Below the pieces are notes generated by a model, which did not search any database, was not told the DNA's origin, and saw only the letters and a list, made by a program, of their open reading frames with translations. Source: Oscillospiraceae bacterium (GTDB lineage Bacteria; Bacillota; Clostridia; Oscillospirales; Oscillospiraceae). Taken from it: a DNA stretch of 64,000 nt. The DNA is taken from the NCBI GenBank assembly GCA_017469115.1, contig JAFUGY010000099.1:12079-76078 (forward strand), written 5' to 3'. The translations under genes were made by a program, and so were the position numbers. Shown in pieces: positions 1 to 64,000 of this stretch. Position 1 is the first letter of the stretch. Each line of letters opens with the position of its first letter.

Positions 1-224
1 CACACTACCGTTTTTCATGCTTTTTCTCCATCAAGTATTTTTATATGAGAGTATACAGGGAAAACCGAGATCTGTAAAGGAAAACGCAAACAGAGGCTTC
101 ACTATGCGTAGGAAGTTTCAGATAGAAAGAGCTTGCTATTTTTAAAGAATAGGTTATAATGGTTAAACGGACCTAATAATTAATAGCTATTGCTAATTTA
201 ATAAACGATTCGGAGGACTACACT

Positions 225-1010
225 ATGAAAGCAGATTATAAAAACTGGGTTCCCAACGGGATGACGGCTGGGTTTGCCGCTGCCACAGCGGCGTTGGCTG
301 CAGGTGCAATGCTCGCCGGAAAAGCCCCTGTGAAGCCTGTTGTGAAAAAATCGCTTGCGGGAGCGCTTTCTCTCGGAGCAGCTGGCTGCGGCGCGTGGAC
401 GACTTGGTGTGTTTATGCTCATAACCGTTTTTCTTATGAAGGAAAGCGTAAACTCTCAAAACAGATTATCGATGGAGTAGCAAACTATATTACTCTGCCG
501 GACGGTGGAGTATGTCTGGATGTCGGGTGCGGCAGTGGTGCACTTGGTATTCAGGTGGCACTTCGAAATCCTCAGGGGAGAGTTGTCGGCATAGACCGGT
601 GGGGAGCGGAGTATGCATCCTTCAGCAAGGAGCGCTGTGAAACCAACGCGAAAGCAGAAGGTGCAGAAAACATTACCTTCCGCAAGGGCGATGCGAATCA
701 CCTGGAATTCCCGGATGGATGTTTCGATGCGGTGACGAGCAACTATGTTTATCATAACATCAGCGGTGTTGATAAACAGAAGCTGCTGCGAGAGACGTTC
801 CGTGTCCTGAAAAAAGGCGGGACCTTTGCCATTCACGATCTGATGGGGAAATCCCGCTATGGAGATATGGATCAGTTTGTAAAAGAGCTGAAAGAGGAAG
901 GCTTTGAAGAGATTCGTATGATACCTACAGCCGACGGGATGTTCATGAATAAAACAGAATCCAGGCTTATGTTCCTCAGCGATTCTATGCTGCTCGTCGG
1001 GAAAAAATAA
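225..1010 (+). CDS. class I SAM-dependent methyltransferase with hydrophobic N-terminal segment
   Basis: 261-aa ORF with GGAGG 8 nt upstream of the ATG. SAM motif I 'LDVGCGSGALG' and 'VLKKGGTFAIHD' are typical of class I methyltransferases. The N-terminal ~70 aa are hydrophobic. Confidence 0.8.
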   Translation: MKADYKNWVPNGMTAGFAAATAALAAGAMLAGKAPVKPVVKKSLAGALSLGAAGCGAWTTWCVYAHNRFSYEGKRKLSKQIIDGVANYITLPDGGVCLDVGCGSGALGIQVALRNPQGRVVGIDRWGAEYASFSKERCETNAKAEGAENITFRKGDANHLEFPDGCFDAVTSNYVYHNISGVDKQKLLRETFRVLKKGGTFAIHDLMGKSRYGDMDQFVKELKEEGFEEIRMIPTADGMFMNKTESRLMFLSDSMLLVGKK

Positions 1011-1025
1011 GAAGTTTCAATCATT

Positions 1026-1051
1026 CTGCCCCGGAAATGATTCCGGGGCAG
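1026..1051. terminator. bidirectional intrinsic terminator hairpin between convergent genes
   Basis: Perfect 11-bp stem ctgccccggaa / ttccggggcag with a 4-nt loop (atga), followed by ttcatttt. Confidence 0.75.
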
Positions 1052-1082
1052 TTCATTTTGTCGGAGGATGAGGAAGAATTGC

Positions 1083-1823
1083 TTATTGTTGAGAGCGTTT
1101 CTTCAGGAATAGTTCAAATAAAACCAGCACGATGACGATGAGAATCCCGCGTGCAAACAGAGCAGTTTGTCTGCCGTGAGTAAAGATTGCATTCATCATA
1201 CTCATGAATAATGCAATATCCAGCCCGAGGATATAGGGCAGCGGTTTGTGGTTACCGAGCAGTTTTTTAATCGGTTTGGCTCTAACGAAAAAGGGAAGAA
1301 AAACTGCAGCCAGCCCAAACAGGGAAGAACTGGCAGCAATCCAGAACCAGCTTCCATGGGTGTAGAGGCATATTACACCCAGCAATACCACAAGGCTGGC
1401 GCAAAAAGAGCAGAACATCCAGAACAGCTTATCTTCATGAACAATAATCGGCACAATGGTCAGGGAAGCTGCCACACAGAGTGAAGCCAATACGATGAAA
1501 AACCAGCCGGGTGTTGCCCCAAAAACAAAGTTGAGATACAAACAAACCAGAATTGGAATCATAAAGGAGCCAGAGATGGCTGACCCCACGGCAGCAGACC
1601 GCCGTTTGAATTGCCTGATACCGTATTCGATTACTTCATTTTTCTCATTGTGAAGATTGGTTTCAATTTCAGAACTCTGGAGCCTGTGCAGATAATCCTG
1701 GCAATCCGGACACTCCCGGAGATGCTCATCCACTGCTTCCCGGCTTTTTTCGCTGCAGGCGTTATCGGTATAGAGCGGCAGGAGATCTCTGATAACAGCA
1801 CAATCAAATTTCATTTCAGTCAC
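1083..1823 (-). CDS. membrane anti-sigma factor (zf-HC2 type)
   Basis: 246-aa ORF overlapping the upstream sigma gene by 8 nt. The N-terminus carries 'HLRECPDCQDYLHRL' (zinc-finger anti-sigma signature), followed by about six hydrophobic helices. Confidence 0.75.
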   Translation of the reverse strand: MTEMKFDCAVIRDLLPLYTDNACSEKSREAVDEHLRECPDCQDYLHRLQSSEIETNLHNEKNEVIEYGIRQFKRRSAAVGSAISGSFMIPILVCLYLNFVFGATPGWFFIVLASLCVAASLTIVPIIVHEDKLFWMFCSFCASLVVLLGVICLYTHGSWFWIAASSSLFGLAAVFLPFFVRAKPIKKLLGNHKPLPYILGLDIALFMSMMNAIFTHGRQTALFARGILIVIVLVLFELFLKKRSQQ

Positions 1824-2325
1824 GCATCCTTTCCTGTAATTTGAGCCTGGCGCGGTGATAAGTGACCCTCGCCCAGTTTTCGGTTTTGCTGAAGATCATT
1901 CCGATCTCCCGAAAACTCAATTCACCAAACACTCTCAGCTCGAATACTTCCCGGTATGGCTCTTCCAGATGATGGAGTGCCAGATGAATCCGAAAAGAGC
2001 TGTCCCGATCGGCCGTAGCCTGTTCGAGGGTATCTCCCGCTTCGGGCAGTTCTTCCGGAAACGGTTCATTTCTGCTCTGACGGCGTTTTTCATCCAGAAA
2101 GCAGTTACGCGCAATAGCACAGAGCCACGTTACTTCATCGGACTCTCCCCGGAAATCCTTGCTCCTGGAAAAAGCCCGAAAGAACGTTTCCTGTGTAATC
2201 TCCTCTGCATCTGAGCGATTTCCCGCCAACGTCATTACATAGGAAAACACCTTCATATAATAGGTTTCATAGATTTTTTCGCTGTTGTTCAGGGCCACAT
2301 TCTCACCTCCTTTTGTCATACTCAT
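1816..2325 (-). CDS. ECF-type RNA polymerase sigma-70 family factor
   Basis: Region 2 ('AEEITQETFFRAF') and region 4 HTH ('LSFREIGMIFSKTENWARVTYHRARLKL') are present. The longest ORF starts at 2325. The in-frame GTG at 2298 has a much better SD (AAGGAGGTG, 7-nt spacer) and fits the ECF promoter at 2330-2357. Confidence 0.85.
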   Translation of the reverse strand: MSMTKGGENVALNNSEKIYETYYMKVFSYVMTLAGNRSDAEEITQETFFRAFSRSKDFRGESDEVTWLCAIARNCFLDEKRRQSRNEPFPEELPEAGDTLEQATADRDSSFRIHLALHHLEEPYREVFELRVFGELSFREIGMIFSKTENWARVTYHRARLKLQERMRD

Positions 2326-2329
2326 AGAT

Positions 2330-2357
2330 TAGACGGAGAGAAAAGGTTTTCGTTACA
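2330..2357 (-). promoter_or_regulatory. ECF-type autoregulatory promoter candidate (TGTAAC-N16-CGTCTA)
   Basis: Minus strand reads TGTAAC gaaaaccttttctctc CGTCTA immediately upstream of the sigma gene. This resembles the AAC / CGT(C) ECF promoter architecture. Confidence 0.5.
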
Positions 2358-2545
2358 GGAAAAAATAAAATTTCTCAGAATTTCATTTTACAAGGATAAA
2401 AACGTAAGAAATGCCTTGCAAGGTATCCTTTCGTCCAGTACAATAGGAGAACAAACGGGCACCTGTTTCATACGGGTTCTTGACATCGATAAAAACGGGA
2501 ATAAATTTGGAAAAGCAGAAAAGGATGCTTTGAAAGGAGAAAGAA

Positions 2546-3184
2546 ATGGCATTTGATTTCAAAAAAGAATATAAAGAATTCTACATGCCGAAAAACACGC
2601 CCGGAATTGTAACGGTGCCACCCATGAACTATATCGCCGTTCGCGGGCAGGGCGATCCGAATCTGGAGGATGGTGCCTATAAACAGTCCATCGGGTTGCT
2701 GTACGGTATTGCATTTACCATCAAGATGAGCAAGATGGGCGATCACTGCATTGAGGGTTATTTTGACTATGTGGTTCCCCCGCTGGAAGGTTTCTGGTGG
2801 CAGGACGGTGTATTCGGGATTGACTACACGCATAAAGAGCAGTTCCGGTGGATCTCTGTAATCCGCCTGCCGGATTTTGTGACCGGGGATGATTTCGAAT
2901 GGGCAGTGGAAGAAGCTACCAGGAAAAAGAAGACAGACTTTTCAAAAGTGGAGTTTCTGCATTATGACGAGGGGCTGTGCGTTCAATGCATGCATATCGG
3001 CCCATATGATGAGGAACCTGAGACCGTTTCCCGTATGCATGCTTACATGGAGCAGCAGGGTTATGTGCTGGACATCACCGCTGAGCGCTTGCACCATGAG
3101 ATCTATTTGAGCGATGCCAGAAAGACTGCTCCGGAGAAGTTGAAGACGGTGATTCGCCACCCGATCAGGAGACCTGAAGCATGA
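2546..3184 (+). CDS. GyrI-like small-molecule-binding domain protein
   Basis: 212-aa ORF with AAAGGAG SD. The N-terminal 'FDFKKEYKEFYMPKNTPGIVTVPPMNYIAVRGQGDPN' and the later 'CVQCMHIGPYDEEPETV' are typical of GyrI-like/effector-binding proteins. Confidence 0.65.
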   Translation: MAFDFKKEYKEFYMPKNTPGIVTVPPMNYIAVRGQGDPNLEDGAYKQSIGLLYGIAFTIKMSKMGDHCIEGYFDYVVPPLEGFWWQDGVFGIDYTHKEQFRWISVIRLPDFVTGDDFEWAVEEATRKKKTDFSKVEFLHYDEGLCVQCMHIGPYDEEPETVSRMHAYMEQQGYVLDITAERLHHEIYLSDARKTAPEKLKTVIRHPIRRPEA

Positions 3185-4008
3185 GGGAAAGTATTTTTGA
3201 AACCCGATGTGGCGCAATTCATTACTGGGTGAATGATGGCTTTCCGGAAAACGGCATAACACTCATTTTTCTGCCGGGGCTGACTGCAGACCACCGCCTT
3301 TTTGACAAGCAGATGGAATATTTTGCGAAGAAGGTTCGTGTGTTTGTTTGGGATGCCCCAGGGCACGCTGCTTCCTGGCCTTTTGATTTTTCCTTTAACC
3401 TCATGGACAAAGCCAGCTGGCTGAATGAGATTTTCAGAAAGGAGCAGATCCGTAATCCCGTTATCATCGGGCAATCCATGGGAGGCTATGTCGGGCAGGC
3501 TTATTCACAGATGTTCCCGGATAAACTGCGAGGGTTCATCTCGATTGATTCAGCTCCTCTGCAAAGAGAATACGTGACGGCTGCAGAAATCTGGCTGCTG
3601 AAACGGATGGAGCCGGTTTATCGACACTATCCATGGAAGTGGCTTTTGCAATCCGGGACGAATGGTGTGGCTACCACTGAATATGGCAGACAGCTGATGC
3701 ATGATATTATGATGGTGTACGATGGTGATCAGGAACGATATGCAAAGATATCCGGCCATGGTTTCCGCATGTTAGCGGAAGCAATGGAAGCGGATCTGCC
3801 TTATGAACTGAAATGCCCGGCGTTGTTGATTTGCGGGGAAAAAGACCGTGCCGGTTCCTGCATTCGCTACAACAAAGCATGGCATAAGAAAACCGGAATT
3901 CCCATCCAATGGATCAGAAATGCAGGCCACAATTCCAATACCGATCAACCGGAGACAGTGAATTCTCTGATAGAACAATTTTTGGTACAGCTTTCCATGG
4001 ATACCTGA
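3181..4008 (+). CDS. alpha/beta-fold hydrolase
   Basis: 275-aa ORF overlapping the previous gene by 4 nt. It has 'FLPGLTADHRLF', the nucleophile elbow 'GQSMGG' and a C-terminal 'NAGHNSNTDQPE' His region. Confidence 0.8.
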   Translation: MRESIFETRCGAIHYWVNDGFPENGITLIFLPGLTADHRLFDKQMEYFAKKVRVFVWDAPGHAASWPFDFSFNLMDKASWLNEIFRKEQIRNPVIIGQSMGGYVGQAYSQMFPDKLRGFISIDSAPLQREYVTAAEIWLLKRMEPVYRHYPWKWLLQSGTNGVATTEYGRQLMHDIMMVYDGDQERYAKISGHGFRMLAEAMEADLPYELKCPALLICGEKDRAGSCIRYNKAWHKKTGIPIQWIRNAGHNSNTDQPETVNSLIEQFLVQLSMDT

Positions 4009-4037
4009 AAGTGACGCTTATCTTTACATAAAAACAG

Positions 4038-4079
4038 CAGCAACACCGTTTGGCCGAGTATGGTTCAGAGGTGTTGCTG
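4038..4079 (-). terminator. intrinsic terminator after the lyase pseudogene / end of ABC operon
   Basis: 10-bp stem (cagcaacacc / ggtgttgctg) with a 22-nt loop. On the minus strand it is followed by CTGTTTTTAT. Confidence 0.45.
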
Positions 4080-4122
4080 TTGTGCTATCCCCGCAACGAG
4101 GCAGATGCAGCGGCATCCGCGT

Positions 4123-5067
4123 TCATTTAACGGAAGGAGATGTTGCTTTGATTTGTTTCACAAGATCCAGCCCGATGGCTTCCGTTTCATCCAGTTCCAA
4201 CAGGCTGCGGACAAGGAACTCCGCTTCCTCTTCTGTGAAGTTGGTAAATGGGCGTCTTGCATATCCGGCGGGTATGCCTGCACACCGTAGCCATAGTTTC
4301 AAGCATGCCATCATGCTGCCGGATTTTACTCCCAACATGATAATCTGTAAGGCTTTCCGCTGCAGGATAGAAGCTGTCTGCACATCGGAATTTTTGACAG
4401 CTTTCCAGATCTTCAAGTACAGGTCAGGGATGCAGTTGTAGAACGATCCTATGATTCCATCGACACCAAGTGCTATGTTGGAAGAGCCAAGCTCGTCACA
4501 TCCACCGTAGATCTGAAAATCAGGTTTGCAGGCATCGCGAATCTGTGTGACCTCATAGAGCGCTGTCCCGGTATACTTTACGCCCTTTACGTTTTCAATT
4601 TAGGATAATCGCTCAATCATGCCAACAGTCATCATTCCGGCGAGAGGAATATTATAAACAATCATGGGCAGATCTGTAGCTTCAGCAATATCCCGATAAT
4701 AATTGAAAATCTGCTCCTCGTTAAATTTGAAGTAAAAAGGCGGAACACTGGAGATACCTGCGGCGCCTACACTTTTGGCGTGTTCAGCCAGAGCAATGGA
4801 TTCTCTCGTTGAAATTGCCCCTACATGAACGACAACCGGCAAAGCCTCGCCGACTTCATCCATGACGATTTCAACCAGACGTTTCCGCTCCTCAGAGTTC
4901 ATCAAAAATGCTTCACCGGTCGAGCCGGTAAGGTAGAGTCCACCAATCTCATAACGCATGAGATGGCGAATGAATGCTCTGGTGTCTTGCTCGTTGAGAT
5001 TCTCGTTCTTATCGAATACAGAAAGAACTGCCGGGATAACACCCTTAAAATCACGAATTGTTTTCAT
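4123..5067 (-). pseudogene. N-acetylneuraminate lyase / dihydrodipicolinate synthase (DapA/NanA) family gene interrupted by an in-frame TAA
   Basis: One reading frame of 314 codons. The N-terminal part contains 'GLYLTGSTGE' and 'YNIP'. A TAA at 4600-4602 is followed in the same frame by 'IENVKGVKYTGTAL...' (Schiff-base Lys motif GVKYT) through to the C-terminus. The start ATG overlaps the upstream stop (ATGA). Confidence 0.8.
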
Positions 5068-6101
5068 TTGGATCTCTCCGCTTTGATTCCTTTTGCTTCC
5101 AGTGCCGCCTTGACCTTGTGACAGGAGACGAAGTGGCTTACTCCGTTGATGATATATTCTTCCAAAATCGGCCGCTCTGTTTTGCATTGTTCGGCACAAT
5201 CAGGACACCTCGGATGAAATGTGCAACCGGAGGGCGGATTGGCTGGAGATGGTACATCCCCCTGAAGCGGAATACGTTTTTTCTTCTTTGTGGGGTCTGC
5301 AATGGGAATAGCGCTGAGCAAGGCTTTTGTATAAGGATGCAGAGTGTTGGCAAATAATTCTTCTGATGTTGTGAGCTCTACAATTCTGCCAAGATACATG
5401 ACGGCAATCCGATCGGCAAGATATTCTACCACCGAAAGATCATGAGTAATGAAGATATAGGTCAGCTTCCGCTCTTCTTTCAGTTTGTTGAGAAGCTTTA
5501 GAACTTGTGCTTGTATGGAAACATCCAACGCAGAGACAGCCTCATCACAGATAATCAGTTCAGGATCAACAGAAAGAGCTCTTGCAATGCCGATTCTCTG
5601 CCGCTGACCACCGGAAAATTCATTGGGGTAGCGCGTCATGTAATCGCGCGGGAGATTGACGTCTTCCAGCAGTTTACCGATCTTTTCTATACGCTCTTTT
5701 TTATCTTTGATACCAAATTTAATAAGAGGATCTTCCAAAGAACCAAATATGGTAAAAGCGGGGTTCAGAGAGGAGTATGGATCCTGAAATACGATCTGAA
5801 TTTTTTTCCTGGCATTATCGAGTTCTGTACGGGAAAGTTTTCGTAGATCCTTGTATCCATCTTCAAACTTGTACTCCATGCTGCCATCTGTAACCGGCAC
5901 TAACTGAAGGATGGATTTTCCAAGGCTCGATTTCCCGCAGCCCGATTCCCCGACGAGGCCAAGAGTCTCTCCCCGATAAACATCAAGGCTGATATCATCG
6001 ACAGCTTTTACATAGCCTACTGTTTTTTTCAGCACGCCTTTTTTGATTGGAAAATATGTTTTTGCGTTTCTGACTTTCAGAAGTATTTCTTTATTTTCCA
6101 T
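5064..6101 (-). CDS. oligopeptide/dipeptide-type ABC transporter ATP-binding protein (OppF/DppF-like)
   Basis: Walker A 'GESGCGKSS', signature 'FSGGQRQRIGIARAL', Walker B 'LIICDEAVSALD', and the C-terminal Opp-type extension 'HPYTKALL...CTFHPRCP'. Confidence 0.9.
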   Translation of the reverse strand: MENKEILLKVRNAKTYFPIKKGVLKKTVGYVKAVDDISLDVYRGETLGLVGESGCGKSSLGKSILQLVPVTDGSMEYKFEDGYKDLRKLSRTELDNARKKIQIVFQDPYSSLNPAFTIFGSLEDPLIKFGIKDKKERIEKIGKLLEDVNLPRDYMTRYPNEFSGGQRQRIGIARALSVDPELIICDEAVSALDVSIQAQVLKLLNKLKEERKLTYIFITHDLSVVEYLADRIAVMYLGRIVELTTSEELFANTLHPYTKALLSAIPIADPTKKKKRIPLQGDVPSPANPPSGCTFHPRCPDCAEQCKTERPILEEYIINGVSHFVSCHKVKAALEAKGIKAERSK

Positions 6102-7119
6102 CTTTCATCACCTCCCTGAAGTGGAAGCAGCGTGTGTAATGGCCTTCCTTAACCCATTCTTCAGACGGCATTTCTGTCTCACATCGTTCTCCGGCGTAAT
6201 CACATCGGGGGCAGAACTGACATCCTTTCGGTCGGTTGAAAGGATCCGGTGTCACACCACGGATTGGTTCAAGCTGTTGGTTTCGGCCTTTGCCGAGAAC
6301 CGGAATAGACCGCAGCAGAGCCTTGGTATAGGGGTGTGTCGGATTGGCAAACACATCTTCCACTTTTCCGTATTCCACAATGTTTCCCATGTACATAACG
6401 GCTACTTCGTCAGCCATTTCTGCCACAACGCCCATATTATGAGTGATCATCATAATTGCTGTTCCGTGGTCTCGTTTCAGGCCATTCATGAGGTCGAAAA
6501 TCTGAGCACTGATGGTTACATCCAACGCTGTGGTAGGTTCATCGGCAAGCAGTATTTTTGGTTCACAGGACATACCCATAGCAATCATTGCCCGCTGCCG
6601 CATTCCGCCGGAAAACTGGTGGGGATACTCACCGTCACGAATTTCAGCTGCAGGAATGCCCATTTCAGCGAGATCCTGAATGGATTCCTGTTTGAGCTGT
6701 TGCTTTGTTAACCCTGGTTTGTGTTCTTTAATGATTTCCCGGATCTGATGTCCAACAGTATAAACCGGGTTTAAAGCAGTCATCGGATCCTGAAAGATAA
6801 TGGCGATATCTTTTCCTCTCAGGCTTCGCATCTCTTTGCCGTTTTTCTCAAGCTGGTCAAGGCGAACTTCAGTGCCGTCTTCTTTGTAATAAGTGATGGA
6901 TCCGGATTCAATACGGGAAAGGTCCGGAAGCAACCGTAGAATAGAGTTGGCAGTGACCGATTTCCCACATCCCGATTCCCCTACAATACAAAGGGTTCTG
7001 CCTCTGCGAATGTCAAAACTGACACCTCTGAGAACATTATTGCATCTTTGATTGGTATAGAAGCTGACATGCAGATCCTTTACTCGCAAAACAACGTCAT
7101 TATTATTGTTTTCTGGCAT
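6091..7119 (-). CDS. oligopeptide/dipeptide-type ABC transporter ATP-binding protein (OppD/DppD-like)
   Basis: Walker A 'GESGCGKSV', 'FSGGMRQRAMIAM', 'LLADEPTTALD' and 'HPYTKALL...CQFCPRC'. Confidence 0.9.
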   Translation of the reverse strand: MPENNNNDVVLRVKDLHVSFYTNQRCNNVLRGVSFDIRRGRTLCIVGESGCGKSVTANSILRLLPDLSRIESGSITYYKEDGTEVRLDQLEKNGKEMRSLRGKDIAIIFQDPMTALNPVYTVGHQIREIIKEHKPGLTKQQLKQESIQDLAEMGIPAAEIRDGEYPHQFSGGMRQRAMIAMGMSCEPKILLADEPTTALDVTISAQIFDLMNGLKRDHGTAIMMITHNMGVVAEMADEVAVMYMGNIVEYGKVEDVFANPTHPYTKALLRSIPVLGKGRNQQLEPIRGVTPDPFNRPKGCQFCPRCDYAGERCETEMPSEEWVKEGHYTRCFHFREVMKDGK

Positions 7120-7131
7120 GTTTCTCCCTCC

Positions 7132-8079
7132 TTAACCGATCTGCGTCGGGTCGCTTGCATCACGCAGCCCATCGCCGATGAAGTTGATTGACAAAACGAA
7201 TAGGATCAACATGATGGCACACGGCAGCCACATCCACCAATATCCGAGCCAGTCATAACGAATCACACCTGCATTTGTGATGACATTGATAATGTTACCC
7301 CACGTGGCAATTTCCTGTGGTACGCCATAGCCGAGCACGGAAAGAGACGCTTCCTGAAGAATGAACATGGCGGTAGAAAGCGTAATGTTGACAACAATCG
7401 GCCCTACCGTATTGGGGAGCATATGTTTAAAGGCGATTTTCAGATCAGAAATCCCAAAGGCACGCAGAGCCTGAACAAACTCCTCTTCTTTGAGCGAGAG
7501 TACTTTGCTCCTTGCCATACGGTACATGCTTGGCCACCCGGTCAGAATGAAAATGATAATCATATTGTTCAGGCTTTGACCGACGAGAGCCACAATGATG
7601 ATGATCAGAACCATCTGCGGGAAGGATAGAAAAACGTCAGATATTTTCAGAATAATAGCATCCAGCCAACCACCCTTATAACCAACAAACATACCGAGAG
7701 AAACACCGATGAGGGCAGCCCCGAGGGCGCTCCCGAGACCGACGATTATACTGATTCGCCCACCATACAGCATTCTCGACCAGATATCACGCCCCATCTG
7801 ATCAGTGCCAAAAAGATGTTCTGCACATGGCCCAATCATCCTTTCACGCAGACTGATTTGTGTTGGTGCCCATTTTGTAAAGAGCGGAGCTGCAAAGCAC
7901 AAAATACATATAACAACAAACATAACAGCACCGAATACGGCCAGCTTGTTTGCCATCAGTTTCCGAAGTGTACGGTTTGTCAGTTTCGTACCGAGCTTTC
8001 CGCTTTCCTCCAGCGCCCGGATTTTATCCATTTTCCGGTCGAGTGCTGTTCTTCTGATCCCTTTACTGATACTACTCAT
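7132..8079 (-). CDS. ABC transporter permease (OppC/DppC-like)
   Basis: 315 aa with multiple TM helices. It has the N-terminal OppC-type extension and a BPD-transporter EAA-like region 'EEFVQALRAFGISDLKIAFKHMLPN'. Confidence 0.88.
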   Translation of the reverse strand: MSSISKGIRRTALDRKMDKIRALEESGKLGTKLTNRTLRKLMANKLAVFGAVMFVVICILCFAAPLFTKWAPTQISLRERMIGPCAEHLFGTDQMGRDIWSRMLYGGRISIIVGLGSALGAALIGVSLGMFVGYKGGWLDAIILKISDVFLSFPQMVLIIIIVALVGQSLNNMIIIFILTGWPSMYRMARSKVLSLKEEEFVQALRAFGISDLKIAFKHMLPNTVGPIVVNITLSTAMFILQEASLSVLGYGVPQEIATWGNIINVITNAGVIRYDWLGYWWMWLPCAIMLILFVLSINFIGDGLRDASDPTQIG

Positions 8080-9026
8080 GACAGTTTCACCCTCGGATCC
8101 AACACTGCTGTAAATATATCTACAAGCAGGCTTGACAGCAACACCAACAGTACCATGAAGAGACCGACCGACATGATAATCGGGGTATTCTGCGTTTTCA
8201 CGGCATCAGTAAACCATCTGCCGACACCCGGCCACTGAAAGATGTTCTCAATTACTATGGAGCCGCTAATCAGCATCGGGAGACGAAAACCGATCAGCAC
8301 CATCACCGGAGTACAGGCGACACGGAATCCGTGGAAGAGGTTTACTTTCCACTCCGGCAACCCTTTTGCTCTGGCTGTTTTGACATAGTCCCGATTCATC
8401 GAGTCCAACATACTGGAGCGGGAATACCGCATAACACCGGCGGTCATGGAGATACCAAGTACAAATGCCGGCAGAAACAGATGATGCAGCTCGTCCCCAA
8501 GGCCTCCCGTTCCTCTCTGCCCGACAGGAAACCACTTGAGGTTAAGGCAGAAGATGATGATACAGAACACACCAAATAGAAATTGTGGGATTGCTACACC
8601 GATCATGCCTGCAATTGTCAACAGGTTGTCAGACAGCCGCCCCTTACGCAGTGCAGAAATCACACCAAGCAGAATACCCAACACTGTGGAGATAAACAGC
8701 GCTGCAAGGGAAAGCTCAATTGTTGCGGGAAGCTTTTGCATCATCAATTCGCCTACCGGCATATTATTCTGCAGAGAATAGCCGAGATCACCTTTGCAGA
8801 TATCTTTAAGCCAGTTGAAATAACGCACGATCATTGGCCCGTCCAGACCTTTTGCGGCTTTGAAAGCGTCAACCTGCTCCGGCGTCATCTCTGCAAGCTG
8901 ATCCATCGGGATCAGAAAATCCATCACGTCGCCGGGCATTAATTCCACGCCGAGATAAATCAAAAAAGTGATGATCAACAGCATTGGAATCATGCTCAAC
9001 AGCTTCCGGATGATATAATTCAGCAT
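8076..9026 (-). CDS. ABC transporter permease (OppB/DppB-like)
   Basis: 316 aa with the OppB-type start 'MLNYIIRKLLSMIPMLLIITFLIY' and the EAA region 'DYVKTARAKGLPEWKVNLFHGFR'. It overlaps the next gene by 4 nt. Confidence 0.88.
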   Translation of the reverse strand: MLNYIIRKLLSMIPMLLIITFLIYLGVELMPGDVMDFLIPMDQLAEMTPEQVDAFKAAKGLDGPMIVRYFNWLKDICKGDLGYSLQNNMPVGELMMQKLPATIELSLAALFISTVLGILLGVISALRKGRLSDNLLTIAGMIGVAIPQFLFGVFCIIIFCLNLKWFPVGQRGTGGLGDELHHLFLPAFVLGISMTAGVMRYSRSSMLDSMNRDYVKTARAKGLPEWKVNLFHGFRVACTPVMVLIGFRLPMLISGSIVIENIFQWPGVGRWFTDAVKTQNTPIIMSVGLFMVLLVLLSSLLVDIFTAVLDPRVKLS

Positions 9027-9060
9027 AGCCGTGCTCCTTTCTTGTCAGGATATAAAACAA

Positions 9061-9086
9061 GGGGCTATCCTGTAGGAGATAGCCCC
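9061..9086 (-). terminator. intra-operon hairpin (partial terminator/stabiliser) between binding-protein and permease genes
   Basis: 9-bp perfect stem ggggctatc / gatagcccc with an 8-nt loop. On the minus strand it is followed by CTTGTTTTAT. Confidence 0.5.
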
Positions 9087-9124
9087 GATATTGCGGGATT
9101 GTAAATATCCAGGCCGGTAATTGA

Positions 9125-10708
9125 TTATCTTTCGAACATGTTGACGAAGATATACCGCGGGAAGGTGACGTTTACAGTCTCGACGGTGTAGCCGTCCAGA
9201 TTCAACAGTTGCTGAACCTGAGAGGAGTCTTTACAGAATGCATAGTCAATCTGGCCTGCCATGGCATTGGTGATGAGGTTTTCATCGCCTGCGTCGGTGG
9301 AAGGATAGAGATACAGCTTTTCAATATTGCCGCTGCCTTGGATGAAGTAATCCGGGTTACGTGTGAGAATGGTATACTCGCCAAGCTTCACAGTATCTAC
9401 CTTGAACGGGCCTGTACCGATCGGATTCTGCCAGAAGGTGTCCGCAGAGAAATTCTCAGGGGTAACCTTCTCCAGGCAGTGCTTCGGCAGAACAGGCCAC
9501 TGGGAGAAGACCGTCAGAGCGTTCGGCTGCGGATTATTAAACTCAAAGGTTACTTTGTTGCCGTCTACCGTGATGGTTTTGGTGTCAGTTATTACATCGG
9601 TCATAACAGAGTTGGCACCGGGGACCGTCGGATAATACTCAAAGGTCCACTTCACATCATCTGCAGTGAAGGGTTCGCCATCATGCCATTTTACACCGTC
9701 TCTCAAAGTGAAAGTGATTACAGTGCCGTCTTCAGATACCTCAAAGCTTTCTGCCAGCTGACCATCTGTCGGAGCAAGGCTTTGATTGGCATTGAGCAGG
9801 CGGTCAAATACAACTTCCTGATGCCAGAAGAGAGCCGGGTTGGTTGCAGGATGCTCGAGGAAGTTTACAGCGCCGGTGTTGGTGTACATCGTATTGTCCG
9901 GCCTGTCAGTCGTCCAGTCGAGAATGTTTTTCTGATAGGCAAATTGATCATTACCTGCCGGGTTACCTTTCATGTCAAGATGGGAAGAGGTCACGACCCA
10001 GGAAGGAATATAGAACAGAGGAATCACTTCGACATTCTCATTTTCGTAAAGCTGGATAGAGTCATAGGCAACCTTCTGATCTTCCATCGTAACAGCAACC
10101 TTGGCTGTCTCGATCAGAGCATCGAGAGTCGGATCAGGGAGAACAGTGGAGTTGTTGGCTGCAGTGCTGTGATGACGATTATAGAATTCGCCTAGGGTCA
10201 GTGCGTTGGTGCCTGCAAAGCAGATGTCCCAATCGACAGCAGAGTGTACTCCGTCAGGAGAAGGAGTCCACAGCAAAGCGGTGAGGTTGTCAGTCAAAAG
10301 CTGGAACTCCATCTTTACACCGACATCAGCCCAGAATTGCTGGATGACTGTGATGGTGTCGAGCAGGTTGCCAGTGTAGTAAACAGCCTGGATGGTGTAG
10401 CTGCCATCCCAACCGGCTTCAGCGAGGAGCTCTTTTGCCTTTTCCGGATTGTAGGTGTACTCAGTCAAGCCATCAGCCTGCCAGTACCCTTCTGGAACGA
10501 GCGACTTGTGTGCAGCTGTTACGGTGCCGTTCCACAGCGCATCCACAATAGCGTCCATATCAATGGCATACCATAGCGCCTGGCGGACCCGGACATCCTG
10601 CAACGGGTTGGGATAAGCAGTCCCGCCCACGCCGTCAGCAGAAGCGGAGAAAGCACACAGTGCAAACAACATGCACAGTGCAAGAAGCATTGCGAGTAGT
10701 TTTTTCAT
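9125..10708 (-). CDS. ABC transporter substrate-binding protein, family 5 (OppA/DppA-like), exported
   Basis: 527 aa with AAGGAGG SD and the signal peptide 'MKKLLAMLLALCMLFALCAFSASA'. The length and overall composition fit peptide/nickel/opine family SBPs. Confidence 0.85.
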   Translation of the reverse strand: MKKLLAMLLALCMLFALCAFSASADGVGGTAYPNPLQDVRVRQALWYAIDMDAIVDALWNGTVTAAHKSLVPEGYWQADGLTEYTYNPEKAKELLAEAGWDGSYTIQAVYYTGNLLDTITVIQQFWADVGVKMEFQLLTDNLTALLWTPSPDGVHSAVDWDICFAGTNALTLGEFYNRHHSTAANNSTVLPDPTLDALIETAKVAVTMEDQKVAYDSIQLYENENVEVIPLFYIPSWVVTSSHLDMKGNPAGNDQFAYQKNILDWTTDRPDNTMYTNTGAVNFLEHPATNPALFWHQEVVFDRLLNANQSLAPTDGQLAESFEVSEDGTVITFTLRDGVKWHDGEPFTADDVKWTFEYYPTVPGANSVMTDVITDTKTITVDGNKVTFEFNNPQPNALTVFSQWPVLPKHCLEKVTPENFSADTFWQNPIGTGPFKVDTVKLGEYTILTRNPDYFIQGSGNIEKLYLYPSTDAGDENLITNAMAGQIDYAFCKDSSQVQQLLNLDGYTVETVNVTFPRYIFVNMFER

Positions 10709-10859
10709 AGTTTCCTCCTTAAATAATTTCTGTTACACCCAAACAATTTGTCAAATGGATGTCGTATCACTATTTTACCGAAAAATACTCGTTCCGTCAA
10801 CTATATTTTTGTGCAAATCTCCAAAACTTAAAGAATTGTTTTTCTGCTAGCCGTTCTTC

Positions 10860-11462
10860 TTATGCTTCATCCGGCTGCTGGCCGTCGTGGGCTTTCCAGG
10901 CGCATTCGGTGAGGTTCATATCGGTAAATACTGCTTTAAAACTGGAATCTTCCGGGCTGCAGGCATAAACGCCGAAGCGGATTTTATCTCTGCCTTCCCA
11001 CATGTGGCATACACGCATTTGGGTGAAGTTTTCACCGTCCTGAGAACATTCGATGCAGTAATCATCCTCTCTCCGGCTGAATCGGTACCACATGGTTTTC
11101 ACATCAGCCGGGATTGCAGTTGTCGCCCAATCGGAATAGCCGTGGTTGGTGACTACCGACCCGAGGTGCTGGAACTGCTCATTTTCAAATTCCACCGACC
11201 CTTTCAGCCAGTTTTCCGAATCCAGATACATGACGATTCCACACTGATCAAAGCGATGACGGCTTTCCGTGAAATCTGTTTTCACCACAAAAGAGAAAAA
11301 CTTCTCTTCCGTTTCAATCTGTAAAACCGGAGCGTTGTCATTCCGAAAATGATAATAGGTTCTCTGCCAAAGATCTGTGTGGGGCATAGTTGTGATTTCA
11401 ATTCGATCGGAAGAGATGGAATAGTTCTCTGGCTCTCTGATCCATTTCATATTTTCAGTCAT
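10860..11462 (-). CDS. DUF1349-family (concanavalin-like, Ree1-like) protein
   Basis: 200 aa containing 'WIREPENYSISSDRIEITTMPHTDLWQRTYY...RNDNAP', 'DQCGIVMY' and 'RFGVYACSP', all characteristic of DUF1349. Confidence 0.7.
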   Translation of the reverse strand: MTENMKWIREPENYSISSDRIEITTMPHTDLWQRTYYHFRNDNAPVLQIETEEKFFSFVVKTDFTESRHRFDQCGIVMYLDSENWLKGSVEFENEQFQHLGSVVTNHGYSDWATTAIPADVKTMWYRFSRREDDYCIECSQDGENFTQMRVCHMWEGRDKIRFGVYACSPEDSSFKAVFTDMNLTECAWKAHDGQQPDEA

Positions 11463-11696
11463 AATGTTTTTCTCCTTTTTTTAAATTGGCTGTGTTTCTT
11501 GTAAACATTTCCGAAAAGAAATGCCTTCTTACCAGGATAGCATAACAAAAACAGATTGATTTATCAATCTCGATTTGGCGGAATGAAGATATTCGCTGTA
11601 AGCTCTGTTTCTCGCTTTCTTTTTTGCCCTCTACGTGATATACTCAAAAACACCTGAATGGAATCTGCACAGCGGTAAAAGCAGAATAATATTAGC

Positions 11697-11803
11697 ATTG
11701 GCTCAAACATTTTGAAATGAGCCAATGGATGAGAGAGCCCTTCAACAGGGGGCTGTTGCCCATTGGCTCAATGAGCCGATGGGCAGAGAAGATGAGCCAA
11801 TGC
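11697..11803. repeat. array of five copies of a 10-nt motif TGAGCCAATG (both orientations) upstream of ackA
   Basis: Copies at 11697-11706 (inverted), 11719-11729, 11761-11771 (inverted), 11773-11783 (one mismatch) and 11794-11803. Two pairs form palindromes. Confidence 0.8.
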
Positions 11804-11825
11804 ACAAAGAGAATGGAGGTTTTGT

Positions 11826-13010
11826 ATGCTGATTCTTGTTTGTAATGTAGGCAGTACCTCTCTGAAATATAAAATGTTCCGTATGCCGGAAGAAACTGTC
11901 CTCGCGGAAGCGAGGACGGAACGCGTCGGGAGAAAAGATGCAATCTTTTCTTATACCAACGCAAAAACCGGATGGTCAGTAAAGTGTGAAAACCAGGATA
12001 TTCCGGATTACGCATCCGGAATTCGTCTGTTTCTTGATGTTCTTCTCAACAGCGAGGGCAAAGTGCTGGATGATCTTGCGCAGCTGGATGCGGTCGGGTT
12101 CAAAACGGTGCTTGCAAAGGGATATTACGGCGTTCATGACCTTACCGACGAGGTTATGGACGCTATGAAGGAATACGTGAATGTTGCCCCGGCACATAAT
12201 CCGCCGTATCTGCAGGCAATCGGGGTGTTTCGCAATCTTCTGCCGGGAAAGCGGATGGTAGGATGCTTTGAAACAGCCTTTCATCAAACGATTCCTCTTT
12301 CCCGCAAGCTGTATGCGCTTCCTTATGAGTGGTATGAAAAATACGGAATTCAGCGCTTCGGCTACCATGGAGCAAGCCACAGTTATATTGCCGATCAAAT
12401 TTCGCAGGAAGCCGGCAGCACGTATAAGCTGATTTCCTGCCATTTGGGAGGCAGTGGCTCGATTTGCGCCATTGAGAATGGCTGCTCGGTAGACACTTCT
12501 TTCGGGTTTTCCCTTCAGACCGGTATCCCTCATGCCAATCGCAGTGGGGATATGGATGCCTATATCATCCCGTATCTGCTCCAGCAGGGAATGCCGATGG
12601 AAGAAATCCTGTTCGGAATGGATAAAAAGGGCGGATTGCTCGGGATATCAGGCGTCAGCAATGATCTGCGTGAGATTCAGCAGGCAGCAGACGAAGGCAA
12701 TCAACGCGCTCTTCTGGCAGTGGATGCCTACTGCAATGCTATCCTGAAGTATATCGGCGCTTTTTATGCGGAATTAGGCGGGCTTGACTATCTGGTTTTC
12801 ACCGGCGGGATCGGGGAAAACTCGTCTGTAGTCCGTGCGAATATCTGCTCCGCTCTTGCGCACCTCGGAATTGCCTTTGATGCTGAGAAAAACAAACAGG
12901 GGAAGGGAAGATTTTCCATTTCAAAGGAAGATTCCAGGGTGAAAGTATATGTAATTCCTGCAAATGAAGAGCTTGGCATTGCACGGTCTGTTTTTCGCAA
13001 AATGCAGTAG
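11826..13010 (+). CDS. ackA: acetate (propionate) kinase
   Basis: 394 aa with 'ILVCNVGSTSLKYKMF', 'GYHGASH', 'CHLGGSGSICAI', 'FTGGIGENS' and 'IPANEELGIA'. Confidence 0.92.
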   Translation: MLILVCNVGSTSLKYKMFRMPEETVLAEARTERVGRKDAIFSYTNAKTGWSVKCENQDIPDYASGIRLFLDVLLNSEGKVLDDLAQLDAVGFKTVLAKGYYGVHDLTDEVMDAMKEYVNVAPAHNPPYLQAIGVFRNLLPGKRMVGCFETAFHQTIPLSRKLYALPYEWYEKYGIQRFGYHGASHSYIADQISQEAGSTYKLISCHLGGSGSICAIENGCSVDTSFGFSLQTGIPHANRSGDMDAYIIPYLLQQGMPMEEILFGMDKKGGLLGISGVSNDLREIQQAADEGNQRALLAVDAYCNAILKYIGAFYAELGGLDYLVFTGGIGENSSVVRANICSALAHLGIAFDAEKNKQGKGRFSISKEDSRVKVYVIPANEELGIARSVFRKMQ

Positions 13011-13046
13011 GAATTATCAATTCCTGTCATGGGAATAAAGAATCTA

Positions 13047-13091
13047 AAGCGATAGCTGCCCTGATCGGTTTATCATGGGCAGCTATCGCTT
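13047..13091. terminator. bidirectional intrinsic terminator between ackA and leuB
   Basis: 15-bp perfect stem aagcgatagctgccc / gggcagctatcgctt with a 15-nt loop, between convergent genes. Confidence 0.7.
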
Positions 13092-13123
13092 TCATTATGA
13101 TGAAATTAGAGCAGGGTTGCTCT

Positions 13124-14197
13124 TTATAATCTCTGCAGAATTGCCTCCGTCATTTCATCACAGGAGAGAATTGTATTGTCATCATCTGCAATATCTCTCG
13201 TCCGGCAGCCGTCACGCAGAGCCTGATCGACGGCAGCTTCGATCCGGTCTGCAGCTTCAGCCTGATTCAGAGAGTATCGCAGCATCATGGCACCCGAGAG
13301 GATCGTGGCAATCGGATTGCAGCGCCCTGTTCCGGCATATTTTGGTGCAGAACCGTGAATCGGTTCATAAAGGCCTCTTGTTCCGTCTCCGAGAGAGGCA
13401 GAGGGCAGCATACCGATTGATCCGGTGAGCTGGCTCATCTCATCAGAGAGAATATCTCCAAACATATTGGAAGTGACGATCACATCAAATTGAGAAGGAT
13501 TTCGGATGAGCTGCTGTGCCGTGTTGTCTACAAGCATGTCTTCCACGGTTATGCCTTCATATTCTTCCGCAATCCGATGTACCGTTTCTCTCCAAAGTCG
13601 GGAAGATTCCAGTACATTAGCCTTGTCCACGCTTGTTACTTTGCCGCGTCGTTTCTGTGCTGTCGAGCACGCGACGCGGGCAATTCGTTCGATCTCCATA
13701 ACGGAGTAGCATTCCGTGTCATATGCTTCCGGACCGTATGGTCCTGTTCTGCGGCCGCGCTCTCCGAAATAAATGCCTCCCGTCAATTCGCGGACGATCA
13801 CAAGATCAAAACCGTCGGCAACAAGATCTGCACGCAGCATGCATTTTTCAGCCAATGCAGGATACAGCCTGGCAGGGCGGAGATTTGTATAAAGGCCAAG
13901 AGTGCTGCGAATCTGCAAAAGACCTTTTTCCGGGCGTATTGCTGCGGGAAGGTTGTCCCATTTCGGCCCGCCGACGGCACCCAGCAACACCGAGTCAGAG
14001 GCAAGGCAACCGTCAATGGTTTCCTGCGGAAGAGGCACTCCTGTCTCATCAATGGCGATTCCACCGATCAGATAGTCATGAAAGTTCAAAGAAAAGCCGG
14101 AAAGTTCTCCGGTTTTTTTCAAGACAGCTGTTGCACTCTCAACGATTTCCGGGCCGATGCCGTCCCCTTTCAGTAAAGCAATTTGATATTCTGTCAT
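13124..14197 (-). CDS. leuB: 3-isopropylmalate dehydrogenase
   Basis: 357 aa with 'LLKGDGIGPEI', 'NLRPARLY', 'VDKANVL' and 'NMFGDILSDE'. Confidence 0.95.
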   Translation of the reverse strand: MTEYQIALLKGDGIGPEIVESATAVLKKTGELSGFSLNFHDYLIGGIAIDETGVPLPQETIDGCLASDSVLLGAVGGPKWDNLPAAIRPEKGLLQIRSTLGLYTNLRPARLYPALAEKCMLRADLVADGFDLVIVRELTGGIYFGERGRRTGPYGPEAYDTECYSVMEIERIARVACSTAQKRRGKVTSVDKANVLESSRLWRETVHRIAEEYEGITVEDMLVDNTAQQLIRNPSQFDVIVTSNMFGDILSDEMSQLTGSIGMLPSASLGDGTRGLYEPIHGSAPKYAGTGRCNPIATILSGAMMLRYSLNQAEAADRIEAAVDQALRDGCRTRDIADDDNTILSCDEMTEAILQRL

Positions 14198-14200
14198 TTC

Positions 14201-14692
14201 TTATCCTTCCTGGCGAGCCTTCAGATAGGGGAGAAGACCGCCGTATGCAATAATGTTTTCGATAAAGGGAGGGAATGCTGCTGCCTGAAAAACCTTCCCT
14301 GTTGTCTCATCTCGAATCATCCCGGTTTTATAATCGACGGATACGGTATCTCCGCTCTCAATTGCCTCGGCGGCTTCCGGGCACTCGAGGATGGGAAATC
14401 CGATATTGATGGCATTCCGGTAGAAGATGCGGGCGAAGCTTGCAGCTATCACGCAGGCAATGCCGCTTGCCTGAATGGCAATGGGCGCGTGTTCACGGGA
14501 AGAGCCGCAGCCGAAATTCCATCCTCCCACCATGATATCTCCGTGATGAGGGACGGTTGCAAAAGAAGTGTCGATATCTTCCATGCAGTGTTTCGCCAGC
14601 TCATCCGGAGAAGGTGCATTTAAGTAACGTGCCGGGATGATGACATCTGTGTCGATATTATTGCCGTATTTATATACTTTTCCGGTAACCAT
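14201..14692 (-). CDS. leuD: 3-isopropylmalate dehydratase small subunit
   Basis: 163 aa with 'DNIDTDVIIPARYL' and 'GWNFGCGSSREHAPIA'. Confidence 0.93.
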   Translation of the reverse strand: MVTGKVYKYGNNIDTDVIIPARYLNAPSPDELAKHCMEDIDTSFATVPHHGDIMVGGWNFGCGSSREHAPIAIQASGIACVIAASFARIFYRNAINIGFPILECPEAAEAIESGDTVSVDYKTGMIRDETTGKVFQAAAFPPFIENIIAYGGLLPYLKARQEG

Positions 14693-14710
14693 TGAAAATC
14701 CTCCTTCTTC

Positions 14711-15970
14711 TTAAAGATCTGCCGGGGACGCGAGGCAGCCTTTTATGGCGCTTGCTGCAGCAACTGCGGGGGAAGCGAGAATTACCTCACTCTTCGTGTG
14801 CCCCATTCGCCCGACAAAGTTCCTGTTTGTGGTGGAAACGGCGCGTTCTCCTTCTGCCAGGCATCCCATGTGCCCACCCAGGCAGGGGCCGCAGGTCGGC
14901 ACAGAGAACACACAGCCTGCTTTCAGAAAGATTTCGGTCAGCCCCTCCTGCAGGCACTGCAGGCTGATCTCCTGCGTAGCGGGGATTACAATGCATCGAA
15001 TTCCGTCAGCGACTGTTCTGCCTTTCAGCAGGCTCGCAGCTGCTCGCATGTCGGAAATCCTCCCGTTTGTGCAGGAACCGATAACCACCTGATCAATTTT
15101 CATCCCTTTTACTTCATCAATTGTGCGGGTGTTGGAAGGGAGATGCGGCAATGCAACGGTTGGCTGAAGTGCTTCGAGGTTGATGGTTACGGTCGATTCA
15201 TATTCTGCGTCCGGATCAGGGGCGAAGGAAGTCCACGGCCGATTCACCCTTGTTTTTACATATTCTTTTGTATGCTCATCCACCGGGAAGATCCCGTTCT
15301 TTGCCCCGGCTTCAATTGCCATATTGGCAATCGTAAAGCGGTCGTCCATGGAAAGCTCGGCAACGCCGTCTCCTGTGAATTCCAGCGAGCGATACAGCGC
15401 ACCGTCAACTCCGATTTCCCCGATCAAATGAAGAATCACATCTTTACCGCTGACCCACCTGGCCGGTTTCCCTGTCAGCATAACCTGAATGGCGGAGGGA
15501 ACTTTGAACCAGTTTTCCCCGGATGCCATTCCGGCGGCCATATCGGTCGAGCCGACTCCTGTGGAAAAAGCGCCCAATGCGCCATAGGTGCAGGTATGGC
15601 TGTCAGCTCCGATTACCACTTCTGCCGGAGCAACCAATCCTTTCTCCGGCAGCAGCGCATGCTCAATACCGACCTGACCGACATCATAAAAGTGCTTGAT
15701 GGAAAACCGTTTCGCAAATTCCCGTGCTGTTTTGCATAGCTGGGCAGATTTGATATCTTTGCAGGGCGTATAATGGTCTAACAGAATGGCTATTTTGTTT
15801 GGGTCAAATACCTTTGTGAAGCCTGTTTCATCGAAAACTTTCACGGCAACAGGGGTTGTCACATCATTTCCCATCACCAGATCCAGTTTCGCCTCAATCA
15901 GATCTCCTGCCTTCACGGAAGGGAGACCTGCATGTGCGGCAAGGATCTTTTGTGTCATTGTCATTCCCAT
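14711..15970 (-). CDS. leuC: 3-isopropylmalate dehydratase large subunit
   Basis: 419 aa, aconitase family, with '[11 protein letters not shown]', '[15 protein letters not shown]', 'IGSCTNGR' and '[12 protein letters not shown]'. Confidence 0.95.
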
Positions 15971-15973
15971 TGT

Positions 15974-17509
15974 TCAGCTCTCCTTTTTTTCTGTGGCGGC
16001 ACACAGCTTGTTAACCGCCGTAATATAGGCAATAATGCTCGCTTCCATTACGTCCGTGGAAAGTCCTTTCCCGGTGTAGGTCCGTCCCCCTGACACCAGC
16101 TTCACGGTGACGTCTCCCAAGGTGTCTTTCCCCTGTGAAACGGAGTGAATATTATAGATGTCGAAGGTGTGTTCTGCCGGCTGTACAATTCTGTCAATTG
16201 CATTGAACGCAGCGTCAATCGGCCCGTCACCGAGGCAAACATCTTCAAACTTTTCTCCGTCTTTCTCCAGGCTGATGGTGCAGGTTGCTGTTGTAAAGTT
16301 AGAGGTGTGCATGGAGAACCAGTTCAGCTTATAGCCCTTCAACTCCACGTCTTCTTCGGAACGAATGCAGTGTTCGGCAATCGCTCCGAGGTCATCGTCT
16401 GTGATTTCCTTTTTCTTGTCACAGAGATCCTTGAATTCAGCAAAGCAGGCCAGGAGCTCTTCTTTCGTGAGGCTGTACCCGAGCTCGTGAAGCCGTTCTT
16501 CCACGGCATGCTTTCCGGAATGCTTCCCCAGAACGATATTGTTGGTCTGTATGCCGAGAGCTTCAGGAGTCATGATTTCGTAGGTCTGCTTATTTGCCAG
16601 AACTCCATGCTGATGAATGCCTGATTCATGGGCGAATGCATTTCGCCCTACAATGGGTTTGTTGAGCGGGGCGGTTTGCCCGATGATGTTATACACCGTT
16701 TTGCTTGCCCGGGAGATCTGTGTTGTGTCGATACGGGTGAAATAGGGATAGAGGCCGGGCCGTGTATGCATGGCCATGATTACTTCTTCCAAAGCGGTGT
16801 TTCCTGCGCGTTCTCCGAGGCCGTTGATGGTGCACTCGATCTGTCGCGCCCCGCCGAGAACGCCTGCAAGGGAGTTGGCAGTGGCAAGGCCCAGGTCATC
16901 ATGGCAGTGAACGGAAAAAACCGCTTTGTCACTGTCCGGAACGTTTTCCCGCAGATAGACAATCAGATCCCGCATTTCACTTGGCGTTGTATAGCCGACG
17001 GTATCCGGAATATTCACGGTAGTGGCTCCGGCACGGATGGCGGTATCGACTACTTTTACGAGGAAATCCCAGTCAGATCTGGTTGCATCTTCAGCCGAAA
17101 ATTCAACATCACTGCAATATTTTTTTGCATGTCTGGTCATGGCAGCCGTTGCTTCCAGAACCTGCTCCGGCGTCATTTTAAGCTTATATTCCATGTGGAG
17201 CGGGCTTGTTGCGAGAAACAGATGAATTCTGGGAGAAACAGCTTCCCTGACGGCTTCCCAGGCGGTGTCGATGTCCTTTGCGTTGGCACGGGCAAGGGAA
17301 GCAACAGCGCAGTCTTTTACGGTGCCTGCGATCGTTTTGACAGATTCGAAATCACCGGGGGAGGAAATGGCAAATCCCGCCTCGATAATATCCACTTTCA
17401 ATCGCTCCAGACGATGGGCAACTTCTATTTTTTCTTTGAGATTCATGGAACAGCCGGGGGATTGTTCGCCGTCGCGCAGGGTTGTGTCAAAAATGACGAT
17501 CTGGTCCAT
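15974..17509 (-). CDS. leuA: 2-isopropylmalate synthase
   Basis: 511 aa with 'IFDTTLRDGEQSPG', 'HCHDDLGLATANSLAG' and 'HESGIHQHG', plus the C-terminal LeuA dimerisation/regulatory domain. Confidence 0.95.
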   Translation of the reverse strand: MDQIVIFDTTLRDGEQSPGCSMNLKEKIEVAHRLERLKVDIIEAGFAISSPGDFESVKTIAGTVKDCAVASLARANAKDIDTAWEAVREAVSPRIHLFLATSPLHMEYKLKMTPEQVLEATAAMTRHAKKYCSDVEFSAEDATRSDWDFLVKVVDTAIRAGATTVNIPDTVGYTTPSEMRDLIVYLRENVPDSDKAVFSVHCHDDLGLATANSLAGVLGGARQIECTINGLGERAGNTALEEVIMAMHTRPGLYPYFTRIDTTQISRASKTVYNIIGQTAPLNKPIVGRNAFAHESGIHQHGVLANKQTYEIMTPEALGIQTNNIVLGKHSGKHAVEERLHELGYSLTKEELLACFAEFKDLCDKKKEITDDDLGAIAEHCIRSEEDVELKGYKLNWFSMHTSNFTTATCTISLEKDGEKFEDVCLGDGPIDAAFNAIDRIVQPAEHTFDIYNIHSVSQGKDTLGDVTVKLVSGGRTYTGKGLSTDVMEASIIAYITAVNKLCAATEKKES

Positions 17510-17560
17510 TGCAATAAATCCTTTCTTTCATGTGGGAGTTGCTTTTTTCTGCCGGAAAAG

Positions 17561-17599
17561 AATAAAAAACCGCGCGATCCGAAAAGTCAGATCACACGG
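17561..17599 (-). terminator. leader (attenuator) terminator upstream of leuA
   Basis: Minus strand reads CCGTGTGATC-tgacttttcg-GATCGCGCGG (10-bp stem including two G-U pairs) followed by TTTTTTATT. It lies 51 nt upstream of the leuA ATG and downstream of the promoter at 17807-17835. Confidence 0.7.
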
Positions 17600-17663
17600 T
17601 GACAGAAACACGATAGGAAGAGAAAACCTAAATCCGTATATTCTTCGGCCGGAATCTTTCCGG

Positions 17664-17777
17664 TCACGATGTTTCAACCGTATTCAGAGCATGACTTTTC
17701 GCGCCGTTTCTGCGATTGGTAAGTCGCAAAGAAGCAGCGCTGGTAAGCAGCAGATTGCCCTGAACGGAAGATTTCAT
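17664..17777 (-). CDS. candidate 37-codon leucine-rich leader peptide of the leu operon
   Basis: Translates to MKSSVQGNLLLTSAASLRLTNRRNGAKSHALNTVETS. AAAGGAG lies 9 nt upstream of the ATG. There are three consecutive Leu codons (CTG CTG CTT) plus Leu17, Leu19 and Leu31. The ORF sits between the promoter and the leader terminator. Confidence 0.35.
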   Translation of the reverse strand: MKSSVQGNLLLTSAASLRLTNRRNGAKSHALNTVETS

Positions 17778-17806
17778 AAAAGGCTTCTCCTTTAAAAGTT
17801 GTTGCG

Positions 17807-17835
17807 ATAGTAACACAGGTTCGTTTTAAAGTCAA
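17807..17835 (-). promoter_or_regulatory. sigma-A-type promoter of the leu operon
   Basis: Minus strand reads TTGACT - 17 nt - TACTAT. Confidence 0.6.
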
Positions 17836-17879
17836 GAATGAAAATGGATTTTTATGAAGTTTTTTGGATTGACGGATTT

Positions 17880-18818
17880 TTAAAATGCTCCCAGTGTCTT
17901 AAACAAAACGCACCATCCAAACAGCGTCAGGCAGGAAAAGAGGGATGTCGAGACGACGAGATCTCCCGCCAGATCTGCATCTCCTCCCATTTGCTGGCTC
18001 ATGGTGAAGGAGGAAACTGCAACCGATGAAGCAAAAACGCCAATCAGCCCGGCAAATTCCATTCCGCGAAAGCCGAGCAGATAACCAAGCGTCAGGAAAA
18101 CCCCGGGATTCACAATCAGCTTAAAAACTGTTGTCACTGTGATCTGCCTGGCATATTTTCCGAGACTTTCAAAATGGAAGAATGCGCCAAGGAGGAACAG
18201 CATGACAGGGGAAGCGGCAGAGCCCATGGCATTGATCGCCCGCTCCACGCTCTCAGGGAAGTGGATTTTCAGCACCATGCAGGCAATCCCTGCAGCAGTT
18301 GCAAGGATCAATGGGTTTTTGGCAATGCGCAGAGCAACTTCCTTCGGTTGAACGGTTTCCCCGCTGTATAAAGAAAGACAGACGACAGCCAGTACATTGA
18401 ATGCCGGGATGACAACAACGGAGAGCATGGCAACCGGGGCAATCTCTTCCGTTGGAACCAGCACTTCCGCGATTGCCAGTCCGATCAGCGTGAAGTTGGA
18501 CCGAAAAACTCCCTGGATAATAACACCCTTCTGATTGGGATGGGTGCTGATTCGTCCTGCAACAAAAATGCCGATCAAAAACTCCAAAAGGATTCCCAAC
18601 AGCGTAAAGAGAAGCAGCTTCGGCCTCAACGCTGTGCTGAGGTCGGAGTTGTGTACTGCTTTGAATACACTCAAAGCCAGAAAAACGCGGAATATGACTT
18701 TATTGAATTTTGAAACATCTTCATCATCGAGGAGCTTGCCGAGTTTTGCGAGATATCCCACTACCATGTAGAGAAACAGCGGTAACACGGCATTCAGGCT
18801 GATTCGGAGGCTTTCCAT
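17880..18818 (-). CDS. AEC (auxin efflux carrier) family transporter
   Basis: 312 aa with about 10 TM helices. The start 'MESLRISLNAVLPLFLYMVVGYL' and overall layout are typical of the AEC/malate-permease-like family. Confidence 0.75.
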   Translation of the reverse strand: MESLRISLNAVLPLFLYMVVGYLAKLGKLLDDEDVSKFNKVIFRVFLALSVFKAVHNSDLSTALRPKLLLFTLLGILLEFLIGIFVAGRISTHPNQKGVIIQGVFRSNFTLIGLAIAEVLVPTEEIAPVAMLSVVVIPAFNVLAVVCLSLYSGETVQPKEVALRIAKNPLILATAAGIACMVLKIHFPESVERAINAMGSAASPVMLFLLGAFFHFESLGKYARQITVTTVFKLIVNPGVFLTLGYLLGFRGMEFAGLIGVFASSVAVSSFTMSQQMGGDADLAGDLVVSTSLFSCLTLFGWCVLFKTLGAF

Positions 18819-18830
18819 AGAAATCCTTTC

Positions 18831-19535
18831 TCAGAGAGAGAACAACTGGCGAATCCATTCTTCGCATTCGTCTATCCATCCGGCAACGTGTTCATCCGGG
18901 TATCGGTTTGCTTCCGGTTGGCTCACTTCTTCGGTTGCAAGGGAAAGCCCGTGTGCTCCGAATGGATAGATATGTGCTTCAAAGGGTACCTTCGCTTTAC
19001 TGAGTGCGGAGGCAAACAGCAGGGTATTTTCCACAGGGACGTCCCGGTCTGAAGCGGTGTGCCAGAGAAATACCGGGGGTACGTCGGGGGAGACATGCTT
19101 TTCCAGCGAGAAGAATTCACGGTTTTCATCGCCGGTCAGATTGCGGAAACTCTCTTCGTTAATATATTGTGGATCGGCTGTAATAACGGGATAAGAGAGA
19201 ATCAGTCCGTCCGGGCGCTCCAGACCAAGCTTTTTCCAATGCACGCCCAATGTAGCCGCGAGATGTGCTCCGGCTGAAAAACCGCAAACGAGCACCGGTA
19301 TATCCGGCGATATTTTTTTGATGTTCTGCACGCAGTCGGAAAGCTGGTGAACCGGCGCAAGGTCGAGAGGAGGCAGACTCTGGTCCTCACGAATGCTGTA
19401 GGCCAGAATTTCTGAGTTCAATCCCATCTTGCCAAAGGCGCGTGCAACGGGCTCGCTTTCCCGCGGCGAAAGATGGCGATAGGCGCCGCCGGGACAAATG
19501 ATTATGACAGGTTTTTCTTTCATGTTTTTTCCCAA
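18831..19535 (-). CDS. alpha/beta hydrolase (esterase/lipase-like)
   Basis: 234 aa with 'IIICPGGAY' (oxyanion region), nucleophile elbow 'GFSAGAHLA' and a C-terminal 'GAHGLS' His region. Confidence 0.8.
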   Translation of the reverse strand: MGKNMKEKPVIIICPGGAYRHLSPRESEPVARAFGKMGLNSEILAYSIREDQSLPPLDLAPVHQLSDCVQNIKKISPDIPVLVCGFSAGAHLAATLGVHWKKLGLERPDGLILSYPVITADPQYINEESFRNLTGDENREFFSLEKHVSPDVPPVFLWHTASDRDVPVENTLLFASALSKAKVPFEAHIYPFGAHGLSLATEEVSQPEANRYPDEHVAGWIDECEEWIRQLFSL

Positions 19536-19569
19536 TACCAGGCAGTTTTTTGCTGAGGCAGTTTGCTGT

Positions 19570-20547
19570 TTATGCCTTACGCGGCTTATTCACGACGTTC
19601 ACCGGAGCCCCGTTGATGTACGAACGAAGATTTTCAACAGAACAATCCATAATCCGGATTCGTGCTTCTTTCGGTGCCCAGGAGATGTGCGGCGTGATCA
19701 GGCAGTTTTTGGCCTTCAACAACGGATTGTCACCTCTGATGGGCTCTGTGGAGACAACGTCCAACCCTGCTGCATAAACCTTGCCGGAGTTCAGTGCGTC
19801 CGCCAGATCCTGCTCTTTAACAAGCTGGCCGCGGCTGTTGTTGATGAGGATAACCCCGTCTTTCATTTTGGCGATGCTCTCCCTGTTGATCATACCCTCC
19901 GTTTCAGGGAACAGCGGGCAGTGTAGCACAACAACGTCAGAACGGGCATACAGCGTTTCAAGATCGACATATTCTGCTATTGCTCGGCCCTCATCCGTCG
20001 GTCTGCTTCCGCTGGCAAGGACGGTCATTCCGAGCGCTTTGGCAATTCTCCCGGTAGTCTGCCCGATTTTTCCAAAGCCGATGATGCCCATGGTTTTTCC
20101 GGCCAACTCGATGAGAGGATAGTCCCAGAAGCACCAATCCGGGTTCGTTTCCCAGCGCCCTTCGTGCACCGCTTCAGAGTGATGCGCCGCATGGTGGCAG
20201 ATCTCCAGCAGCAGTGCAATAGCAAATTGACCTACGGCTGCAGTCCCGTAAGTCGGTACGTTGGATACGGGTATCCCTTTTTCCCAGGCATAGGTGTAGT
20301 CCACAATGTTATATCCGGTAGCCAGCACCGAAATATATTTCAGGTTCGGACAACGATCCATAACGGCTTTGCGGATCGGGCATTTGTTGGTGAAAACAAC
20401 TTCTGCATCTCCGATTCTTTGGGCAATTTCATCATCCTCATAGGGGGTGCGGTCATAGACAGTCAGGTCGCCGTATGCCTGCAGAGCTTCCCAGGTCAAA
20501 TCTCCCGGGTTTTCAGTATATCCGTCCAGAACAACGATTTTCATCAA
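19570..20547 (-). CDS. D-isomer-specific 2-hydroxyacid dehydrogenase (glycerate/hydroxypyruvate reductase-like)
   Basis: 325 aa with the NAD fold 'GIIGFGKIGQTTGRIAKALGM', 'LINNSRGQLV' and 'ITPHISWA'. Confidence 0.88.
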   Translation of the reverse strand: MMKIVVLDGYTENPGDLTWEALQAYGDLTVYDRTPYEDDEIAQRIGDAEVVFTNKCPIRKAVMDRCPNLKYISVLATGYNIVDYTYAWEKGIPVSNVPTYGTAAVGQFAIALLLEICHHAAHHSEAVHEGRWETNPDWCFWDYPLIELAGKTMGIIGFGKIGQTTGRIAKALGMTVLASGSRPTDEGRAIAEYVDLETLYARSDVVVLHCPLFPETEGMINRESIAKMKDGVILINNSRGQLVKEQDLADALNSGKVYAAGLDVVSTEPIRGDNPLLKAKNCLITPHISWAPKEARIRIMDCSVENLRSYINGAPVNVVNKPRKA

Positions 20548-20844
20548 AGTTGCCCTCCTTCAAATTGTTAATTGTATGATCTGTTCCAGGGAACAAATCT
20601 ATTGTTGCACCGAGTGAATCAAATGTCAACGCTTTTTTCTTCCCGGAAGAAAAGACAGAAAAGTGTTTCAAAAACAGAAAAACCACAGGAGTGTAACCTC
20701 TATCACCCCTTTTCCCAATGGCAGTGCTGCAATTTCTGTTAATGATCCGACAGATAGAAAAAGCACTGGAACAGAGAGTAGAAACGTGTTATAGTTATAA
20801 ATCAGAATAATTTCTACACAGGAACACAGAGGAGAATCCATTGC

Positions 20845-23010
20845 ATGAAAACCATACGGGGAATCAAAATCGGAGGGTTACAGCAAAAAATCTTTAACCT
20901 GATGCTGATCTTCATCGTAGCACTGATTGGCGTTTTTGTTGCAGTGTCAGTCTATCAGCAGAGAAGCCTTACCAACATTGTGCAGAAAGCCAGTGTGGAG
21001 CAGCAGGAATCCATTACGGAAGTTTCTGAGGAAACCATGAAAGCCGTTCTGGAAACATCCATGCTGCGGTCGACAGCCCTTCAAGCCTATATTGCCAATG
21101 ACCTGTTCGGAGACGTGCAGACAGATGTTTTGACGCTGCAGGCGTTTGCTTCCGAGCTTTTTGCACATGCCGACAGCTTTCCCCCGCATCCGTTTTATGA
21201 GCCTGACCCTGCTCAGGATGGTAAGGCCACAGTACAGATGCAGCATGAGCAGGGGGTCGATCCGGAAGATTCGCAGCCGCTTTCTCTGGTCGCGAACATG
21301 AGCGAGATTATGCTTGCTATGTTTGAAAGCTCGGATAAGCTCAATTCCTGTTTTGTGGCGACTGCCGACGGATGTATTCTCTACGTGGATGATCGTTCGG
21401 GGTCTTACATTTCTGAAGAGGGTGAGATTTATACTTTCGATGTCCGCCAAAGGCCGTGGTACAAACAGGCGGTTGAAGCAGGCCAACTGATTTTCACCGG
21501 GGTGGAGCTGGACGCTTTCACGGAGATCCCGGGGCTCGTTTGTGCAGCTCCTGTCTATCTGGACGGGGAGCTTGTGGCTGTCGTCGGCGCGGATATTTTC
21601 CTGACATCCATCAGTGATTATGTTAAGAATACCTCTTCGGAGAACGGATTCCTCTGTGTGATCAACCAGAACGGTCAGGTTTTGTTTTCACCGGCGGAAG
21701 AAGGCGCTTTTAAAGCGGAAGTTTCCGGCGAAGCCGAAGATCTCCGTTCCGGTGAGAATGAAGACCTCGCCCGTTTTGTTACCCAGGCGCTCAGCGAACG
21801 CACGGCTCTGACGCTGCTCTCTGTCGACGGGAAGGAATATTATCTCTCGGGAGCGCCGATGGAAACACTGGGATGGGCAGTCCTTTCCGTGGTGGATCAG
21901 GAGATTACCTACAAGCCGACAGCGGCTATGCTGGCAAGATATGAAGAGATTAATGACGAAGCGCTCGGCACCTATGAAGAAGGGGCAAAACGTTCTGCGC
22001 AGACGTTCCTGATTGCAACCTTCATCGTCGTCCTGCTTGCTGTTATCGGTGCGCTGGTGCTGGCGTCCAGAGTGGTCAAACCTCTGGAGCATATGACGAA
22101 GCGCATCAATGCCCTGAGCGGGAGTGATCAGGCCTTTGAGATGGAACCTGTTTACCGCACGGATGACGAAATTGAAATTCTGGCGGAATCGTTTGCTACC
22201 CTTTCCAAACGTACAAGAGATTATATCACCCGGATTACAGAGATTACGGCGGAAAAAGAACGCATCGGCACCGAACTGGCACTAGCAACGCGGATTCAGG
22301 AAGATATGTTGCCCAACATTTATCCGGCATTTCCGGAGCGGTCAGAGTTCGATATCTATGCCACTATGGATCCGGCCAAAGAGGTCGGCGGCGATTTTTA
22401 CGACTTTTTCCTGATTGATGAGGATCATCTGTGTATGGTAATTGCCGATGTTTCCGGAAAAGGCGTGCCGGCAGCGCTGTTTATGATGGCATCCAAAATC
22501 ATTCTGGCCAATAACGCCATGATGGGGAAATCCCCCGCACAAATTCTCACGGATGTGAATGCTGCCATCTGCTCCAACAACCGGGAGGAGATGTTTGTTA
22601 CCACCTGGCTGGGAATCCTGGAACTTTCAACCGGTAAGCTGACGGCTGCCAACGCCGGCCATGAGTATCCCGTCATTCGCCGTGCTGACGGTTGCTATGC
22701 GCTTTTCAAGGATAAACACGGGTTTGTGATCGGCGGCATGGACGATGTGCGGTATAAGGAATATGAGCTCCGGCTGAAAAGCGGTGACAGACTATTCGTC
22801 TATACCGATGGTGTGCCCGAAGCTACCAATGAAAAAAACGAACTGTTCAGTACAGAGCGAATGATCACGGCACTCAATACTGAGCCGGAAGCAGATCCGG
22901 AACAGGTGCTGAAGAATGTGCGGGCGGCTGTAGATGATTTCGTCGAGGGCGCGGAGCAGTTTGATGACCTGACGATGCTCTGCCTCGAATATAACGGTCC
23001 CCAAAATTGA
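20845..23010 (+). CDS. membrane sensor PP2C/SpoIIE-family serine phosphatase (Cache-like extracytoplasmic domain + HAMP + SpoIIE)
   Basis: 721 aa with two TM helices flanking a ~360-aa extracytoplasmic region. The HAMP-like segment is 'VVKPLEHMTKRINALSG'. The phosphatase core has 'GGDFYDFF', 'ADVSGKGVPAALFM', 'NAGHEYP', 'YTDGVPEA' and 'DDLTMLCLE'. Confidence 0.85.
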   Translation: MKTIRGIKIGGLQQKIFNLMLIFIVALIGVFVAVSVYQQRSLTNIVQKASVEQQESITEVSEETMKAVLETSMLRSTALQAYIANDLFGDVQTDVLTLQAFASELFAHADSFPPHPFYEPDPAQDGKATVQMQHEQGVDPEDSQPLSLVANMSEIMLAMFESSDKLNSCFVATADGCILYVDDRSGSYISEEGEIYTFDVRQRPWYKQAVEAGQLIFTGVELDAFTEIPGLVCAAPVYLDGELVAVVGADIFLTSISDYVKNTSSENGFLCVINQNGQVLFSPAEEGAFKAEVSGEAEDLRSGENEDLARFVTQALSERTALTLLSVDGKEYYLSGAPMETLGWAVLSVVDQEITYKPTAAMLARYEEINDEALGTYEEGAKRSAQTFLIATFIVVLLAVIGALVLASRVVKPLEHMTKRINALSGSDQAFEMEPVYRTDDEIEILAESFATLSKRTRDYITRITEITAEKERIGTELALATRIQEDMLPNIYPAFPERSEFDIYATMDPAKEVGGDFYDFFLIDEDHLCMVIADVSGKGVPAALFMMASKIILANNAMMGKSPAQILTDVNAAICSNNREEMFVTTWLGILELSTGKLTAANAGHEYPVIRRADGCYALFKDKHGFVIGGMDDVRYKEYELRLKSGDRLFVYTDGVPEATNEKNELFSTERMITALNTEPEADPEQVLKNVRAAVDDFVEGAEQFDDLTMLCLEYNGPQN

Positions 23011-23041
23011 AAGAAGAATCATCGAGAGACGACAAACGAGA

Positions 23042-23620
23042 ATGAGAAGAATTATTTGTTTGGGGGATTCCAATACATATGGTTATGATCCCTGTTCCTA
23101 TGTGGGATCGCGATATCCGGAAGAAGTCAGGTGGACGGAACTCCTGCGCGATTCGGAAACAGAAGTGATCAATTGCGGGCAGAACGGGCTTTGCATTCCA
23201 ACGGAATCCCAGTATTCTCTTTATCGTGCGTTGGTTCAAAGGTATGTTCCTGTCGATACAATCATTATCATGTTAGGCAGTAATGACCTCCTGGAAGGGG
23301 AAAACCTCGATGAAATCTCTGAAAAAATGGCGGGGTTTGCTCAGTTTTTGAAAGAACTTGTGCCGAATACCGACGTTATCCTTGTATCCCCTCCGACAAT
23401 GCAATATGGTGAATGGGTGCCGACACAGGAACTGATTGAGCGATCCGACCAGCTCGGCAGGGTATACAGTGCTATTTCCGGCCGGATGGGGATAAGATTT
23501 GCTGACGCCAACGATTGGAATGTCACACTGACGTATGATGGAGTACATTTCACAGAGGAAGGGCATATGGCGTTTGCTTCCGGTATAAGCAAAAAGCTGA
23601 AAAAGAATACTCAATATTGA
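23042..23620 (+). CDS. SGNH/GDSL hydrolase family protein
   Basis: 192 aa with block I 'ICLGDSNTYGYD', block III 'MLGSNDL' and block V 'DGVHFTEEGH'. Confidence 0.85.
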   Translation: MRRIICLGDSNTYGYDPCSYVGSRYPEEVRWTELLRDSETEVINCGQNGLCIPTESQYSLYRALVQRYVPVDTIIIMLGSNDLLEGENLDEISEKMAGFAQFLKELVPNTDVILVSPPTMQYGEWVPTQELIERSDQLGRVYSAISGRMGIRFADANDWNVTLTYDGVHFTEEGHMAFASGISKKLKKNTQY

Positions 23621-24000
23621 ATCATAATAAAAGAGCTGAAGAGTTTAAGGCAAGCGTTCGACCTGAAATAGATGCCAATAGGACAAAAGGGAAGATTTTC
23701 AAACTTTTCCAATCAAACGGCTTGAAAAGATAGCACTTTTGGAGTATCATAGTAAAAGAAGGCTAACAAACTATTTTCGCCCATCGTACAGTAGTCTGAA
23801 GAAGGATATCGTATGTTGGGCGATATATTCAAACTGCAGGTTAGCCGTGTTTAATCCAAAATACGAATATGCTTATTAATGATGTTCGGCAGCTTATTAT
23901 ACGGTACCGATTAATGGGAGCGGAACATCAAAACGAGTCTCCATGCGATGCCTAAAACAAAAAATAGATAACAAATCAGCTGCGGAAGAAGGGAAAACCA

Positions 24001-24771
24001 ATGAGATTTGATGAAATGGGCAATAAATCCGGAAAAACTCTGATGCTGTTACCGGGAACGGCATGTGACTACCAGACGAATTTTGGCACGGTGCTGGAAA
24101 GACTTGGAGAGAAATACCACCTGATTTGCGTCAATTACGACGGTTTTGATGGCAGTGACAAAATCTTTCCTGATATGATCACAGTTACAGAGAAGATAGA
24201 AAACTATATCAAAGAGAACTATAACGGGAAAATCGACGGCGCGATTGGATCCTCTCTGGGCAGCAGTTTTGTGGGGCAATTGATTCAGCGGGAAAATATC
24301 CACATCGATCACGGTATTTTCGGCAGTCCGGATCTTGACCAGAGCGGAAAAGTCAGTGCATGGCTGCAGTCGAAGCTGGTGGTTCCGCTTTTAACCAGTT
24401 TTACGAAAAATGAAAAGAAGAAGGCAAAAACCAAAGAAAAGCTTAAAAACTTTTTCGAAATGAGTGATGAAACGGCAGATAAGTTTATGGGCTGCTTTGC
24501 AAAATTCAGCCCGGAGTCCATCAAAAATGAGTATTACACTGATTTGCTCACCTGGCTCAAGGATGATATCCATGTGGAAAACACGAAGGTCCATTTCATC
24601 TACGCGAACAAAATGGGTGAAAAATACCGGAAGCGCTATAAAAAGTATTTCCGGGATCCTGAAATCCGGGAGTTTGATATGCAGCATGAACAGTGGCTTT
24701 TCGGCGGTGAGCAATATGCCGTACCGGTGTTGAAGGCAATTGATGAGTTTATGGAATCGGCATCAGATTGA
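24001..24771 (+). CDS. alpha/beta hydrolase
   Basis: 256 aa with 'LMLLPGTACD' and nucleophile elbow 'GSSLGSS'. Codon usage is AT-richer than the flanking core genes. Confidence 0.65.
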   Translation: MRFDEMGNKSGKTLMLLPGTACDYQTNFGTVLERLGEKYHLICVNYDGFDGSDKIFPDMITVTEKIENYIKENYNGKIDGAIGSSLGSSFVGQLIQRENIHIDHGIFGSPDLDQSGKVSAWLQSKLVVPLLTSFTKNEKKKAKTKEKLKNFFEMSDETADKFMGCFAKFSPESIKNEYYTDLLTWLKDDIHVENTKVHFIYANKMGEKYRKRYKKYFRDPEIREFDMQHEQWLFGGEQYAVPVLKAIDEFMESASD

Positions 24772-24903
24772 GGAACGATACAGGCTTCTGACGCGCTGTT
24801 AATCTGAGAGCAAAAAGAAGCATAAAATATTGCTTGCAGTGGTTTTGGCGTTGATCGTAAGTAATTTAATGATTCTTATGAGGAGAAGAAAGAGCAGAGT
24901 GCT

Positions 24904-25773
24904 ATGAAATATCATATTGAGAAAAATACGGTTCAGGAGACGCTGGTCATTCCTCTTTTTGGAAGACTGGTGTGTTCCGAGCATTTCCCAGCACTGTTTT
25001 CAGATCCGGAGGCGAAAAGGATCTGCGACAGCCTGGACTATGATTTCGCGGATAAGCGAAAGAAAATGGAATCTGCTGCAGGGCTTTTCGGGGCACTTGA
25101 AGTGGCACAGCGCCAATATGATCTTCGCTGTGAGGTGGAGCTATATCTGAAGGATCACCCGAAGGCAGCCGTTGTGAATCTTGGCTGCGGTTTGGATGAT
25201 ACATTTTCCAAAGTCGATAACGGGCAGTGCAAAGGATATAATATTGATCTGCCGGATGTAATCCGAGTGCGAAATGACCTCCTTCCGGCAGGAGCAAGGG
25301 AAACAAATATTTCCTGTGATCTGAATGATTTTTCCTGGATGAACAGGATCGATGCATCGGATGGAGCAGTCTTCTTCGCAGCGGGTGTTTTCTATTATTT
25401 CAGAACAGCAGATGTAAAAACACTGTTCCACACGATGGCAGAGCATTTCCCCGGAGGAGTGCTGGCTTTCGATTCATGCAACGAGCGCGGAGCAAAACTC
25501 ATGCGAAAGACTTGGCTGAAGGAGGCAGGGATCACAGATGTCAGTGCTTTCTTCTCTCTGGAAAATGAGTCGCAACTTTTGGGGTGGAGCGATTGTTTTG
25601 CTTCGGTTACAGCCAAAAGCTATATGCGCGGATATCGGGATATATACAAAAATGTCAGCTTCTTTCATAAGCTGATGATCCGTTTCTGTGACGGGCTGGT
25701 CAACATGAAGATTATCAGAATCGTTTTCAGAGGACGAGCCAATGACGCGGAAAGAACTGATCAAAGTGCTTAG
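24904..25773 (+). CDS. class I SAM-dependent (LCM/TcmP-like) O-methyltransferase
   Basis: 289 aa with 'VQETLVIPLFGR' (typical N-terminus of this family), motif I 'VVNLGCGLDD' and 'FFAAGVFYYF'. Confidence 0.7.
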   Translation: MKYHIEKNTVQETLVIPLFGRLVCSEHFPALFSDPEAKRICDSLDYDFADKRKKMESAAGLFGALEVAQRQYDLRCEVELYLKDHPKAAVVNLGCGLDDTFSKVDNGQCKGYNIDLPDVIRVRNDLLPAGARETNISCDLNDFSWMNRIDASDGAVFFAAGVFYYFRTADVKTLFHTMAEHFPGGVLAFDSCNERGAKLMRKTWLKEAGITDVSAFFSLENESQLLGWSDCFASVTAKSYMRGYRDIYKNVSFFHKLMIRFCDGLVNMKIIRIVFRGRANDAERTDQSA

Positions 25774-26253
25774 AAGCGGACAGACGGGCATGCCGGCGTC
25801 TATGTCGGAATGATGACCTGTTCTACCTTGCCGGGAAAGCGATTTGCCGGACTGTTTGGAATATGAGCGGGGAAAAGAACCTTCAGTATTTGGAGAAAGC
25901 TCTGTCTGGTATTCCAGAATAATTTTCCGGGAAGCTGTTGGAAGTTCCCATTGGGATCGGATGCTTCTGCGTTTGGCATGAAATATTGAATATGAGCTTC
26001 TCAGGCGCTCTGCTCTTCTTCGAGAGTAGGGCGCTTTTTTCTATATCTTAGGGTGGTAGAGAATAGCGATCTGTGCTATAATAAAGACATATTTTCTTAG
26101 GTCCAAATGCTGTAAAATCCGTCGCTCATTCCATCGATGCTTCAATCAAAGGACATAGCGGTTTTTTTGAAAATCTTTTTGGAGAATTTATTAAGCATGA
26201 CATAATATGTCTATCTCGTTTGCTATACTGCTGTCGTAACATAGGAGGTAGCT

Positions 26254-26490
26254 ATGAAAAATGATTTGAAAGGTGATCAGATCGGTCGAGTCTTACAAAT
26301 ATATTCCAAGCTGATGGACGGCTACATCGTCAATAAATCCGAAGAAGCCGTACGGTATGGTGTTAACGAGCGCAGTATCCAGCGTGACATCGATAATATT
26401 CGCAATTTTCTCGATGAAGACTCAGAGCGCACAGGAATTATCAATACGATGTTTACGGCATCATTATGGCATAGATGCGGAGATCGCTGA
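26254..26490 (+). pseudogene. truncated HTH regulator (YafY/WYL-family-like N-terminal wHTH only)
   Basis: 78-aa ORF. 'QIGRVLQIYSKLMDGYIVNKSEEAVRYGVNERSIQRDIDNIRNFL' matches the N-terminal HTH of ~300-aa YafY/WYL-type regulators. The reading frame ends after ~65 conserved residues. A 13-nt palindrome GACATAATATGTC (26198-26210) lies upstream. Confidence 0.5.
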
Positions 26491-26539
26491 GTAGTCTAAA
26501 GATTGTCGAGGCCAGAAAACCAGGAGGCTTTAAAGAGCT

Positions 26540-27502
26540 ATGTCTGCAGAATATGAAACAATAACAAGAAACGGGCGTACACGGCCTGCTCATGATTACC
26601 TGGTGGAAGATGTTCTCGGACAGCCGTTGGCTAAAAATGAGATTGTTCATCATATCAATGGAAATAAGCGGGATAACAGTCTGGAAAACCTGGAAGTAAT
26701 GGACCGCGGAGAGCATACCAGAATGCATAAAACAGGGATTTCGCCCACACCCGCAACACTGGCAAAACTCAGCAAGTCTCAGGCCGGTCGGATTAATCCA
26801 AATCGAAAACTGTCACCGGATATGGTTGTTACAATCGCGGAGAGCCTGATTCAGGGTGACGCAATAGCGGCGATCTCGCGGGAAACCGGAGTTCCTGTTC
26901 ACACCATCTCAGCGATCAGGGATGGAAAACGGTATCGAGATTGTCTCCCGAATCTCGAAGATTCTGCATTTCCCCTTCAGGAAAAGAAGCGTACAGAAAG
27001 GCCGCCTTCCACTTTGAGAAACCTCTCTCCGGCTGAAGTGAGCAAAATCCGTATAGAATTGATACAGGGCCACTCCGTTCGCTTTATTGCAAAACAGGCC
27101 GGTGTATCTGAGAGTACGGTCAGGGCAATCAAAGCCAATGAAACCTATCAGGATATTCCGTGGCCAATGGAGATTGCCAGATATGAGCAGATACGTAATG
27201 TGCCAAAGCTTGCCCGCATTTTGCTGGAAAGCCCAATGAGTGAAACAGCAGATGAGAGGAAAGCATTGTTGGAAGACTATCATATCGTTCCGGACGTATC
27301 AGCTGTTTTGATGCTGAAATTGGTCCAGAGGGCAATGTCCGGGGATGCAGAGCTTGCCATGCTCCTCTTGCTTCTTGCCGGTTATGAAAATGAGATCTCA
27401 CAAATCTTTCTGGAAAACTCTGAAATACTGAGTGCGTTATTTTCTTCAGAAGAAATTTTATGTAGTAATGATGTTAAGGAGACACCGGAAGATGAGATTT
27501 AG
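26540..27502 (+). CDS. HNH endonuclease with two tandem HTH-like modules (homing-endonuclease-like)
   Basis: 320 aa with CCAGGAGG SD and the HNH motif 'EIVHHINGNKRDNSLENLEVMDRGEHTRMH'. Two homologous modules follow: 'LSPDMVVTIAESLIQGDAIAAISRETGVPVHTISAIRDGKRY' and 'LSPAEVSKIRIELIQGHSVRFIAKQAGVSESTVRAIKANETY'. Confidence 0.75.
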   Translation: MSAEYETITRNGRTRPAHDYLVEDVLGQPLAKNEIVHHINGNKRDNSLENLEVMDRGEHTRMHKTGISPTPATLAKLSKSQAGRINPNRKLSPDMVVTIAESLIQGDAIAAISRETGVPVHTISAIRDGKRYRDCLPNLEDSAFPLQEKKRTERPPSTLRNLSPAEVSKIRIELIQGHSVRFIAKQAGVSESTVRAIKANETYQDIPWPMEIARYEQIRNVPKLARILLESPMSETADERKALLEDYHIVPDVSAVLMLKLVQRAMSGDAELAMLLLLLAGYENEISQIFLENSEILSALFSSEEILCSNDVKETPEDEI

Positions 27503-27890
27503 ACATACCAATCGGCCGGGGTTTTTACTCGGATTCATTGATTTTTTCACCGCGGGGTTATTCTTTCTGTGTTATATGCCGCTCAACGGCTTGCAGGATG
27601 AACTGGATGAAATCCTCGGTCACAAAACGCAGAAGTATTGGAAGGCTTATCTGCTGGGCATCCCGACGTTGTTTATCTATCCATTGATCTGGATGGCTCG
27701 AATATCGGAGGGGTTGAAAGCAAAAGCAATGGAGCTTGGGGTCAAGGGCCCGTATACCTCGTGGTGGCACATGTTTGGCTGGAACATCTTTGGGCTTCTC
27801 CTTTTTGGACCGGCGGTTGCCACGCATCGCTTTTTCAAAACCCTCAACCGGATTGAACTCGAATTGAATCGGAGAAGCAGCGAGGAATGA
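27492..27890 (+). CDS. small membrane protein (DUF4234-like)
   Basis: The start at ATG 27492 has AAGGAG 9 nt upstream. There are two or three TM helices. 'YWKAYLLGIPTLFIYPLIWMARISEGL' resembles DUF4234. Confidence 0.5.
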   Translation: MRFRHTNRPGFLLGFIDFFTAGLFFLCYMPLNGLQDELDEILGHKTQKYWKAYLLGIPTLFIYPLIWMARISEGLKAKAMELGVKGPYTSWWHMFGWNIFGLLLFGPAVATHRFFKTLNRIELELNRRSSEE

Positions 27891-27997
27891 AACAGCGTGC
27901 AAGGCTTATTCTTGTATCTCCTCAAAGGATATGATAAAACAATCGGAGCAACAACATCCCGGCTTCCGTAAAATGTAACAAACTGCAGGAGACAGTT

Positions 27998-28654
27998 ATG
28001 GACAGAAAAACAATCGTCAGCCAATGGCTTCAGATCGTTCTTGGCTTGCTGGTGTTTGCCTTTGGCGTGCATCTTACGATCTGGGCAAATATCGGCCTTG
28101 CTCCCTGGGATTGCCTTGGGATGGGAATCTCCTATCACACACCACTCAATTACGGCCTGTCCATGACGGCAATCGCCGTTTTGGTTCTCGTGATAGATCT
28201 TCTTATGAAAGAACGCATCGGGTACGGCACGATCATCGATGCGCTCCTCACCGGCAATTTCGTTCAGATGTATAACGACCTTTCTCCCATCCCGGAAAAC
28301 GGGAATCTGTGGCTGGGGATTGCTGCCATGCTTGTCGGATTTGTGTTTATGGCTCTCGGCATGTGGCTCTACATGCGCGCCGGTCAGGGGTGTGGGCCGC
28401 GGGATGCGTTGCTGATTGCTCTCGGAAAAAGAATGCCGAAGATTCCGATCGGATTTGTCGAAGTGCTGCTCTGGGCAGTTGTTCTGGTAATCGGCTGGCT
28501 CTTGGACGGACCGGTAGGAATCGGAACCCTGATCTGTACGTTCGGCGCAGGCTCCGTCATGCAGCTGGTTTATTCCGTCCTCCGCTTTGAACCGAGAGAC
28601 GTGAAGCATCGTGATCTGTTCGAAGTAACCTCCGCATTGCTGCGAAAGAGTTGA
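27998..28654 (+). CDS. YczE-like integral membrane protein
   Basis: 218 aa with about 6 TM helices. It contains 'LVFAFGVHLTIWANIGLAPWDCLGMGIS' and 'RAGQGCGPRDALLIAL', as in the YczE/DUF6198-type family. Confidence 0.55.
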   Translation: MDRKTIVSQWLQIVLGLLVFAFGVHLTIWANIGLAPWDCLGMGISYHTPLNYGLSMTAIAVLVLVIDLLMKERIGYGTIIDALLTGNFVQMYNDLSPIPENGNLWLGIAAMLVGFVFMALGMWLYMRAGQGCGPRDALLIALGKRMPKIPIGFVEVLLWAVVLVIGWLLDGPVGIGTLICTFGAGSVMQLVYSVLRFEPRDVKHRDLFEVTSALLRKS

Positions 28655-28752
28655 CCGACATCAGTTCAAATATTTTGTCATCTTGTCATCTCCTGAGAAG
28701 GGATGATGTTTCCGGCACTCTTATGTGCCGTCTGAAAAGAAAATATTAGAGT

Positions 28753-29634
28753 GTGTTTATGAAAGAACGATCTTCCCCAAATGGGGAACTGACAACGCAT
28801 CAATCCGAAGCCCTTATGGCAGCGGTGATTATCGCCAGGAGTACTTCCTTTGTAATCTCCAAAACAGCAGTGGCTGCTATGAGCCCTTTCAATATTCTTG
28901 CAGTTCGCTTCCTCACGGCCTTTGCCATTCTGATCCTCCTGTTTCATCAACAGTTGAAGAGATGCACCCAACGGATTTTCCGGAACGGAATCCTTCTCGG
29001 CATCACCTATACCTTTGTCATGGGGTTTGAAATGATGGGCATTCAGTTTGCCGAGACTTCCGTTGCCTCTCTGATTGAAAATTCTGCCTTTATGCTGGTT
29101 CCGTTCCTTGAAATTATTTTTCTGCATGCTTTCCCAAAAAGAAAGGTGATCATCGGGATGTTGCTGGCTTTCTGCGGGCTTCTGGTGCTGAATGTTTCTC
29201 CCGGCATGAGATTTCAAACGGGATGGCTTTACCTGTTTGCTGCAATGGCGTTTTATTCTGTTGCCATTTTTCTCACTTCTGTTTTTGCGAAAGAAGGGGA
29301 GCCTCTTCTTGTCGGTATCATCCAGATCGGCACAATGGGCTTTCTCTCATTGGCCTGTTCTCTCCTCTTTGAGCAGTTTCGGCTTCCGTCTTCCGGCAAA
29401 GAATGGATGATGATTCTGATGCTGGCTGTGGTCTGCAGTGTGTTTGGCTTTACGCTTCAACCGGTGGCACAGCGGGGTCTGGATGCTGACCGTGCCGGAA
29501 TGTTCTCGGTCCTGAATCCGCTCGCCGCAATTGTCTGGGGAAACCTGATTCTGAAAGAACCGATTACTCCGGCAAAAATCATAGGCGCATCATTTATCCT
29601 GCTCGGAATCATATTTCCCGTAATTCTTCAATAA
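28753..29634 (+). CDS. EamA/DMT-superfamily transporter
   Basis: 293 aa with about 10 TM helices in two EamA-like halves. Confidence 0.75.
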   Translation: MFMKERSSPNGELTTHQSEALMAAVIIARSTSFVISKTAVAAMSPFNILAVRFLTAFAILILLFHQQLKRCTQRIFRNGILLGITYTFVMGFEMMGIQFAETSVASLIENSAFMLVPFLEIIFLHAFPKRKVIIGMLLAFCGLLVLNVSPGMRFQTGWLYLFAAMAFYSVAIFLTSVFAKEGEPLLVGIIQIGTMGFLSLACSLLFEQFRLPSSGKEWMMILMLAVVCSVFGFTLQPVAQRGLDADRAGMFSVLNPLAAIVWGNLILKEPITPAKIIGASFILLGIIFPVILQ

Positions 29635-29681
29635 TGATTGTTTCAGATGACTCGGTATTTTCCGATAAGAAAGGATTTGCA

Positions 29682-30941
29682 ATGCGTTTCGAATTAGGTT
29701 TCGGCAAAGGGGTTCAGCCGGTTGAAATTGATGAGAGCTGTTTGTTGGATGTGCTTTTGCCGAACCCGGTAACAAAAGCTCTGACGGGGGAAGCGGAGGT
29801 TCGGCGTGCGCTTGCTGAGCCGATCGGAGCGCCTCTTCTCCGTGAGATAGTAAAACCGGGAGAAAAAATAGCCATTATCACAAGTGATATCACACGTCCG
29901 GTCCCGACGTGGAAGATCATGCCTGCCCTTCTGGATGAGCTTTACGCTGCCGGCTGTAAGGCAGAGGATCTGCTTCTTGTATTTGCCTTGGGAAGCCATC
30001 GGGCGCAGTCAGTAGAGGAACAGCGCCATCTGGCCGGGGAACGGGCATGGGCAGAAATCCGTTGCGTCGATTCCGATGGAAGGGACTGCGTTCATCTCGG
30101 CGTTACCAAAAATGGCACTCCGGTGGACATTTTCCGCCCCGTGGCGGAAGCGGACAAAGTGATCTGCATCGGCAATATTGAGTATCACTATTTTGCCGGT
30201 TACTCAGGCGGGGCGAAAGCCGTCATGCCCGGTGTTTCAACGAGAGAGGCCATTCAGGCCAATCACAGCCGTATGGTAAAGCCCGAGGCTTGTGCCGGAA
30301 GGCTGGAAGGGAATCCGGTCCGGGAAGATATCGAAGAAGCTGCCTCTATGCTCGGCATCGATTTTATTGTGAATGTCGTTCTGGACGAACACAAGGAGAT
30401 CATCCGCGCTTTTGCGGGGGACGTTACAAAGGCTCACCGTGCCGGCTGCGCGTTTCTGGATACGCTCTACAGCAAACCCATTGATCGGCGGGCAGACATC
30501 GTGATTGTTTCACAGGGCGGTGCCCCGAAAGATCTCAATCTTTATCAGACGCAGAAAGCACTTGACAATGCAAAACATGCTGTTCGGGACGGCGGCATTA
30601 TCATCCTTGTCGGTTCCTGCCGGGAAGGCCTCGGAGAGAAAACCTTTGAGCAATGGTTGACTTCTGCTCCAAGTCCGCACTCTCTTGTAGAACGGATTGA
30701 GCGTGAGTTTAAACTCGGTGGGCACAAAGCGGCAGCGATTGCCATGGTGCAGGAGCGAGCTGACATCTATCTTGTATCTGAAATGGATCCTGATTTTGTC
30801 AGAAGTCTTTTCATGGCGCCCTTTGCTTCTGTGGAAAAAGCCTATGCTGCGGCAAAAGAAAAACTTGGAGAATATGCAGCGGTGATCCTCATGCCCTACG
30901 GAGGATCCACCCTGCCGAAAGATACAGCAACATCAATTTAA
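29682..30941 (+). CDS. larA: LarA-family nickel-pincer-dependent 2-hydroxyacid racemase/epimerase (DUF2088)
   Basis: The start at MRFELGFG has an AAAGGA SD. Conserved LarA positions are visible: 'TSDITRP', 'ALGSHR', 'EYHYFAGYSGGAKAVMPGV' (tethering Lys) and 'QANHS'. Confidence 0.82.
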   Translation: MRFELGFGKGVQPVEIDESCLLDVLLPNPVTKALTGEAEVRRALAEPIGAPLLREIVKPGEKIAIITSDITRPVPTWKIMPALLDELYAAGCKAEDLLLVFALGSHRAQSVEEQRHLAGERAWAEIRCVDSDGRDCVHLGVTKNGTPVDIFRPVAEADKVICIGNIEYHYFAGYSGGAKAVMPGVSTREAIQANHSRMVKPEACAGRLEGNPVREDIEEAASMLGIDFIVNVVLDEHKEIIRAFAGDVTKAHRAGCAFLDTLYSKPIDRRADIVIVSQGGAPKDLNLYQTQKALDNAKHAVRDGGIIILVGSCREGLGEKTFEQWLTSAPSPHSLVERIEREFKLGGHKAAAIAMVQERADIYLVSEMDPDFVRSLFMAPFASVEKAYAAAKEKLGEYAAVILMPYGGSTLPKDTATSI

Positions 30942-30954
30942 GGAGAAAAGCACC

Positions 30955-32130
30955 ATGAATTACGCAGAAGAGTCACTGAAAAAGCACTTTGAATGGAAGG
31001 GAAAAATCGAAGTCATCTCCCGTGCTCCCGTCGACAGCAAGGAGAACCTGTCTCTCGCCTATACGCCGGGCGTTGCGCAGGCTTGCCTGGAAATCCAGAA
31101 GGATGAAAAGCTCAGTTATGATCTGACGCGCCGCTGGAATACCGTGGCGGTAGTAACAGACGGTACTGCGGTCCTCGGCCTGGGGGATATCGGCCCTGTT
31201 GCTGGTATGCCGGTGATGGAAGGAAAATGCGTCCTTTTCAAAGCCTTTGGCGATGTGGATGCAATTCCGCTTTGCATTGCGTCGAAAGATGTGAACGAGA
31301 TTGTCAATACCGTTGCCCTGCTGGAAGGCTCCTTCGGCGGTGTCAATCTGGAAGACATTTCCGCTCCCCGCTGCTTTGAAATTGAAAAAAAGCTGAAAGA
31401 ACGCTGCAGCATTCCCATTTTTCATGATGACCAGCATGGCACGGCGGTGATTACCCTTGCCGGCCTGACAAACGCATTAAAGCTCGTGAAAAAGAATCTG
31501 CCGGAGATCCGGATTGTTGTCAACGGGGCAGGCGCTGCAGCCACAGCCATTACCAAACTGCTGATTTCCGCAGGAGCCGTTGATGTAACCCTCTGCGATC
31601 GCAGCGGAGCCATCTATGACGGGCGCACGGATCATATGAATCCCGCCAAGCAGGAAATCGCAGCCCTTACAAATCCGCAGAAGCGCCGGGGGAGCCTTGC
31701 GGATGTCCTGAAAGGCGCAGACGTCTTTATCGGTGTTTCAGCGCCGGGCATGGTTTCGACTGAAATGGTAAAAACCATGAATCGCGATGCAATCATTTTT
31801 GCCTGCGCCAATCCCACGCCCGAAATCTTTCCGGAAGATGCCAAAGCAGGCGGCGCGAGGGTTGTTTCCACCGGCCGCAGCGATTATCCCAACCAGATAA
31901 ACAATGTTCTTGCATTCCCGGGGATTTTCCGCGGCGCGCTGGATGTCCGCGCAAGCGATATCAACGATGCCATGAAGATTGCTGCCGCAAAAGCCCTCGC
32001 CGGCCTGATTTCGGACGAAGAGCTTTCTGCCGATTATATCATCCCTGCAGCCTTCGATCCCCGCGTGAAGGATGCTGTGGCCGAAGCCGTCAAAGCAGCT
32101 GCCTATGCAACCGGCGTAGCAAGAATTTAA
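30955..32130 (+). CDS. NAD(P)-dependent malic enzyme (short form)
   Basis: 391 aa with 'LSLAYTPGVA', 'VAVVTDGTAVLGLGDIG', 'MEGKCVLFKAFG', 'VVNGAGAAATA' and 'NNVLAFPGIFRGALD'. Confidence 0.92.
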   Translation: MNYAEESLKKHFEWKGKIEVISRAPVDSKENLSLAYTPGVAQACLEIQKDEKLSYDLTRRWNTVAVVTDGTAVLGLGDIGPVAGMPVMEGKCVLFKAFGDVDAIPLCIASKDVNEIVNTVALLEGSFGGVNLEDISAPRCFEIEKKLKERCSIPIFHDDQHGTAVITLAGLTNALKLVKKNLPEIRIVVNGAGAAATAITKLLISAGAVDVTLCDRSGAIYDGRTDHMNPAKQEIAALTNPQKRRGSLADVLKGADVFIGVSAPGMVSTEMVKTMNRDAIIFACANPTPEIFPEDAKAGGARVVSTGRSDYPNQINNVLAFPGIFRGALDVRASDINDAMKIAAAKALAGLISDEELSADYIIPAAFDPRVKDAVAEAVKAAAYATGVARI

Positions 32131-32173
32131 AAGAGAGCGGAATCAATCCGCCGCACAATTCCATGAAATCATA

Positions 32174-32211
32174 CAGCCTGCCTGAAAAGCAAATGCTTCC
32201 CGGGCAGGCTG
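32174..32211. terminator. bidirectional terminator hairpin between convergent genes
   Basis: 9-bp stem cagcctgcc / ggcaggctg with a 20-nt loop, followed by gtatatttt. Confidence 0.5.
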
Positions 32212-32235
32212 GTATATTTTCATCAGGGAACAGAA

Positions 32236-32985
32236 TTAAAGATAGATCTCTGCCTCCACAAACAATCGGTCTTTTCTTGACCGTCCGCCGACTTGCACGA
32301 TTCTCCCTTTCCCTTTTCCTCTCACGGAGAGAACGTCTCCTTCCTTGATGGCGGCATCCGTCTTTTCACAGACGGAATAATTCAGCGTAACGGCCCCGAG
32401 CCGGATGAGCTCCGCGGCGCTTGTGCGCGACATGCCGAATAAATCTCCCGTTACGGCGTCCAGCCGCAGGCTTTTTACGGTGAAGGAGAGTTTCTTGACT
32501 TTTCTGACAGGCGGCGGCACCTGTGCAAGCGATACCTGTTCGGTCTTTACGCTGATTCTGCCCACCTTGTCAAGCTCATGAAGAATCATCTCACAAACGG
32601 TAGACAGGCAGAAAACGTAGGCAAGATCATCAAAGATAAAAATATCCCCGATTCTGTCACGCTCAATGCCGAGGCCGAGAAGTGCGCCCAGATAATCACG
32701 GTGCCCCGGGGTTCCGAAAAAGCTCCTGATTTTGACGGCTTTGATCGTCTCCTCCGCATCGAATTCTGCCTCCTCCCAATAGGGAGGGAGGAAGAAAGCC
32801 ACTTTCCGCTCACTCTCTTCCGTTCCGCCGAAGAGAAAAACCGTCACATCTTCGGTGTAAAATCGCCCCGATTCCAAGGGAAAATACTCAGCCGGAGTCA
32901 GAAAAGCCGTGTTTGTCACGCAGTTTTTCCTGGCGCATCGCTGTGCCAGATCTGCTATTCTTTTTTGCAATTCAATCTGTTCCAT
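32236..32985 (-). CDS. YlmH-like RNA-binding protein (S4 domain)
   Basis: 249 aa with 'FLTPAEY' and a central RRM-like region. The C-terminal S4 domain is 'LRLDAVTGDLFGMSRTSAAELIRLGAVTLNYSV'. Confidence 0.7.
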   Translation of the reverse strand: MEQIELQKRIADLAQRCARKNCVTNTAFLTPAEYFPLESGRFYTEDVTVFLFGGTEESERKVAFFLPPYWEEAEFDAEETIKAVKIRSFFGTPGHRDYLGALLGLGIERDRIGDIFIFDDLAYVFCLSTVCEMILHELDKVGRISVKTEQVSLAQVPPPVRKVKKLSFTVKSLRLDAVTGDLFGMSRTSAAELIRLGAVTLNYSVCEKTDAAIKEGDVLSVRGKGKGRIVQVGGRSRKDRLFVEAEIYL

Positions 32986-33141
32986 ATGGCTGTATGATAA
33001 TCGATTCCGGGAAGACCGTCAATAGAAAAAACCTTTCAAGACACACAACTTTTGTTGACATGGCATTGACGATGCGGTAAAATAAACGTATACGCCGTGT
33101 ATTACGGGTTAGCATGAACCATTTATAGGAGGGAGATAAAA

Positions 33142-34353
33142 GTGAAAGATCTGAAGCACCTAATCTTTTTTGAGAATCTACTTCAGGAAGCAAATAACGA
33201 GCTTGTCCGCAAAGGCAAGGAGGAAGGGCTCCGTGCCATCGGCTACACCTGTTATTTTATGCCTGAAGTTCTGCTCGACCTGCCCGGTTGCTTCTCCGTG
33301 CGTCTGCGTGCACCGCGCTGCACCTCGCCGGACATCGCAACCTACTATCTGTCATCCCGCGTCTGCCATTATGCCCGTTCCCTGATGGAGCGCGCCCTGG
33401 AAGGCGGCTTTAATTTCCTGGATGCGCAGATGGCCACCGAGACGTGCACCGCAACCTGCCGCTTCCAGGAGCATTTGCAGCAAAAGCATCTGGATACCGT
33501 GCAGGACATGCAGATTATTGAGAATCCCGACTTTTTTGTCAGCTTCAGTGATGTTCCGTTCAAAAACACGGAACTCAGTTATGAGCATTTCCGGAAGCAG
33601 CTTCGTGCCCATGTGCTCGATGAACTGACAGCTCATTTCGGAATTGACACTTCGGATGAAGCAATTCTCAAGGCTGTCGAGCAGCATAACGAGGTCTGCA
33701 GGCTCATCAATGAAATCGGCGATTACCGCAAGCTGGAGAATCCGACGATTACCGGCTATGAATTTGCCGTGATCCAGCTCTGCTCCCTGACCTGCCCGAA
33801 GCACCTGATTCTTCCTTATCTGCGTGAAACGGCCGAGCAGCTGAAAACCCGTGAGCCGGACGACAAAAAGCAGTTCCGCTGCAAGGTCGTTCTCTGCGGT
33901 TCCGAGAATGACGATCCCGATTTTGTCAAGCTCATCGAAAGCTGCGGTGCCCTCGTCGTGTGCGACAGGTATTGCTACGGCGCGGTGGAATCCCGTGTCC
34001 CCATCGAAATCAAAGAAGGCCAGGACCCGCTGGATGCCATTGCCCGCCACTATCTGCTTACCAGCAACTGCCCGCGCTTTATGCCGCAGGATGAAATGCG
34101 TGGCCGGAAAAAGCGCCTTGCAGAGCTCTGCAAAGAGTACCATGCCGATGGCCTGATTGTTGCTTCCAACAAGTTCTGCGAGTACTGGAGCTATGAGCGC
34201 GTCATTGACACGGTTGTCATGCGTCGTGACTACGGCATCCCGGTATGCTCCATTGAAAAAGAGTATATCAATACGGCTTCCGGCCAGCTGCGTACGCGTT
34301 TCCAGGCTTTCGTTGAAAGTGTTGAACTGAAACAGATCAAGGAGGACAAGTAA
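33142..34353 (+). CDS. 2-hydroxyacyl-CoA dehydratase / benzoyl-CoA reductase family subunit (HgdB/D-component-like)
   Basis: 403 aa with a GTG start preceded by GGAGGGAG. It contains 'AIGYTCYFMPEVLL' and 'ADGLIVASNKFCEYWSYE', typical of the HGD-D family. Confidence 0.7.
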   Translation: MKDLKHLIFFENLLQEANNELVRKGKEEGLRAIGYTCYFMPEVLLDLPGCFSVRLRAPRCTSPDIATYYLSSRVCHYARSLMERALEGGFNFLDAQMATETCTATCRFQEHLQQKHLDTVQDMQIIENPDFFVSFSDVPFKNTELSYEHFRKQLRAHVLDELTAHFGIDTSDEAILKAVEQHNEVCRLINEIGDYRKLENPTITGYEFAVIQLCSLTCPKHLILPYLRETAEQLKTREPDDKKQFRCKVVLCGSENDDPDFVKLIESCGALVVCDRYCYGAVESRVPIEIKEGQDPLDAIARHYLLTSNCPRFMPQDEMRGRKKRLAELCKEYHADGLIVASNKFCEYWSYERVIDTVVMRRDYGIPVCSIEKEYINTASGQLRTRFQAFVESVELKQIKEDK

Positions 34354-34354
34354 G

Positions 34355-35962
34355 ATGATCGACAGGAAAAAAGTCAAAAAAGCCCTTCGCGATTTCTGGT
34401 ACGGTAAACCCCACGGAGAGCGTCGGCTGGGAGAAATCCTGGAGGACAAAACCGGCCTTTATAAACACAGAGAATGGCGCGGCGTAAAAGATACAAGCTA
34501 TTACTTCTGGAATATCTGGTGCTATAACTACTTCCAGATGGTGATGGACATTATGAAGAACGGCGGTCCCATCGTCTTTGCAAAAGGCCTCTGGCGCTAT
34601 CGCTGGGTTGGGCAGACCTATCTTCCGGTTCTTCACTGGTTCGATCGCGGCCTCCAGGGCCTCCGCGGCGAAGCGATGAAGGCCTCCGCCTGGCATTACC
34701 GTGCCATGGTTGCCACAACAATTCGCCAGTTCCAGAGAATGTTTGTCTGCGATGCAAAAATCAACGGCGGCAAAATCAACGAGCAGCATGAACACACCAT
34801 CGCCATCAATGAGACGGTTTGGGGCGGCATCTTCTATCCCTGGGATGGAAAGCTCGTCTCCGTCCCGATGGAAATGATCCCTTACTTCGTCACCTGCCAT
34901 GTCAATTCCCATACGGTGCTCAATTACATCGATGCCGTCCAGTCCATCGGCCTCCCGGGCGACCCGTGCCCGATGTGCCAGGCGGAATCCGGCCTCTTTG
35001 TTCTCGATGATATGCCGGATTATGCCAAAGCCATGGTTACCTGTAATGAGGCGTGCGATGCTTCCGTCGCAACCTCCATCCTGCAGGACTGGTTTTTTGA
35101 CAAACCCCTCTTTGCCCTTCCCATGCCGATGCAGTTCGATGATCCTCTGGTCAAAGAAAACTGCATGAAGGAAATTGAGCAGTGCTGGCGCTTTATCGAG
35201 CAGCAGTACGGCATCCCCTTCAATTGGGAAAAGCTGAAAGAGAAGATTGAGCAGCAGAATGAGCTTCAGCGTTTTGAATGGGAAAAATGGGATGTTGCCG
35301 CGCACACGAACAACTATCCGATCAACGGCGTTGCGCAGGCTCTCTACCGCATTTATCAGACGCAGTACGGCGATTGGGAAATCTGGCATCAGGTGGACAA
35401 GAAGGTCCGCAAGATTATGGAAAAGTGTGTGCAGAAGAATATCAACACCTTCCCGCAGACGCGCCACAGAGTGATTGCCTGGTCCTGTGCTCCGCTGTAT
35501 TATTCCAACTGGTGCACCTGGGCTTATAACTGCTGGGGCCTGAATGTTGTCATCAATATGGACTCTCTGATGTTCGACATGACCATCCGTACCGACACCT
35601 ATGATCACGCCCTGGAAGACATGGCCACCTATCATATGTGGGCGCCGATGCGCCGCATGGCTGTCGGCGGCATGAACCACATCTTCGAGCTCTGGGAGAA
35701 TATGGAAAAGTTCAACTGCGACATGGTTGCCATGTACGACCAGCTGCAGTGCAAAGGCATGCAGGGCGTCCACGGTTTGTTCGAAGACGAGTTCCGCCGC
35801 AGAAATATCAACGCATTCTGGCTGCCCCATGCCCTGCCTGACTGCAGAACCGTTTCCCGTGCCGAAATCCGCAATGCCATCAATGACTATATGACGACTG
35901 TCATGCATGAAGAGCCGCTGGATCCCTCTCTTCTTGATTTTGACGATTCCATGACATGGTAA
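34355..35962 (+). CDS. 2-hydroxyacyl-CoA dehydratase family subunit with ~140-aa N-terminal extension
   Basis: 535 aa with AGGAGG SD, starting 2 nt after the previous stop. It contains 'LPGDPCPMCQAESG', 'VTCNEACDAS', 'VIAWSCAPLYY' and 'CDMVAMYDQLQCKG', as in HGD-D family large subunits. Confidence 0.65.
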   Translation: MIDRKKVKKALRDFWYGKPHGERRLGEILEDKTGLYKHREWRGVKDTSYYFWNIWCYNYFQMVMDIMKNGGPIVFAKGLWRYRWVGQTYLPVLHWFDRGLQGLRGEAMKASAWHYRAMVATTIRQFQRMFVCDAKINGGKINEQHEHTIAINETVWGGIFYPWDGKLVSVPMEMIPYFVTCHVNSHTVLNYIDAVQSIGLPGDPCPMCQAESGLFVLDDMPDYAKAMVTCNEACDASVATSILQDWFFDKPLFALPMPMQFDDPLVKENCMKEIEQCWRFIEQQYGIPFNWEKLKEKIEQQNELQRFEWEKWDVAAHTNNYPINGVAQALYRIYQTQYGDWEIWHQVDKKVRKIMEKCVQKNINTFPQTRHRVIAWSCAPLYYSNWCTWAYNCWGLNVVINMDSLMFDMTIRTDTYDHALEDMATYHMWAPMRRMAVGGMNHIFELWENMEKFNCDMVAMYDQLQCKGMQGVHGLFEDEFRRRNINAFWLPHALPDCRTVSRAEIRNAINDYMTTVMHEEPLDPSLLDFDDSMTW

Positions 35963-35976
35963 AGGAGGACAGAGTA

Positions 35977-36213
35977 ATGAAAAAAGGTGGATGCTCTCTG
36001 GGGAAGATGCTGTTGAAACTGTTCCTGAAGCTGTTCGGGATCTGCTTCGCGGCAATTGCCGTGCTGTTCACGATCTTCTTCTTTGACCTTGACGGAAAAC
36101 TTCTCTTCTATGTGGTTGAGCCCTTCCTGAAGAAGCATTATGACGACATGGAAAGAAAAGACGTCCTGAAAGATTTGTATGATGTAGATAAATATCCCAA
36201 ACGTGAGTTTTAA
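35977..36213 (+). CDS. small single-pass membrane protein of unknown function
   Basis: 78 aa with a strong SD (AAGGAGG, 8-nt spacer). One TM helix 'LFGICFAAIAVLFTIFFF' is followed by a charged tail, and a terminator comes directly after the stop. Confidence 0.55.
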   Translation: MKKGGCSLGKMLLKLFLKLFGICFAAIAVLFTIFFFDLDGKLLFYVVEPFLKKHYDDMERKDVLKDLYDVDKYPKREF

Positions 36214-36217
36214 GTGA

Positions 36218-36247
36218 GATCTGCCCGGCTGTTACCAGCCGGGCAGA
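36218..36247 (+). terminator. intrinsic terminator closing the dehydratase-like operon
   Basis: 13-bp perfect stem atctgcccggctg / cagccgggcagat with loop ttac, followed by ttgcacttttctttt. Confidence 0.8.
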
Positions 36248-36318
36248 TTTGCACTTTTCTTTTATCCTGTTTTACGGTATAATGACAACAGAATACCATA
36301 CCGGAGGGAAAACAGAAC

Positions 36319-36969
36319 ATGAAGCAGTATTTTGAAATTGTAGATGTGACAGCAAGAGAAGTGGTCGGATTGAAGTTTGAGCCGACTGTTGAGGTGGAGA
36401 TTACCCTGGATGACGAAACGGTTGGCAGGGCATCTGTTCCGTCCGGAATGAAGAATGCGCGGGAAGTCTCCATTGCCGTTGACAACGTGAATATGGAAAT
36501 TTCAGAAGCGCTGGTCGCAATGAATGCTCTGGATCAGCCCTCAATTGACAGGCTCCTTCTGGAGATCGACGGGACGGAGTCTACCTCCCGCTTGGGAGCA
36601 AATGCGCTGATGGCTGTTTCTCTTGCCTGTGCAAAGGCGGCAGCATCGTCATCCGGGCTCTCGCTCTATAATTATATCGGGGGCGTTAACGCAAAGATGA
36701 TTCCCAAAATCCGGGAAGAGGGGGATGCCATCTGTCTTGAAGATTTTGCTACACTCACGCAATTTCTCAATGCGGTTGCCGCGAAGAAAAAGACCGGCAA
36801 GCCCATCGTCCTTTCTGCTGGAAAGGGAGAGGCAGAAGATGAAGCAATGGCCGACCTTGCTGTTGCCGTGAATGCCGAAGGCCTCATCACCTCCTCACCG
36901 ACGGTCTATAATGAACTGATGAGGATTGAAGAAGAGTTGTTTGACGTGCCGGAGTATCCGGAAGCCTGA
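36319..36969 (+). CDS. enolase-like protein lacking most of the catalytic barrel (N-terminal domain fused to the last ~85 residues)
   Basis: 216 aa. 'IVDVTAREV', 'LGANALMAVSLACAKAAA' and 'LYNYIGG' match the enolase N-domain. 'GEAEDEAMADLAVAVNA' and 'YNELMRIEEEL' match the enolase C-terminus. The SGASTG loop and the metal-ligand/catalytic segments are absent. Confidence 0.6.
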   Translation: MKQYFEIVDVTAREVVGLKFEPTVEVEITLDDETVGRASVPSGMKNAREVSIAVDNVNMEISEALVAMNALDQPSIDRLLLEIDGTESTSRLGANALMAVSLACAKAAASSSGLSLYNYIGGVNAKMIPKIREEGDAICLEDFATLTQFLNAVAAKKKTGKPIVLSAGKGEAEDEAMADLAVAVNAEGLITSSPTVYNELMRIEEELFDVPEYPEA

Positions 36970-36982
36970 GGCGTCTTTTGCA

Positions 36983-38140
36983 ATGACAGCACAGAAGCGA
37001 AATAACAGGAACTGCAGAGCGATAAAGCTGTTTACAGGCATCCTGATGCTTGCTCTTTTTGCAGGCATTCTGACGGCATGCGGCGTGAAAAAGATGCAGG
37101 TTTCTTCCATTACCTCTGGTGAAGTTCAGCTGAGAGGCGGTAAAATACAGGAAGTCTCTTTATCTGCTGAAGAAACCCGTGCCATGTCAAACTACATGTT
37201 GGCAGGCCGGTTCGTTCACAGCGGAAAAACCCTATATGGGTCCCGGCATGACGAGGCAGGCGACCCTTATCTCGCCCGCATGAAGTTTACCGCCGGGGAA
37301 AAGGGCATGTACGTCCGTGAAACGGAGACGATCGAGCAAAAAGTCGATGCCCAATACCTGATCCTCCGGGATTCTACGCTCTATTATCTGCGAAGGGAAC
37401 TCTCATCCGAGAACACTTCCATTGTCCGTGTTGCAGCACCTGCTGGATCGGAAGCAAAACCGGAAGTTCTTTACGCTGGCCCCTGTGATTTCCTCTTCGG
37501 GAAAGGGGACAGGCTTTATTTTACCGATGCCTCAAACCACCTCCTTTCCATGGCGCTTGACGGTAGTGATGTGCAGCCGGTTGTTTCCGACAAGGCTATC
37601 TATTATCCTTATCTCCTGACCGGGGATCTCCTCCTCTACCAGGATGATGCAGACGGCGAGAGCCTCCATATGCGGTATCTTCCGACGGGGTTTGACATGA
37701 GGATTGCACAAGGCCGCGTCTGCTGCTATGTTGTGAGAGGCAGTGAAGTCTGGTTTGTTCGTGCGGATGAACAGGGCAGTGAAAAATGCAGGCTCTGTCG
37801 GGCAGACCTTAATGAATTTTTGCACTCGTTTGATCCAACCGCACGGCCTGACGCCTCCTTTGTGTTTTCCATAGAAGAGTCAGGCAATTATATGGGGCCG
37901 TTGTTTTCCATCAATGCCGATCATATCAATGCCTCCAATTATCAGGTCGCAAATCTTTCAGATTGGCAATCCCTTTCCGATAATGCCTGGCAGGTTGGCT
38001 ATCGGGCGGCATGCCAGTATGTGGCGGAAGATTTTGAACTGTTCTATGATTACAATGAGGAAGGCCTCATCACCGATATGCTCTTTTACGAGCCGAACCT
38101 GAAACGAAAAGGGTTTATTGAGATCTATAAATATTCCTGA
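36983..38140 (+). CDS. lipoprotein with beta-propeller-like repeats (DUF5050-like)
   Basis: Basic N-region followed by lipobox 'GILTAC'. Recurrent 'LYY/LYF..D....L..(M)..DGS' segments are present, for example 'LYFTDASNHLLSMALDGSDVQPV'. Confidence 0.5.
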   Translation: MTAQKRNNRNCRAIKLFTGILMLALFAGILTACGVKKMQVSSITSGEVQLRGGKIQEVSLSAEETRAMSNYMLAGRFVHSGKTLYGSRHDEAGDPYLARMKFTAGEKGMYVRETETIEQKVDAQYLILRDSTLYYLRRELSSENTSIVRVAAPAGSEAKPEVLYAGPCDFLFGKGDRLYFTDASNHLLSMALDGSDVQPVVSDKAIYYPYLLTGDLLLYQDDADGESLHMRYLPTGFDMRIAQGRVCCYVVRGSEVWFVRADEQGSEKCRLCRADLNEFLHSFDPTARPDASFVFSIEESGNYMGPLFSINADHINASNYQVANLSDWQSLSDNAWQVGYRAACQYVAEDFELFYDYNEEGLITDMLFYEPNLKRKGFIEIYKYS

Positions 38141-38163
38141 ATCTGTAGGTTCTCCCATTGCTG

Positions 38164-38207
38164 ACAGCACCGAATTTCGTATCGCTATCATACGAAATCG
38201 GTGCTGT
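38164..38207 (+). terminator. intrinsic terminator
   Basis: ~18-bp stem acagcaccgaatttcgtat / atacgaaatcggtgctgt with a 7-nt loop, followed by ttcc. Confidence 0.65.
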
Positions 38208-38313
38208 TTCCATGAAAAAAGATTTACACTGAAGCCAACTTGTAGTATATTATTAGAGTTGTTTTTCCCGAATGTTGAAGTTTGCCAAATTCAATGGTAA
38301 AGGAGAAAATACT

Positions 38314-39513
38314 ATGAGTCGTTTGGTTGGAACCATATCACGTGGAATCCGTGCCCCCATTATCCGCGAGGGAGATGACATCGCACAGCTGGTCACCGAT
38401 GCCGTTCTCACAGCTTCTCAGGATGAGGAATGGGGCTTCCGTGTTCGTAACAGAGATATCATCGCCATGACGGAGGCTATTGTTGCCCGCGCCCAGGGCA
38501 ACTATGCCACTGTTGACGATATAGCCGATGATGTGAAAGCAAAGTTCGGCGGAGAGACGGTCGGCGTCATCTTCCCCATTCTCAGCCGTAACCGTTTTGC
38601 CATCTGCCTGCGGGGCATTGCCTCCGGCGCAAAGAAGATTGTTCTGATGCTCTCCTATCCCGCAGATGAAGTGGGCAACCACCTTGTCTCCCTTGACGAT
38701 GTCGAAAAAGCCGGAGTTGACCCGTATACCGACGTCCTCTCTCTCGAGAAGTACCGTGAGCTCTTCGGCTATAAAAAGCATCGCTTCACCGGTGTGGACT
38801 ATGTGGAGTATTATGAACAGCTCATCCGTGAGTCCGGCGCTGAGTGTGAAATCGTCTTTGCCAATAACCCGACAGCGATTCTGAGCTATACCGATCGCGT
38901 CCTCTGCTGCGATATTCATACCTGCCCCCGCACCAAGCGCATCCTGAAGGAAGCCGGCGCAGCTGTCGTCCTCGGTCTGGATGAAATCCTGAATGCTCCT
39001 GTCAATGGCTCCGGCTATAATGAAGATTACGGTCTCCTCGGCACCAACAAAGCCACCGAGTCAACGGTCAAGCTCTTCCCGCGTGACAGCCAGTATCTGG
39101 TCGAAGCCATCCAGAAAAATATTTTCGAAGCAACCGGCAAGCATGTTGAAGTCCTTGTCTATGGCGACGGCACCTTCAAAGACCCCGTCGGCGAGATCTG
39201 GGAATTTGCCGATCCCGTCGTTGCTCCGTTTTATACTGCCGGCCTCGAGGGCACTCCCAACGAGCTGAAAATCAAGTATCTCGCAGACAACGACTTCTCC
39301 GATCTCAACGGCGAAGAGCTCCGCAACGCCATCAAGGGCGAAATTGAAAAGAAGGACGCCAACCTCGTCGGCAAAATGGCCTCCGAGGGCACAACCCCCC
39401 GCCGCCTGACCGATCTCATCGGTTCCCTGTGCGACCTGACCTCCGGCTCCGGCGACAAGGGCACCCCGATCGTCTACATTCAGGGTTACTTTGATAACTA
39501 TACCACTGAATAA
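38314..39513 (+). CDS. CofE-like (F420-0:gamma-glutamyl ligase fold) protein with large insertion
   Basis: The start at MSRLVG has AAGGAG 8 nt upstream. 'PIIREGDDIAQLV', 'RDIIAMTEAIVARAQGNY' and 'SGSGDKGTPIVYIQG' parallel the CofE motifs (PLIKEGDDL.., ..VISKAEGR, ..GEGGDGIPAVVVRG). Confidence 0.55.
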   Translation: MSRLVGTISRGIRAPIIREGDDIAQLVTDAVLTASQDEEWGFRVRNRDIIAMTEAIVARAQGNYATVDDIADDVKAKFGGETVGVIFPILSRNRFAICLRGIASGAKKIVLMLSYPADEVGNHLVSLDDVEKAGVDPYTDVLSLEKYRELFGYKKHRFTGVDYVEYYEQLIRESGAECEIVFANNPTAILSYTDRVLCCDIHTCPRTKRILKEAGAAVVLGLDEILNAPVNGSGYNEDYGLLGTNKATESTVKLFPRDSQYLVEAIQKNIFEATGKHVEVLVYGDGTFKDPVGEIWEFADPVVAPFYTAGLEGTPNELKIKYLADNDFSDLNGEELRNAIKGEIEKKDANLVGKMASEGTTPRRLTDLIGSLCDLTSGSGDKGTPIVYIQGYFDNYTTE

Positions 39514-39532
39514 TCCTTTCCGACATCTAAAT

Positions 39533-39572
39533 ACAAACCCGGGCTGCAGCTTTTTCTGCAGCCCGGGTTTGT
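39533..39572. terminator. bidirectional intrinsic terminator
   Basis: 17-bp perfect stem acaaacccgggctgcag / ctgcagcccgggtttgt with a 6-nt loop, between convergent genes. Confidence 0.8.
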
Positions 39573-39588
39573 CCTGCCTGTGTGTACA

Positions 39589-41151
39589 CTAATTATCGGC
39601 AAAACGCGGCACAACCACCGAGAACTTCCCGTGAGGCTCAATGTCATAAAGCTCGGGAGGAAAGCGGCTCAAATCATCCGTTGCAGCCACGTAAACGGCG
39701 TCCTCTTCCGGGTTCGGGTCAAAAGGAATCTGAAACGTAAACTGTTGATGAAACTCTGGATTCTGATACTCTTTTGAATCGATATCCATATAAAACAGCG
39801 TCAAAATCTCGCTCACGTGCCCATACCCTTTGTATTGCGCATCGGCGGAGATGTATACTTTCTGAACCTCCGCGCCTTTGATCGCCGTAACCGCCTCTCC
39901 AAAGTCCTGCATAAAGTCATCCGCAGCCTGCGCAGCATAAGTGGTGAAGTAGGTATTGACAAAAAGACAAAATGCCGCACAATAGGCGAGAGGGAGTGCC
40001 AAACGCACAATCTTCCAGCCCTTCTTTTCCCCGAGAAAGCGCATCGTCCCCCAAATCCCGATGGCCGTGAAGAGGATCATCGGGTAGAAAATGATGTTGA
40101 TCCGGTTGATGTTCACATTGGCAGTGATCAGCCCTGCCGCCACCCCCGTCAAAAACCAGAGGACGGTCAGTGCTGCGCCGATATTTTTCCGATAGCGCCG
40201 AAAAGCCAGCATTATCCCGATGAGCATAAACGGAGTAGAGAAAACGTAAAGCGTGCCGAACCCGCGGATCTCATTCCACCTCGGCCCGCTGTATACCTGG
40301 AACAGAATCTTCAGGAGTGCGACCGCGTTCTGCTGCAGCTGGGAAAACGGTTGTGCGGAGAAAAACAGAATGTCATTTGAGCGCATCGAATACGGGAAGT
40401 AAGGGATCGTGAAAAGCGGCGTCTCAATGGTCGGCAGCTGTAATGCATTGATGATCATGCAGGCGAGAAACGGCCAGGCAATCAGCAGGTAGATTCCCAC
40501 ACAACCGAGTACCTGCCAGATAGTCACCTTTCTGCGCCGCAGCAATAAGATGCTCGCAGCCAGCAAAAAAAGCGGCACGGTGTAGATGGAAATCCCGTAG
40601 CAGTACATGCTCAGGCTGAAAAACACCATGGAGCCATACAGCCAGCCTTTTTCCCGTTCTACCCCGCACTGCAGTGCAAATACGCCTGCCAGTACAAAGT
40701 GCGGAAAGAGGTTGCAGTCCAGCGCCCAGCGGCTTTGCATGATGTGCCATGGGTTAATGACTGCCAGCAGAAGCACGACAAGTGCTGTGTTCTTTCCCGC
40801 AAAGTTACGGGCAAAGCAGTACAGCACCCCCAGCGAGGTAAGGCTCACCAGCAGCATCGGCAGCCTTGCCGAGAAAACCGAAAGGCCGAACAACTTGATC
40901 GGCACGATCATCAGATAACTCAGCAGTGCGCTCATCTGCCCGAAACCCCAGGCCGTCAGATGCACCGGCCAGCGCATGCCAAAACGGTCCGTTCCGTAAT
41001 CAGCAAGGGCTTTCGCATCCACCGCAGCCATGGCACCGTCCTGGTTCATTCCGCCCGGTATTAACCCAAATTGGTAGACTCGGACGAAGACGGCAATCAC
41101 AATAGCCTCAACCAGCAGCATGATATAAAACTTTTTGTTGACCTTTTTCAT
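39589..41151 (-). CDS. glycosyltransferase family 39 (ArnT/PMT-like) membrane protein
   Basis: 520 aa with about 12 TM helices. The N-terminal 'FGLIPGGMNQDGAMAAVDAKALADYGTDRFGMRWPVHL' is typical of clostridial GT39-like proteins. Confidence 0.7.
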   Translation of the reverse strand: MKKVNKKFYIMLLVEAIVIAVFVRVYQFGLIPGGMNQDGAMAAVDAKALADYGTDRFGMRWPVHLTAWGFGQMSALLSYLMIVPIKLFGLSVFSARLPMLLVSLTSLGVLYCFARNFAGKNTALVVLLLAVINPWHIMQSRWALDCNLFPHFVLAGVFALQCGVEREKGWLYGSMVFFSLSMYCYGISIYTVPLFLLAASILLLRRRKVTIWQVLGCVGIYLLIAWPFLACMIINALQLPTIETPLFTIPYFPYSMRSNDILFFSAQPFSQLQQNAVALLKILFQVYSGPRWNEIRGFGTLYVFSTPFMLIGIMLAFRRYRKNIGAALTVLWFLTGVAAGLITANVNINRINIIFYPMILFTAIGIWGTMRFLGEKKGWKIVRLALPLAYCAAFCLFVNTYFTTYAAQAADDFMQDFGEAVTAIKGAEVQKVYISADAQYKGYGHVSEILTLFYMDIDSKEYQNPEFHQQFTFQIPFDPNPEEDAVYVAATDDLSRFPPELYDIEPHGKFSVVVPRFADN

Positions 41152-41207
41152 GCTCTTATTATACTATGGAACCGTTCATTCAGCAAGAGAAGGAAGGATG
41201 AAAAACC

Positions 41208-42092
41208 ATGTTTGATGTAGTATGCGTCGGGCAGGCAGTGCTGGACTGTATCACCCGAGGGAAGGAAACCGCTCCTTACAAGCCGAATGTCTACCGCGCG
41301 GAGACCATCCGCCTCCATACGGGCGGCGATGCGGTGAATGAGTCCTGGGCCCTGGCTGCCATGGGGTTTCAGGTCGCCGTTGTTTGCGGCGTTGGCAGAG
41401 ATCTTGCAGGGGACATTCTCCTTTCGGAACTTACGAAAGCCGGAGTCAATACCGATCGCGTCAGAAGAATGGAGATGGATACGCCCATTGCCAATCTCCA
41501 GGTGGCACGGGACGGGAGCAGAATTTCCGTCAATTCCGAGGCGACGAGGCTCCCCGGCTACAGCATCGCTCCACAGGAACTCCCGGAAGCCAAAATCATT
41601 TCCTTTGCCAGCATTTTCCGCCCGCCCCTGGAAGATCCTGTCTGCATCAAGGCGCTGCTCCAGACGGCAAAGCAGAAAGGCAGCATCGTTAGTGTAGATA
41701 CCAAGCTTCCGTTGTCAGGAGCTCTCCGGCTGGATGATCTGGCAGAGATTTTACCTCTGATTGATTACATCTTCCCCAATGAAAAGGAAGCCGCTTACTA
41801 TACCGGCAGAGAAACAATCCCCGAGATGGCTCACGCTCTGAGAGATGCCGGCATCCGGAATGTGATTATCAAAACCGGGCCGGATGGATGCTATTGCTGC
41901 AATGCCGAAGAAGAATTTGCCCTGCCTGCTCTGCCGGTGCCGCAAGTGGTAGACACCACCGGCGCGGGTGACCATTTTGTGGCGGGTTTCCTTTCCGGAA
42001 TCCTGCAGCAAGCCTCCTTCCGCGATTGTGCAACCCTTGGCCTGCAGCAGGCAGCCCGGGCAATCATGCACACCGGTGGCGGAAACTCATAA
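41208..42092 (+). CDS. PfkB-family carbohydrate kinase
   Basis: 294 aa with 'HTGGDAVNES' and PfkB signature 2 'DTTGAGDHFVAGF'. Confidence 0.85.
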   Translation: MFDVVCVGQAVLDCITRGKETAPYKPNVYRAETIRLHTGGDAVNESWALAAMGFQVAVVCGVGRDLAGDILLSELTKAGVNTDRVRRMEMDTPIANLQVARDGSRISVNSEATRLPGYSIAPQELPEAKIISFASIFRPPLEDPVCIKALLQTAKQKGSIVSVDTKLPLSGALRLDDLAEILPLIDYIFPNEKEAAYYTGRETIPEMAHALRDAGIRNVIIKTGPDGCYCCNAEEEFALPALPVPQVVDTTGAGDHFVAGFLSGILQQASFRDCATLGLQQAARAIMHTGGGNS

Positions 42093-42096
42093 TAAA

Positions 42097-42125
42097 AACG
42101 ACATGGAAAACCATGCCGTTTTTTT
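42097..42125. terminator. intrinsic terminator (bidirectional)
   Basis: Stem aacgacatgg / ccatgccgtt (9 of 10 positions paired) with loop aaaa, followed by a T-run. Confidence 0.6.
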
Positions 42126-42154
42126 AAGGAACGTTTTATGAGTGAAAAGTGTGA

Positions 42155-45100
42155 TTATCCTGCCGGGCTCCACACGGCGTAGAGGGTGACTGTCTCGTTG
42201 TTGGAGGAGGCAAGATCTGTTACTCTTGCCCTATTGAGATAGGTGGGGGTGCCGGCATTCGGATCGGTGCTCCAGCCGAGGAAGACGTAGCCGGGCAGGC
42301 GGAAGCTGTTGCTTGTGAGCGCATAGGTTCTGCCGAAGAGACGATTGGTGAGATCTCTCATGGTGCCGGTCACCTTGCCACGGCCCTGGGCATTGCTGTC
42401 AAAAGCAATGTTGTATTTCAGCTGCGTCCATTTTGCATAAACCGTGACGGCTCCGCTGCCGGACTTATTTTCGTTGATGGTGATAACCGGAGTGCGGAAG
42501 GAGGAATCGCTGTACCATCCGGAGAACAGATAACCGGCACGGCTGGGAGCCTGAAGCACAACGCTCTGCTTTGTAGTATAAGCAGCGGGATTCGGGTTGC
42601 TGTCGGAGGAGAGAATATTGCGATAGGTAATGCGATAGGTTACCTCAGCCCATTGTGCATAAAGGGTTACGATTGCGCCGTTTTCTGTGGCGAGGGAAGT
42701 GACGCGCGCCCTGTTCGCATAACTGTTGCCGGAACCGTCAGGAGCTGTATTCCATCCGGTAAAGGTGTAGCCGGCACGTTTGAAAACGTTGTTTTTCAGC
42801 GAATAGCTGCGCGAGGCAATGCAGCCGGAGAGAGGATCCATTGTACCGGTGCCGCCGTTGGCTTCAAATACGATGGTGTAGGAATAGGGCAGCCACTGGG
42901 CATAGAAGGTGAGATTACCGGTAGTTCCCTGCGGGATTGAAGTGACAGGATTGGTGTAGCGGGAATCTGAATACCATCCGCCGAAGATGTATCCCGACCG
43001 GCTGAGCCCTGAGAGCGTAATTGCGGCATCTTTCGCCGTATAGACGGTCGGATTTGGATTGTTGTCAGATGCGGTAACATTCCGGTAGGTAATGTTATAC
43101 GAAAGGGGAGCCCATTGCGCATAGAGTGTGATAACAGATCCGTCACCGGAAGCAAAATTCGCCTGGCGTGCACGGTTGGTATAGGCAGTTCCGCTGCCAT
43201 CCGGAGCTGTATTCCACCCGGTAAAGGTGTAGCCTGTTCTGCGGTAGGCATTGGATGTGAGCGTAACGGTGTTGCCGTACAGCCGGTTTTCCAGCGCACG
43301 CATGGTGCCGGAAGTTGCTCCGTTGCCGTCAAATTGAATGGTGTAGCTGTGCGCAGCCCAGACGGCGTAAAGTGTGACAGTCTGCCCGTTCCCGGTAGTC
43401 AGATTGGAGACAGACGCTCCGTTATCGTATACAACTTTACCACGGGCAGCAGTTGCCCAGCCGTCGAAGGTATAGCCTTCTCTTGTGAAAGTGCAGGCGG
43501 GCAGTGTGTAGGCGGTGCCATAGGTGTACCGGAGAGAGGCCATCTCGCCGCTGCCACCATTGGGATTGAAAGCGAGGAAATAGCCATTCGTCATCCATAC
43601 TGCAAATAAGGTGACGGTTCCGCCGGCTTCCGCCGTCAGATTGCTGACTGACTGCCTGTCGGTGTATTCATATGTGGTAGCTGAAGGATTGACTGACCAG
43701 CCTGCAAAGGCAGCGCCGTCTTTCCGGAAGGAGTTTGCCGTGAGAGCGACCTGCCGGTCATAGGTCATCGTCTGCGAGCGATGGCTGCCGGCACCGCCAT
43801 TCGGATCGTAGATGACAGTATAGGTGTTGGCCTTCCATTTGGCATATAGCGTGAGATTACCTGTCGTTCCGGAAGAAAGGACGGATACCGGTGTTCCGGA
43901 CAGAGAGGAGGTTTGATACCAGCCTTCAAAGGTATAGCCTGTGCGGGATGGTGCAAGTAGCGTCAGTTCTTCTTCTCCCGTATAGGAAGCCGGATTTTCC
44001 TTCGCGTTGGTGCCGCCGTTGCATTCATACAGAATCTGATATTCAGACGGTTCAGGTTCTTCCTCCGGATCAGTGGTAGTGCTCTCCGAATAATCCGTAT
44101 CCGGAACCGGGTAGGAAGAAGCAAAGGAAGCGCTGTTGAACTTATCTCCCTTATAGGAGAGGCCGCTTTGCTTGTGGTTTTGCAGCCACCAGGTGTTTCC
44201 GCGCAGGAAGTAAAGATAATTGGATCGTCCTGCATCCCAGGTTGCATCAAGATGATAATATTTGCTTCCGACCCGCGCAATATTCCAGGCATGCTGCATG
44301 GCTTTGCTGTCGATAACGCGGGCGTTTACACCCGCTTCCAGACAAAGCCGATAAAACGCTACCGAATAACCCTGGCATACTGCCGTCTTCTGTACGAGGG
44401 CAGCATACCCTGTATACTTCAGCGTATAAGCGGCATCACTGGCATGCGCATCGTCGTATGTTACGTTGGCGCAGAGATAATCATAAATCGCTTTGATCTT
44501 CTGGTAGTCCGTTTTTCCAGAAAGGTTGAGTTGGGAGAGAACAGAGTTCACTTTACTCGTCATTTCACTTTCCTGGGCTGCGGTAGTATAGTAGAGCGGC
44601 GCGTAGTTGAAAAGATAAGAATACTGGTTGGATCCATCCAGCTTGACCGGGCCGGCACCTGTAGCGTTGTAACCCCCGAATTCATAAAGCAGATAATCAC
44701 CTTCGGTAGGAGCACCGGTATGGGAAACTGCATTTGCATAGATGTTGGAGCACAGCGTGTTCCAGTTCAATTGTTCGGAGGATTGATAGAAAATACGGAT
44801 TTCGGAATTCCGAGCGATCATGGCGTTTTTCAGTGCACTTCCGGCAGAAGAGGTATCCTGGTAAAACGTGTCAGCAGAAGAGAATAAAGCGCTTGGAGCG
44901 GCCTGAAAAGTAACGGAGTAACTTGCCTGATTACCGGTGTTGGCTTCTACATAGTCCGCAATGGTATCTCCGATTTGCTGTAGCAGATCGGCACACTCGT
45001 CCGGTGTAGTGGATGCGCCGGGTATATCCGATGTGTCCAACACCGCTTCATAGATGGGGTTGACCATTGTCACAGAGTGGACTTCCATGTCAATAATCTG

Positions 45101-45835
45101 ATCCATAACAGATGGTGCAGGCGTCAGAACGAGGTCAACCTTCCGTTCCGGTTTGTCCCATTCCACCAGGAAAGGGGTATACTCAATTGCTTCAAATTTA
45201 CCGCTTTCATCCCGGAAAGAATAGGCATAGATGCCCGGCGCAAGGTAATAGGTGCCGTAGACAGGCTGCAAGGTTGAAGGGTCCGTATAAGGGCTTACCG
45301 GCTGCCAGTTCGAGTCATAGATCTGAAGCCCGGAAAGGTCTTCCGATTGCTCACAGGAGAAGAGAACCTTTACAACAGCGTATACGGTCATGCCGTCTGA
45401 CTCTGCCAGAATCTCAGCCGTAGGGAGAGGGGCAGGGGTAGACGAAGGTTCGGGAGTTCCCTCCTTGATTGACTTAGCAGTGGGCTCGGCAGCCTGGACA
45501 ACAGGTTCCTGAGCCGGGATAACAGTCGGGTTCGGGCTTGGTGCCGCAGTTGGTTCCGGGCTAGGGGCTGTGGTTGGTTCCGGGCTTTGGGCGGTAGTTA
45601 CCTCGGGAGCTGATTCGACAGTCGGTTCCGAATTCGGAGTGGCAGTCGGCTCCGGAGATGACTTATCCGTTGCCTCGGTAGACTGTGGAATCGTGAGCTG
45701 AATGCCGTTCGGCATCAGCGCTGCCCCGGTGTCAGAATCGGTTGTATCGCTGGTTATTGCAAAAGCAGAAGCCTGCACCATGGAAAGGCAGAGCGCCACA
45801 GTCAGAAGCAGTGAAAGTGTTTTTTTAGGAAACAT
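42155..45835 (-). CDS. large secreted surface protein: signal peptide, Pro/Thr-rich linker, transglutaminase-like cysteine protease core, >=8 Listeria-Bacteroides (Flg_new) repeats
   Basis: 1226 aa with signal peptide 'MFPKKTLSLLLTVALCLSMVQASAFA' and a 'SPEPT(A/T)AP' linker. The C/H/D core is 'CQGYSVAF...HAWN...HLDATWD'. Repeats have the form 'GY(T/I/L/V)F.GW.....G...Y.......(V/L)T(L/F/V)YA.W'. Confidence 0.8.
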   Translation of the reverse strand: MFPKKTLSLLLTVALCLSMVQASAFAITSDTTDSDTGAALMPNGIQLTIPQSTEATDKSSPEPTATPNSEPTVESAPEVTTAQSPEPTTAPSPEPTAAPSPNPTVIPAQEPVVQAAEPTAKSIKEGTPEPSSTPAPLPTAEILAESDGMTVYAVVKVLFSCEQSEDLSGLQIYDSNWQPVSPYTDPSTLQPVYGTYYLAPGIYAYSFRDESGKFEAIEYTPFLVEWDKPERKVDLVLTPAPSVMDQIIDMEVHSVTMVNPIYEAVLDTSDIPGASTTPDECADLLQQIGDTIADYVEANTGNQASYSVTFQAAPSALFSSADTFYQDTSSAGSALKNAMIARNSEIRIFYQSSEQLNWNTLCSNIYANAVSHTGAPTEGDYLLYEFGGYNATGAGPVKLDGSNQYSYLFNYAPLYYTTAAQESEMTSKVNSVLSQLNLSGKTDYQKIKAIYDYLCANVTYDDAHASDAAYTLKYTGYAALVQKTAVCQGYSVAFYRLCLEAGVNARVIDSKAMQHAWNIARVGSKYYHLDATWDAGRSNYLYFLRGNTWWLQNHKQSGLSYKGDKFNSASFASSYPVPDTDYSESTTTDPEEEPEPSEYQILYECNGGTNAKENPASYTGEEELTLLAPSRTGYTFEGWYQTSSLSGTPVSVLSSGTTGNLTLYAKWKANTYTVIYDPNGGAGSHRSQTMTYDRQVALTANSFRKDGAAFAGWSVNPSATTYEYTDRQSVSNLTAEAGGTVTLFAVWMTNGYFLAFNPNGGSGEMASLRYTYGTAYTLPACTFTREGYTFDGWATAARGKVVYDNGASVSNLTTGNGQTVTLYAVWAAHSYTIQFDGNGATSGTMRALENRLYGNTVTLTSNAYRRTGYTFTGWNTAPDGSGTAYTNRARQANFASGDGSVITLYAQWAPLSYNITYRNVTASDNNPNPTVYTAKDAAITLSGLSRSGYIFGGWYSDSRYTNPVTSIPQGTTGNLTFYAQWLPYSYTIVFEANGGTGTMDPLSGCIASRSYSLKNNVFKRAGYTFTGWNTAPDGSGNSYANRARVTSLATENGAIVTLYAQWAEVTYRITYRNILSSDSNPNPAAYTTKQSVVLQAPSRAGYLFSGWYSDSSFRTPVITINENKSGSGAVTVYAKWTQLKYNIAFDSNAQGRGKVTGTMRDLTNRLFGRTYALTSNSFRLPGYVFLGWSTDPNAGTPTYLNRARVTDLASSNNETVTLYAVWSPAG
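42158..44017 (-). repeat. tandem coding repeats (~70-80 aa Flg_new units, approximate bounds)
   Basis: At least eight units end in ...LYAKW, LFAVW, LYAVW, LYAQW, FYAQW, LYAQW, VYAKW and LYAVW. Two units share 'GYTFTGWNTAPDGSG..Y.NRAR' almost verbatim. Confidence 0.7.
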
Positions 45836-46025
45836 GAATGAACTCCTCCCGGGTATGGAATACGATTCCGACCGAGCTTTTTTACCCGGTAATCGTATGA
45901 AACGCAGAAAACTTATTCTGAAACAACGATACTATACACCAAATGTAATAAAATTGCAATTAAATTTTCTTAATTAAAAGAATTTGATTGCAAAATAAAA
46001 ACAATGACGAAACGTCCTTTCGAAT

Positions 46026-46043
46026 AATCCCCTCCGGGGGGTT
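46026..46043 (+). promoter_or_regulatory. CsoR-type operator candidate (C-tract/G-tract pseudo-palindrome)
   Basis: AATCCCCTCCGGGGGGTT lies about 30 nt upstream of an extended -10 (TGgTATTAT, 46072-46080) and 63 nt upstream of the csoR-like ATG. Confidence 0.5.
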
Positions 46044-46105
46044 CCGAAAATCCATAAAACATGGTATTATAACAAAAAGAGATAAAAATTGGGAAGGCAG
46101 AAGAT

Positions 46106-46468
46106 ATGCACGACGAGGAAATCTATTATCATGATCATGGGGATGGAGTGATCCACAGCCACACGGTGATCCATGGGGAAGAGGGATCAGCGCATGAGCA
46201 TACCCATGCCCATGTACATACGCAAACCAAGGTTGTTGTCAATCGCCTGGCAAGAGCAATCGGCCATCTGGAGCATGTGAAACGGATGGTAGAAGAGGGG
46301 CGGGATTGCACGGAAGTTTTGATTCAGCTTGCCGCGGTGCGCTCAGCCTTAAACAGCACAGCAAAAATCATTATCAAAGACCATATTGAGCACTGCATCA
46401 CAGATGCCGACAGCGGAAGCGAAGAAAGCCTGAAGGAGCTCAACGAGGCAATAGATAAGTTTATTTAA
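46106..46468 (+). CDS. csoR: CsoR/RcnR-family metal-sensing repressor with His-rich N-terminal extension
   Basis: 120 aa. The core 'RLARAIGHLEHVKRMVEEGRDCTEVLIQLAAVRSALNSTAKIIIKDHIEHC' carries the x-C-H-C ligand pattern. The N-terminal ~40 aa contain 11 His. Confidence 0.8.
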   Translation: MHDEEIYYHDHGDGVIHSHTVIHGEEGSAHEHTHAHVHTQTKVVVNRLARAIGHLEHVKRMVEEGRDCTEVLIQLAAVRSALNSTAKIIIKDHIEHCITDADSGSEESLKELNEAIDKFI

Positions 46469-46574
46469 TGTCGTTCTTTGTGTGATGTAACCTGCTCGCG
46501 AGACGACTATTTACCTCGAATTCGATCCGATATTGCAATCAAGTATGAGAAGGCTGACCAGTAAAGAATAGCAA

Positions 46575-46618
46575 AACAGCAGAGTTGAAGCCCAATGGAG
46601 GGTGACAGCTCTGCTGTT
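46575..46618. terminator. bidirectional terminator hairpin between csoR and ccsA
   Basis: 10-bp perfect stem aacagcagag / ctctgctgtt with a 24-nt loop, between convergent genes. Confidence 0.5.
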
Positions 46619-46639
46619 TGTTAGGTTAAGGAAGATAAT

Positions 46640-47455
46640 TCAGGCGTAGCTGTGGATCCCGGGGAGGAAGGTGTTGACGCCGAGATAGGTAAACATTACG
46701 CAGACAAAACCCACCACGGCAAAGATGGCGGCGGACTTCCCCTGCCAGCCGCGTCGAAGGCGAAGATGCAGGTAAGCTGCATAGACAAGCCATGTGACAA
46801 GAGACCAGGTTTCCTTCGGATCCCAGGACCAGTAGCTTCCCCACGCTCGTTCTGCCCAGATGGCACCGGTGACGATGGTGAAGGTCAGAAACAGAAGCCC
46901 GAGAGAAACGCTGCGGTAACTGATGACGTCCAGCTTTTCCCGGTTTGGAATATGCTGATCTAAAAAACCCTTTTCTTTCATACGGTCACGCAGGAGAAAG
47001 ATGATGGACAGCACAAAGGAAACACCGAAAGAACCGTAAGCAATGATTGCCGTTGAAACATGAAAACCCAGCCAGTTGCTGCGCAGCGCCGGCATCAGCT
47101 CATGCACCTCTTTGCTCTGCATGGCTGCGTAGCCGATGATGACGAAAACCAGCGGGGCGGCAAAAGCGCCGAGCACCGGAAAATGAAATCGCAGCACAAA
47201 AATAAGGCTGACGAGGCAGAGCCCCCAGGCAAATGAGGTTGCAAATTCATACTGGTTGGTAAGCGGGAGTCGACCGGCTCCGATGCCTCTACAGATCAGC
47301 GCGATTGTGTGGAGGACAAAACCGATAATCTGAAGCAGAATTGCCACTCTGGAAAAGGAATCGCGTTTGAAGGCAATAAATAAGAAGTAAAGGATCATTG
47401 CGGCAAAGTAGAGAAGCATAACGATGGTAGAAAGCGTGTTTTCAATCTGCAGCAT
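46640..47455 (-). CDS. ccsA: cytochrome c biogenesis (system II) heme-handling protein CcsA/ResC
   Basis: W-rich motif 'WGSYWSWDPKETWSLVTW' and 8 TM helices. The start was chosen at MLQIEN (ATG 47455) with AAAGGAG 7 nt upstream. The longest ORF reaches 47485. Confidence 0.88.
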   Translation of the reverse strand: MLQIENTLSTIVMLLYFAAMILYFLFIAFKRDSFSRVAILLQIIGFVLHTIALICRGIGAGRLPLTNQYEFATSFAWGLCLVSLIFVLRFHFPVLGAFAAPLVFVIIGYAAMQSKEVHELMPALRSNWLGFHVSTAIIAYGSFGVSFVLSIIFLLRDRMKEKGFLDQHIPNREKLDVISYRSVSLGLLFLTFTIVTGAIWAERAWGSYWSWDPKETWSLVTWLVYAAYLHLRLRRGWQGKSAAIFAVVGFVCVMFTYLGVNTFLPGIHSYA

Positions 47456-48740
47456 GGTTAATCTCCTTTCCGGCTCCGCCGGCACGGGCGGCAGCCAGGA
47501 ATTTTTCCTGAAAGAGGATCCCGCTTTTTGCGCTGCCGTGGACAGCCCAGGAGCCGGATCCTTCCTTTATGGCCCATACTTTGGCCGGCTGAACATAGAA
47601 AGCAAGCAAAAGCCCGATCACGGTTACGAAGCCACCGAGAAACGCAAGCCAGGTAAAGGAATCCTTTTTGGCCTGAATCAGGGTATAGTTCCGGGGTTCA
47701 GAAAAGATTACGGTATACTCATCAATCGTCAGCTCTTCTTCTCCTATGAGCACATTCATCCCCAGAATCTGATCCTGATAATAGACGGTATAGAGCGTTG
47801 CCGGGTTGTTGAGATGACCGGATACGGTCTTGGGGCCGCTGCCCGGAACAAAAACGTAGTCCGGATAAAAAGCGTTGAAGTAAATGACGAGGTCTGGTTT
47901 ATCGGAAATGCGCAGATATTCTCCGGCACAAAGCAGTTCAGCCTGAAGAGGTTCTCCGTTTTCTGTCACGGTTATCTGCTCTGCCCATCCGGTGGAATTC
48001 TGATAAAACTTCCATCCCAAAAGCGTTGCAGGATGGTTAACGCTGACAGTTGCACTCTGTACGGTTCCCTTTGCAGGATCGCCGACGGTGAGGTCGGCTG
48101 TGTATTGCTCCACCGTGTCATCTTCCCGAAGACCGATCCGGAAATCATCAATGGTGAGGATGAGGCCGGTGTCTCCAACAGGTTTTGTCTGCCCCGCAAT
48201 ACCGTAAACGCTTGCCTGCTGCTGCGTGATCTGACCGAGGCTGAAGCCCGCAATCAGAAACAGAATCCCGAGATGGCAAACCCAGGCACCCCACAGGCCG
48301 ATGCTGTTTTTGGAAGCATAGAGCACTTCACAGCCGTTTTCGTCCGATCCCCGGGAAGGGGACATATGGAGGTGCTGAAACACTGCGTCGGGGTCTGTGA
48401 TATCCTGTGCTGAAAATGCAGCGGTGCTGTTCTTCGGAGGGGAGGACTGGGCCTTTACCCGCTGCCGGATCTGCGGGAAGCGGATGATATTGCAAAACAG
48501 CAGATTGAGGCAGAGGAAAAGCGCAATCAGTAGAAACCACCAGCTGTGAAACGCGTCATCCAGATGCAGTGCCAAAATCAGGGCGGCAGTGCGTTCGGAA
48601 TAGTGTTGTGCATACCAGGTGTAAGACTGGCCTTGTGTGATAAAGCTTGCAGCAGAACAGGCCCCTGCCAGAATGACAAGCAGCAAAATGGCAAAACGCA
48701 TGGAAGAGAGAAACTTCCAGATCTTTTTAATGGAAGACAT
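47442..48740 (-). CDS. resB: cytochrome c biogenesis protein ResB/Ccs1
   Basis: 432 aa with 'MSSIKKIWKFLSSMRFAILLLVILAGAC', a large extracytoplasmic loop and a C-terminal TM helix. It is adjacent to ccsA. Confidence 0.78.
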   Translation of the reverse strand: MSSIKKIWKFLSSMRFAILLLVILAGACSAASFITQGQSYTWYAQHYSERTAALILALHLDDAFHSWWFLLIALFLCLNLLFCNIIRFPQIRQRVKAQSSPPKNSTAAFSAQDITDPDAVFQHLHMSPSRGSDENGCEVLYASKNSIGLWGAWVCHLGILFLIAGFSLGQITQQQASVYGIAGQTKPVGDTGLILTIDDFRIGLREDDTVEQYTADLTVGDPAKGTVQSATVSVNHPATLLGWKFYQNSTGWAEQITVTENGEPLQAELLCAGEYLRISDKPDLVIYFNAFYPDYVFVPGSGPKTVSGHLNNPATLYTVYYQDQILGMNVLIGEEELTIDEYTVIFSEPRNYTLIQAKKDSFTWLAFLGGFVTVIGLLLAFYVQPAKVWAIKEGSGSWAVHGSAKSGILFQEKFLAAARAGGAGKEINHAAD

Positions 48741-48756
48741 GGCAGCCCTCCTTTCT

Positions 48757-48799
48757 GAGAAAAATAACAGAAGAGAACAGAGAAACCTATTCTCTTCTG
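48757..48799 (-). terminator. internal terminator-like hairpin between nrfA and resB
   Basis: Minus strand reads CAGAAGAGAA-taggtttctctg-TTCTCTTCTG followed by TTATTTTTCTC, immediately before the resB SD (AAAGGAGG). Confidence 0.55.
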
Positions 48800-48879
48800 C
48801 CGAAAGAGATCTGATTTGTTTCGTGTTCTATGAGGCTAAAACACAAAAAAGGGGGTGTTTGGCAACTGAATACGATCCT

Positions 48880-50160
48880 TTATGCGCCGAGGAGAGCCAT
48901 CGCTTCTGCAATTTTTGCCTCCGAGGTATCCAGACAGGAGAAAGCGAGATCGGAGTTGTGGGCACCTTCAGAATTTTCCACATAACAGAAATCGAAGAAC
49001 CACTGTGCTTCCCGGTGCAGCTTGCGCACGGCATCAAGCTCCTCTTCATTCATCTTTCCTTCCGAAATAGCTGCTGCCAGCGTATCCTTGAGGGTGGAAA
49101 GTTTGTTCCCTACAGCAGTTTCCCGCGCCGTGACACGGCTCTGAAGGCGGTGCACCATATTCACCATGTCAGTGTCGCCGTGGCAGGTTGCACAGGTGGA
49201 GAGGAGAGTTTCATTCTCCAGAGGGCTTGCAAGATAATGGCTGTGGTAGATTGTTCCGTCATCTGCCTGCTCAATCGCCATGTGGCAGTCCGCACAGTTC
49301 AGCAAAGCGGCATGCTTGCCCTGAAGGAAGGTCTCAAATTCCGGATGCTGTGCTTTCAGCATTTTTGTGCCTGTAGCTTCCTGAATCCAGTCGTAGAAGT
49401 CGAAAGAATCGTAATAGGCAAGAATCTCTGCGGGGTTCATGCTTGCAATATCATGATATGGCATCATGGTCTCGCTGTCTTCGCGGGTGAAGTAATATTC
49501 GATATGGCACTGGCCGCAGGACATTGTGGCAGGATCGATTTCTTCAATGGTGTTGCCGAGCGCTTTGATGGCATAGGAATGGGTGACGGTGAGCTTTCCG
49601 TTGCTGCCGGCATCGTTGGCATGGCAGGTATAGCAGCTGATGTTTTCCTCCATCATTCCGAGCACTTCATCAAAGGGCATGGAGTAGATGCCGACACCCT
49701 GGTCATTCACCAGTTTTGCAAAGTTGGGAGTTTTGCAGGTCAGGCAGTTTGCTTTCGGATGCGGGCGCTGGGTCTTGGCAACATCTGCAAGGGTATACTC
49801 ATGGCCGCGGGCACTGCCGTAGTCCTTGGCAAATCCATACCCCTCGTAAATGTTGGTTAGATACGGATCCTGCTCCAGATAATCGGTTACATAGCTGTTT
49901 TTATCGTTGGCACGCATGGAAGCCACGATATACGGATAAGATTCTGCCCAGTCCTGCGCATTGACAGTGCCGTCGTTGCTTGTTGCCTCCGGAGCCTCAA
50001 GGTCTTGATAGGCAATGTCCGATCGTGTGAGTGGACCGAGAGCACCGCGGTTTTTCAGATGATACATCATGTCTCCGCCTGCAAGGCCGCTCATAAAGCC
50101 AATCGCCAGGACAAGCAGAAGAACTGCAACGATTATTTTGTTCAGTTTGATTTTTTCCAT
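48880..50160 (-). CDS. nrfA: pentaheme cytochrome c nitrite reductase (ammonia-forming) NrfA, N-terminally membrane-anchored or exported
   Basis: 426 aa with five heme motifs: CLTCK (active-site CxxCK), CYTCH, CGQCH, CADCH and CATCH. It also has 'GFAKDYGSARGHEYTLADV' and the N-terminal helix 'KIIVAVLLLVLAIGFMSGLAG'. Confidence 0.9.
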   Translation of the reverse strand: MEKIKLNKIIVAVLLLVLAIGFMSGLAGGDMMYHLKNRGALGPLTRSDIAYQDLEAPEATSNDGTVNAQDWAESYPYIVASMRANDKNSYVTDYLEQDPYLTNIYEGYGFAKDYGSARGHEYTLADVAKTQRPHPKANCLTCKTPNFAKLVNDQGVGIYSMPFDEVLGMMEENISCYTCHANDAGSNGKLTVTHSYAIKALGNTIEEIDPATMSCGQCHIEYYFTREDSETMMPYHDIASMNPAEILAYYDSFDFYDWIQEATGTKMLKAQHPEFETFLQGKHAALLNCADCHMAIEQADDGTIYHSHYLASPLENETLLSTCATCHGDTDMVNMVHRLQSRVTARETAVGNKLSTLKDTLAAAISEGKMNEEELDAVRKLHREAQWFFDFCYVENSEGAHNSDLAFSCLDTSEAKIAEAMALLGA

Positions 50161-50174
50161 CGTCCATTTCCCCC

Positions 50175-50990
50175 TTAAGTGGAAGCTTCCGGTTTTTTAA
50201 AACCGAGCGGAAGGGTAATAACCTTGGAGGGGCATTTTTCGGCGCATTTGCCGCATTGCACACAGTTTTCATAGGTGACGCGGGCGAGGTTATCGGTCAC
50301 GTGGATGGCATCGTGCTCGCATTGCCTGACGCACATCGCGCATCCGATGCACCCGGCCGTGCAAACTTTCTTGACCAGTGGCCCTTTGTCCCTGCTGGAG
50401 CACTGCACCGAAACATGTTTGCTCTCTGGGACAAGGTCAATCAGGCTGCGAGGGCATGCCTTTGCGCATAGGCCGCAGCCGACGCATTTCATGCGGTGTA
50501 CAACTGCGACTCCGTTGATTACGTGGATGGCGTCATGAGGGCAGGCAGCCACGCAGGAGCCGAATCCCAGGCAGCCAAAGCTGCATTCCGTCACAGGGAT
50601 CCCTGCGAATACGGCGCTGCGGCAGTCCTGAATGCCGACGTAGTTGCCCTGATTGTGGGTGACGTCGCAGTCTCCTTTGCACTGTACGAATGCAACCTTC
50701 CGCTCTACATCCTCTGCGGTAGTGCCCATGATGGCAGCGACTTTTGCCGCTACCGGTGCACCCCCCACAGGGCAGCCGTTTACGGGCGCTTGGCCGGAAA
50801 CGATTGCCGCAGCCATGGCATCGCAACCTGCAAAGCCGCATGCACCGCAGTTGTTGCCCGGGAGGCATTCACGCACGGCTGTCTCACGCTCATCTACTTC
50901 CACGTGGAATTTTTTCCCTGTATAGACGAGCCCATACCCTACAATAATACCGATAATGGTGATAACCAGAGTAGTGAGTAATATGATCAT
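50175..50990 (-). CDS. rnfB: Rnf complex subunit B (polyferredoxin)
   Basis: 271 aa with an N-terminal TM helix, 'LPGNNCGACGFAGCDAMAAAIV...GCPVGG' and several CxxCxxCxxxCP ferredoxin motifs. Confidence 0.9.
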   Translation of the reverse strand: MIILLTTLVITIIGIIVGYGLVYTGKKFHVEVDERETAVRECLPGNNCGACGFAGCDAMAAAIVSGQAPVNGCPVGGAPVAAKVAAIMGTTAEDVERKVAFVQCKGDCDVTHNQGNYVGIQDCRSAVFAGIPVTECSFGCLGFGSCVAACPHDAIHVINGVAVVHRMKCVGCGLCAKACPRSLIDLVPESKHVSVQCSSRDKGPLVKKVCTAGCIGCAMCVRQCEHDAIHVTDNLARVTYENCVQCGKCAEKCPSKVITLPLGFKKPEAST

Positions 50991-51003
50991 AAAGCTCCTC
51001 CTA

Positions 51004-51582
51004 TCAGAATTTCAGACTTGAGAAGCCCATGAAAGCGATGGACATCAATGCCGCGGAAATCAACACAATTGGAGCGCCGCGAAGAGGGGCGGGAATGTCC
51101 TCCTCGTGGATTCTGGAGCGGATGCTGGCGAGGAGAACAATGGCAATGGTATAACCGACTGCCGTTCCGAACCCGCTGAGAACGCTCTGGATAAAGTTAT
51201 ATCCATCCTGCACATTTGTCAGCGCAACACCGAGTACGGCGCAGTTTGTGGTGATCAGCGGGAGATAGATCCCAAGTGCCTTGTAAATGGCAGGAGAGGT
51301 TTTCTTCAGGAACATCTCGACGATCTGAACGAGAGCTGCGATAACAAGGATGAAGACGATGGTCTTCATAAAGTCCATTCCGAGAGGGGCGAGAATATAG
51401 TCATACAAAAGGTTTGCAACGGCAGAAGCGATTGTGATGACGAAGATAACGGCTACACCCAGGCTGGCAGAAGCCTTGATTTGCTTGGAAACGCCGAGGA
51501 AGGAACAGATGCCGAGGAACTGATTGAGAACAACATTGTTGATCAACGCGCTTGTGATCACGATAAGAATCAGGCTTTTCAT
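51004..51582 (-). CDS. rnfA: Rnf complex subunit A
   Basis: 192 aa with 'NNVVLNQFLGICSFLGVS' and 'LPLITTNCAVLGVAL'. Both conserved Cys are present. Confidence 0.92.
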   Translation of the reverse strand: MKSLILIVITSALINNVVLNQFLGICSFLGVSKQIKASASLGVAVIFVITIASAVANLLYDYILAPLGMDFMKTIVFILVIAALVQIVEMFLKKTSPAIYKALGIYLPLITTNCAVLGVALTNVQDGYNFIQSVLSGFGTAVGYTIAIVLLASIRSRIHEEDIPAPLRGAPIVLISAALMSIAFMGFSSLKF

Positions 51583-52268
51583 TTCTCAGCGTCTCCTTCC
51601 TCTTTTTCACATGGGGAAGCACAATTACTGCAGCAGCCGTCACATCCGCTTTCCACAAGCTTTTTCTGCCGGGTTTTGATACCAATGGCATTCATAATTG
51701 TGATGATAAAGGCAATGACGAGGAATGCTCCCGGAGGCTGAACAAAGATGCCGATGGGCGGAATGCTCTCCGGCAGAATCTGAGCTCCGAACAGCGTTCC
51801 GTTGCCGATGAGCTCACGGATGGAGCCCGCAATGGTAAGAGAAATGGTGAAGCCAAGGCCCATCCCCAGACCATCCATGGCGGAAACGCCGGGTTCATTT
51901 TTGTTGGCATAAGCTTCCGCGCGGCCGAGGATAATGCAGTTGACGACGATCAGTGGGATATAAATGCCGAGGGCTTCGTAAAGCGAGGGAAGATAAGCTT
52001 CAATCAGCAGTTCTGCTACCGTGACGAGAGAGGCCACAATCACGATGTAAGCCGGAAGACGGACTTCGTCCGGGATCGCTTTGCGCAGGATGGAAATAAC
52101 AATATTGGAGAGAATCAGAACGGCTGTGGTAGAAAGCCCCATGCCGATGCCATTGATGGCGCGGGTTGAAACGGCAAGCGTCGGGCACATGCCGAGCATC
52201 AGAATCATGGTCGGATTTTCTTTGACAATACCGTTATAGAGACGTTCCAGATATTTATTCATCTTCAC
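51579..52268 (-). CDS. rnfE: Rnf complex subunit E (with Cys-rich C-terminal tail)
   Basis: 229 aa with 'NPTMILMLGMCPTLAVST' and 'IPLIVVNCIILGRAEA'. The C-terminal tail is 'SGCDGCCSNCASPCEKEE'. Confidence 0.92.
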   Translation of the reverse strand: MKMNKYLERLYNGIVKENPTMILMLGMCPTLAVSTRAINGIGMGLSTTAVLILSNIVISILRKAIPDEVRLPAYIVIVASLVTVAELLIEAYLPSLYEALGIYIPLIVVNCIILGRAEAYANKNEPGVSAMDGLGMGLGFTISLTIAGSIRELIGNGTLFGAQILPESIPPIGIFVQPPGAFLVIAFIITIMNAIGIKTRQKKLVESGCDGCCSNCASPCEKEEGDAEK

Positions 52269-53848
52269 ATCGCTCCCTTCACAACAGAATAATAGAAGTC
52301 AAGCGCTGCGTTAACAGCATTGACGACTGCCCCGGATGTGGTGGACGCGCCGGATACGGAGTCGATTTCATTTTCAGCCGTAGAACCGCCGGTTTTGTTC
52401 AGAATAAACTGCGTCACGGTTTTCCCACTGAACTGGTCTTTAAAGGCGGGTTCGCCGGCTCGCATACCCATGCCGGGGGTTTCGTTGAGCTCAGTAAAGG
52501 AGATACCGGTAACCGTCCCGTTGCTGTCAATGCCGACGGAAAGCGTGATGTCACCGTCAAAACCGTCTCCACTTGTTACGCTGATTGCATGACCGATGAT
52601 AGATCCGGTGTCATCTTTTCCGATGACGACCTCCCGGATCATGGCACGGCCGAAGTTCGTGCCGTAAATGTCTCCGTCGAGATCTGCCAGTGCTTCTTCA
52701 ACAGCATCATCAAATTCAAAGGAAGCCGCATCCGGTAGAACGGAACGGTAGGAGGCAGCTTTGGCAGCCCGTTTCTGTGCTTCAATGGTGTCCTTCGTCA
52801 TAGCGTAGACGCCGCTGAGAGCAATGCCCGAGATGAGTGCAATCACCGTCAGCACCACAACAGGCTTCGGGATGCTGTCTTTCAGGGATTTCTTTGCTCC
52901 GGCTTCTCCGCTGCGCATTGCAATTGCCTTTCTGGTATAGGCAAATGGCTTCGGGTAGATGAACATATCAATCAGGGGCACAAACAGGTTACCGATGATA
53001 ATGGAATAACTGAAAGAGTCGGATGCGCCGCTTTTGACGCGGAAAAGCCCGCCAAGCACACCGATGATGATGCCATAGACCATTTGCCCGAGCTTGCTGA
53101 CCGGAGATGTGGCATAATCAGATGCCATAAAGAATGCTCCCATGACGACACCGCCGCCGCAGATATGAGCCAACAAATATTTTGGGTCAAATCCCTGACC
53201 GCCGAAGAGCCCCATAAAAACGGTAAAGGAGATCAGAACGGAAAAGCAGATTTCACCGTGAATGATATCCATAGCCCACAGAACAAGCCCGCCGAGGAGC
53301 ATGCAGGCAGTGGAACTGCCGATTACGTCATTCGGCACACCGAGGAACATTTTCGTAATGTTGACGGCTTTGCCCTGCATCAGCATTGCCACCGGGGTGG
53401 CGGAGGAAACGCCGTCAACTGTATAAGTCGTCATGAGGGTGCCGAATGAGATCAGCAGGAAGCACCTTGCTGCAAGAGCGGGGTTCACAAAATTTTTTCC
53501 GAGACCACCGAAACAGCATTTCACAATCAGAATTGCAAATACCGAGCCAAGGATCGGAAGAAACAGAGGAACGCTGGGGGAGAGAGTCAAAGCCAGCATC
53601 AATCCGGTGATAACTGCGCTGCCGTCCTTCCAGGTGTCCGGTTTTTTGGCAAAGCGGTCAAAGAGTAATTCCGTCAACACGGCTGCGACCACCGAACAAG
53701 CCGCAACCAGAAAAGCGTGGAATCCGTTGATGGCGATGCCTACAATGGTTGCCGGGAGCATGGAAAGAATGACGGCCCGCATGATAAACATAGTCGTCCA
53801 TCTGTCCCTTACATGAGGCACGGGCGAGATATTCAATGTTTGATTCAT
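52265..53848 (-). CDS. rnfD: fused Rnf subunits D and G
   Basis: The start at MNQTLNISP forms an ATGA overlap with the rnfC stop. The RnfD part has 'GLGKNFVNPALAAR', 'DGVSSATP' and 'MASDYATSP'. A TM helix is followed by an RnfG FMN-binding domain: 'ETPGMGMRAGEP' and 'IDSVSGASTTSGAV'. Confidence 0.88.
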   Translation of the reverse strand: MNQTLNISPVPHVRDRWTTMFIMRAVILSMLPATIVGIAINGFHAFLVAACSVVAAVLTELLFDRFAKKPDTWKDGSAVITGLMLALTLSPSVPLFLPILGSVFAILIVKCCFGGLGKNFVNPALAARCFLLISFGTLMTTYTVDGVSSATPVAMLMQGKAVNITKMFLGVPNDVIGSSTACMLLGGLVLWAMDIIHGEICFSVLISFTVFMGLFGGQGFDPKYLLAHICGGGVVMGAFFMASDYATSPVSKLGQMVYGIIIGVLGGLFRVKSGASDSFSYSIIIGNLFVPLIDMFIYPKPFAYTRKAIAMRSGEAGAKKSLKDSIPKPVVVLTVIALISGIALSGVYAMTKDTIEAQKRAAKAASYRSVLPDAASFEFDDAVEEALADLDGDIYGTNFGRAMIREVVIGKDDTGSIIGHAISVTSGDGFDGDITLSVGIDSNGTVTGISFTELNETPGMGMRAGEPAFKDQFSGKTVTQFILNKTGGSTAENEIDSVSGASTTSGAVVNAVNAALDFYYSVVKGAM

Positions 53849-55194
53849 TTCTTCCCTCCCACTGCCGCGCGCTTCTGCGCAAGTATTTCTGCTTTCGTCC
53901 GCATAAAGGTCTGTGTTAAAGGCCGCTTGGCCGGGCAGATATAGCTGCAGCAGCCGCACTGGATACACTCAAGCCCGTAGAGCTTCTTTTCATAGCGCTC
54001 CAGATCTCCTGCCTGCACGGCATCAGCCAGCATTTGCGGTAGAAGCCCCACCGGGCATACTGTTGTGCACCTTCCGCACCGCAGGCACGACGTCATGATA
54101 GACGCTGCAACCTCGCTTTGATCCACTGTCACGAGGGCGACGCCGCTGCTTGTTTTCTGAATCGGCACATCGAGGTTCGGAATCGCGATGCCCATAATCG
54201 GCCCGCCGACGATGGCTTTTTTTACAACCGCGCCTTCTTTAAGGCCGCCGGCTGCTTCGATCAATTCAGAAAAGCTCATCCCATCCCGCACGATAAAGTT
54301 ACCCGGGGTTTTCACGGCATCCCCCGTTAAGGTGAACGTATGGGTGAACAACGGTTCCAGATAGGCGACAGCACGGTCAATGGCATAAATGGTGCAGGCA
54401 TTCTGCACAATGCATCCGACCTCTGCCGGAAGCATGGAGGAGGGATAATTGATCCCGGCGACGGTTTCAATCAGCATTTTTTCCCCGCCCTGGCCGTATT
54501 TTGCTTTGGCTGCGAGCACAGAGAGTTTATCATTCCCAGCCGAAGCCTTCCGCATGGCTTCAATGGCTTCGGGCTTGTTGTCTTCAATCACGATAACGCC
54601 TTCAGCGTTCGGAAACAGGCGGAGCATTAGAGAAAGGCCTTCTGCAATGGAGTCTGCCTGGGAGCGCATCAGCTGATCCGTCCCGGTGAGATAAGGCTCA
54701 CATTCCGAACCGTTGGCAATGACATAACGGATAGCATCGGGATTTTTGGGAGAAAGCTTTACATGGGTGGGGAATCCTGCCCCGCCCAGGCCAACAATCC
54801 CGGCCTCCCGGATTCTCCGGAGAATTTCTTCTTTGCTGAGAGAAGAAATATCCTGCCTTACTCCGATGCCTTCCATGCGGGAATACTGCCCGTCATTGTC
54901 GACGACAATGCATTCAACCATCTGTCCGTTCTGTACACGGCGTTTTTCCACAGCCTTCACTTTACCCGAGCAGGAAGAGATGACATGCGCGGAAATCAAA
55001 CCATCGGCTTCTCCGATTTTCTGGCCGGCGAGAACTTCATCCCCCTTTTTTACGAGAGGTTTAGCGGGTTTGCCGATATGCTGCAAAAGGGGGAAAACCA
55101 TTTCACCTTTCGCATTCAGGACACGCAGCGGGACATCGCGTGTCAGCTCCTTGTGGCTGATCGGATGTACACCGCCGCGAAACGTGTTTTTCAC
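53845..55194 (-). CDS. rnfC: Rnf complex subunit C
   Basis: 'TFRGGVHP', 'GLGGAGFP', 'NGSECEPYLT' and two ferredoxin motifs 'CLRCGRCTTVCP' / 'CIQCGCCSYICP'. The start was chosen at GTG 55194 (AAAGGAG with 8-nt spacer). The longest ORF reaches 55203. Confidence 0.92.
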   Translation of the reverse strand: MKNTFRGGVHPISHKELTRDVPLRVLNAKGEMVFPLLQHIGKPAKPLVKKGDEVLAGQKIGEADGLISAHVISSCSGKVKAVEKRRVQNGQMVECIVVDNDGQYSRMEGIGVRQDISSLSKEEILRRIREAGIVGLGGAGFPTHVKLSPKNPDAIRYVIANGSECEPYLTGTDQLMRSQADSIAEGLSLMLRLFPNAEGVIVIEDNKPEAIEAMRKASAGNDKLSVLAAKAKYGQGGEKMLIETVAGINYPSSMLPAEVGCIVQNACTIYAIDRAVAYLEPLFTHTFTLTGDAVKTPGNFIVRDGMSFSELIEAAGGLKEGAVVKKAIVGGPIMGIAIPNLDVPIQKTSSGVALVTVDQSEVAASIMTSCLRCGRCTTVCPVGLLPQMLADAVQAGDLERYEKKLYGLECIQCGCCSYICPAKRPLTQTFMRTKAEILAQKRAAVGGKK

Positions 55195-55255
55195 GAACCT
55201 CACTCCTTTCAGAGATTTAAGAGAACTGCAGGTGAGAGAAACAGCAGTTTTGTCT

Positions 55256-55284
55256 ATTTTAACAAAGGCAGTGTGGTTTGTAAA
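55256..55284 (-). promoter_or_regulatory. sigma-A-type promoter of the rnf-nrfA operon
   Basis: Minus strand reads TTTACA - 17 nt - TAAAAT, about 60 nt upstream of the rnfC start. Confidence 0.5.
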
Positions 55285-55297
55285 TGCTAATTCACAT
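55278..55297 (-). promoter_or_regulatory. Rex-like operator candidate overlapping the -35
   Basis: Minus strand reads ATGTGAA-ttagca-TTTACAA, against the Rex consensus TTGTGAA-N6-TTCACAA (12 of 14 half-site positions match). Confidence 0.4.
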
Positions 55298-55404
55298 AAA
55301 AATCGTAAAAAGTGCTAAATAAGTGTGAAAAACAAATCGATCTCTGAATTTCTGTACAGAAAGTTCAGAAAATTGTTTTTTCGGTGAGTCTTGTTGCGAT
55401 TGTG

Positions 55405-55434
55405 TTGACGGAAACGGCAGAAATAGAGTATAAT
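55405..55434 (+). promoter_or_regulatory. sigma-A-type promoter of the XpaC-like gene
   Basis: TTGACG - 18 nt - TATAAT, 36 nt upstream of ATG 55470. Confidence 0.55.
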
Positions 55435-55469
55435 ACTTTCAATTATTTTTATGAGCAGGTGTGCGGTCT

Positions 55470-56681
55470 ATGGACAACAGAAATAACAAACACAATCAAA
55501 AAACGGAGTTTTTCTCCTGGTTTATTATCATTCTCCTGTTTGCCGGAGGCGGGTGGCCGATTGCGCTTTTCCTCCTGATCCGGAAGCTGTTTTCCTCTGA
55601 TATCCCGCGCTCGCAGCGGAGGGAAGCCCCGTCTCTTTCCAGAGAAGAGGAGCTTCGGCAGCAGCAGGAAGAGCTGGAGCGTATGAAAAAGAAGGTTCAG
55701 CAGAAGGAGACCTCACAGAAAGCAAAGCAGGCAATCCGGTCTTTTCTGCAGTCACCAAAGGAGGATAAGACGACATCCTGGGTGCTGACCATTGCAGGCG
55801 CGTTCATTATGGTTGCAGCTGTTTTTTGGGGAATCAACGTGGCTGCACCGAGCGGATCGGTTTATTCCATGGCCACAGCAGTGGCTTCACTTCTCGGTGG
55901 CGGATGTATGCTTGCAAGCGGCATTCTGACGAAGCGCGCAATGCAGCGGTACACGGCTTATCTTGCCATCATTGGGCCGAACGAAGCGATGGAGATTGAA
56001 ACGGTCGCCAAAAAAGTCGGCGTAAGCCGGAAGCAGGCAGAACGGGATCTGCAGAAAATGATTGAGAAGGGCTACTTCGGTGAGGCTGCTTACATTAACA
56101 AGGAACTCGGCTATATCTTTATGAGCAGCCGGGCAGATGAGGAGTTGGCCAGGGCGAGGGAAGCCGCAATGAAGAAGACGCGCGAGGCTTCGAAAAAAGA
56201 AGCTGTGAAGCAAAATGCGGAGGCTTATGACCAGATTCTTGCCAAAATCAGAGACCTGAATGACAGAATTCCCGATGCCGCAATGACGGAAAAGATTTCG
56301 CAGATCGAGTCCATCACCAGGGAGATTTTCCGGGCGGTTGAGCAGCAGCCGGAAAAACGCGGAAAAATCGACCGGTTTATGAGTTACTTCCTGCCGACAA
56401 CGCTGAAGCTGCTGGAGTCGTATGCAAATCTTGAAAAGACCAATATTGACGGAAAAAACATCAACCAGAGCATGCGCTCCATTGAAATCGCCATGGATAC
56501 GGTGGTCGACGGATTCAAACATCAGCTTGATGAACTCTATAAATCCGATGCTGTTTCAATTGAGACCGAAATTGACGTTTTAACCAAAATGATCAACAGA
56601 GAAACTGCTACCGCACAACAGGAATTCGGCCTCGGCGGGCAGGCTGTTCAGACGGCTCCGCAGCAGAAAAAACAGGAGTAG
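55470..56681 (+). CDS. XpaC-like (5-bromo-4-chloroindolyl phosphate hydrolysis family) membrane protein with internal wHTH-like segment
   Basis: N-terminal and central TM helices plus a coiled-coil. It contains 'IETVAKKVGVSRKQAERDLQKMIEKGYF'. The C-terminal 'IDRFMSYFLPTTLKLLESYANLEK' is typical of the XpaC family. Confidence 0.55.
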   Translation: MDNRNNKHNQKTEFFSWFIIILLFAGGGWPIALFLLIRKLFSSDIPRSQRREAPSLSREEELRQQQEELERMKKKVQQKETSQKAKQAIRSFLQSPKEDKTTSWVLTIAGAFIMVAAVFWGINVAAPSGSVYSMATAVASLLGGGCMLASGILTKRAMQRYTAYLAIIGPNEAMEIETVAKKVGVSRKQAERDLQKMIEKGYFGEAAYINKELGYIFMSSRADEELARAREAAMKKTREASKKEAVKQNAEAYDQILAKIRDLNDRIPDAAMTEKISQIESITREIFRAVEQQPEKRGKIDRFMSYFLPTTLKLLESYANLEKTNIDGKNINQSMRSIEIAMDTVVDGFKHQLDELYKSDAVSIETEIDVLTKMINRETATAQQEFGLGGQAVQTAPQQKKQE

Positions 56682-56787
56682 TAGAGCCTTTTCATATAGC
56701 AAGATTGATGCTGCTAACCACAGTAAATTATGCATAACTTGGTTGCTTTTCTTTCCTGAAAATCATCACTTTCATACAAGATGCTGA

Positions 56788-56816
56788 TTGACATTCCTGC
56801 GGTTTGATGATACTAT
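56788..56816 (+). promoter_or_regulatory. sigma-A-type promoter
   Basis: TTGACA - 17 nt - TACTAT, 50 nt upstream of ATG 56866. Confidence 0.6.
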
Positions 56817-56865
56817 GACAATGACCAAATCCATTGGATCAAATACACTTATAGGAGAAAACAAA

Positions 56866-57864
56866 ATGAAAAAAATTCTCGCAATCACGCTTCTTCTCTG
56901 CATGATGCTCGTCATGGGTGCATGGTCTGCTTCCGGAGAAGAGTACACTCTTGGTATGGGTGTTGTTGTCAGCACGGATTCTTCCGATACCAACAATGCA
57001 CAGGTTGATGCAACGGTTGCTGCCGTTGTTCTCGACAAGGACGGCAAGATTGCTGCCTGCCGGATTGACTGCGCACAGAGCAAGATGGATGTTACCGACG
57101 GCGAAGTCGACGCAGAGAAGGAATTCCTCTCCAAAGTCGAGCTGAAGGAAGACTACAACATGGTCAAGTTCTCCGATGCTACTCTCGAGTGGTATCAGCA
57201 GGCTGCCAACTTCGAGGAGTTCTGCGTCGGTAAGACGGCTGACGAAGTCCTCGCCACTGAAACTGTTCTCAACGATGAAGGCCACACCGTTTTTGTCGAT
57301 GAGACGCTCCACGCTTCTGTTTCTATTTCTGTTGCTGACATGCAGCAGGCTGTTGCCAAGGCATGTGCTGACGATCAGGCTGTTACCTTCACTGCCAACG
57401 GTGATGTAACCTTCGGTCTCGCCTGCAACACGGAAGCCACCGAGTCTGTTGCCGCAACCGACGATGCTGACGGTGTTGTCAAGATGTACACCGATTTTGC
57501 TGCTGCTGTTGTGGATGCTGACGGCAAAGTTCTCGCAAACCTCCAGGATGCTATCCAGCCTCAGATCGTCATTGATATTGACGGCGAGATTGGCGACATT
57601 ACCTTCCGCGGCACAAAGCGTGAGCTGAAGGAAGACTATAACATGGTCAAGTTCTCCGATGCTACTCTCGAGTGGTATCAGCAGGCTGCCAACTTTGAAG
57701 CCTATGCCAACGGCAAGACGGCTGAAGAGCTCGCCGGCGTTGAGACGGTTGTCAACGAAGAAGGCCACCAGGTCTTTGCAGATGAAACGCTGCTTGCTTC
57801 CGTTTCCATCAGCATCGACGGTATGACCGACGTCCTTGTCAAGGCAATCGGCTACGCACGCTGA
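56866..57864 (+). CDS. exported tandem FMN-bind-like domain protein (PplA-like) with non-canonical flavinylation motif
   Basis: The start at MKKILAITLLL has AGGAG upstream and a signal peptide. Two homologous ~150-aa halves each contain '(E/R)LKEDYNMVKFSDATLEWYQQAANFE..GKTA(D/E)E(V/L)' and end in 'DETL(H/L)ASVSIS', where FMN_bind domains carry D..SGAT.TS. Confidence 0.55.
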   Translation: MKKILAITLLLCMMLVMGAWSASGEEYTLGMGVVVSTDSSDTNNAQVDATVAAVVLDKDGKIAACRIDCAQSKMDVTDGEVDAEKEFLSKVELKEDYNMVKFSDATLEWYQQAANFEEFCVGKTADEVLATETVLNDEGHTVFVDETLHASVSISVADMQQAVAKACADDQAVTFTANGDVTFGLACNTEATESVAATDDADGVVKMYTDFAAAVVDADGKVLANLQDAIQPQIVIDIDGEIGDITFRGTKRELKEDYNMVKFSDATLEWYQQAANFEAYANGKTAEELAGVETVVNEEGHQVFADETLLASVSISIDGMTDVLVKAIGYAR

Positions 57865-57888
57865 ACTTATCATCAATAAAAACAGGAG

Positions 57889-58965
57889 ATGGTTTCAATT
57901 CATTCCGGCAGATGGTTTCGTTTCTTTATCCTGATGATGGCGGCTGCGCTCCTTCTGGCGGGCTGCGGCAGTCAGGTTCAGGAAACCAAACCCATTGAGC
58001 CGAAAGGGAAGGTTTATTTTACCTATTTTGATACGGTCTCCTACATCTATGATTATTCTGGCGATTCGGCAGAACGGTTTGACGACCGTTCTGCCGAAAC
58101 ATCACTTCTGCTGGAAGAATATCACCGTCTTTTTGATATTTACCACGAATATGCAGGCATCAACAACCTCTGCACACTGAACAAAAAGGCAGGGGGGGAA
58201 GCCCTTCCTGTTGACGAAAAGCTGATCGATTTTCTCCTGTATGCCAAAGAGATGGAGAATTTGACACACGGAGAAATGAATGTGATGCTCGGTGCTGTCC
58301 TGCGTTTGTGGCATGAATGCCGGGAGGAAGCGTCCGAGTCCCCCTCCAAGGCCAGAATTCCGACAGAAGAGGCTCTGTACGCAGCTTCTGCCCATACGTC
58401 GATTGATCTGCTGGAGATCGACCCGGAGAAGAAAACTGTGCGTATTTCTGACCCGGAAGCATCCATAGATGTCGGAGCACTGGGGAAGGGCTATGCCACA
58501 GAAATGGCAGCCCGTATGCTCGAGGAGAAAGGTGCTCTTGGCTATGTGCTCAACATCGGGGGGAATATCCGCATCATCGGGTCCCGCCCGGACGGTACCG
58601 GCTGGAAGACCGGCATTCGCAATCCGTCTGATCCTGACGGTGCTTTTGCCATGCAGATCTATATTTCCGACACGGCATGCGTCAGTTCCGGCGTCTATGA
58701 GCGGTTTTTTGTGGCGGAAGGAAAACGCTGGCATCACATCATCGACCCGGATACGCTTTATCCGGCTGCAACTTTCAGTGCACTGACGGTCATCACAAAA
58801 GACAGCGGCCTTGCTGATGCCCTCTCCACGGCGTTATTCTGTATGGATTACGAGCAGAGTCGCAGCCTGGTGGATTCGCTGGACGGGGTTGAGGTATGCT
58901 GGTTCTTCCCGGATGGAGAACAGCGAATGACGGAAGGATTTTCCAAACTCATCGTAAAAGAATAG
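57889..58965 (+). CDS. apbE: FAD:protein FMN transferase (ApbE family) lipoprotein
   Basis: 358 aa with lipobox 'LLLAGCGS', 'GEMNVMLGAV', 'IDVGALGKGYA', 'NIGGNIR' and 'ACVSSGVYERFF...HHIIDPDT'. Confidence 0.88.
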   Translation: MVSIHSGRWFRFFILMMAAALLLAGCGSQVQETKPIEPKGKVYFTYFDTVSYIYDYSGDSAERFDDRSAETSLLLEEYHRLFDIYHEYAGINNLCTLNKKAGGEALPVDEKLIDFLLYAKEMENLTHGEMNVMLGAVLRLWHECREEASESPSKARIPTEEALYAASAHTSIDLLEIDPEKKTVRISDPEASIDVGALGKGYATEMAARMLEEKGALGYVLNIGGNIRIIGSRPDGTGWKTGIRNPSDPDGAFAMQIYISDTACVSSGVYERFFVAEGKRWHHIIDPDTLYPAATFSALTVITKDSGLADALSTALFCMDYEQSRSLVDSLDGVEVCWFFPDGEQRMTEGFSKLIVKE

Positions 58966-59032
58966 GTTTTTCGTATACAAAGATTCTATAGATACAGTTC
59001 CTTATTATTAACAGGAAAGCAGGGATTCATCC

Positions 59033-60370
59033 ATGGCTTTATTTACCAAAAAAATCTCAGCTGTAAAAGTTCCGCATCATAAAAATACAGCTGCACTCGC
59101 ATCTGTTGTTGCACCGCCACCTCCGGAAGTGCTCATTCCCACAAACATGCAGTCCGGAGATGCATGTGTGCCTGTTGTCTCAGTCGGAGATACGGTGAAA
59201 GTCGGGCAGGTGATTGCCAAGGCAGGCGGCAGAAATTCAGTTCCGCTGCATGCAACGGTATCCGGTACCGTAACAGCCATTGAACCGTATAAACTGACCG
59301 GTCGTGCCGCTGAGGCGATCCGCATTCAGTCTGACGGGAAAATGGAACGCGACCCCAACCTCGCGCCTCCCGTTGTCAGTGATCTTGACGGCTTTCTTCA
59401 GGCTGTGAATGATTCCGGCGTGGTCGGTCTTGGCGGCGCAGCATTCCCGGTATGGGCCAAGCTGGACGCAATTCGGAAAAATCCAATCCCCACAGTGCTT
59501 GTCAATGGGGCAGAGTGTGAGCCCTTTATCACAAGTGACCACCGCATGATGCTCGAGCATGCCGACTGGATTAAAAAAGGCATCGAGCTTCTGAAGGAAT
59601 ATCTCCATTCCGAGGAGTTCATCATCGGCATCGAAAAGAATAAGCCGGATGCCATTGAGCATCTGACACAGTTCTTTGCCGAAGACAACACCGTGCGCGT
59701 GATGCCGCTGGAAAGCGTCTATCCCCAGGGGGCCAAGCAGGTTCTGCTCTACAATGCCACCGGCAAAGTTGTCGGACCCGGACAGCGTCTTGCATCTCTC
59801 GGCGTAATCATCATCAATGTTACAAGCCTTGCCATGGTCGGCCGCTATTTTACCGACGGGACGCCTCTTGTCAGCCGCAGCATTACGGTGGACGGTTCTG
59901 CCGTTTCCGAGCCGAAAAATATCGAGTTCCCGATCGGAACGCCGATTTCCTACGTTTTTGAACAGTGCGGCGGGTTGAAGAATTCCCCACGTAAAATCAT
60001 CTACGGCGGCGCGATGATGGGCAAAACGGTGACGGATCTGAACGCCCCTGTCCTCAAGGCAACCAATGCCATTCTAGCTTTTGGCGAAGAGGACAGCAAA
60101 AAGAAGCCGGCCGCTCCCTGCATTCACTGCGGAAGATGCGTCGAAGCCTGCCCCCTGAATCTGAATCCGACGGAGTTCTCCCACGCGATGGAAATTGATG
60201 ACGAGGATCGCCGTGCAGAAATTCTGACCCGAGAGCAGGTCTCCCTTTGCATGGAATGCGGATGCTGCTCCTTTGTCTGCCCGGCTCACAGGCCGCTGGC
60301 GGAAAACAATACCGCGGCCAGAGGCTTCATCCGGAAGTACAATGCCGCAAAGAAAGAAGGAGGGAAGTGA
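59033..60370 (+). CDS. rnfC: RnfC-like subunit (second cluster)
   Basis: 445 aa with 'GLGGAAFP', 'NGAECEPFITSDHR' and ferredoxin motifs 'CIHCGRCVEACP' / 'CMECGCCSFVCP'. Confidence 0.88.
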   Translation: MALFTKKISAVKVPHHKNTAALASVVAPPPPEVLIPTNMQSGDACVPVVSVGDTVKVGQVIAKAGGRNSVPLHATVSGTVTAIEPYKLTGRAAEAIRIQSDGKMERDPNLAPPVVSDLDGFLQAVNDSGVVGLGGAAFPVWAKLDAIRKNPIPTVLVNGAECEPFITSDHRMMLEHADWIKKGIELLKEYLHSEEFIIGIEKNKPDAIEHLTQFFAEDNTVRVMPLESVYPQGAKQVLLYNATGKVVGPGQRLASLGVIIINVTSLAMVGRYFTDGTPLVSRSITVDGSAVSEPKNIEFPIGTPISYVFEQCGGLKNSPRKIIYGGAMMGKTVTDLNAPVLKATNAILAFGEEDSKKKPAAPCIHCGRCVEACPLNLNPTEFSHAMEIDDEDRRAEILTREQVSLCMECGCCSFVCPAHRPLAENNTAARGFIRKYNAAKKEGGK

Positions 60371-60371
60371 T

Positions 60372-61310
60372 ATGGAAGTGAATCTGATCTCTTCAGCTTC
60401 TCCGCATATCCACAGTGGTTCTTCCAGCCGCCTGATTATGGCTGATGTGATTCTTGCACTGGTTCCTGCAGCCATTGCTTCCGTTGTCCTGTTTGGCACT
60501 TATGCCCTTTGGATGATCGTGGTGTGTGTGGCTTCTGCGGTCATTTCCGAGTTTGTGTTCAATTCCGTTATCGGAAAAGAACAGACGCTCGGCGATCTCA
60601 GTGCTGTGGTGACGGGGCTTCTCCTTGCACTGAATCTCAGCACCAATGTTGCGCTCTGGCAGTGTGCGCTCGGGGCTTGTTTTGCTATCATTGTGGTAAA
60701 ATGCCTGTTTGGAGGCATGGGCAACAACTTTGCCAACCCTGCCATTACTGCCCGTGTGTTTCTGCTTCTTGCCTTCTCCTCTGTCGCAGGCGGGGCCAAT
60801 CCTGTCTTTCGTGCGGCAGCAGATGCCGTCAGTTCCGCAACCCCGCTGGAACTGATTGCCCAGAAAAGCACCGATGCTCTCCCCGCACTGAAAGATATGT
60901 TCCTCGGCCTGCGTGGCGGTACCATTGGCGAAACGTGCATTCTCGCGCTCCTGGTCGGCTATGTTTATCTGGTTGCCCGCAAGGTGATCAAATGGTACAT
61001 CCCTGCCATCTTCGTATGCACGGTGTTTGTTTGTTCCTGGCTGATTACGGGCAGCCTGAATCTCGCCCTGTACGAGATCCTCTCCGGAGGCCTTGTTCTG
61101 GGGGCAGTGTTTATGGCGACGGATTATGTCACAACACCGATTCATGCCGGTGGGCGGATGCTGTTTGCTCTCGGCTGCGGTCTCATCACAGTGGCGATCC
61201 GTTTCGTGTTCTCCTATCCAGAAGGCGTTTCCTTCTCAATCCTGTTGATGAACATCCTCACTCCGTGGATTGAAAAGCTTACGCGCAACAAGCCGCTGGG
61301 AGGTGTCTGA
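60372..61310 (+). CDS. rnfD: RnfD-like subunit (second cluster)
   Basis: The start at MEVNLISSASPHIH is one nt after the rnfC stop. It contains 'GMGNNFANPAITAR', 'DAVSSATP' and 'MATDYVTTP'. Confidence 0.88.
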   Translation: MEVNLISSASPHIHSGSSSRLIMADVILALVPAAIASVVLFGTYALWMIVVCVASAVISEFVFNSVIGKEQTLGDLSAVVTGLLLALNLSTNVALWQCALGACFAIIVVKCLFGGMGNNFANPAITARVFLLLAFSSVAGGANPVFRAAADAVSSATPLELIAQKSTDALPALKDMFLGLRGGTIGETCILALLVGYVYLVARKVIKWYIPAIFVCTVFVCSWLITGSLNLALYEILSGGLVLGAVFMATDYVTTPIHAGGRMLFALGCGLITVAIRFVFSYPEGVSFSILLMNILTPWIEKLTRNKPLGGV

Positions 61311-61311
61311 T

Positions 61312-62610
61312 ATGGAAGTTAAAAACAATGGTCTGACGAAGGGCCTTTTGACCCTGGTTCTGATTGTAGCCGTTTTTTTCTGCATTCTTTTCGGCATCAA
61401 CTCTTATACTGCCCCCATCATTGAATGGAATGACAACGCTGCTCTTCTGGCTCCTCTTTTCAAGCTTCTGCCCGATGCGCCAGGATTCGAGCTGCTGTAT
61501 GACTATACCGTTCCTGATAATTCTTCCTTGGCAAATATTCCGTCTACTGTGCGGTATATCCATGCCATTGCGGAAAACGGCGGTTATGCCGTTCAGCTTT
61601 CCACAACCGAAGGCTTTACCGGCGACCCGATTGATCTCTCCTTTGCGGTTGATCCCGACGGAAAGATTCTGAACGCTCAGGTAGATGCTTATGCTGATAC
61701 CAAGGATATGGGTGTTGATGACTATCCGCTCACCTATATCGGCCAGGATTCTGCTCTTTCCGATGTCAGCATTGTTGCCGGGGTTACGTATTCTTCTTCT
61801 GCATTCAAACGCGCAATTGCTGACGGCTTCCTGGCTCTGACGGAGAACGGCCTTGTGGCTGAGGGATATAAAGATCCTGTTCAAGCCCTAACGGAAGTCC
61901 TTCCCCTCGTCTTCCCGGGGATTGCCAATAATGCCGGTGTTGTTCAGGCGGAAGAAACACAACCCACCGGTGCGCTTCTCAGTTCTGCAATGAAATCCAC
62001 CATCGATACCGGTATGGCGTACTTTGCCGGCGAAGGAGATGATCTCTATCTGATTACGGTCAATGCCTTCGGCGTGGTCAAAGCTTACGATACCAAGGGT
62101 CGTGACATTACCGATTCTGCTCCTGCAGAAGCTCTGGAGCAGGCAAAGGCAGATGCCGAAGCTTCTGCTGCTGACTTCCTGAAAAAAGATACCCGGGCAT
62201 TCAAAAAGCTGACGGGAGACGATATGGAGCTCACCGAGCTTTCTCTCAACACCTTTAATTCCGTGACGGGTGCTTACAAGCTTCTCTCCGGCGGTAATAC
62301 CTATTATGGCTTCACTTCCCGTACTTTTGGCTTTGGTGATATGGCAATTGTCACACGCTATGTGCTGGATGAAAACGGCGCAATCGTGAAAATGAATGCC
62401 GATGAGCTGATCCTCGAAAAGGACTACTTCTCCAATTACACGCTGGATGAAGCCTCTTACAAAGAAGGTTTCCAGGGTCTCACAGAGAGCACCTTTACCG
62501 GGGATGAAACGCTGATCACCGGTGCTACCATGACTTCAAATGCCGTGAAGTCTGCAGTCCGGGACATCTTTGAAGCCTTTCACGATCTCAAAGAGAACGG
62601 AGGGATCTGA
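61312..62610 (+). CDS. rnfG: RnfG-like subunit with duplicated FMN-binding domain (432 aa)
   Basis: The start at MEVKNNG is followed by a TM helix. The first FMN_bind-like domain ends 'VSIVAGVTYSSSAFKRAI'. The second ends with the canonical 'LITGATMTSNAVKSAV'. Confidence 0.75.
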   Translation: MEVKNNGLTKGLLTLVLIVAVFFCILFGINSYTAPIIEWNDNAALLAPLFKLLPDAPGFELLYDYTVPDNSSLANIPSTVRYIHAIAENGGYAVQLSTTEGFTGDPIDLSFAVDPDGKILNAQVDAYADTKDMGVDDYPLTYIGQDSALSDVSIVAGVTYSSSAFKRAIADGFLALTENGLVAEGYKDPVQALTEVLPLVFPGIANNAGVVQAEETQPTGALLSSAMKSTIDTGMAYFAGEGDDLYLITVNAFGVVKAYDTKGRDITDSAPAEALEQAKADAEASAADFLKKDTRAFKKLTGDDMELTELSLNTFNSVTGAYKLLSGGNTYYGFTSRTFGFGDMAIVTRYVLDENGAIVKMNADELILEKDYFSNYTLDEASYKEGFQGLTESTFTGDETLITGATMTSNAVKSAVRDIFEAFHDLKENGGI

Positions 62611-62612
62611 TC

Positions 62613-63272
62613 ATGACGGAACATAAATCTTTGCGTGCCTTTGCAGCGGAAAATCCAGCTCTGATCCTTGTTCTGGGGATTTGTCCGCTCTATGCTTCTA
62701 CGGTGGACGTCCGTGCAGCCTTTGCCATGGGATGCCTTGTGTTGGCAGCGCTGCTGGTTTCCGGGTTGATCATGGCGCTTCTGAAGCGCTGCATCCCCCA
62801 GCAGTTTACCCTCCCCGCAGCCTTTCTTGTCTGTGCCGGGGTTGTTTCAGTGTTTGAGTTGCTCTTCCATGCCTGGTTTCCGGATATTTACAAGATTCTC
62901 GGAGTCTATGTTTCTGCCCTATCCGTTAATCTTCTGCTGGTTGCCGCTGCGGCAGACAGCTGTGAGCAAAAGGCCGAAAAGGCAATCGGTCAGGCTTTGC
63001 TGCTGGGGTTCATTTTCCTCGCAAGTCTGCTTGCCGTTGCTGTCATTCGCGAAGTCTTTGGCAACGCAAGCTTTGCCGGGATTGAAATTCCCTCTCTGAA
63101 GGACTATCGAATCAATGTGCTCCTCCAACCCGGCGGTGCGCTGCTGATCGGGGCTTTTCTTGCCGCTGCGTTAAATGCAGTTGCTGCAAAAGCACTCTCG
63201 TCCGATTCTTTCTCCGGATGGTTCGGTTCTTCCTTCCCGAATGCTGAAAAAGAAGAGGAGAGTGAATCATGA
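62613..63272 (+). CDS. rnfE: RnfE-like subunit (second cluster; one of two conserved Cys lost)
   Basis: 219 aa. 'ENPALILVLGICPLYAST' retains its Cys, but 'SALSVNLLLVAAA' replaces the ...VVNC..LG motif. Confidence 0.8.
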   Translation: MTEHKSLRAFAAENPALILVLGICPLYASTVDVRAAFAMGCLVLAALLVSGLIMALLKRCIPQQFTLPAAFLVCAGVVSVFELLFHAWFPDIYKILGVYVSALSVNLLLVAAAADSCEQKAEKAIGQALLLGFIFLASLLAVAVIREVFGNASFAGIEIPSLKDYRINVLLQPGGALLIGAFLAAALNAVAAKALSSDSFSGWFGSSFPNAEKEEESES

Positions 63273-63844
63273 TGGAGTCCTATACTGTAAAATCTTTGAT
63301 TCTGTTGATCATTGGCGGTGCACTGGCGGGCAACTACGCGCTGGAAAAGCTGATGGGTGCTGCGCCTGTTTTCGGTCTTTCCCGTAAGGAGAAAGCTCTT
63401 CCTGCCCTTGGCATCGGCGTGCTGGTTGTTATGCTCCTTACGGCGCCCTTGCTCCGGGCAGTGCACACGGCTTTCCTTGCCCCTGCAAATCTGCTCTATT
63501 TGCAGAATCTCTGCTTTACCGCGCTGATTCTTTGTGTAGCCTATCTGGTTTCTCTGCTTGCCAAAGCTGTTCTGAAGAAGCCTCTGGGGCCGTATTTCCT
63601 GATTCTTGCGGTCAACAGCGCTGTCTTTGGGCTGGCAGTCAACGTTATCACGGACGGGCTCTCCCTCACCGCAACCATTCTGACGGCCTTTGGCGTCGGC
63701 CTCGGATATTTGTTTACACTGTTTGTATTGGCCGGTGTGCGGGAAAAGGTTGACGATTTTTATGTGCCGAAGGCATTTCGCGGGCTCCCGGTTCAGCTGC
63801 TGGCAGCGGCAATCATTTCCATGGCGCTGCTTGGGTTCAAATGA
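63269..63844 (+). CDS. rnfA: RnfA-like subunit (second cluster; both conserved Cys lost)
   Basis: 191 aa. 'LEKLMGAAPVFGLS' replaces ..FLG.C.FLGVS, and 'LILAVNSAVFGLAV' replaces ..TNCAVLGVAL. Confidence 0.8.
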   Translation: MMESYTVKSLILLIIGGALAGNYALEKLMGAAPVFGLSRKEKALPALGIGVLVVMLLTAPLLRAVHTAFLAPANLLYLQNLCFTALILCVAYLVSLLAKAVLKKPLGPYFLILAVNSAVFGLAVNVITDGLSLTATILTAFGVGLGYLFTLFVLAGVREKVDDFYVPKAFRGLPVQLLAAAIISMALLGFK

Positions 63845-64000
63845 GTTTTGACCGTAAAGTACTCCGCCGGGATCTCCTGCTGATTCTGTTCTTCCTGCTT
63901 CTTTCTGCTGCGATGTTCGCTTTTTCGCACTTCCGGCAGCAAGAAGGAGGATGGGCAGTTGTCACTGTCAATTCCAAAGAAGTAGCCCGGTATTCTCTCC
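63841..64000 (+). CDS. NusG-domain-II (DUF1312)-like membrane protein, 5' part only (runs off window)
   Basis: ATGA overlap with the rnfA-like stop. The sequence is 'MSFDRKVLRRDLLLILFFLLLSAAMFAF...GGWAVVTVNSKEVARYSL', a TM anchor followed by the characteristic '(V/I)...(V/I)..(D/N)GKEV.RYSL' start of NusG_II proteins. Confidence 0.5.
   Translation, partial: MSFDRKVLRRDLLLILFFLLLSAAMFAFSHFRQQEGGWAVVTVNSKEVARYSL

What the first reader, a model, noticed from the sequence alone, without database searches (positions are those of the whole stretch)
59033..64000. Second Rnf-like cluster (C-D-G-E-A) with no rnfB at the expected position and 3 of 4 RnfA/RnfE iron-sulfur cysteines replaced
**Seen:**
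- The genes are tightly coupled: TGAtATG junctions, a 2-nt gap before rnfE, and ATGA overlaps at the last two junctions.
- The gene after rnfA is a NusG_II/DUF1312-like membrane protein, not rnfB.
- Rnf cluster 1 in the same window has GICSFLG/TTNCAVLG (RnfA) and GMCPTLA/VVNCIILG (RnfE).
- The second cluster has GAAPVFG/AVNSAVFG (RnfA-like) and GICPLYA/SVNLLLV (RnfE-like).
- The RnfC-like subunit keeps GLGGAAFP and both 4Fe-4S motifs. The RnfD-like subunit keeps the SSAT flavinylation site.

**Established:** in Rnf and Na+-NQR, the paired cysteines of the A/E (NqrE/D) subunits ligate the intramembrane Fe-S centre. That centre connects the ferredoxin (RnfB) side to RnfG.

**Inference:** this paralogue probably cannot run the ferredoxin branch. 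It may be an NADH -> RnfC -> RnfD -> RnfG outward electron-export (or import) module working with the adjacent ApbE and PplA-like genes.
Basis: partly seen in the sequence, partly recalled or inferred. Interest (0 to 1): 0.8.

Follow-up and report, generated by a model that had tools for sequence, protein, structure and literature searches.

The report
Rnf complex without its ferredoxin branch
A gut/rumen Clostridia lineage carries a conserved, apparently undescribed Rnf-derived complex that has lost its ferredoxin-side subunit (RnfB) and the membrane iron-sulfur centre, and that most likely passes electrons from NADH outward along covalently bound flavins.

Summary
Window 59033-64000 encodes tightly coupled rnfC-D-G-E-A.

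- **Cysteines.** Aligned to solved Rnf/Nqr structures, three of the four [2Fe-2S] ligand cysteines are replaced: RnfA-like A32 and S117, RnfE-like L107. Only RnfE-like C24 remains.
- **No rnfB.** A 23-kb contig of the same organism shows EetA-like (NusG_II) and EetB (FAD-export) genes downstream, then unrelated genes.
- **A clade, not an oddity.** In 40 non-redundant related loci (about 38 GTDB species, Oscillospiraceae and relatives) the order is two-repeat secreted protein, ApbE, RnfC, D, G, E, A. None has rnfB. None has both RnfA cysteines, and no locus keeps more than two of the four ligand cysteines. Among 41 canonical loci, every readable ligand position is Cys and 38 have rnfB. The clade is monophyletic (100/100 bootstraps). 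One unrelated metagenomic lineage shows the same joint loss.
- **What is kept.** RnfC and RnfD keep every cofactor site. RnfG is duplicated into two FMN-binding domains, each with the acceptor threonine. The A/E pair stays under purifying selection.

Most likely mechanism (inferred): NADH to RnfC, RnfD, di-flavin RnfG and on to extracytosolic acceptors, with no ferredoxin branch. I found no description of this in the literature. It is a new variant of a known kind.

The parts
56866..57864 (+). Secreted two-repeat protein ('RepLipo', 332 aa). Most homologues have a lipobox. It is conserved immediately upstream of ApbE throughout the clade and is probably a remote, paired FMN-binding (FMN-bind2-like) protein, with candidate acceptor Ser at S153 and S314.
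   Evidence: No Pfam, NCBIfam or PDB-sequence hit. More than 1698 homologues, all named 'hypothetical'. AF2 model pLDDT 91 with two pseudo-symmetric repeats. No Foldseek PDB hit at E <= 1e-3. Repeat 1 vs repeat 2: hhalign 100%. Pooled profile vs FMN_bind profile: P 2e-3 local and 2e-4 global, reached by 0 of 60 shuffles, with the conserved [ST] aligned on the flavinylated Thr.
57889..58965 (+). ApbE-family FAD:protein FMN transferase with an N-terminal lipoprotein-like signal. It would flavinylate RnfD, RnfG and possibly the two-repeat protein.
   Evidence: PF02424, E 9e-61. Present upstream of rnfC in every clade locus whose upstream sequence is held.
59033..60370 (+). RnfC-like NADH-binding subunit (445 aa) with all cofactor sites intact.
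   Evidence: TIGR01945 407 bits against a cutoff of 246. 9eri_C E 3e-87. GLGGAAFP at residue 132. CIHCGRCVEACP at 363 and CMECGCCSFVCP at 406.
60372..61310 (+). RnfD-like membrane subunit (312 aa). Keeps the flavinylated Thr (T157, codon 60840-60842) and the riboflavin ligands.
   Evidence: TIGR01946 274 bits against a cutoff of 207. The alignment to 9eri_D keeps N123, D249, F245, I274, R275 and Y280 equivalents and the SSAT motif.
61312..62610 (+). Duplicated RnfG (432 aa): TM helix, FMN_bind domain 1 (AGVT, T159), a folded ~110-aa middle domain, and FMN_bind domain 2 (TGAT, T406).
   Evidence: hhalign of each domain to canonical RnfG gives 99.1% and 98.8%, and both Thr align with the flavinylated Thr. 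The AF2 model matches 7zc6_G and 9eri_G with probability 1.00. Every complete clade RnfG reading frame has two domains.
62613..63272 (+). RnfE-like subunit (219 aa). First ligand Cys kept (C24, 62682-62684), second replaced by Leu (L107, 62931-62933).
   Evidence: PF02508. Alignment to 7zc6_E and 9eri_E. In the clade, site 2 is never Cys and site 1 is Cys in 31 of 40 loci. dN/dS 0.12 against L006.
63269..63844 (+). RnfA-like subunit (191 aa). Both ligand Cys replaced: A32 (63362-63364) and S117 (63617-63619).
   Evidence: Alignment to 7zc6_A, 9eri_A and 7xk3_E. None of the 120 nearest database homologues keeps both Cys. dN/dS 0.16 against L006.
63841..64000 (+). Start of an EetA-like NusG_II/DUF1312 membrane protein, cut by the window end. 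On the extension contig it is 123 aa and is followed by EetB (PF07456, FAD-export ECF-S component).
   Evidence: PF07009 E 1.7e-29 and PF07456 E 2.3e-42 on L001. EetB function from PMC9973259. DUF1312 in the Listeria gene lmo2639; that lmo2639 lies in the EET locus as eetA is from memory.
50175..55203 (-). Comparison only: canonical Rnf cluster 1 (rnfC, rnfD-G fusion, rnfE, rnfA, rnfB) with all four ligand Cys. It holds the only rnfB in the window.
   Evidence: It lies far from cluster 2 in the RnfC+RnfD tree.

Best explanation
Cluster 2 encodes a five-subunit Rnf derivative (RnfC, D, G, E, A) that has lost the ferredoxin half of the Rnf electron loop.

**Shown by sequence comparison**
- There is no RnfB.
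- The intramembrane [2Fe-2S] of the A/E pair cannot be ligated.
- RnfC keeps its NADH/FMN site and two [4Fe-4S] motifs.
- RnfD keeps its riboflavin ligands and its covalent-FMN threonine.
- RnfG has become a two-FMN-domain protein.
- The operon carries its own flavinylation machinery: ApbE, plus the EetA/EetB FAD-export genes.
- It also carries a conserved secreted two-repeat protein.

**Inferred**
- Electrons run one way: cytoplasmic NADH, RnfC FMN, RnfC Fe-S clusters, RnfD riboflavin, RnfD FMN, RnfG FMN-1, RnfG FMN-2.
- From there they pass on, possibly via the two-repeat protein, to an extracytosolic or extracellular acceptor.
- This would be a quinone- and cytochrome-independent way to reoxidise NADH.
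- The cluster-less A/E pair is kept mainly as the membrane scaffold that holds RnfD and the RnfG anchor.
- The redox-driven Na+ pumping step assigned to the A/E cluster is gone.
For: **Cys ligands replaced**
- Shown by alignment to solved structures.
- The pattern extends to 40 non-redundant loci. No locus keeps more than two of the four Cys, several keep none, and 0 of 40 have rnfB within 10 kb.
- Among 41 canonical loci, every readable ligand position is Cys and 38 have rnfB.
- No substitute Cys or His column is conserved.

**Residues near the cluster**
- Residues that Kumar et al. 2025 tie to the A/E cluster, Na+ binding and RnfB docking are invariant in canonical loci.
- They are lost in the clade: RnfA E88, T110, T111 and R154, and RnfE L103 and R113.

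**No rnfB locally**
- None downstream on the extended contig, and none elsewhere in the window except in cluster 1.

**Intact C/D/G route**
- RnfC and RnfD sites are kept.
- RnfG has two FMN_bind domains, each with the acceptor Thr.

**Selection and phylogeny**
- Purifying selection acts on all genes. dN/dS for window vs L006: C 0.02, D 0.05, G 0.07, E 0.12, A 0.16.
- The clade is monophyletic in 100/100 bootstraps and nested among canonical Clostridia-type Rnf.
- Some of those canonical relatives (L028, L036, L038) already carry a multi-domain RnfG, EetAB, ApbE and the two-repeat protein.
- An independent lineage, L092, lost rnfB and all four Cys together.

**Literature frame**
- The A/E cluster is the only link between RnfB and RnfG (PMC12174285; PMC11889175).
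- Multi-flavinylated RnfG has been proposed to feed extracytosolic acceptors (PMC8238504).
- EetB supplies FAD to ApbE and colocalises with Rnf in Clostridia (PMC9973259).
Against: - No terminal acceptor or reductase is encoded in the conserved module. A crude neighbour clustering found nothing else conserved.
- Flavinylation of the two-repeat protein is unproven. Its motif (A-S/G-C/V-S/T) departs from [ST]GA[ST], and its link to FMN_bind is weak (hhalign probability 15-23%).
- Retention of A/E under purifying selection has no positive explanation here. RnfA N112 and RnfE E115 (34 of 40) and R/K67 (33 of 40) stay conserved in the clade, so some ion-binding role may survive.
- All members are MAG or metagenome sequences. 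There is no expression, biochemical or cultured-strain evidence.
- An unlinked partner encoded elsewhere in these genomes cannot be excluded.
- dS is near saturation (about 1) in the dN/dS estimates.
Confidence: 0.55

Rival explanations
1. Energy-coupled variant. The cluster-less A/E pair, or RnfD, still translocates Na+/H+. Electron flow between NADH and the outside flavins is then coupled to the ion gradient, either pumping or gradient-driven, instead of being a simple uncoupled exporter.
For: A/E are under purifying selection. RnfE E115 and R/K67, RnfA N112 and RnfE V106 remain conserved in most of the clade. RnfD keeps the residues proposed for Na+ binding in NqrB/RnfD: I274, R275, Y280 and F245 equivalents. 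Whether the Na+ path runs through RnfD/NqrB or through A/E is still debated.
Against: [quoted passage not shown] RnfA T110, T111 and E88 are lost. The window's own RnfE has lost both R67 and E115.
Confidence: 0.15
2. Dedicated supply line. The complex reduces one specific extracytosolic enzyme or process encoded elsewhere (for example a flavinylated reductase, iron reduction for uptake, or oxidative-damage repair). It is not a general extracellular electron transfer route.
For: Flavinylated systems often serve defined extracytosolic reductases (PMC8238504). The conserved two-repeat protein could be a specific adaptor.
Against: No reductase, iron transporter or Msr-type gene is conserved next to the cluster in the 40 loci.
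Confidence: 0.15
3. Inward direction. The module takes electrons from an outside donor through the flavins to reduce NAD+.
For: The RnfG-RnfD-RnfC segment runs in this direction in forward Rnf turnover.
Against: Flavin-level donors are less reducing than NADH, so the reaction would need energy input, and the recognised coupling element (the A/E cluster) is gone. No hydrogenase or formate dehydrogenase type donor is in the module.
Confidence: 0.07
4. Still a ferredoxin:NAD+ oxidoreductase, using an unlinked RnfB (for example that of cluster 1) and a non-cysteine-ligated centre in A/E.
For: The same window holds a complete Rnf with rnfB. RnfE C24 is retained in 31 of 40 loci.
Against: Several members have Gly/Gly and Gly/Ala at all four positions, and no alternative ligand column exists. 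The canonical-invariant RnfB-docking residue R154 is not conserved. Loss of rnfB and loss of the Cys coincide in two independent lineages.
Confidence: 0.04
5. A decaying, non-functional operon remnant.
For: RnfG, RnfE and RnfA score far below the NCBIfam cutoffs. A/E evolve 3-7 times faster than C/D.
Against: Intact, translationally coupled reading frames. dN/dS 0.02-0.16. The gene order is conserved across about 38 species, and some members are seen on 1000 or more contigs.
Confidence: 0.03

Closest known systems
Canonical Rnf complex (RnfABCDGE; structures 7ZC6, 8AHX, 9ERI)
   Same: Homologous RnfC, D, G, E and A in the Clostridia gene order. RnfC NADH/FMN and 2x[4Fe-4S] sites, the RnfD riboflavin ligands and covalent FMN Thr, and the RnfG covalent FMN Thr are all present. 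ApbE and EetB accompany it, as in many Clostridia.
   Different: No RnfB. Two to four of the four [2Fe-2S] ligand Cys are replaced. Residues invariant around the cluster and at the RnfB docking face are lost. RnfG is duplicated. G, E and A fall below the family cutoffs. It therefore cannot run ferredoxin-to-NAD+ electron transfer by the known path.
Na+-NQR, and the hypothetical rnfCDGEA intermediate in its origin (Reyes-Prieto et al. 2014, PMC4014512)
   Same: An Rnf-derived operon that lost rnfB while keeping the C-D-G-E-A core order.
   Different: NQR kept the A/E (NqrE/D) cluster, hollowed out RnfC into cofactor-less NqrA, and recruited NqrF and a quinone site. Here the opposite half was kept: RnfC stays functional, the A/E cluster is lost, and no new input module was recruited.
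Two-subunit NQR/RNF-like systems (Meheust et al. 2021; Huang et al. 2024)
   Same: The proposed logic is the same: unidirectional NAD(P)H to extracytosolic FMN transfer using an RnfD/NqrB-type membrane protein and an RnfG/NqrC-type flavoprotein.
   Different: Those have only two proteins (RnfD-like fused to a PF00175 NAD-binding domain, plus RnfG-like), lack the RnfD flavinylation site, and occur mainly in Actinobacteria and CPR. This one keeps RnfC, a flavinylated RnfD and the A/E pair.
RNF clusters with multi-flavinylated RnfG (Meheust et al. 2021)
   Same: An RnfG with more than one FMN_bind domain, proposed to hand electrons to alternative extracytosolic acceptors. Relatives of this kind (L028, L036, L038) branch among the canonical relatives of the clade.
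   Different: Those clusters were defined by the presence of RnfB, and the outward path was seen as a side branch. Here the outward path is the only one left.
Flavin-based extracellular electron transfer of Listeria (Ndh2/DMK/EetA/EetB/FmnB/PplA)
   Same: An ApbE-type flavin transferase, EetA- and EetB-like genes, and a secreted protein with two putative flavin domains next to a membrane NADH-oxidising system.
   Different: There is no Ndh2 or quinone step. The transmembrane transfer would be done by RnfC/D/G. The two-repeat protein is not a recognisable PplA or FMN_bind (Pfam) member.

Membership tests
Rnf complex (ferredoxin:NAD+ oxidoreductase, RnfABCDGE) | RnfB polyferredoxin subunit encoded with the complex | tested here: not met
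   No RnfB homologue in the cluster, in the 10 kb downstream on L001, or in any of 40 clade loci.
Rnf complex (ferredoxin:NAD+ oxidoreductase, RnfABCDGE) | Four Cys (two in RnfA, two in RnfE) ligating the intramembrane [2Fe-2S] | tested here: not met
   Window: A32, S117, C24, L107. In the clade, RnfA never has both Cys, no locus keeps more than two of the four, and several have none.
Rnf complex (ferredoxin:NAD+ oxidoreductase, RnfABCDGE) | RnfC with an NADH/FMN site and two [4Fe-4S] motifs | tested here: met
   TIGR01945 above cutoff. GLGGAAFP and 2x CxxCxxCxxxCP.
Rnf complex (ferredoxin:NAD+ oxidoreductase, RnfABCDGE) | RnfD with a flavinylated Thr and riboflavin ligands | tested here: met
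   SSAT T157. N123 and D249 equivalents conserved. TIGR01946 above cutoff.
Rnf complex (ferredoxin:NAD+ oxidoreductase, RnfABCDGE) | RnfG FMN_bind domain with a flavinylated Thr | tested here: met
   Two such domains, T159 and T406. The protein scores below the TIGR01947 cutoff.
Rnf complex (ferredoxin:NAD+ oxidoreductase, RnfABCDGE) | Ferredoxin:NAD+ oxidoreductase activity coupled to Na+/H+ translocation | not testable with these tools
   Requires biochemistry.
Na+-NQR | NqrF (FAD/[2Fe-2S] NADH dehydrogenase subunit) and a cofactor-less NqrA | tested here: not met
   No NqrF-like gene in the cluster. The C subunit scores as RnfC with all cofactor motifs, and as NqrA only at 41-48 bits against cutoffs of 320 or more.
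Two-subunit NQR/RNF-like system (Meheust 2021) | NqrB/RnfD domain fused to a PF00175 NAD-binding domain | tested here: not met
   RnfD-like is 312 aa with PF03116 only. A separate RnfC is present.
RNF with multi-flavinylated RnfG (Meheust 2021 operational class) | RnfG with more than one FMN_bind domain | tested here: met
RNF with multi-flavinylated RnfG (Meheust 2021 operational class) | RnfB (K03616) in the gene cluster (their definition of an RNF cluster) | tested here: not met
Listeria-type flavin-based EET locus | ApbE/FmnB plus EetA and EetB | tested here: met
   PF02424 in the window. PF07009 and PF07456 on the extension. EetB is PF07456. The EetA-DUF1312 link rests on lmo2639 plus memory of the locus map.
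Listeria-type flavin-based EET locus | PplA-type lipoprotein with two FMN_bind domains | tested here: inconclusive
   No Pfam or PDB hit. A remote profile match to FMN_bind lies above all 60 shuffles and is in register with the flavinylated Thr.
Listeria-type flavin-based EET locus | Ndh2 and demethylmenaquinone synthesis genes | tested here: not met
   Not present in the conserved module of the 40 loci. The rest of the genomes was not examined.

The most novel reading that the evidence does not exclude
The cluster-less RnfA/E pair is not a mere scaffold and still moves Na+/H+. These bacteria would then run an ion-coupled, quinone- and cytochrome-free NADH-to-outside flavin wire. Because nature has deleted the A/E iron-sulfur centre while keeping RnfD intact, the complex would be a ready-made system to settle whether the ion path of Rnf/Nqr runs through RnfD/NqrB or through RnfA/E.
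Probability: 0.15. Interest if true: 0.9.

Novelty: new variant of a known kind. Interest (0 to 1): 0.7.

Why it matters
**Bioenergetics.** Reviews state that the membrane cofactors of Rnf and Nqr are strictly conserved. This clade breaks that rule in at least two independent lineages, yet keeps the A/E proteins under selection. It separates the NADH-RnfC-RnfD-RnfG half of the machine from the RnfB-A/E half in nature. That bears directly on the open dispute over where the ion is pumped.

**Evolution.** It is a living example of the 'rnfCDGEA after rnfB loss' state postulated for the origin of Na+-NQR, but resolved in the mirror-image way: RnfC kept, A/E cluster lost.

**Gut and rumen microbiology.**
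- The clade is common. It covers about 38 GTDB species of Oscillospiraceae and relatives, and at least 70 clusters at 50% identity.
- One member was seen on 1000 or more contigs.
- It would give such fermenters a way to dump NADH electrons outside the cell without needing a quinone or cytochrome step.

**Annotation.** Databases currently label these proteins as ordinary RnfG or 'Rnf-Nqr domain' proteins. Pathway reconstructions would therefore wrongly credit the organisms with a second ferredoxin:NAD+ pump.

Tried and rejected
**Attempts to identify the two-repeat protein**
- Pfam, NCBIfam and PDB sequence searches found nothing.
- A permissive Pfam scan of 37 homologues gave only scattered noise.
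- Foldseek of a confident model against the PDB gave no hit at E <= 1e-3.
- Narrow-profile hhalign to RnfG gave 0-1% probability.
- Only the broadened, pooled profiles gave a signal.
- A direct comparison with the published FMN-bind2 example (NTW96865.1) was impossible, because sequences cannot be fetched by accession.

**Literature**
- Searches for an RnfB-less Rnf (phrases such as 'lacking RnfB', rnfCDGEA, Rnf-like complex) found only the evolutionary hypothesis of Reyes-Prieto 2014 and the two-subunit NQR/RNF-like systems.

**Neighbour analysis**
- All-against-all clustering of neighbours in the clade loci was polluted by spurious antisense ORFs in these GC-rich genomes. It shows only that no further gene is widely conserved.

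**Technical**
- The first bootstrap script timed out. It was redone with a fast distance routine.

**Hypotheses rejected**
- Pseudogene decay, rejected by dN/dS and conservation.
- Recent duplication of cluster 1, rejected because cluster 1 is far away in the tree.
- Compensating ligands elsewhere in A/E, rejected.
- An insertion within a single RnfG FMN_bind domain. It is a full tandem duplication.

**Not testable here**
- Whether genomes with the RnfB-less cluster always also carry a canonical Rnf. Only the window and L052 show both.

Full report
**1. What is in the window**

On the + strand, 56866-64000 carries a compact gene string.

| Gene | Coordinates | Key evidence |
|---|---|---|
| Secreted two-repeat protein | 56866-57864 | 332 aa, no Pfam or NCBIfam hit |
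| ApbE flavin transferase | 57889-58965 | PF02424, E 9e-61 |
| RnfC-like | 59033-60370 | TIGR01945 407 bits, cutoff 246 |
| RnfD-like | 60372-61310 | TIGR01946 274 bits, cutoff 207 |
| RnfG-like | 61312-62610 | 432 aa, TIGR01947 41 bits, cutoff 102 |
| RnfE-like | 62613-63272 | 99.5 bits, cutoff 213 |
| RnfA-like | 63269-63844 | 101 bits, cutoff 229 |
| NusG_II start | 63841-64000 | cut by the window end |

The junctions are exactly as reported: TGAtATG twice, a 2-nt gap, and two ATGA overlaps.

On the opposite strand, 50175-55203 is a complete canonical Rnf. It comprises rnfC, an rnfD-rnfG fusion, rnfE, rnfA and rnfB, and has all four ligand cysteines.

**2. The cysteines**

phmmer alignments to the subunits of solved complexes place the substitutions squarely on the ligand positions. 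The structures are C. tetanomorphum 7ZC6, A. woodii 9ERI, A. vinelandii 8AHX and V. cholerae NQR 7XK3.
- RnfA-like: GAAP for GICP (A32) and VNSA for TNCA (S117).
- RnfE-like: GICP retained (C24) and VNLL for VNCI (L107).

The literature read here confirms two points (PMC12174285; PMC11889175).
- These four Cys bind the intramembrane [2Fe-2S].
- That cluster is the only bridge between RnfB and the RnfG flavin.

Mutating the Cys abolishes ferredoxin:NAD+ activity and removes two Fe per complex.

**3. No rnfB**

A look-up of the exact RnfA-like protein found a 23-kb contig of the same organism, an Oscillospiraceae MAG, that runs past the window end. After rnfA come:
- a 123-aa NusG_II protein;
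- a 175-aa PF07456 protein;
- then a GHMP kinase, an M20 peptidase, NAD synthase and NAPRTase.

A phmmer sweep with the cluster-1 RnfB finds only cluster 1 in the window, and nothing on the extension.

PF07456 is EetB. It is the FAD-binding ECF-S component that exports FAD to ApbE, and it colocalises with Rnf in 572 Clostridia genomes (PMC9973259). The DUF1312/NusG_II domain is carried by the Listeria gene lmo2639. From my memory of the Listeria EET locus map, lmo2639 is eetA.

The gene after rnfA is therefore a normal Rnf accessory in Clostridia. What is abnormal is that rnfB is not in front of it.

**4. It is a clade**

The 120 nearest database homologues of the RnfA-like protein, down to 45% identity, include one seen on 1000 or more contigs. 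None keeps both RnfA Cys.

A scan of one genome per GTDB species returned 80 loci. I classified them with phmmer against both window clusters.

| Feature | Cluster-2 type (40 non-redundant loci) | Canonical type (41 loci) |
|---|---|---|
| Gene order | two-repeat protein, ApbE, C, D, G (about 430 aa), E, A, usually then EetA/EetB | canonical rnf clusters (rnfCDGEAB or rnfBCDGEA) |
| rnfB within 10 kb | 0 of 40 | 38 of 41 (two misses are fragments at contig ends) |
| RnfA ligand Cys | never both; site 2 is Ser, Gly or Thr | Cys at both sites in all 41 |
| RnfE ligand Cys | site 2 never Cys; site 1 Cys in 31 of 40 | Cys at every readable position (three RnfE are cut at site 1) |
| All four Cys gone | 9 loci (L011, L033, L041, L053, L057, L065, L066, L068, L070) | none |

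- No other Cys or His column is conserved in the clade's A/E.
- Residues invariant in canonical loci are lost in the clade: RnfA E88, T110, T111 and R154, and RnfE L103 and R113.
- RnfA N112 and RnfE V106, E115 (34 of 40) and R/K67 persist.

A profile search of 1.84 billion cluster representatives gave 177 hits at E <= 1e-30. Of the best 150, 72 are full-length without the Cys pair.

**5. Evolution**

NJ trees of concatenated RnfC+RnfD give three results.
- The RnfB-less loci form an exclusive clade in 100/100 bootstraps.
- That clade is nested among canonical Clostridia-type clusters. Some of these (L028, L036, L038) already have a multi-domain RnfG, EetA/EetB, ApbE and the two-repeat protein alongside rnfB.
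- The window's own cluster 1 lies far away, so cluster 2 is not its recent duplicate.

Pairwise dN/dS between the window and L006 (dS is about 1, so values are approximate):

| Gene | dN/dS |
|---|---|
| RnfC | 0.02 |
| RnfD | 0.05 |
| RnfG | 0.07 |
| RnfE | 0.12 |
| RnfA | 0.16 |

Other pairs behave similarly. All genes are maintained, with A/E relaxed several-fold.

Looking up Cys-less representatives outside the clade recovered L092, a 90-kb low-GC contig.
- Its order is rnfC-rnfD-rnfG (single FMN domain)-rnfE-rnfA.
- All four Cys are replaced.
- It has no rnfB, ApbE or EetAB within 10 kb.
- It never groups with the clade (0/100 bootstraps).

The joint loss of rnfB and the ligands has therefore happened at least twice. 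Short contigs L088 and L090 also show non-rnfB genes after a Cys-less rnfA.

**6. The retained half**

- **RnfC-like:** keeps GLGGAAFP and both ferredoxin-type motifs.
- **RnfD-like:** keeps T157 in SSAT, the riboflavin ligands (N123 and D249 equivalents), and the I274, R275, Y280 and F245 equivalents.
- **RnfG-like:** not an RnfG with an insertion. It is a tandem duplication.
  - Residues about 60-190 and about 300-432 each match canonical RnfG by hhalign (99.1% and 98.8%).
  - T159 (AGVT) and T406 (TGAT) sit on the flavinylated Thr.
  - The AF2 model (pLDDT 79) hits RnfG chains of 7ZC6, 9ERI and 8RB8 with probability 1.00.
  - Every complete clade RnfG reading frame has two domains.

Meheust et al. 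2021 already noted multi-flavinylated RnfGs in RnfB-defined clusters and proposed that they feed extracytosolic acceptors.

**7. The two-repeat protein**

- It belongs to a large family of 'hypothetical' proteins: more than 1698 hits, none with a Pfam domain.
- AF2 gives a confident (pLDDT 91) pseudo-symmetric pair of ~160-aa domains.
- Foldseek finds nothing in the PDB.
- Narrow profiles show no similarity to FMN_bind.
- Pooling both repeats from diverse loci against a pooled FMN_bind profile gives scores of 25.6 (local) and 23.5 (global).
  - None of 60 column-shuffled controls reaches these. The control means are 10.8 ± 2.3 and 2.7 ± 1.9.
  - The alignment puts the invariant A-[SG]-[CV]-[ST] motif on the flavinylated Thr.
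- This matches the published description of 'FMN-bind2' domains: about 160 aa, paired through an extended sheet, and without an InterPro signature (PMC11334425).

I rate it as probably, not certainly, a doubly flavinylated protein. 'PplA-like' is thus only weakly supported.

**8. Mechanism**

**Shown**
- The ferredoxin branch (RnfB, A/E cluster) is absent.
- The NADH branch, the extracytosolic flavin sites and the flavinylation/FAD-export machinery are present and conserved.

**Inferred**
- Flow is one-way: NADH, RnfC, RnfD, RnfG FMN-1, RnfG FMN-2, possibly the two-repeat protein, then an external acceptor.
- A/E serve as scaffold.

**Open**
- The acceptor is unknown.
- Ion coupling may or may not survive.

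The mirror-image comparison with Na+-NQR is instructive. NQR is thought to derive from an rnfCDGEA operon after rnfB loss (PMC4014512). It kept the A/E cluster and gutted RnfC. This clade did the reverse.

**9. Novelty**

Full-text searches found no description of an RnfB-less, Cys-less five-subunit Rnf. Meheust's survey defined RNF clusters by RnfB and would have missed it. Source databases name its proteins as ordinary RnfG or 'Rnf-Nqr domain' proteins.

The components and the idea of unidirectional flavin-based export are known. I therefore class it as a new variant of a known kind, of fairly high interest.

Noticed in passing
window 46640-55203 (- strand): Canonical Rnf cluster 1 has a fused rnfD-rnfG gene. 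It is followed directly on the same strand by a cytochrome c552/NrfA-type nitrite reductase (48880-50160) and the system II cytochrome c biogenesis genes ResB and CcsA, with no NrfH-type quinol dehydrogenase between them. This hints at electron delivery from Rnf to NrfA outside the membrane, by analogy with the Methanosarcina Rnf-MmcA pairing.
   Followed up: partly
window 56866-57864; homologues P0121-P0240: The two-repeat secreted protein belongs to a very large family (more than 1698 database hits). Every named member is 'hypothetical' and none has a Pfam domain. It has a confident predicted fold with no PDB match. It may be the 'FMN-bind2' class mentioned but not catalogued by Huang et al. 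2024.
   Followed up: partly
L092:5797-10627 (ENA k141_761077), also L093: A second, phylogenetically separate rnfCDGEA cluster lacks rnfB and all four ligand Cys. It has a single-domain RnfG with a Lys-rich N-terminal extension and an acidic tail, followed by a DUF4015 protein. No ApbE or EetAB is nearby.
   Followed up: partly
representatives P0241-P0390; L086, L088, L090, L091: Many RnfA-like cluster representatives have lost only one of the two Cys (for example GC, TC, YC, SC, CS, CG). Others have lost both while staying closer to canonical RnfA. Cys loss in RnfA/E may therefore be more widespread and stepwise than this one clade shows.
   Followed up: partly
window 55461-56681 (+): A 406-aa membrane protein with a PF10112 (5-bromo-4-chloroindolyl phosphate hydrolysis protein) domain sits between the two Rnf clusters. 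It is present in the close relative L006 but not in the rest of the clade, so it is probably not part of the module.
   Followed up: no
window 51579-52268 (-), C-terminus of cluster-1 RnfE: Cluster-1 RnfE ends in a Cys-rich tail (…CDGCCSNCASPC…). Similar tails occur in roughly a third to two-fifths of both canonical and RnfB-less RnfE sequences. Their function is unknown.
   Followed up: no
L026:7100-9367 and L045:7147-9372: Within the RnfB-less clade, two loci read as a single ~750-aa reading frame covering RnfD plus the two-domain RnfG. This would parallel the D-G fusion of the window's cluster 1, arising independently.
   Followed up: no
window 46106-46468 (+): A CsoR-type metal-sensing repressor (PF02583) with a His-rich N-terminus lies next to the cytochrome c biogenesis genes.
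   Followed up: no
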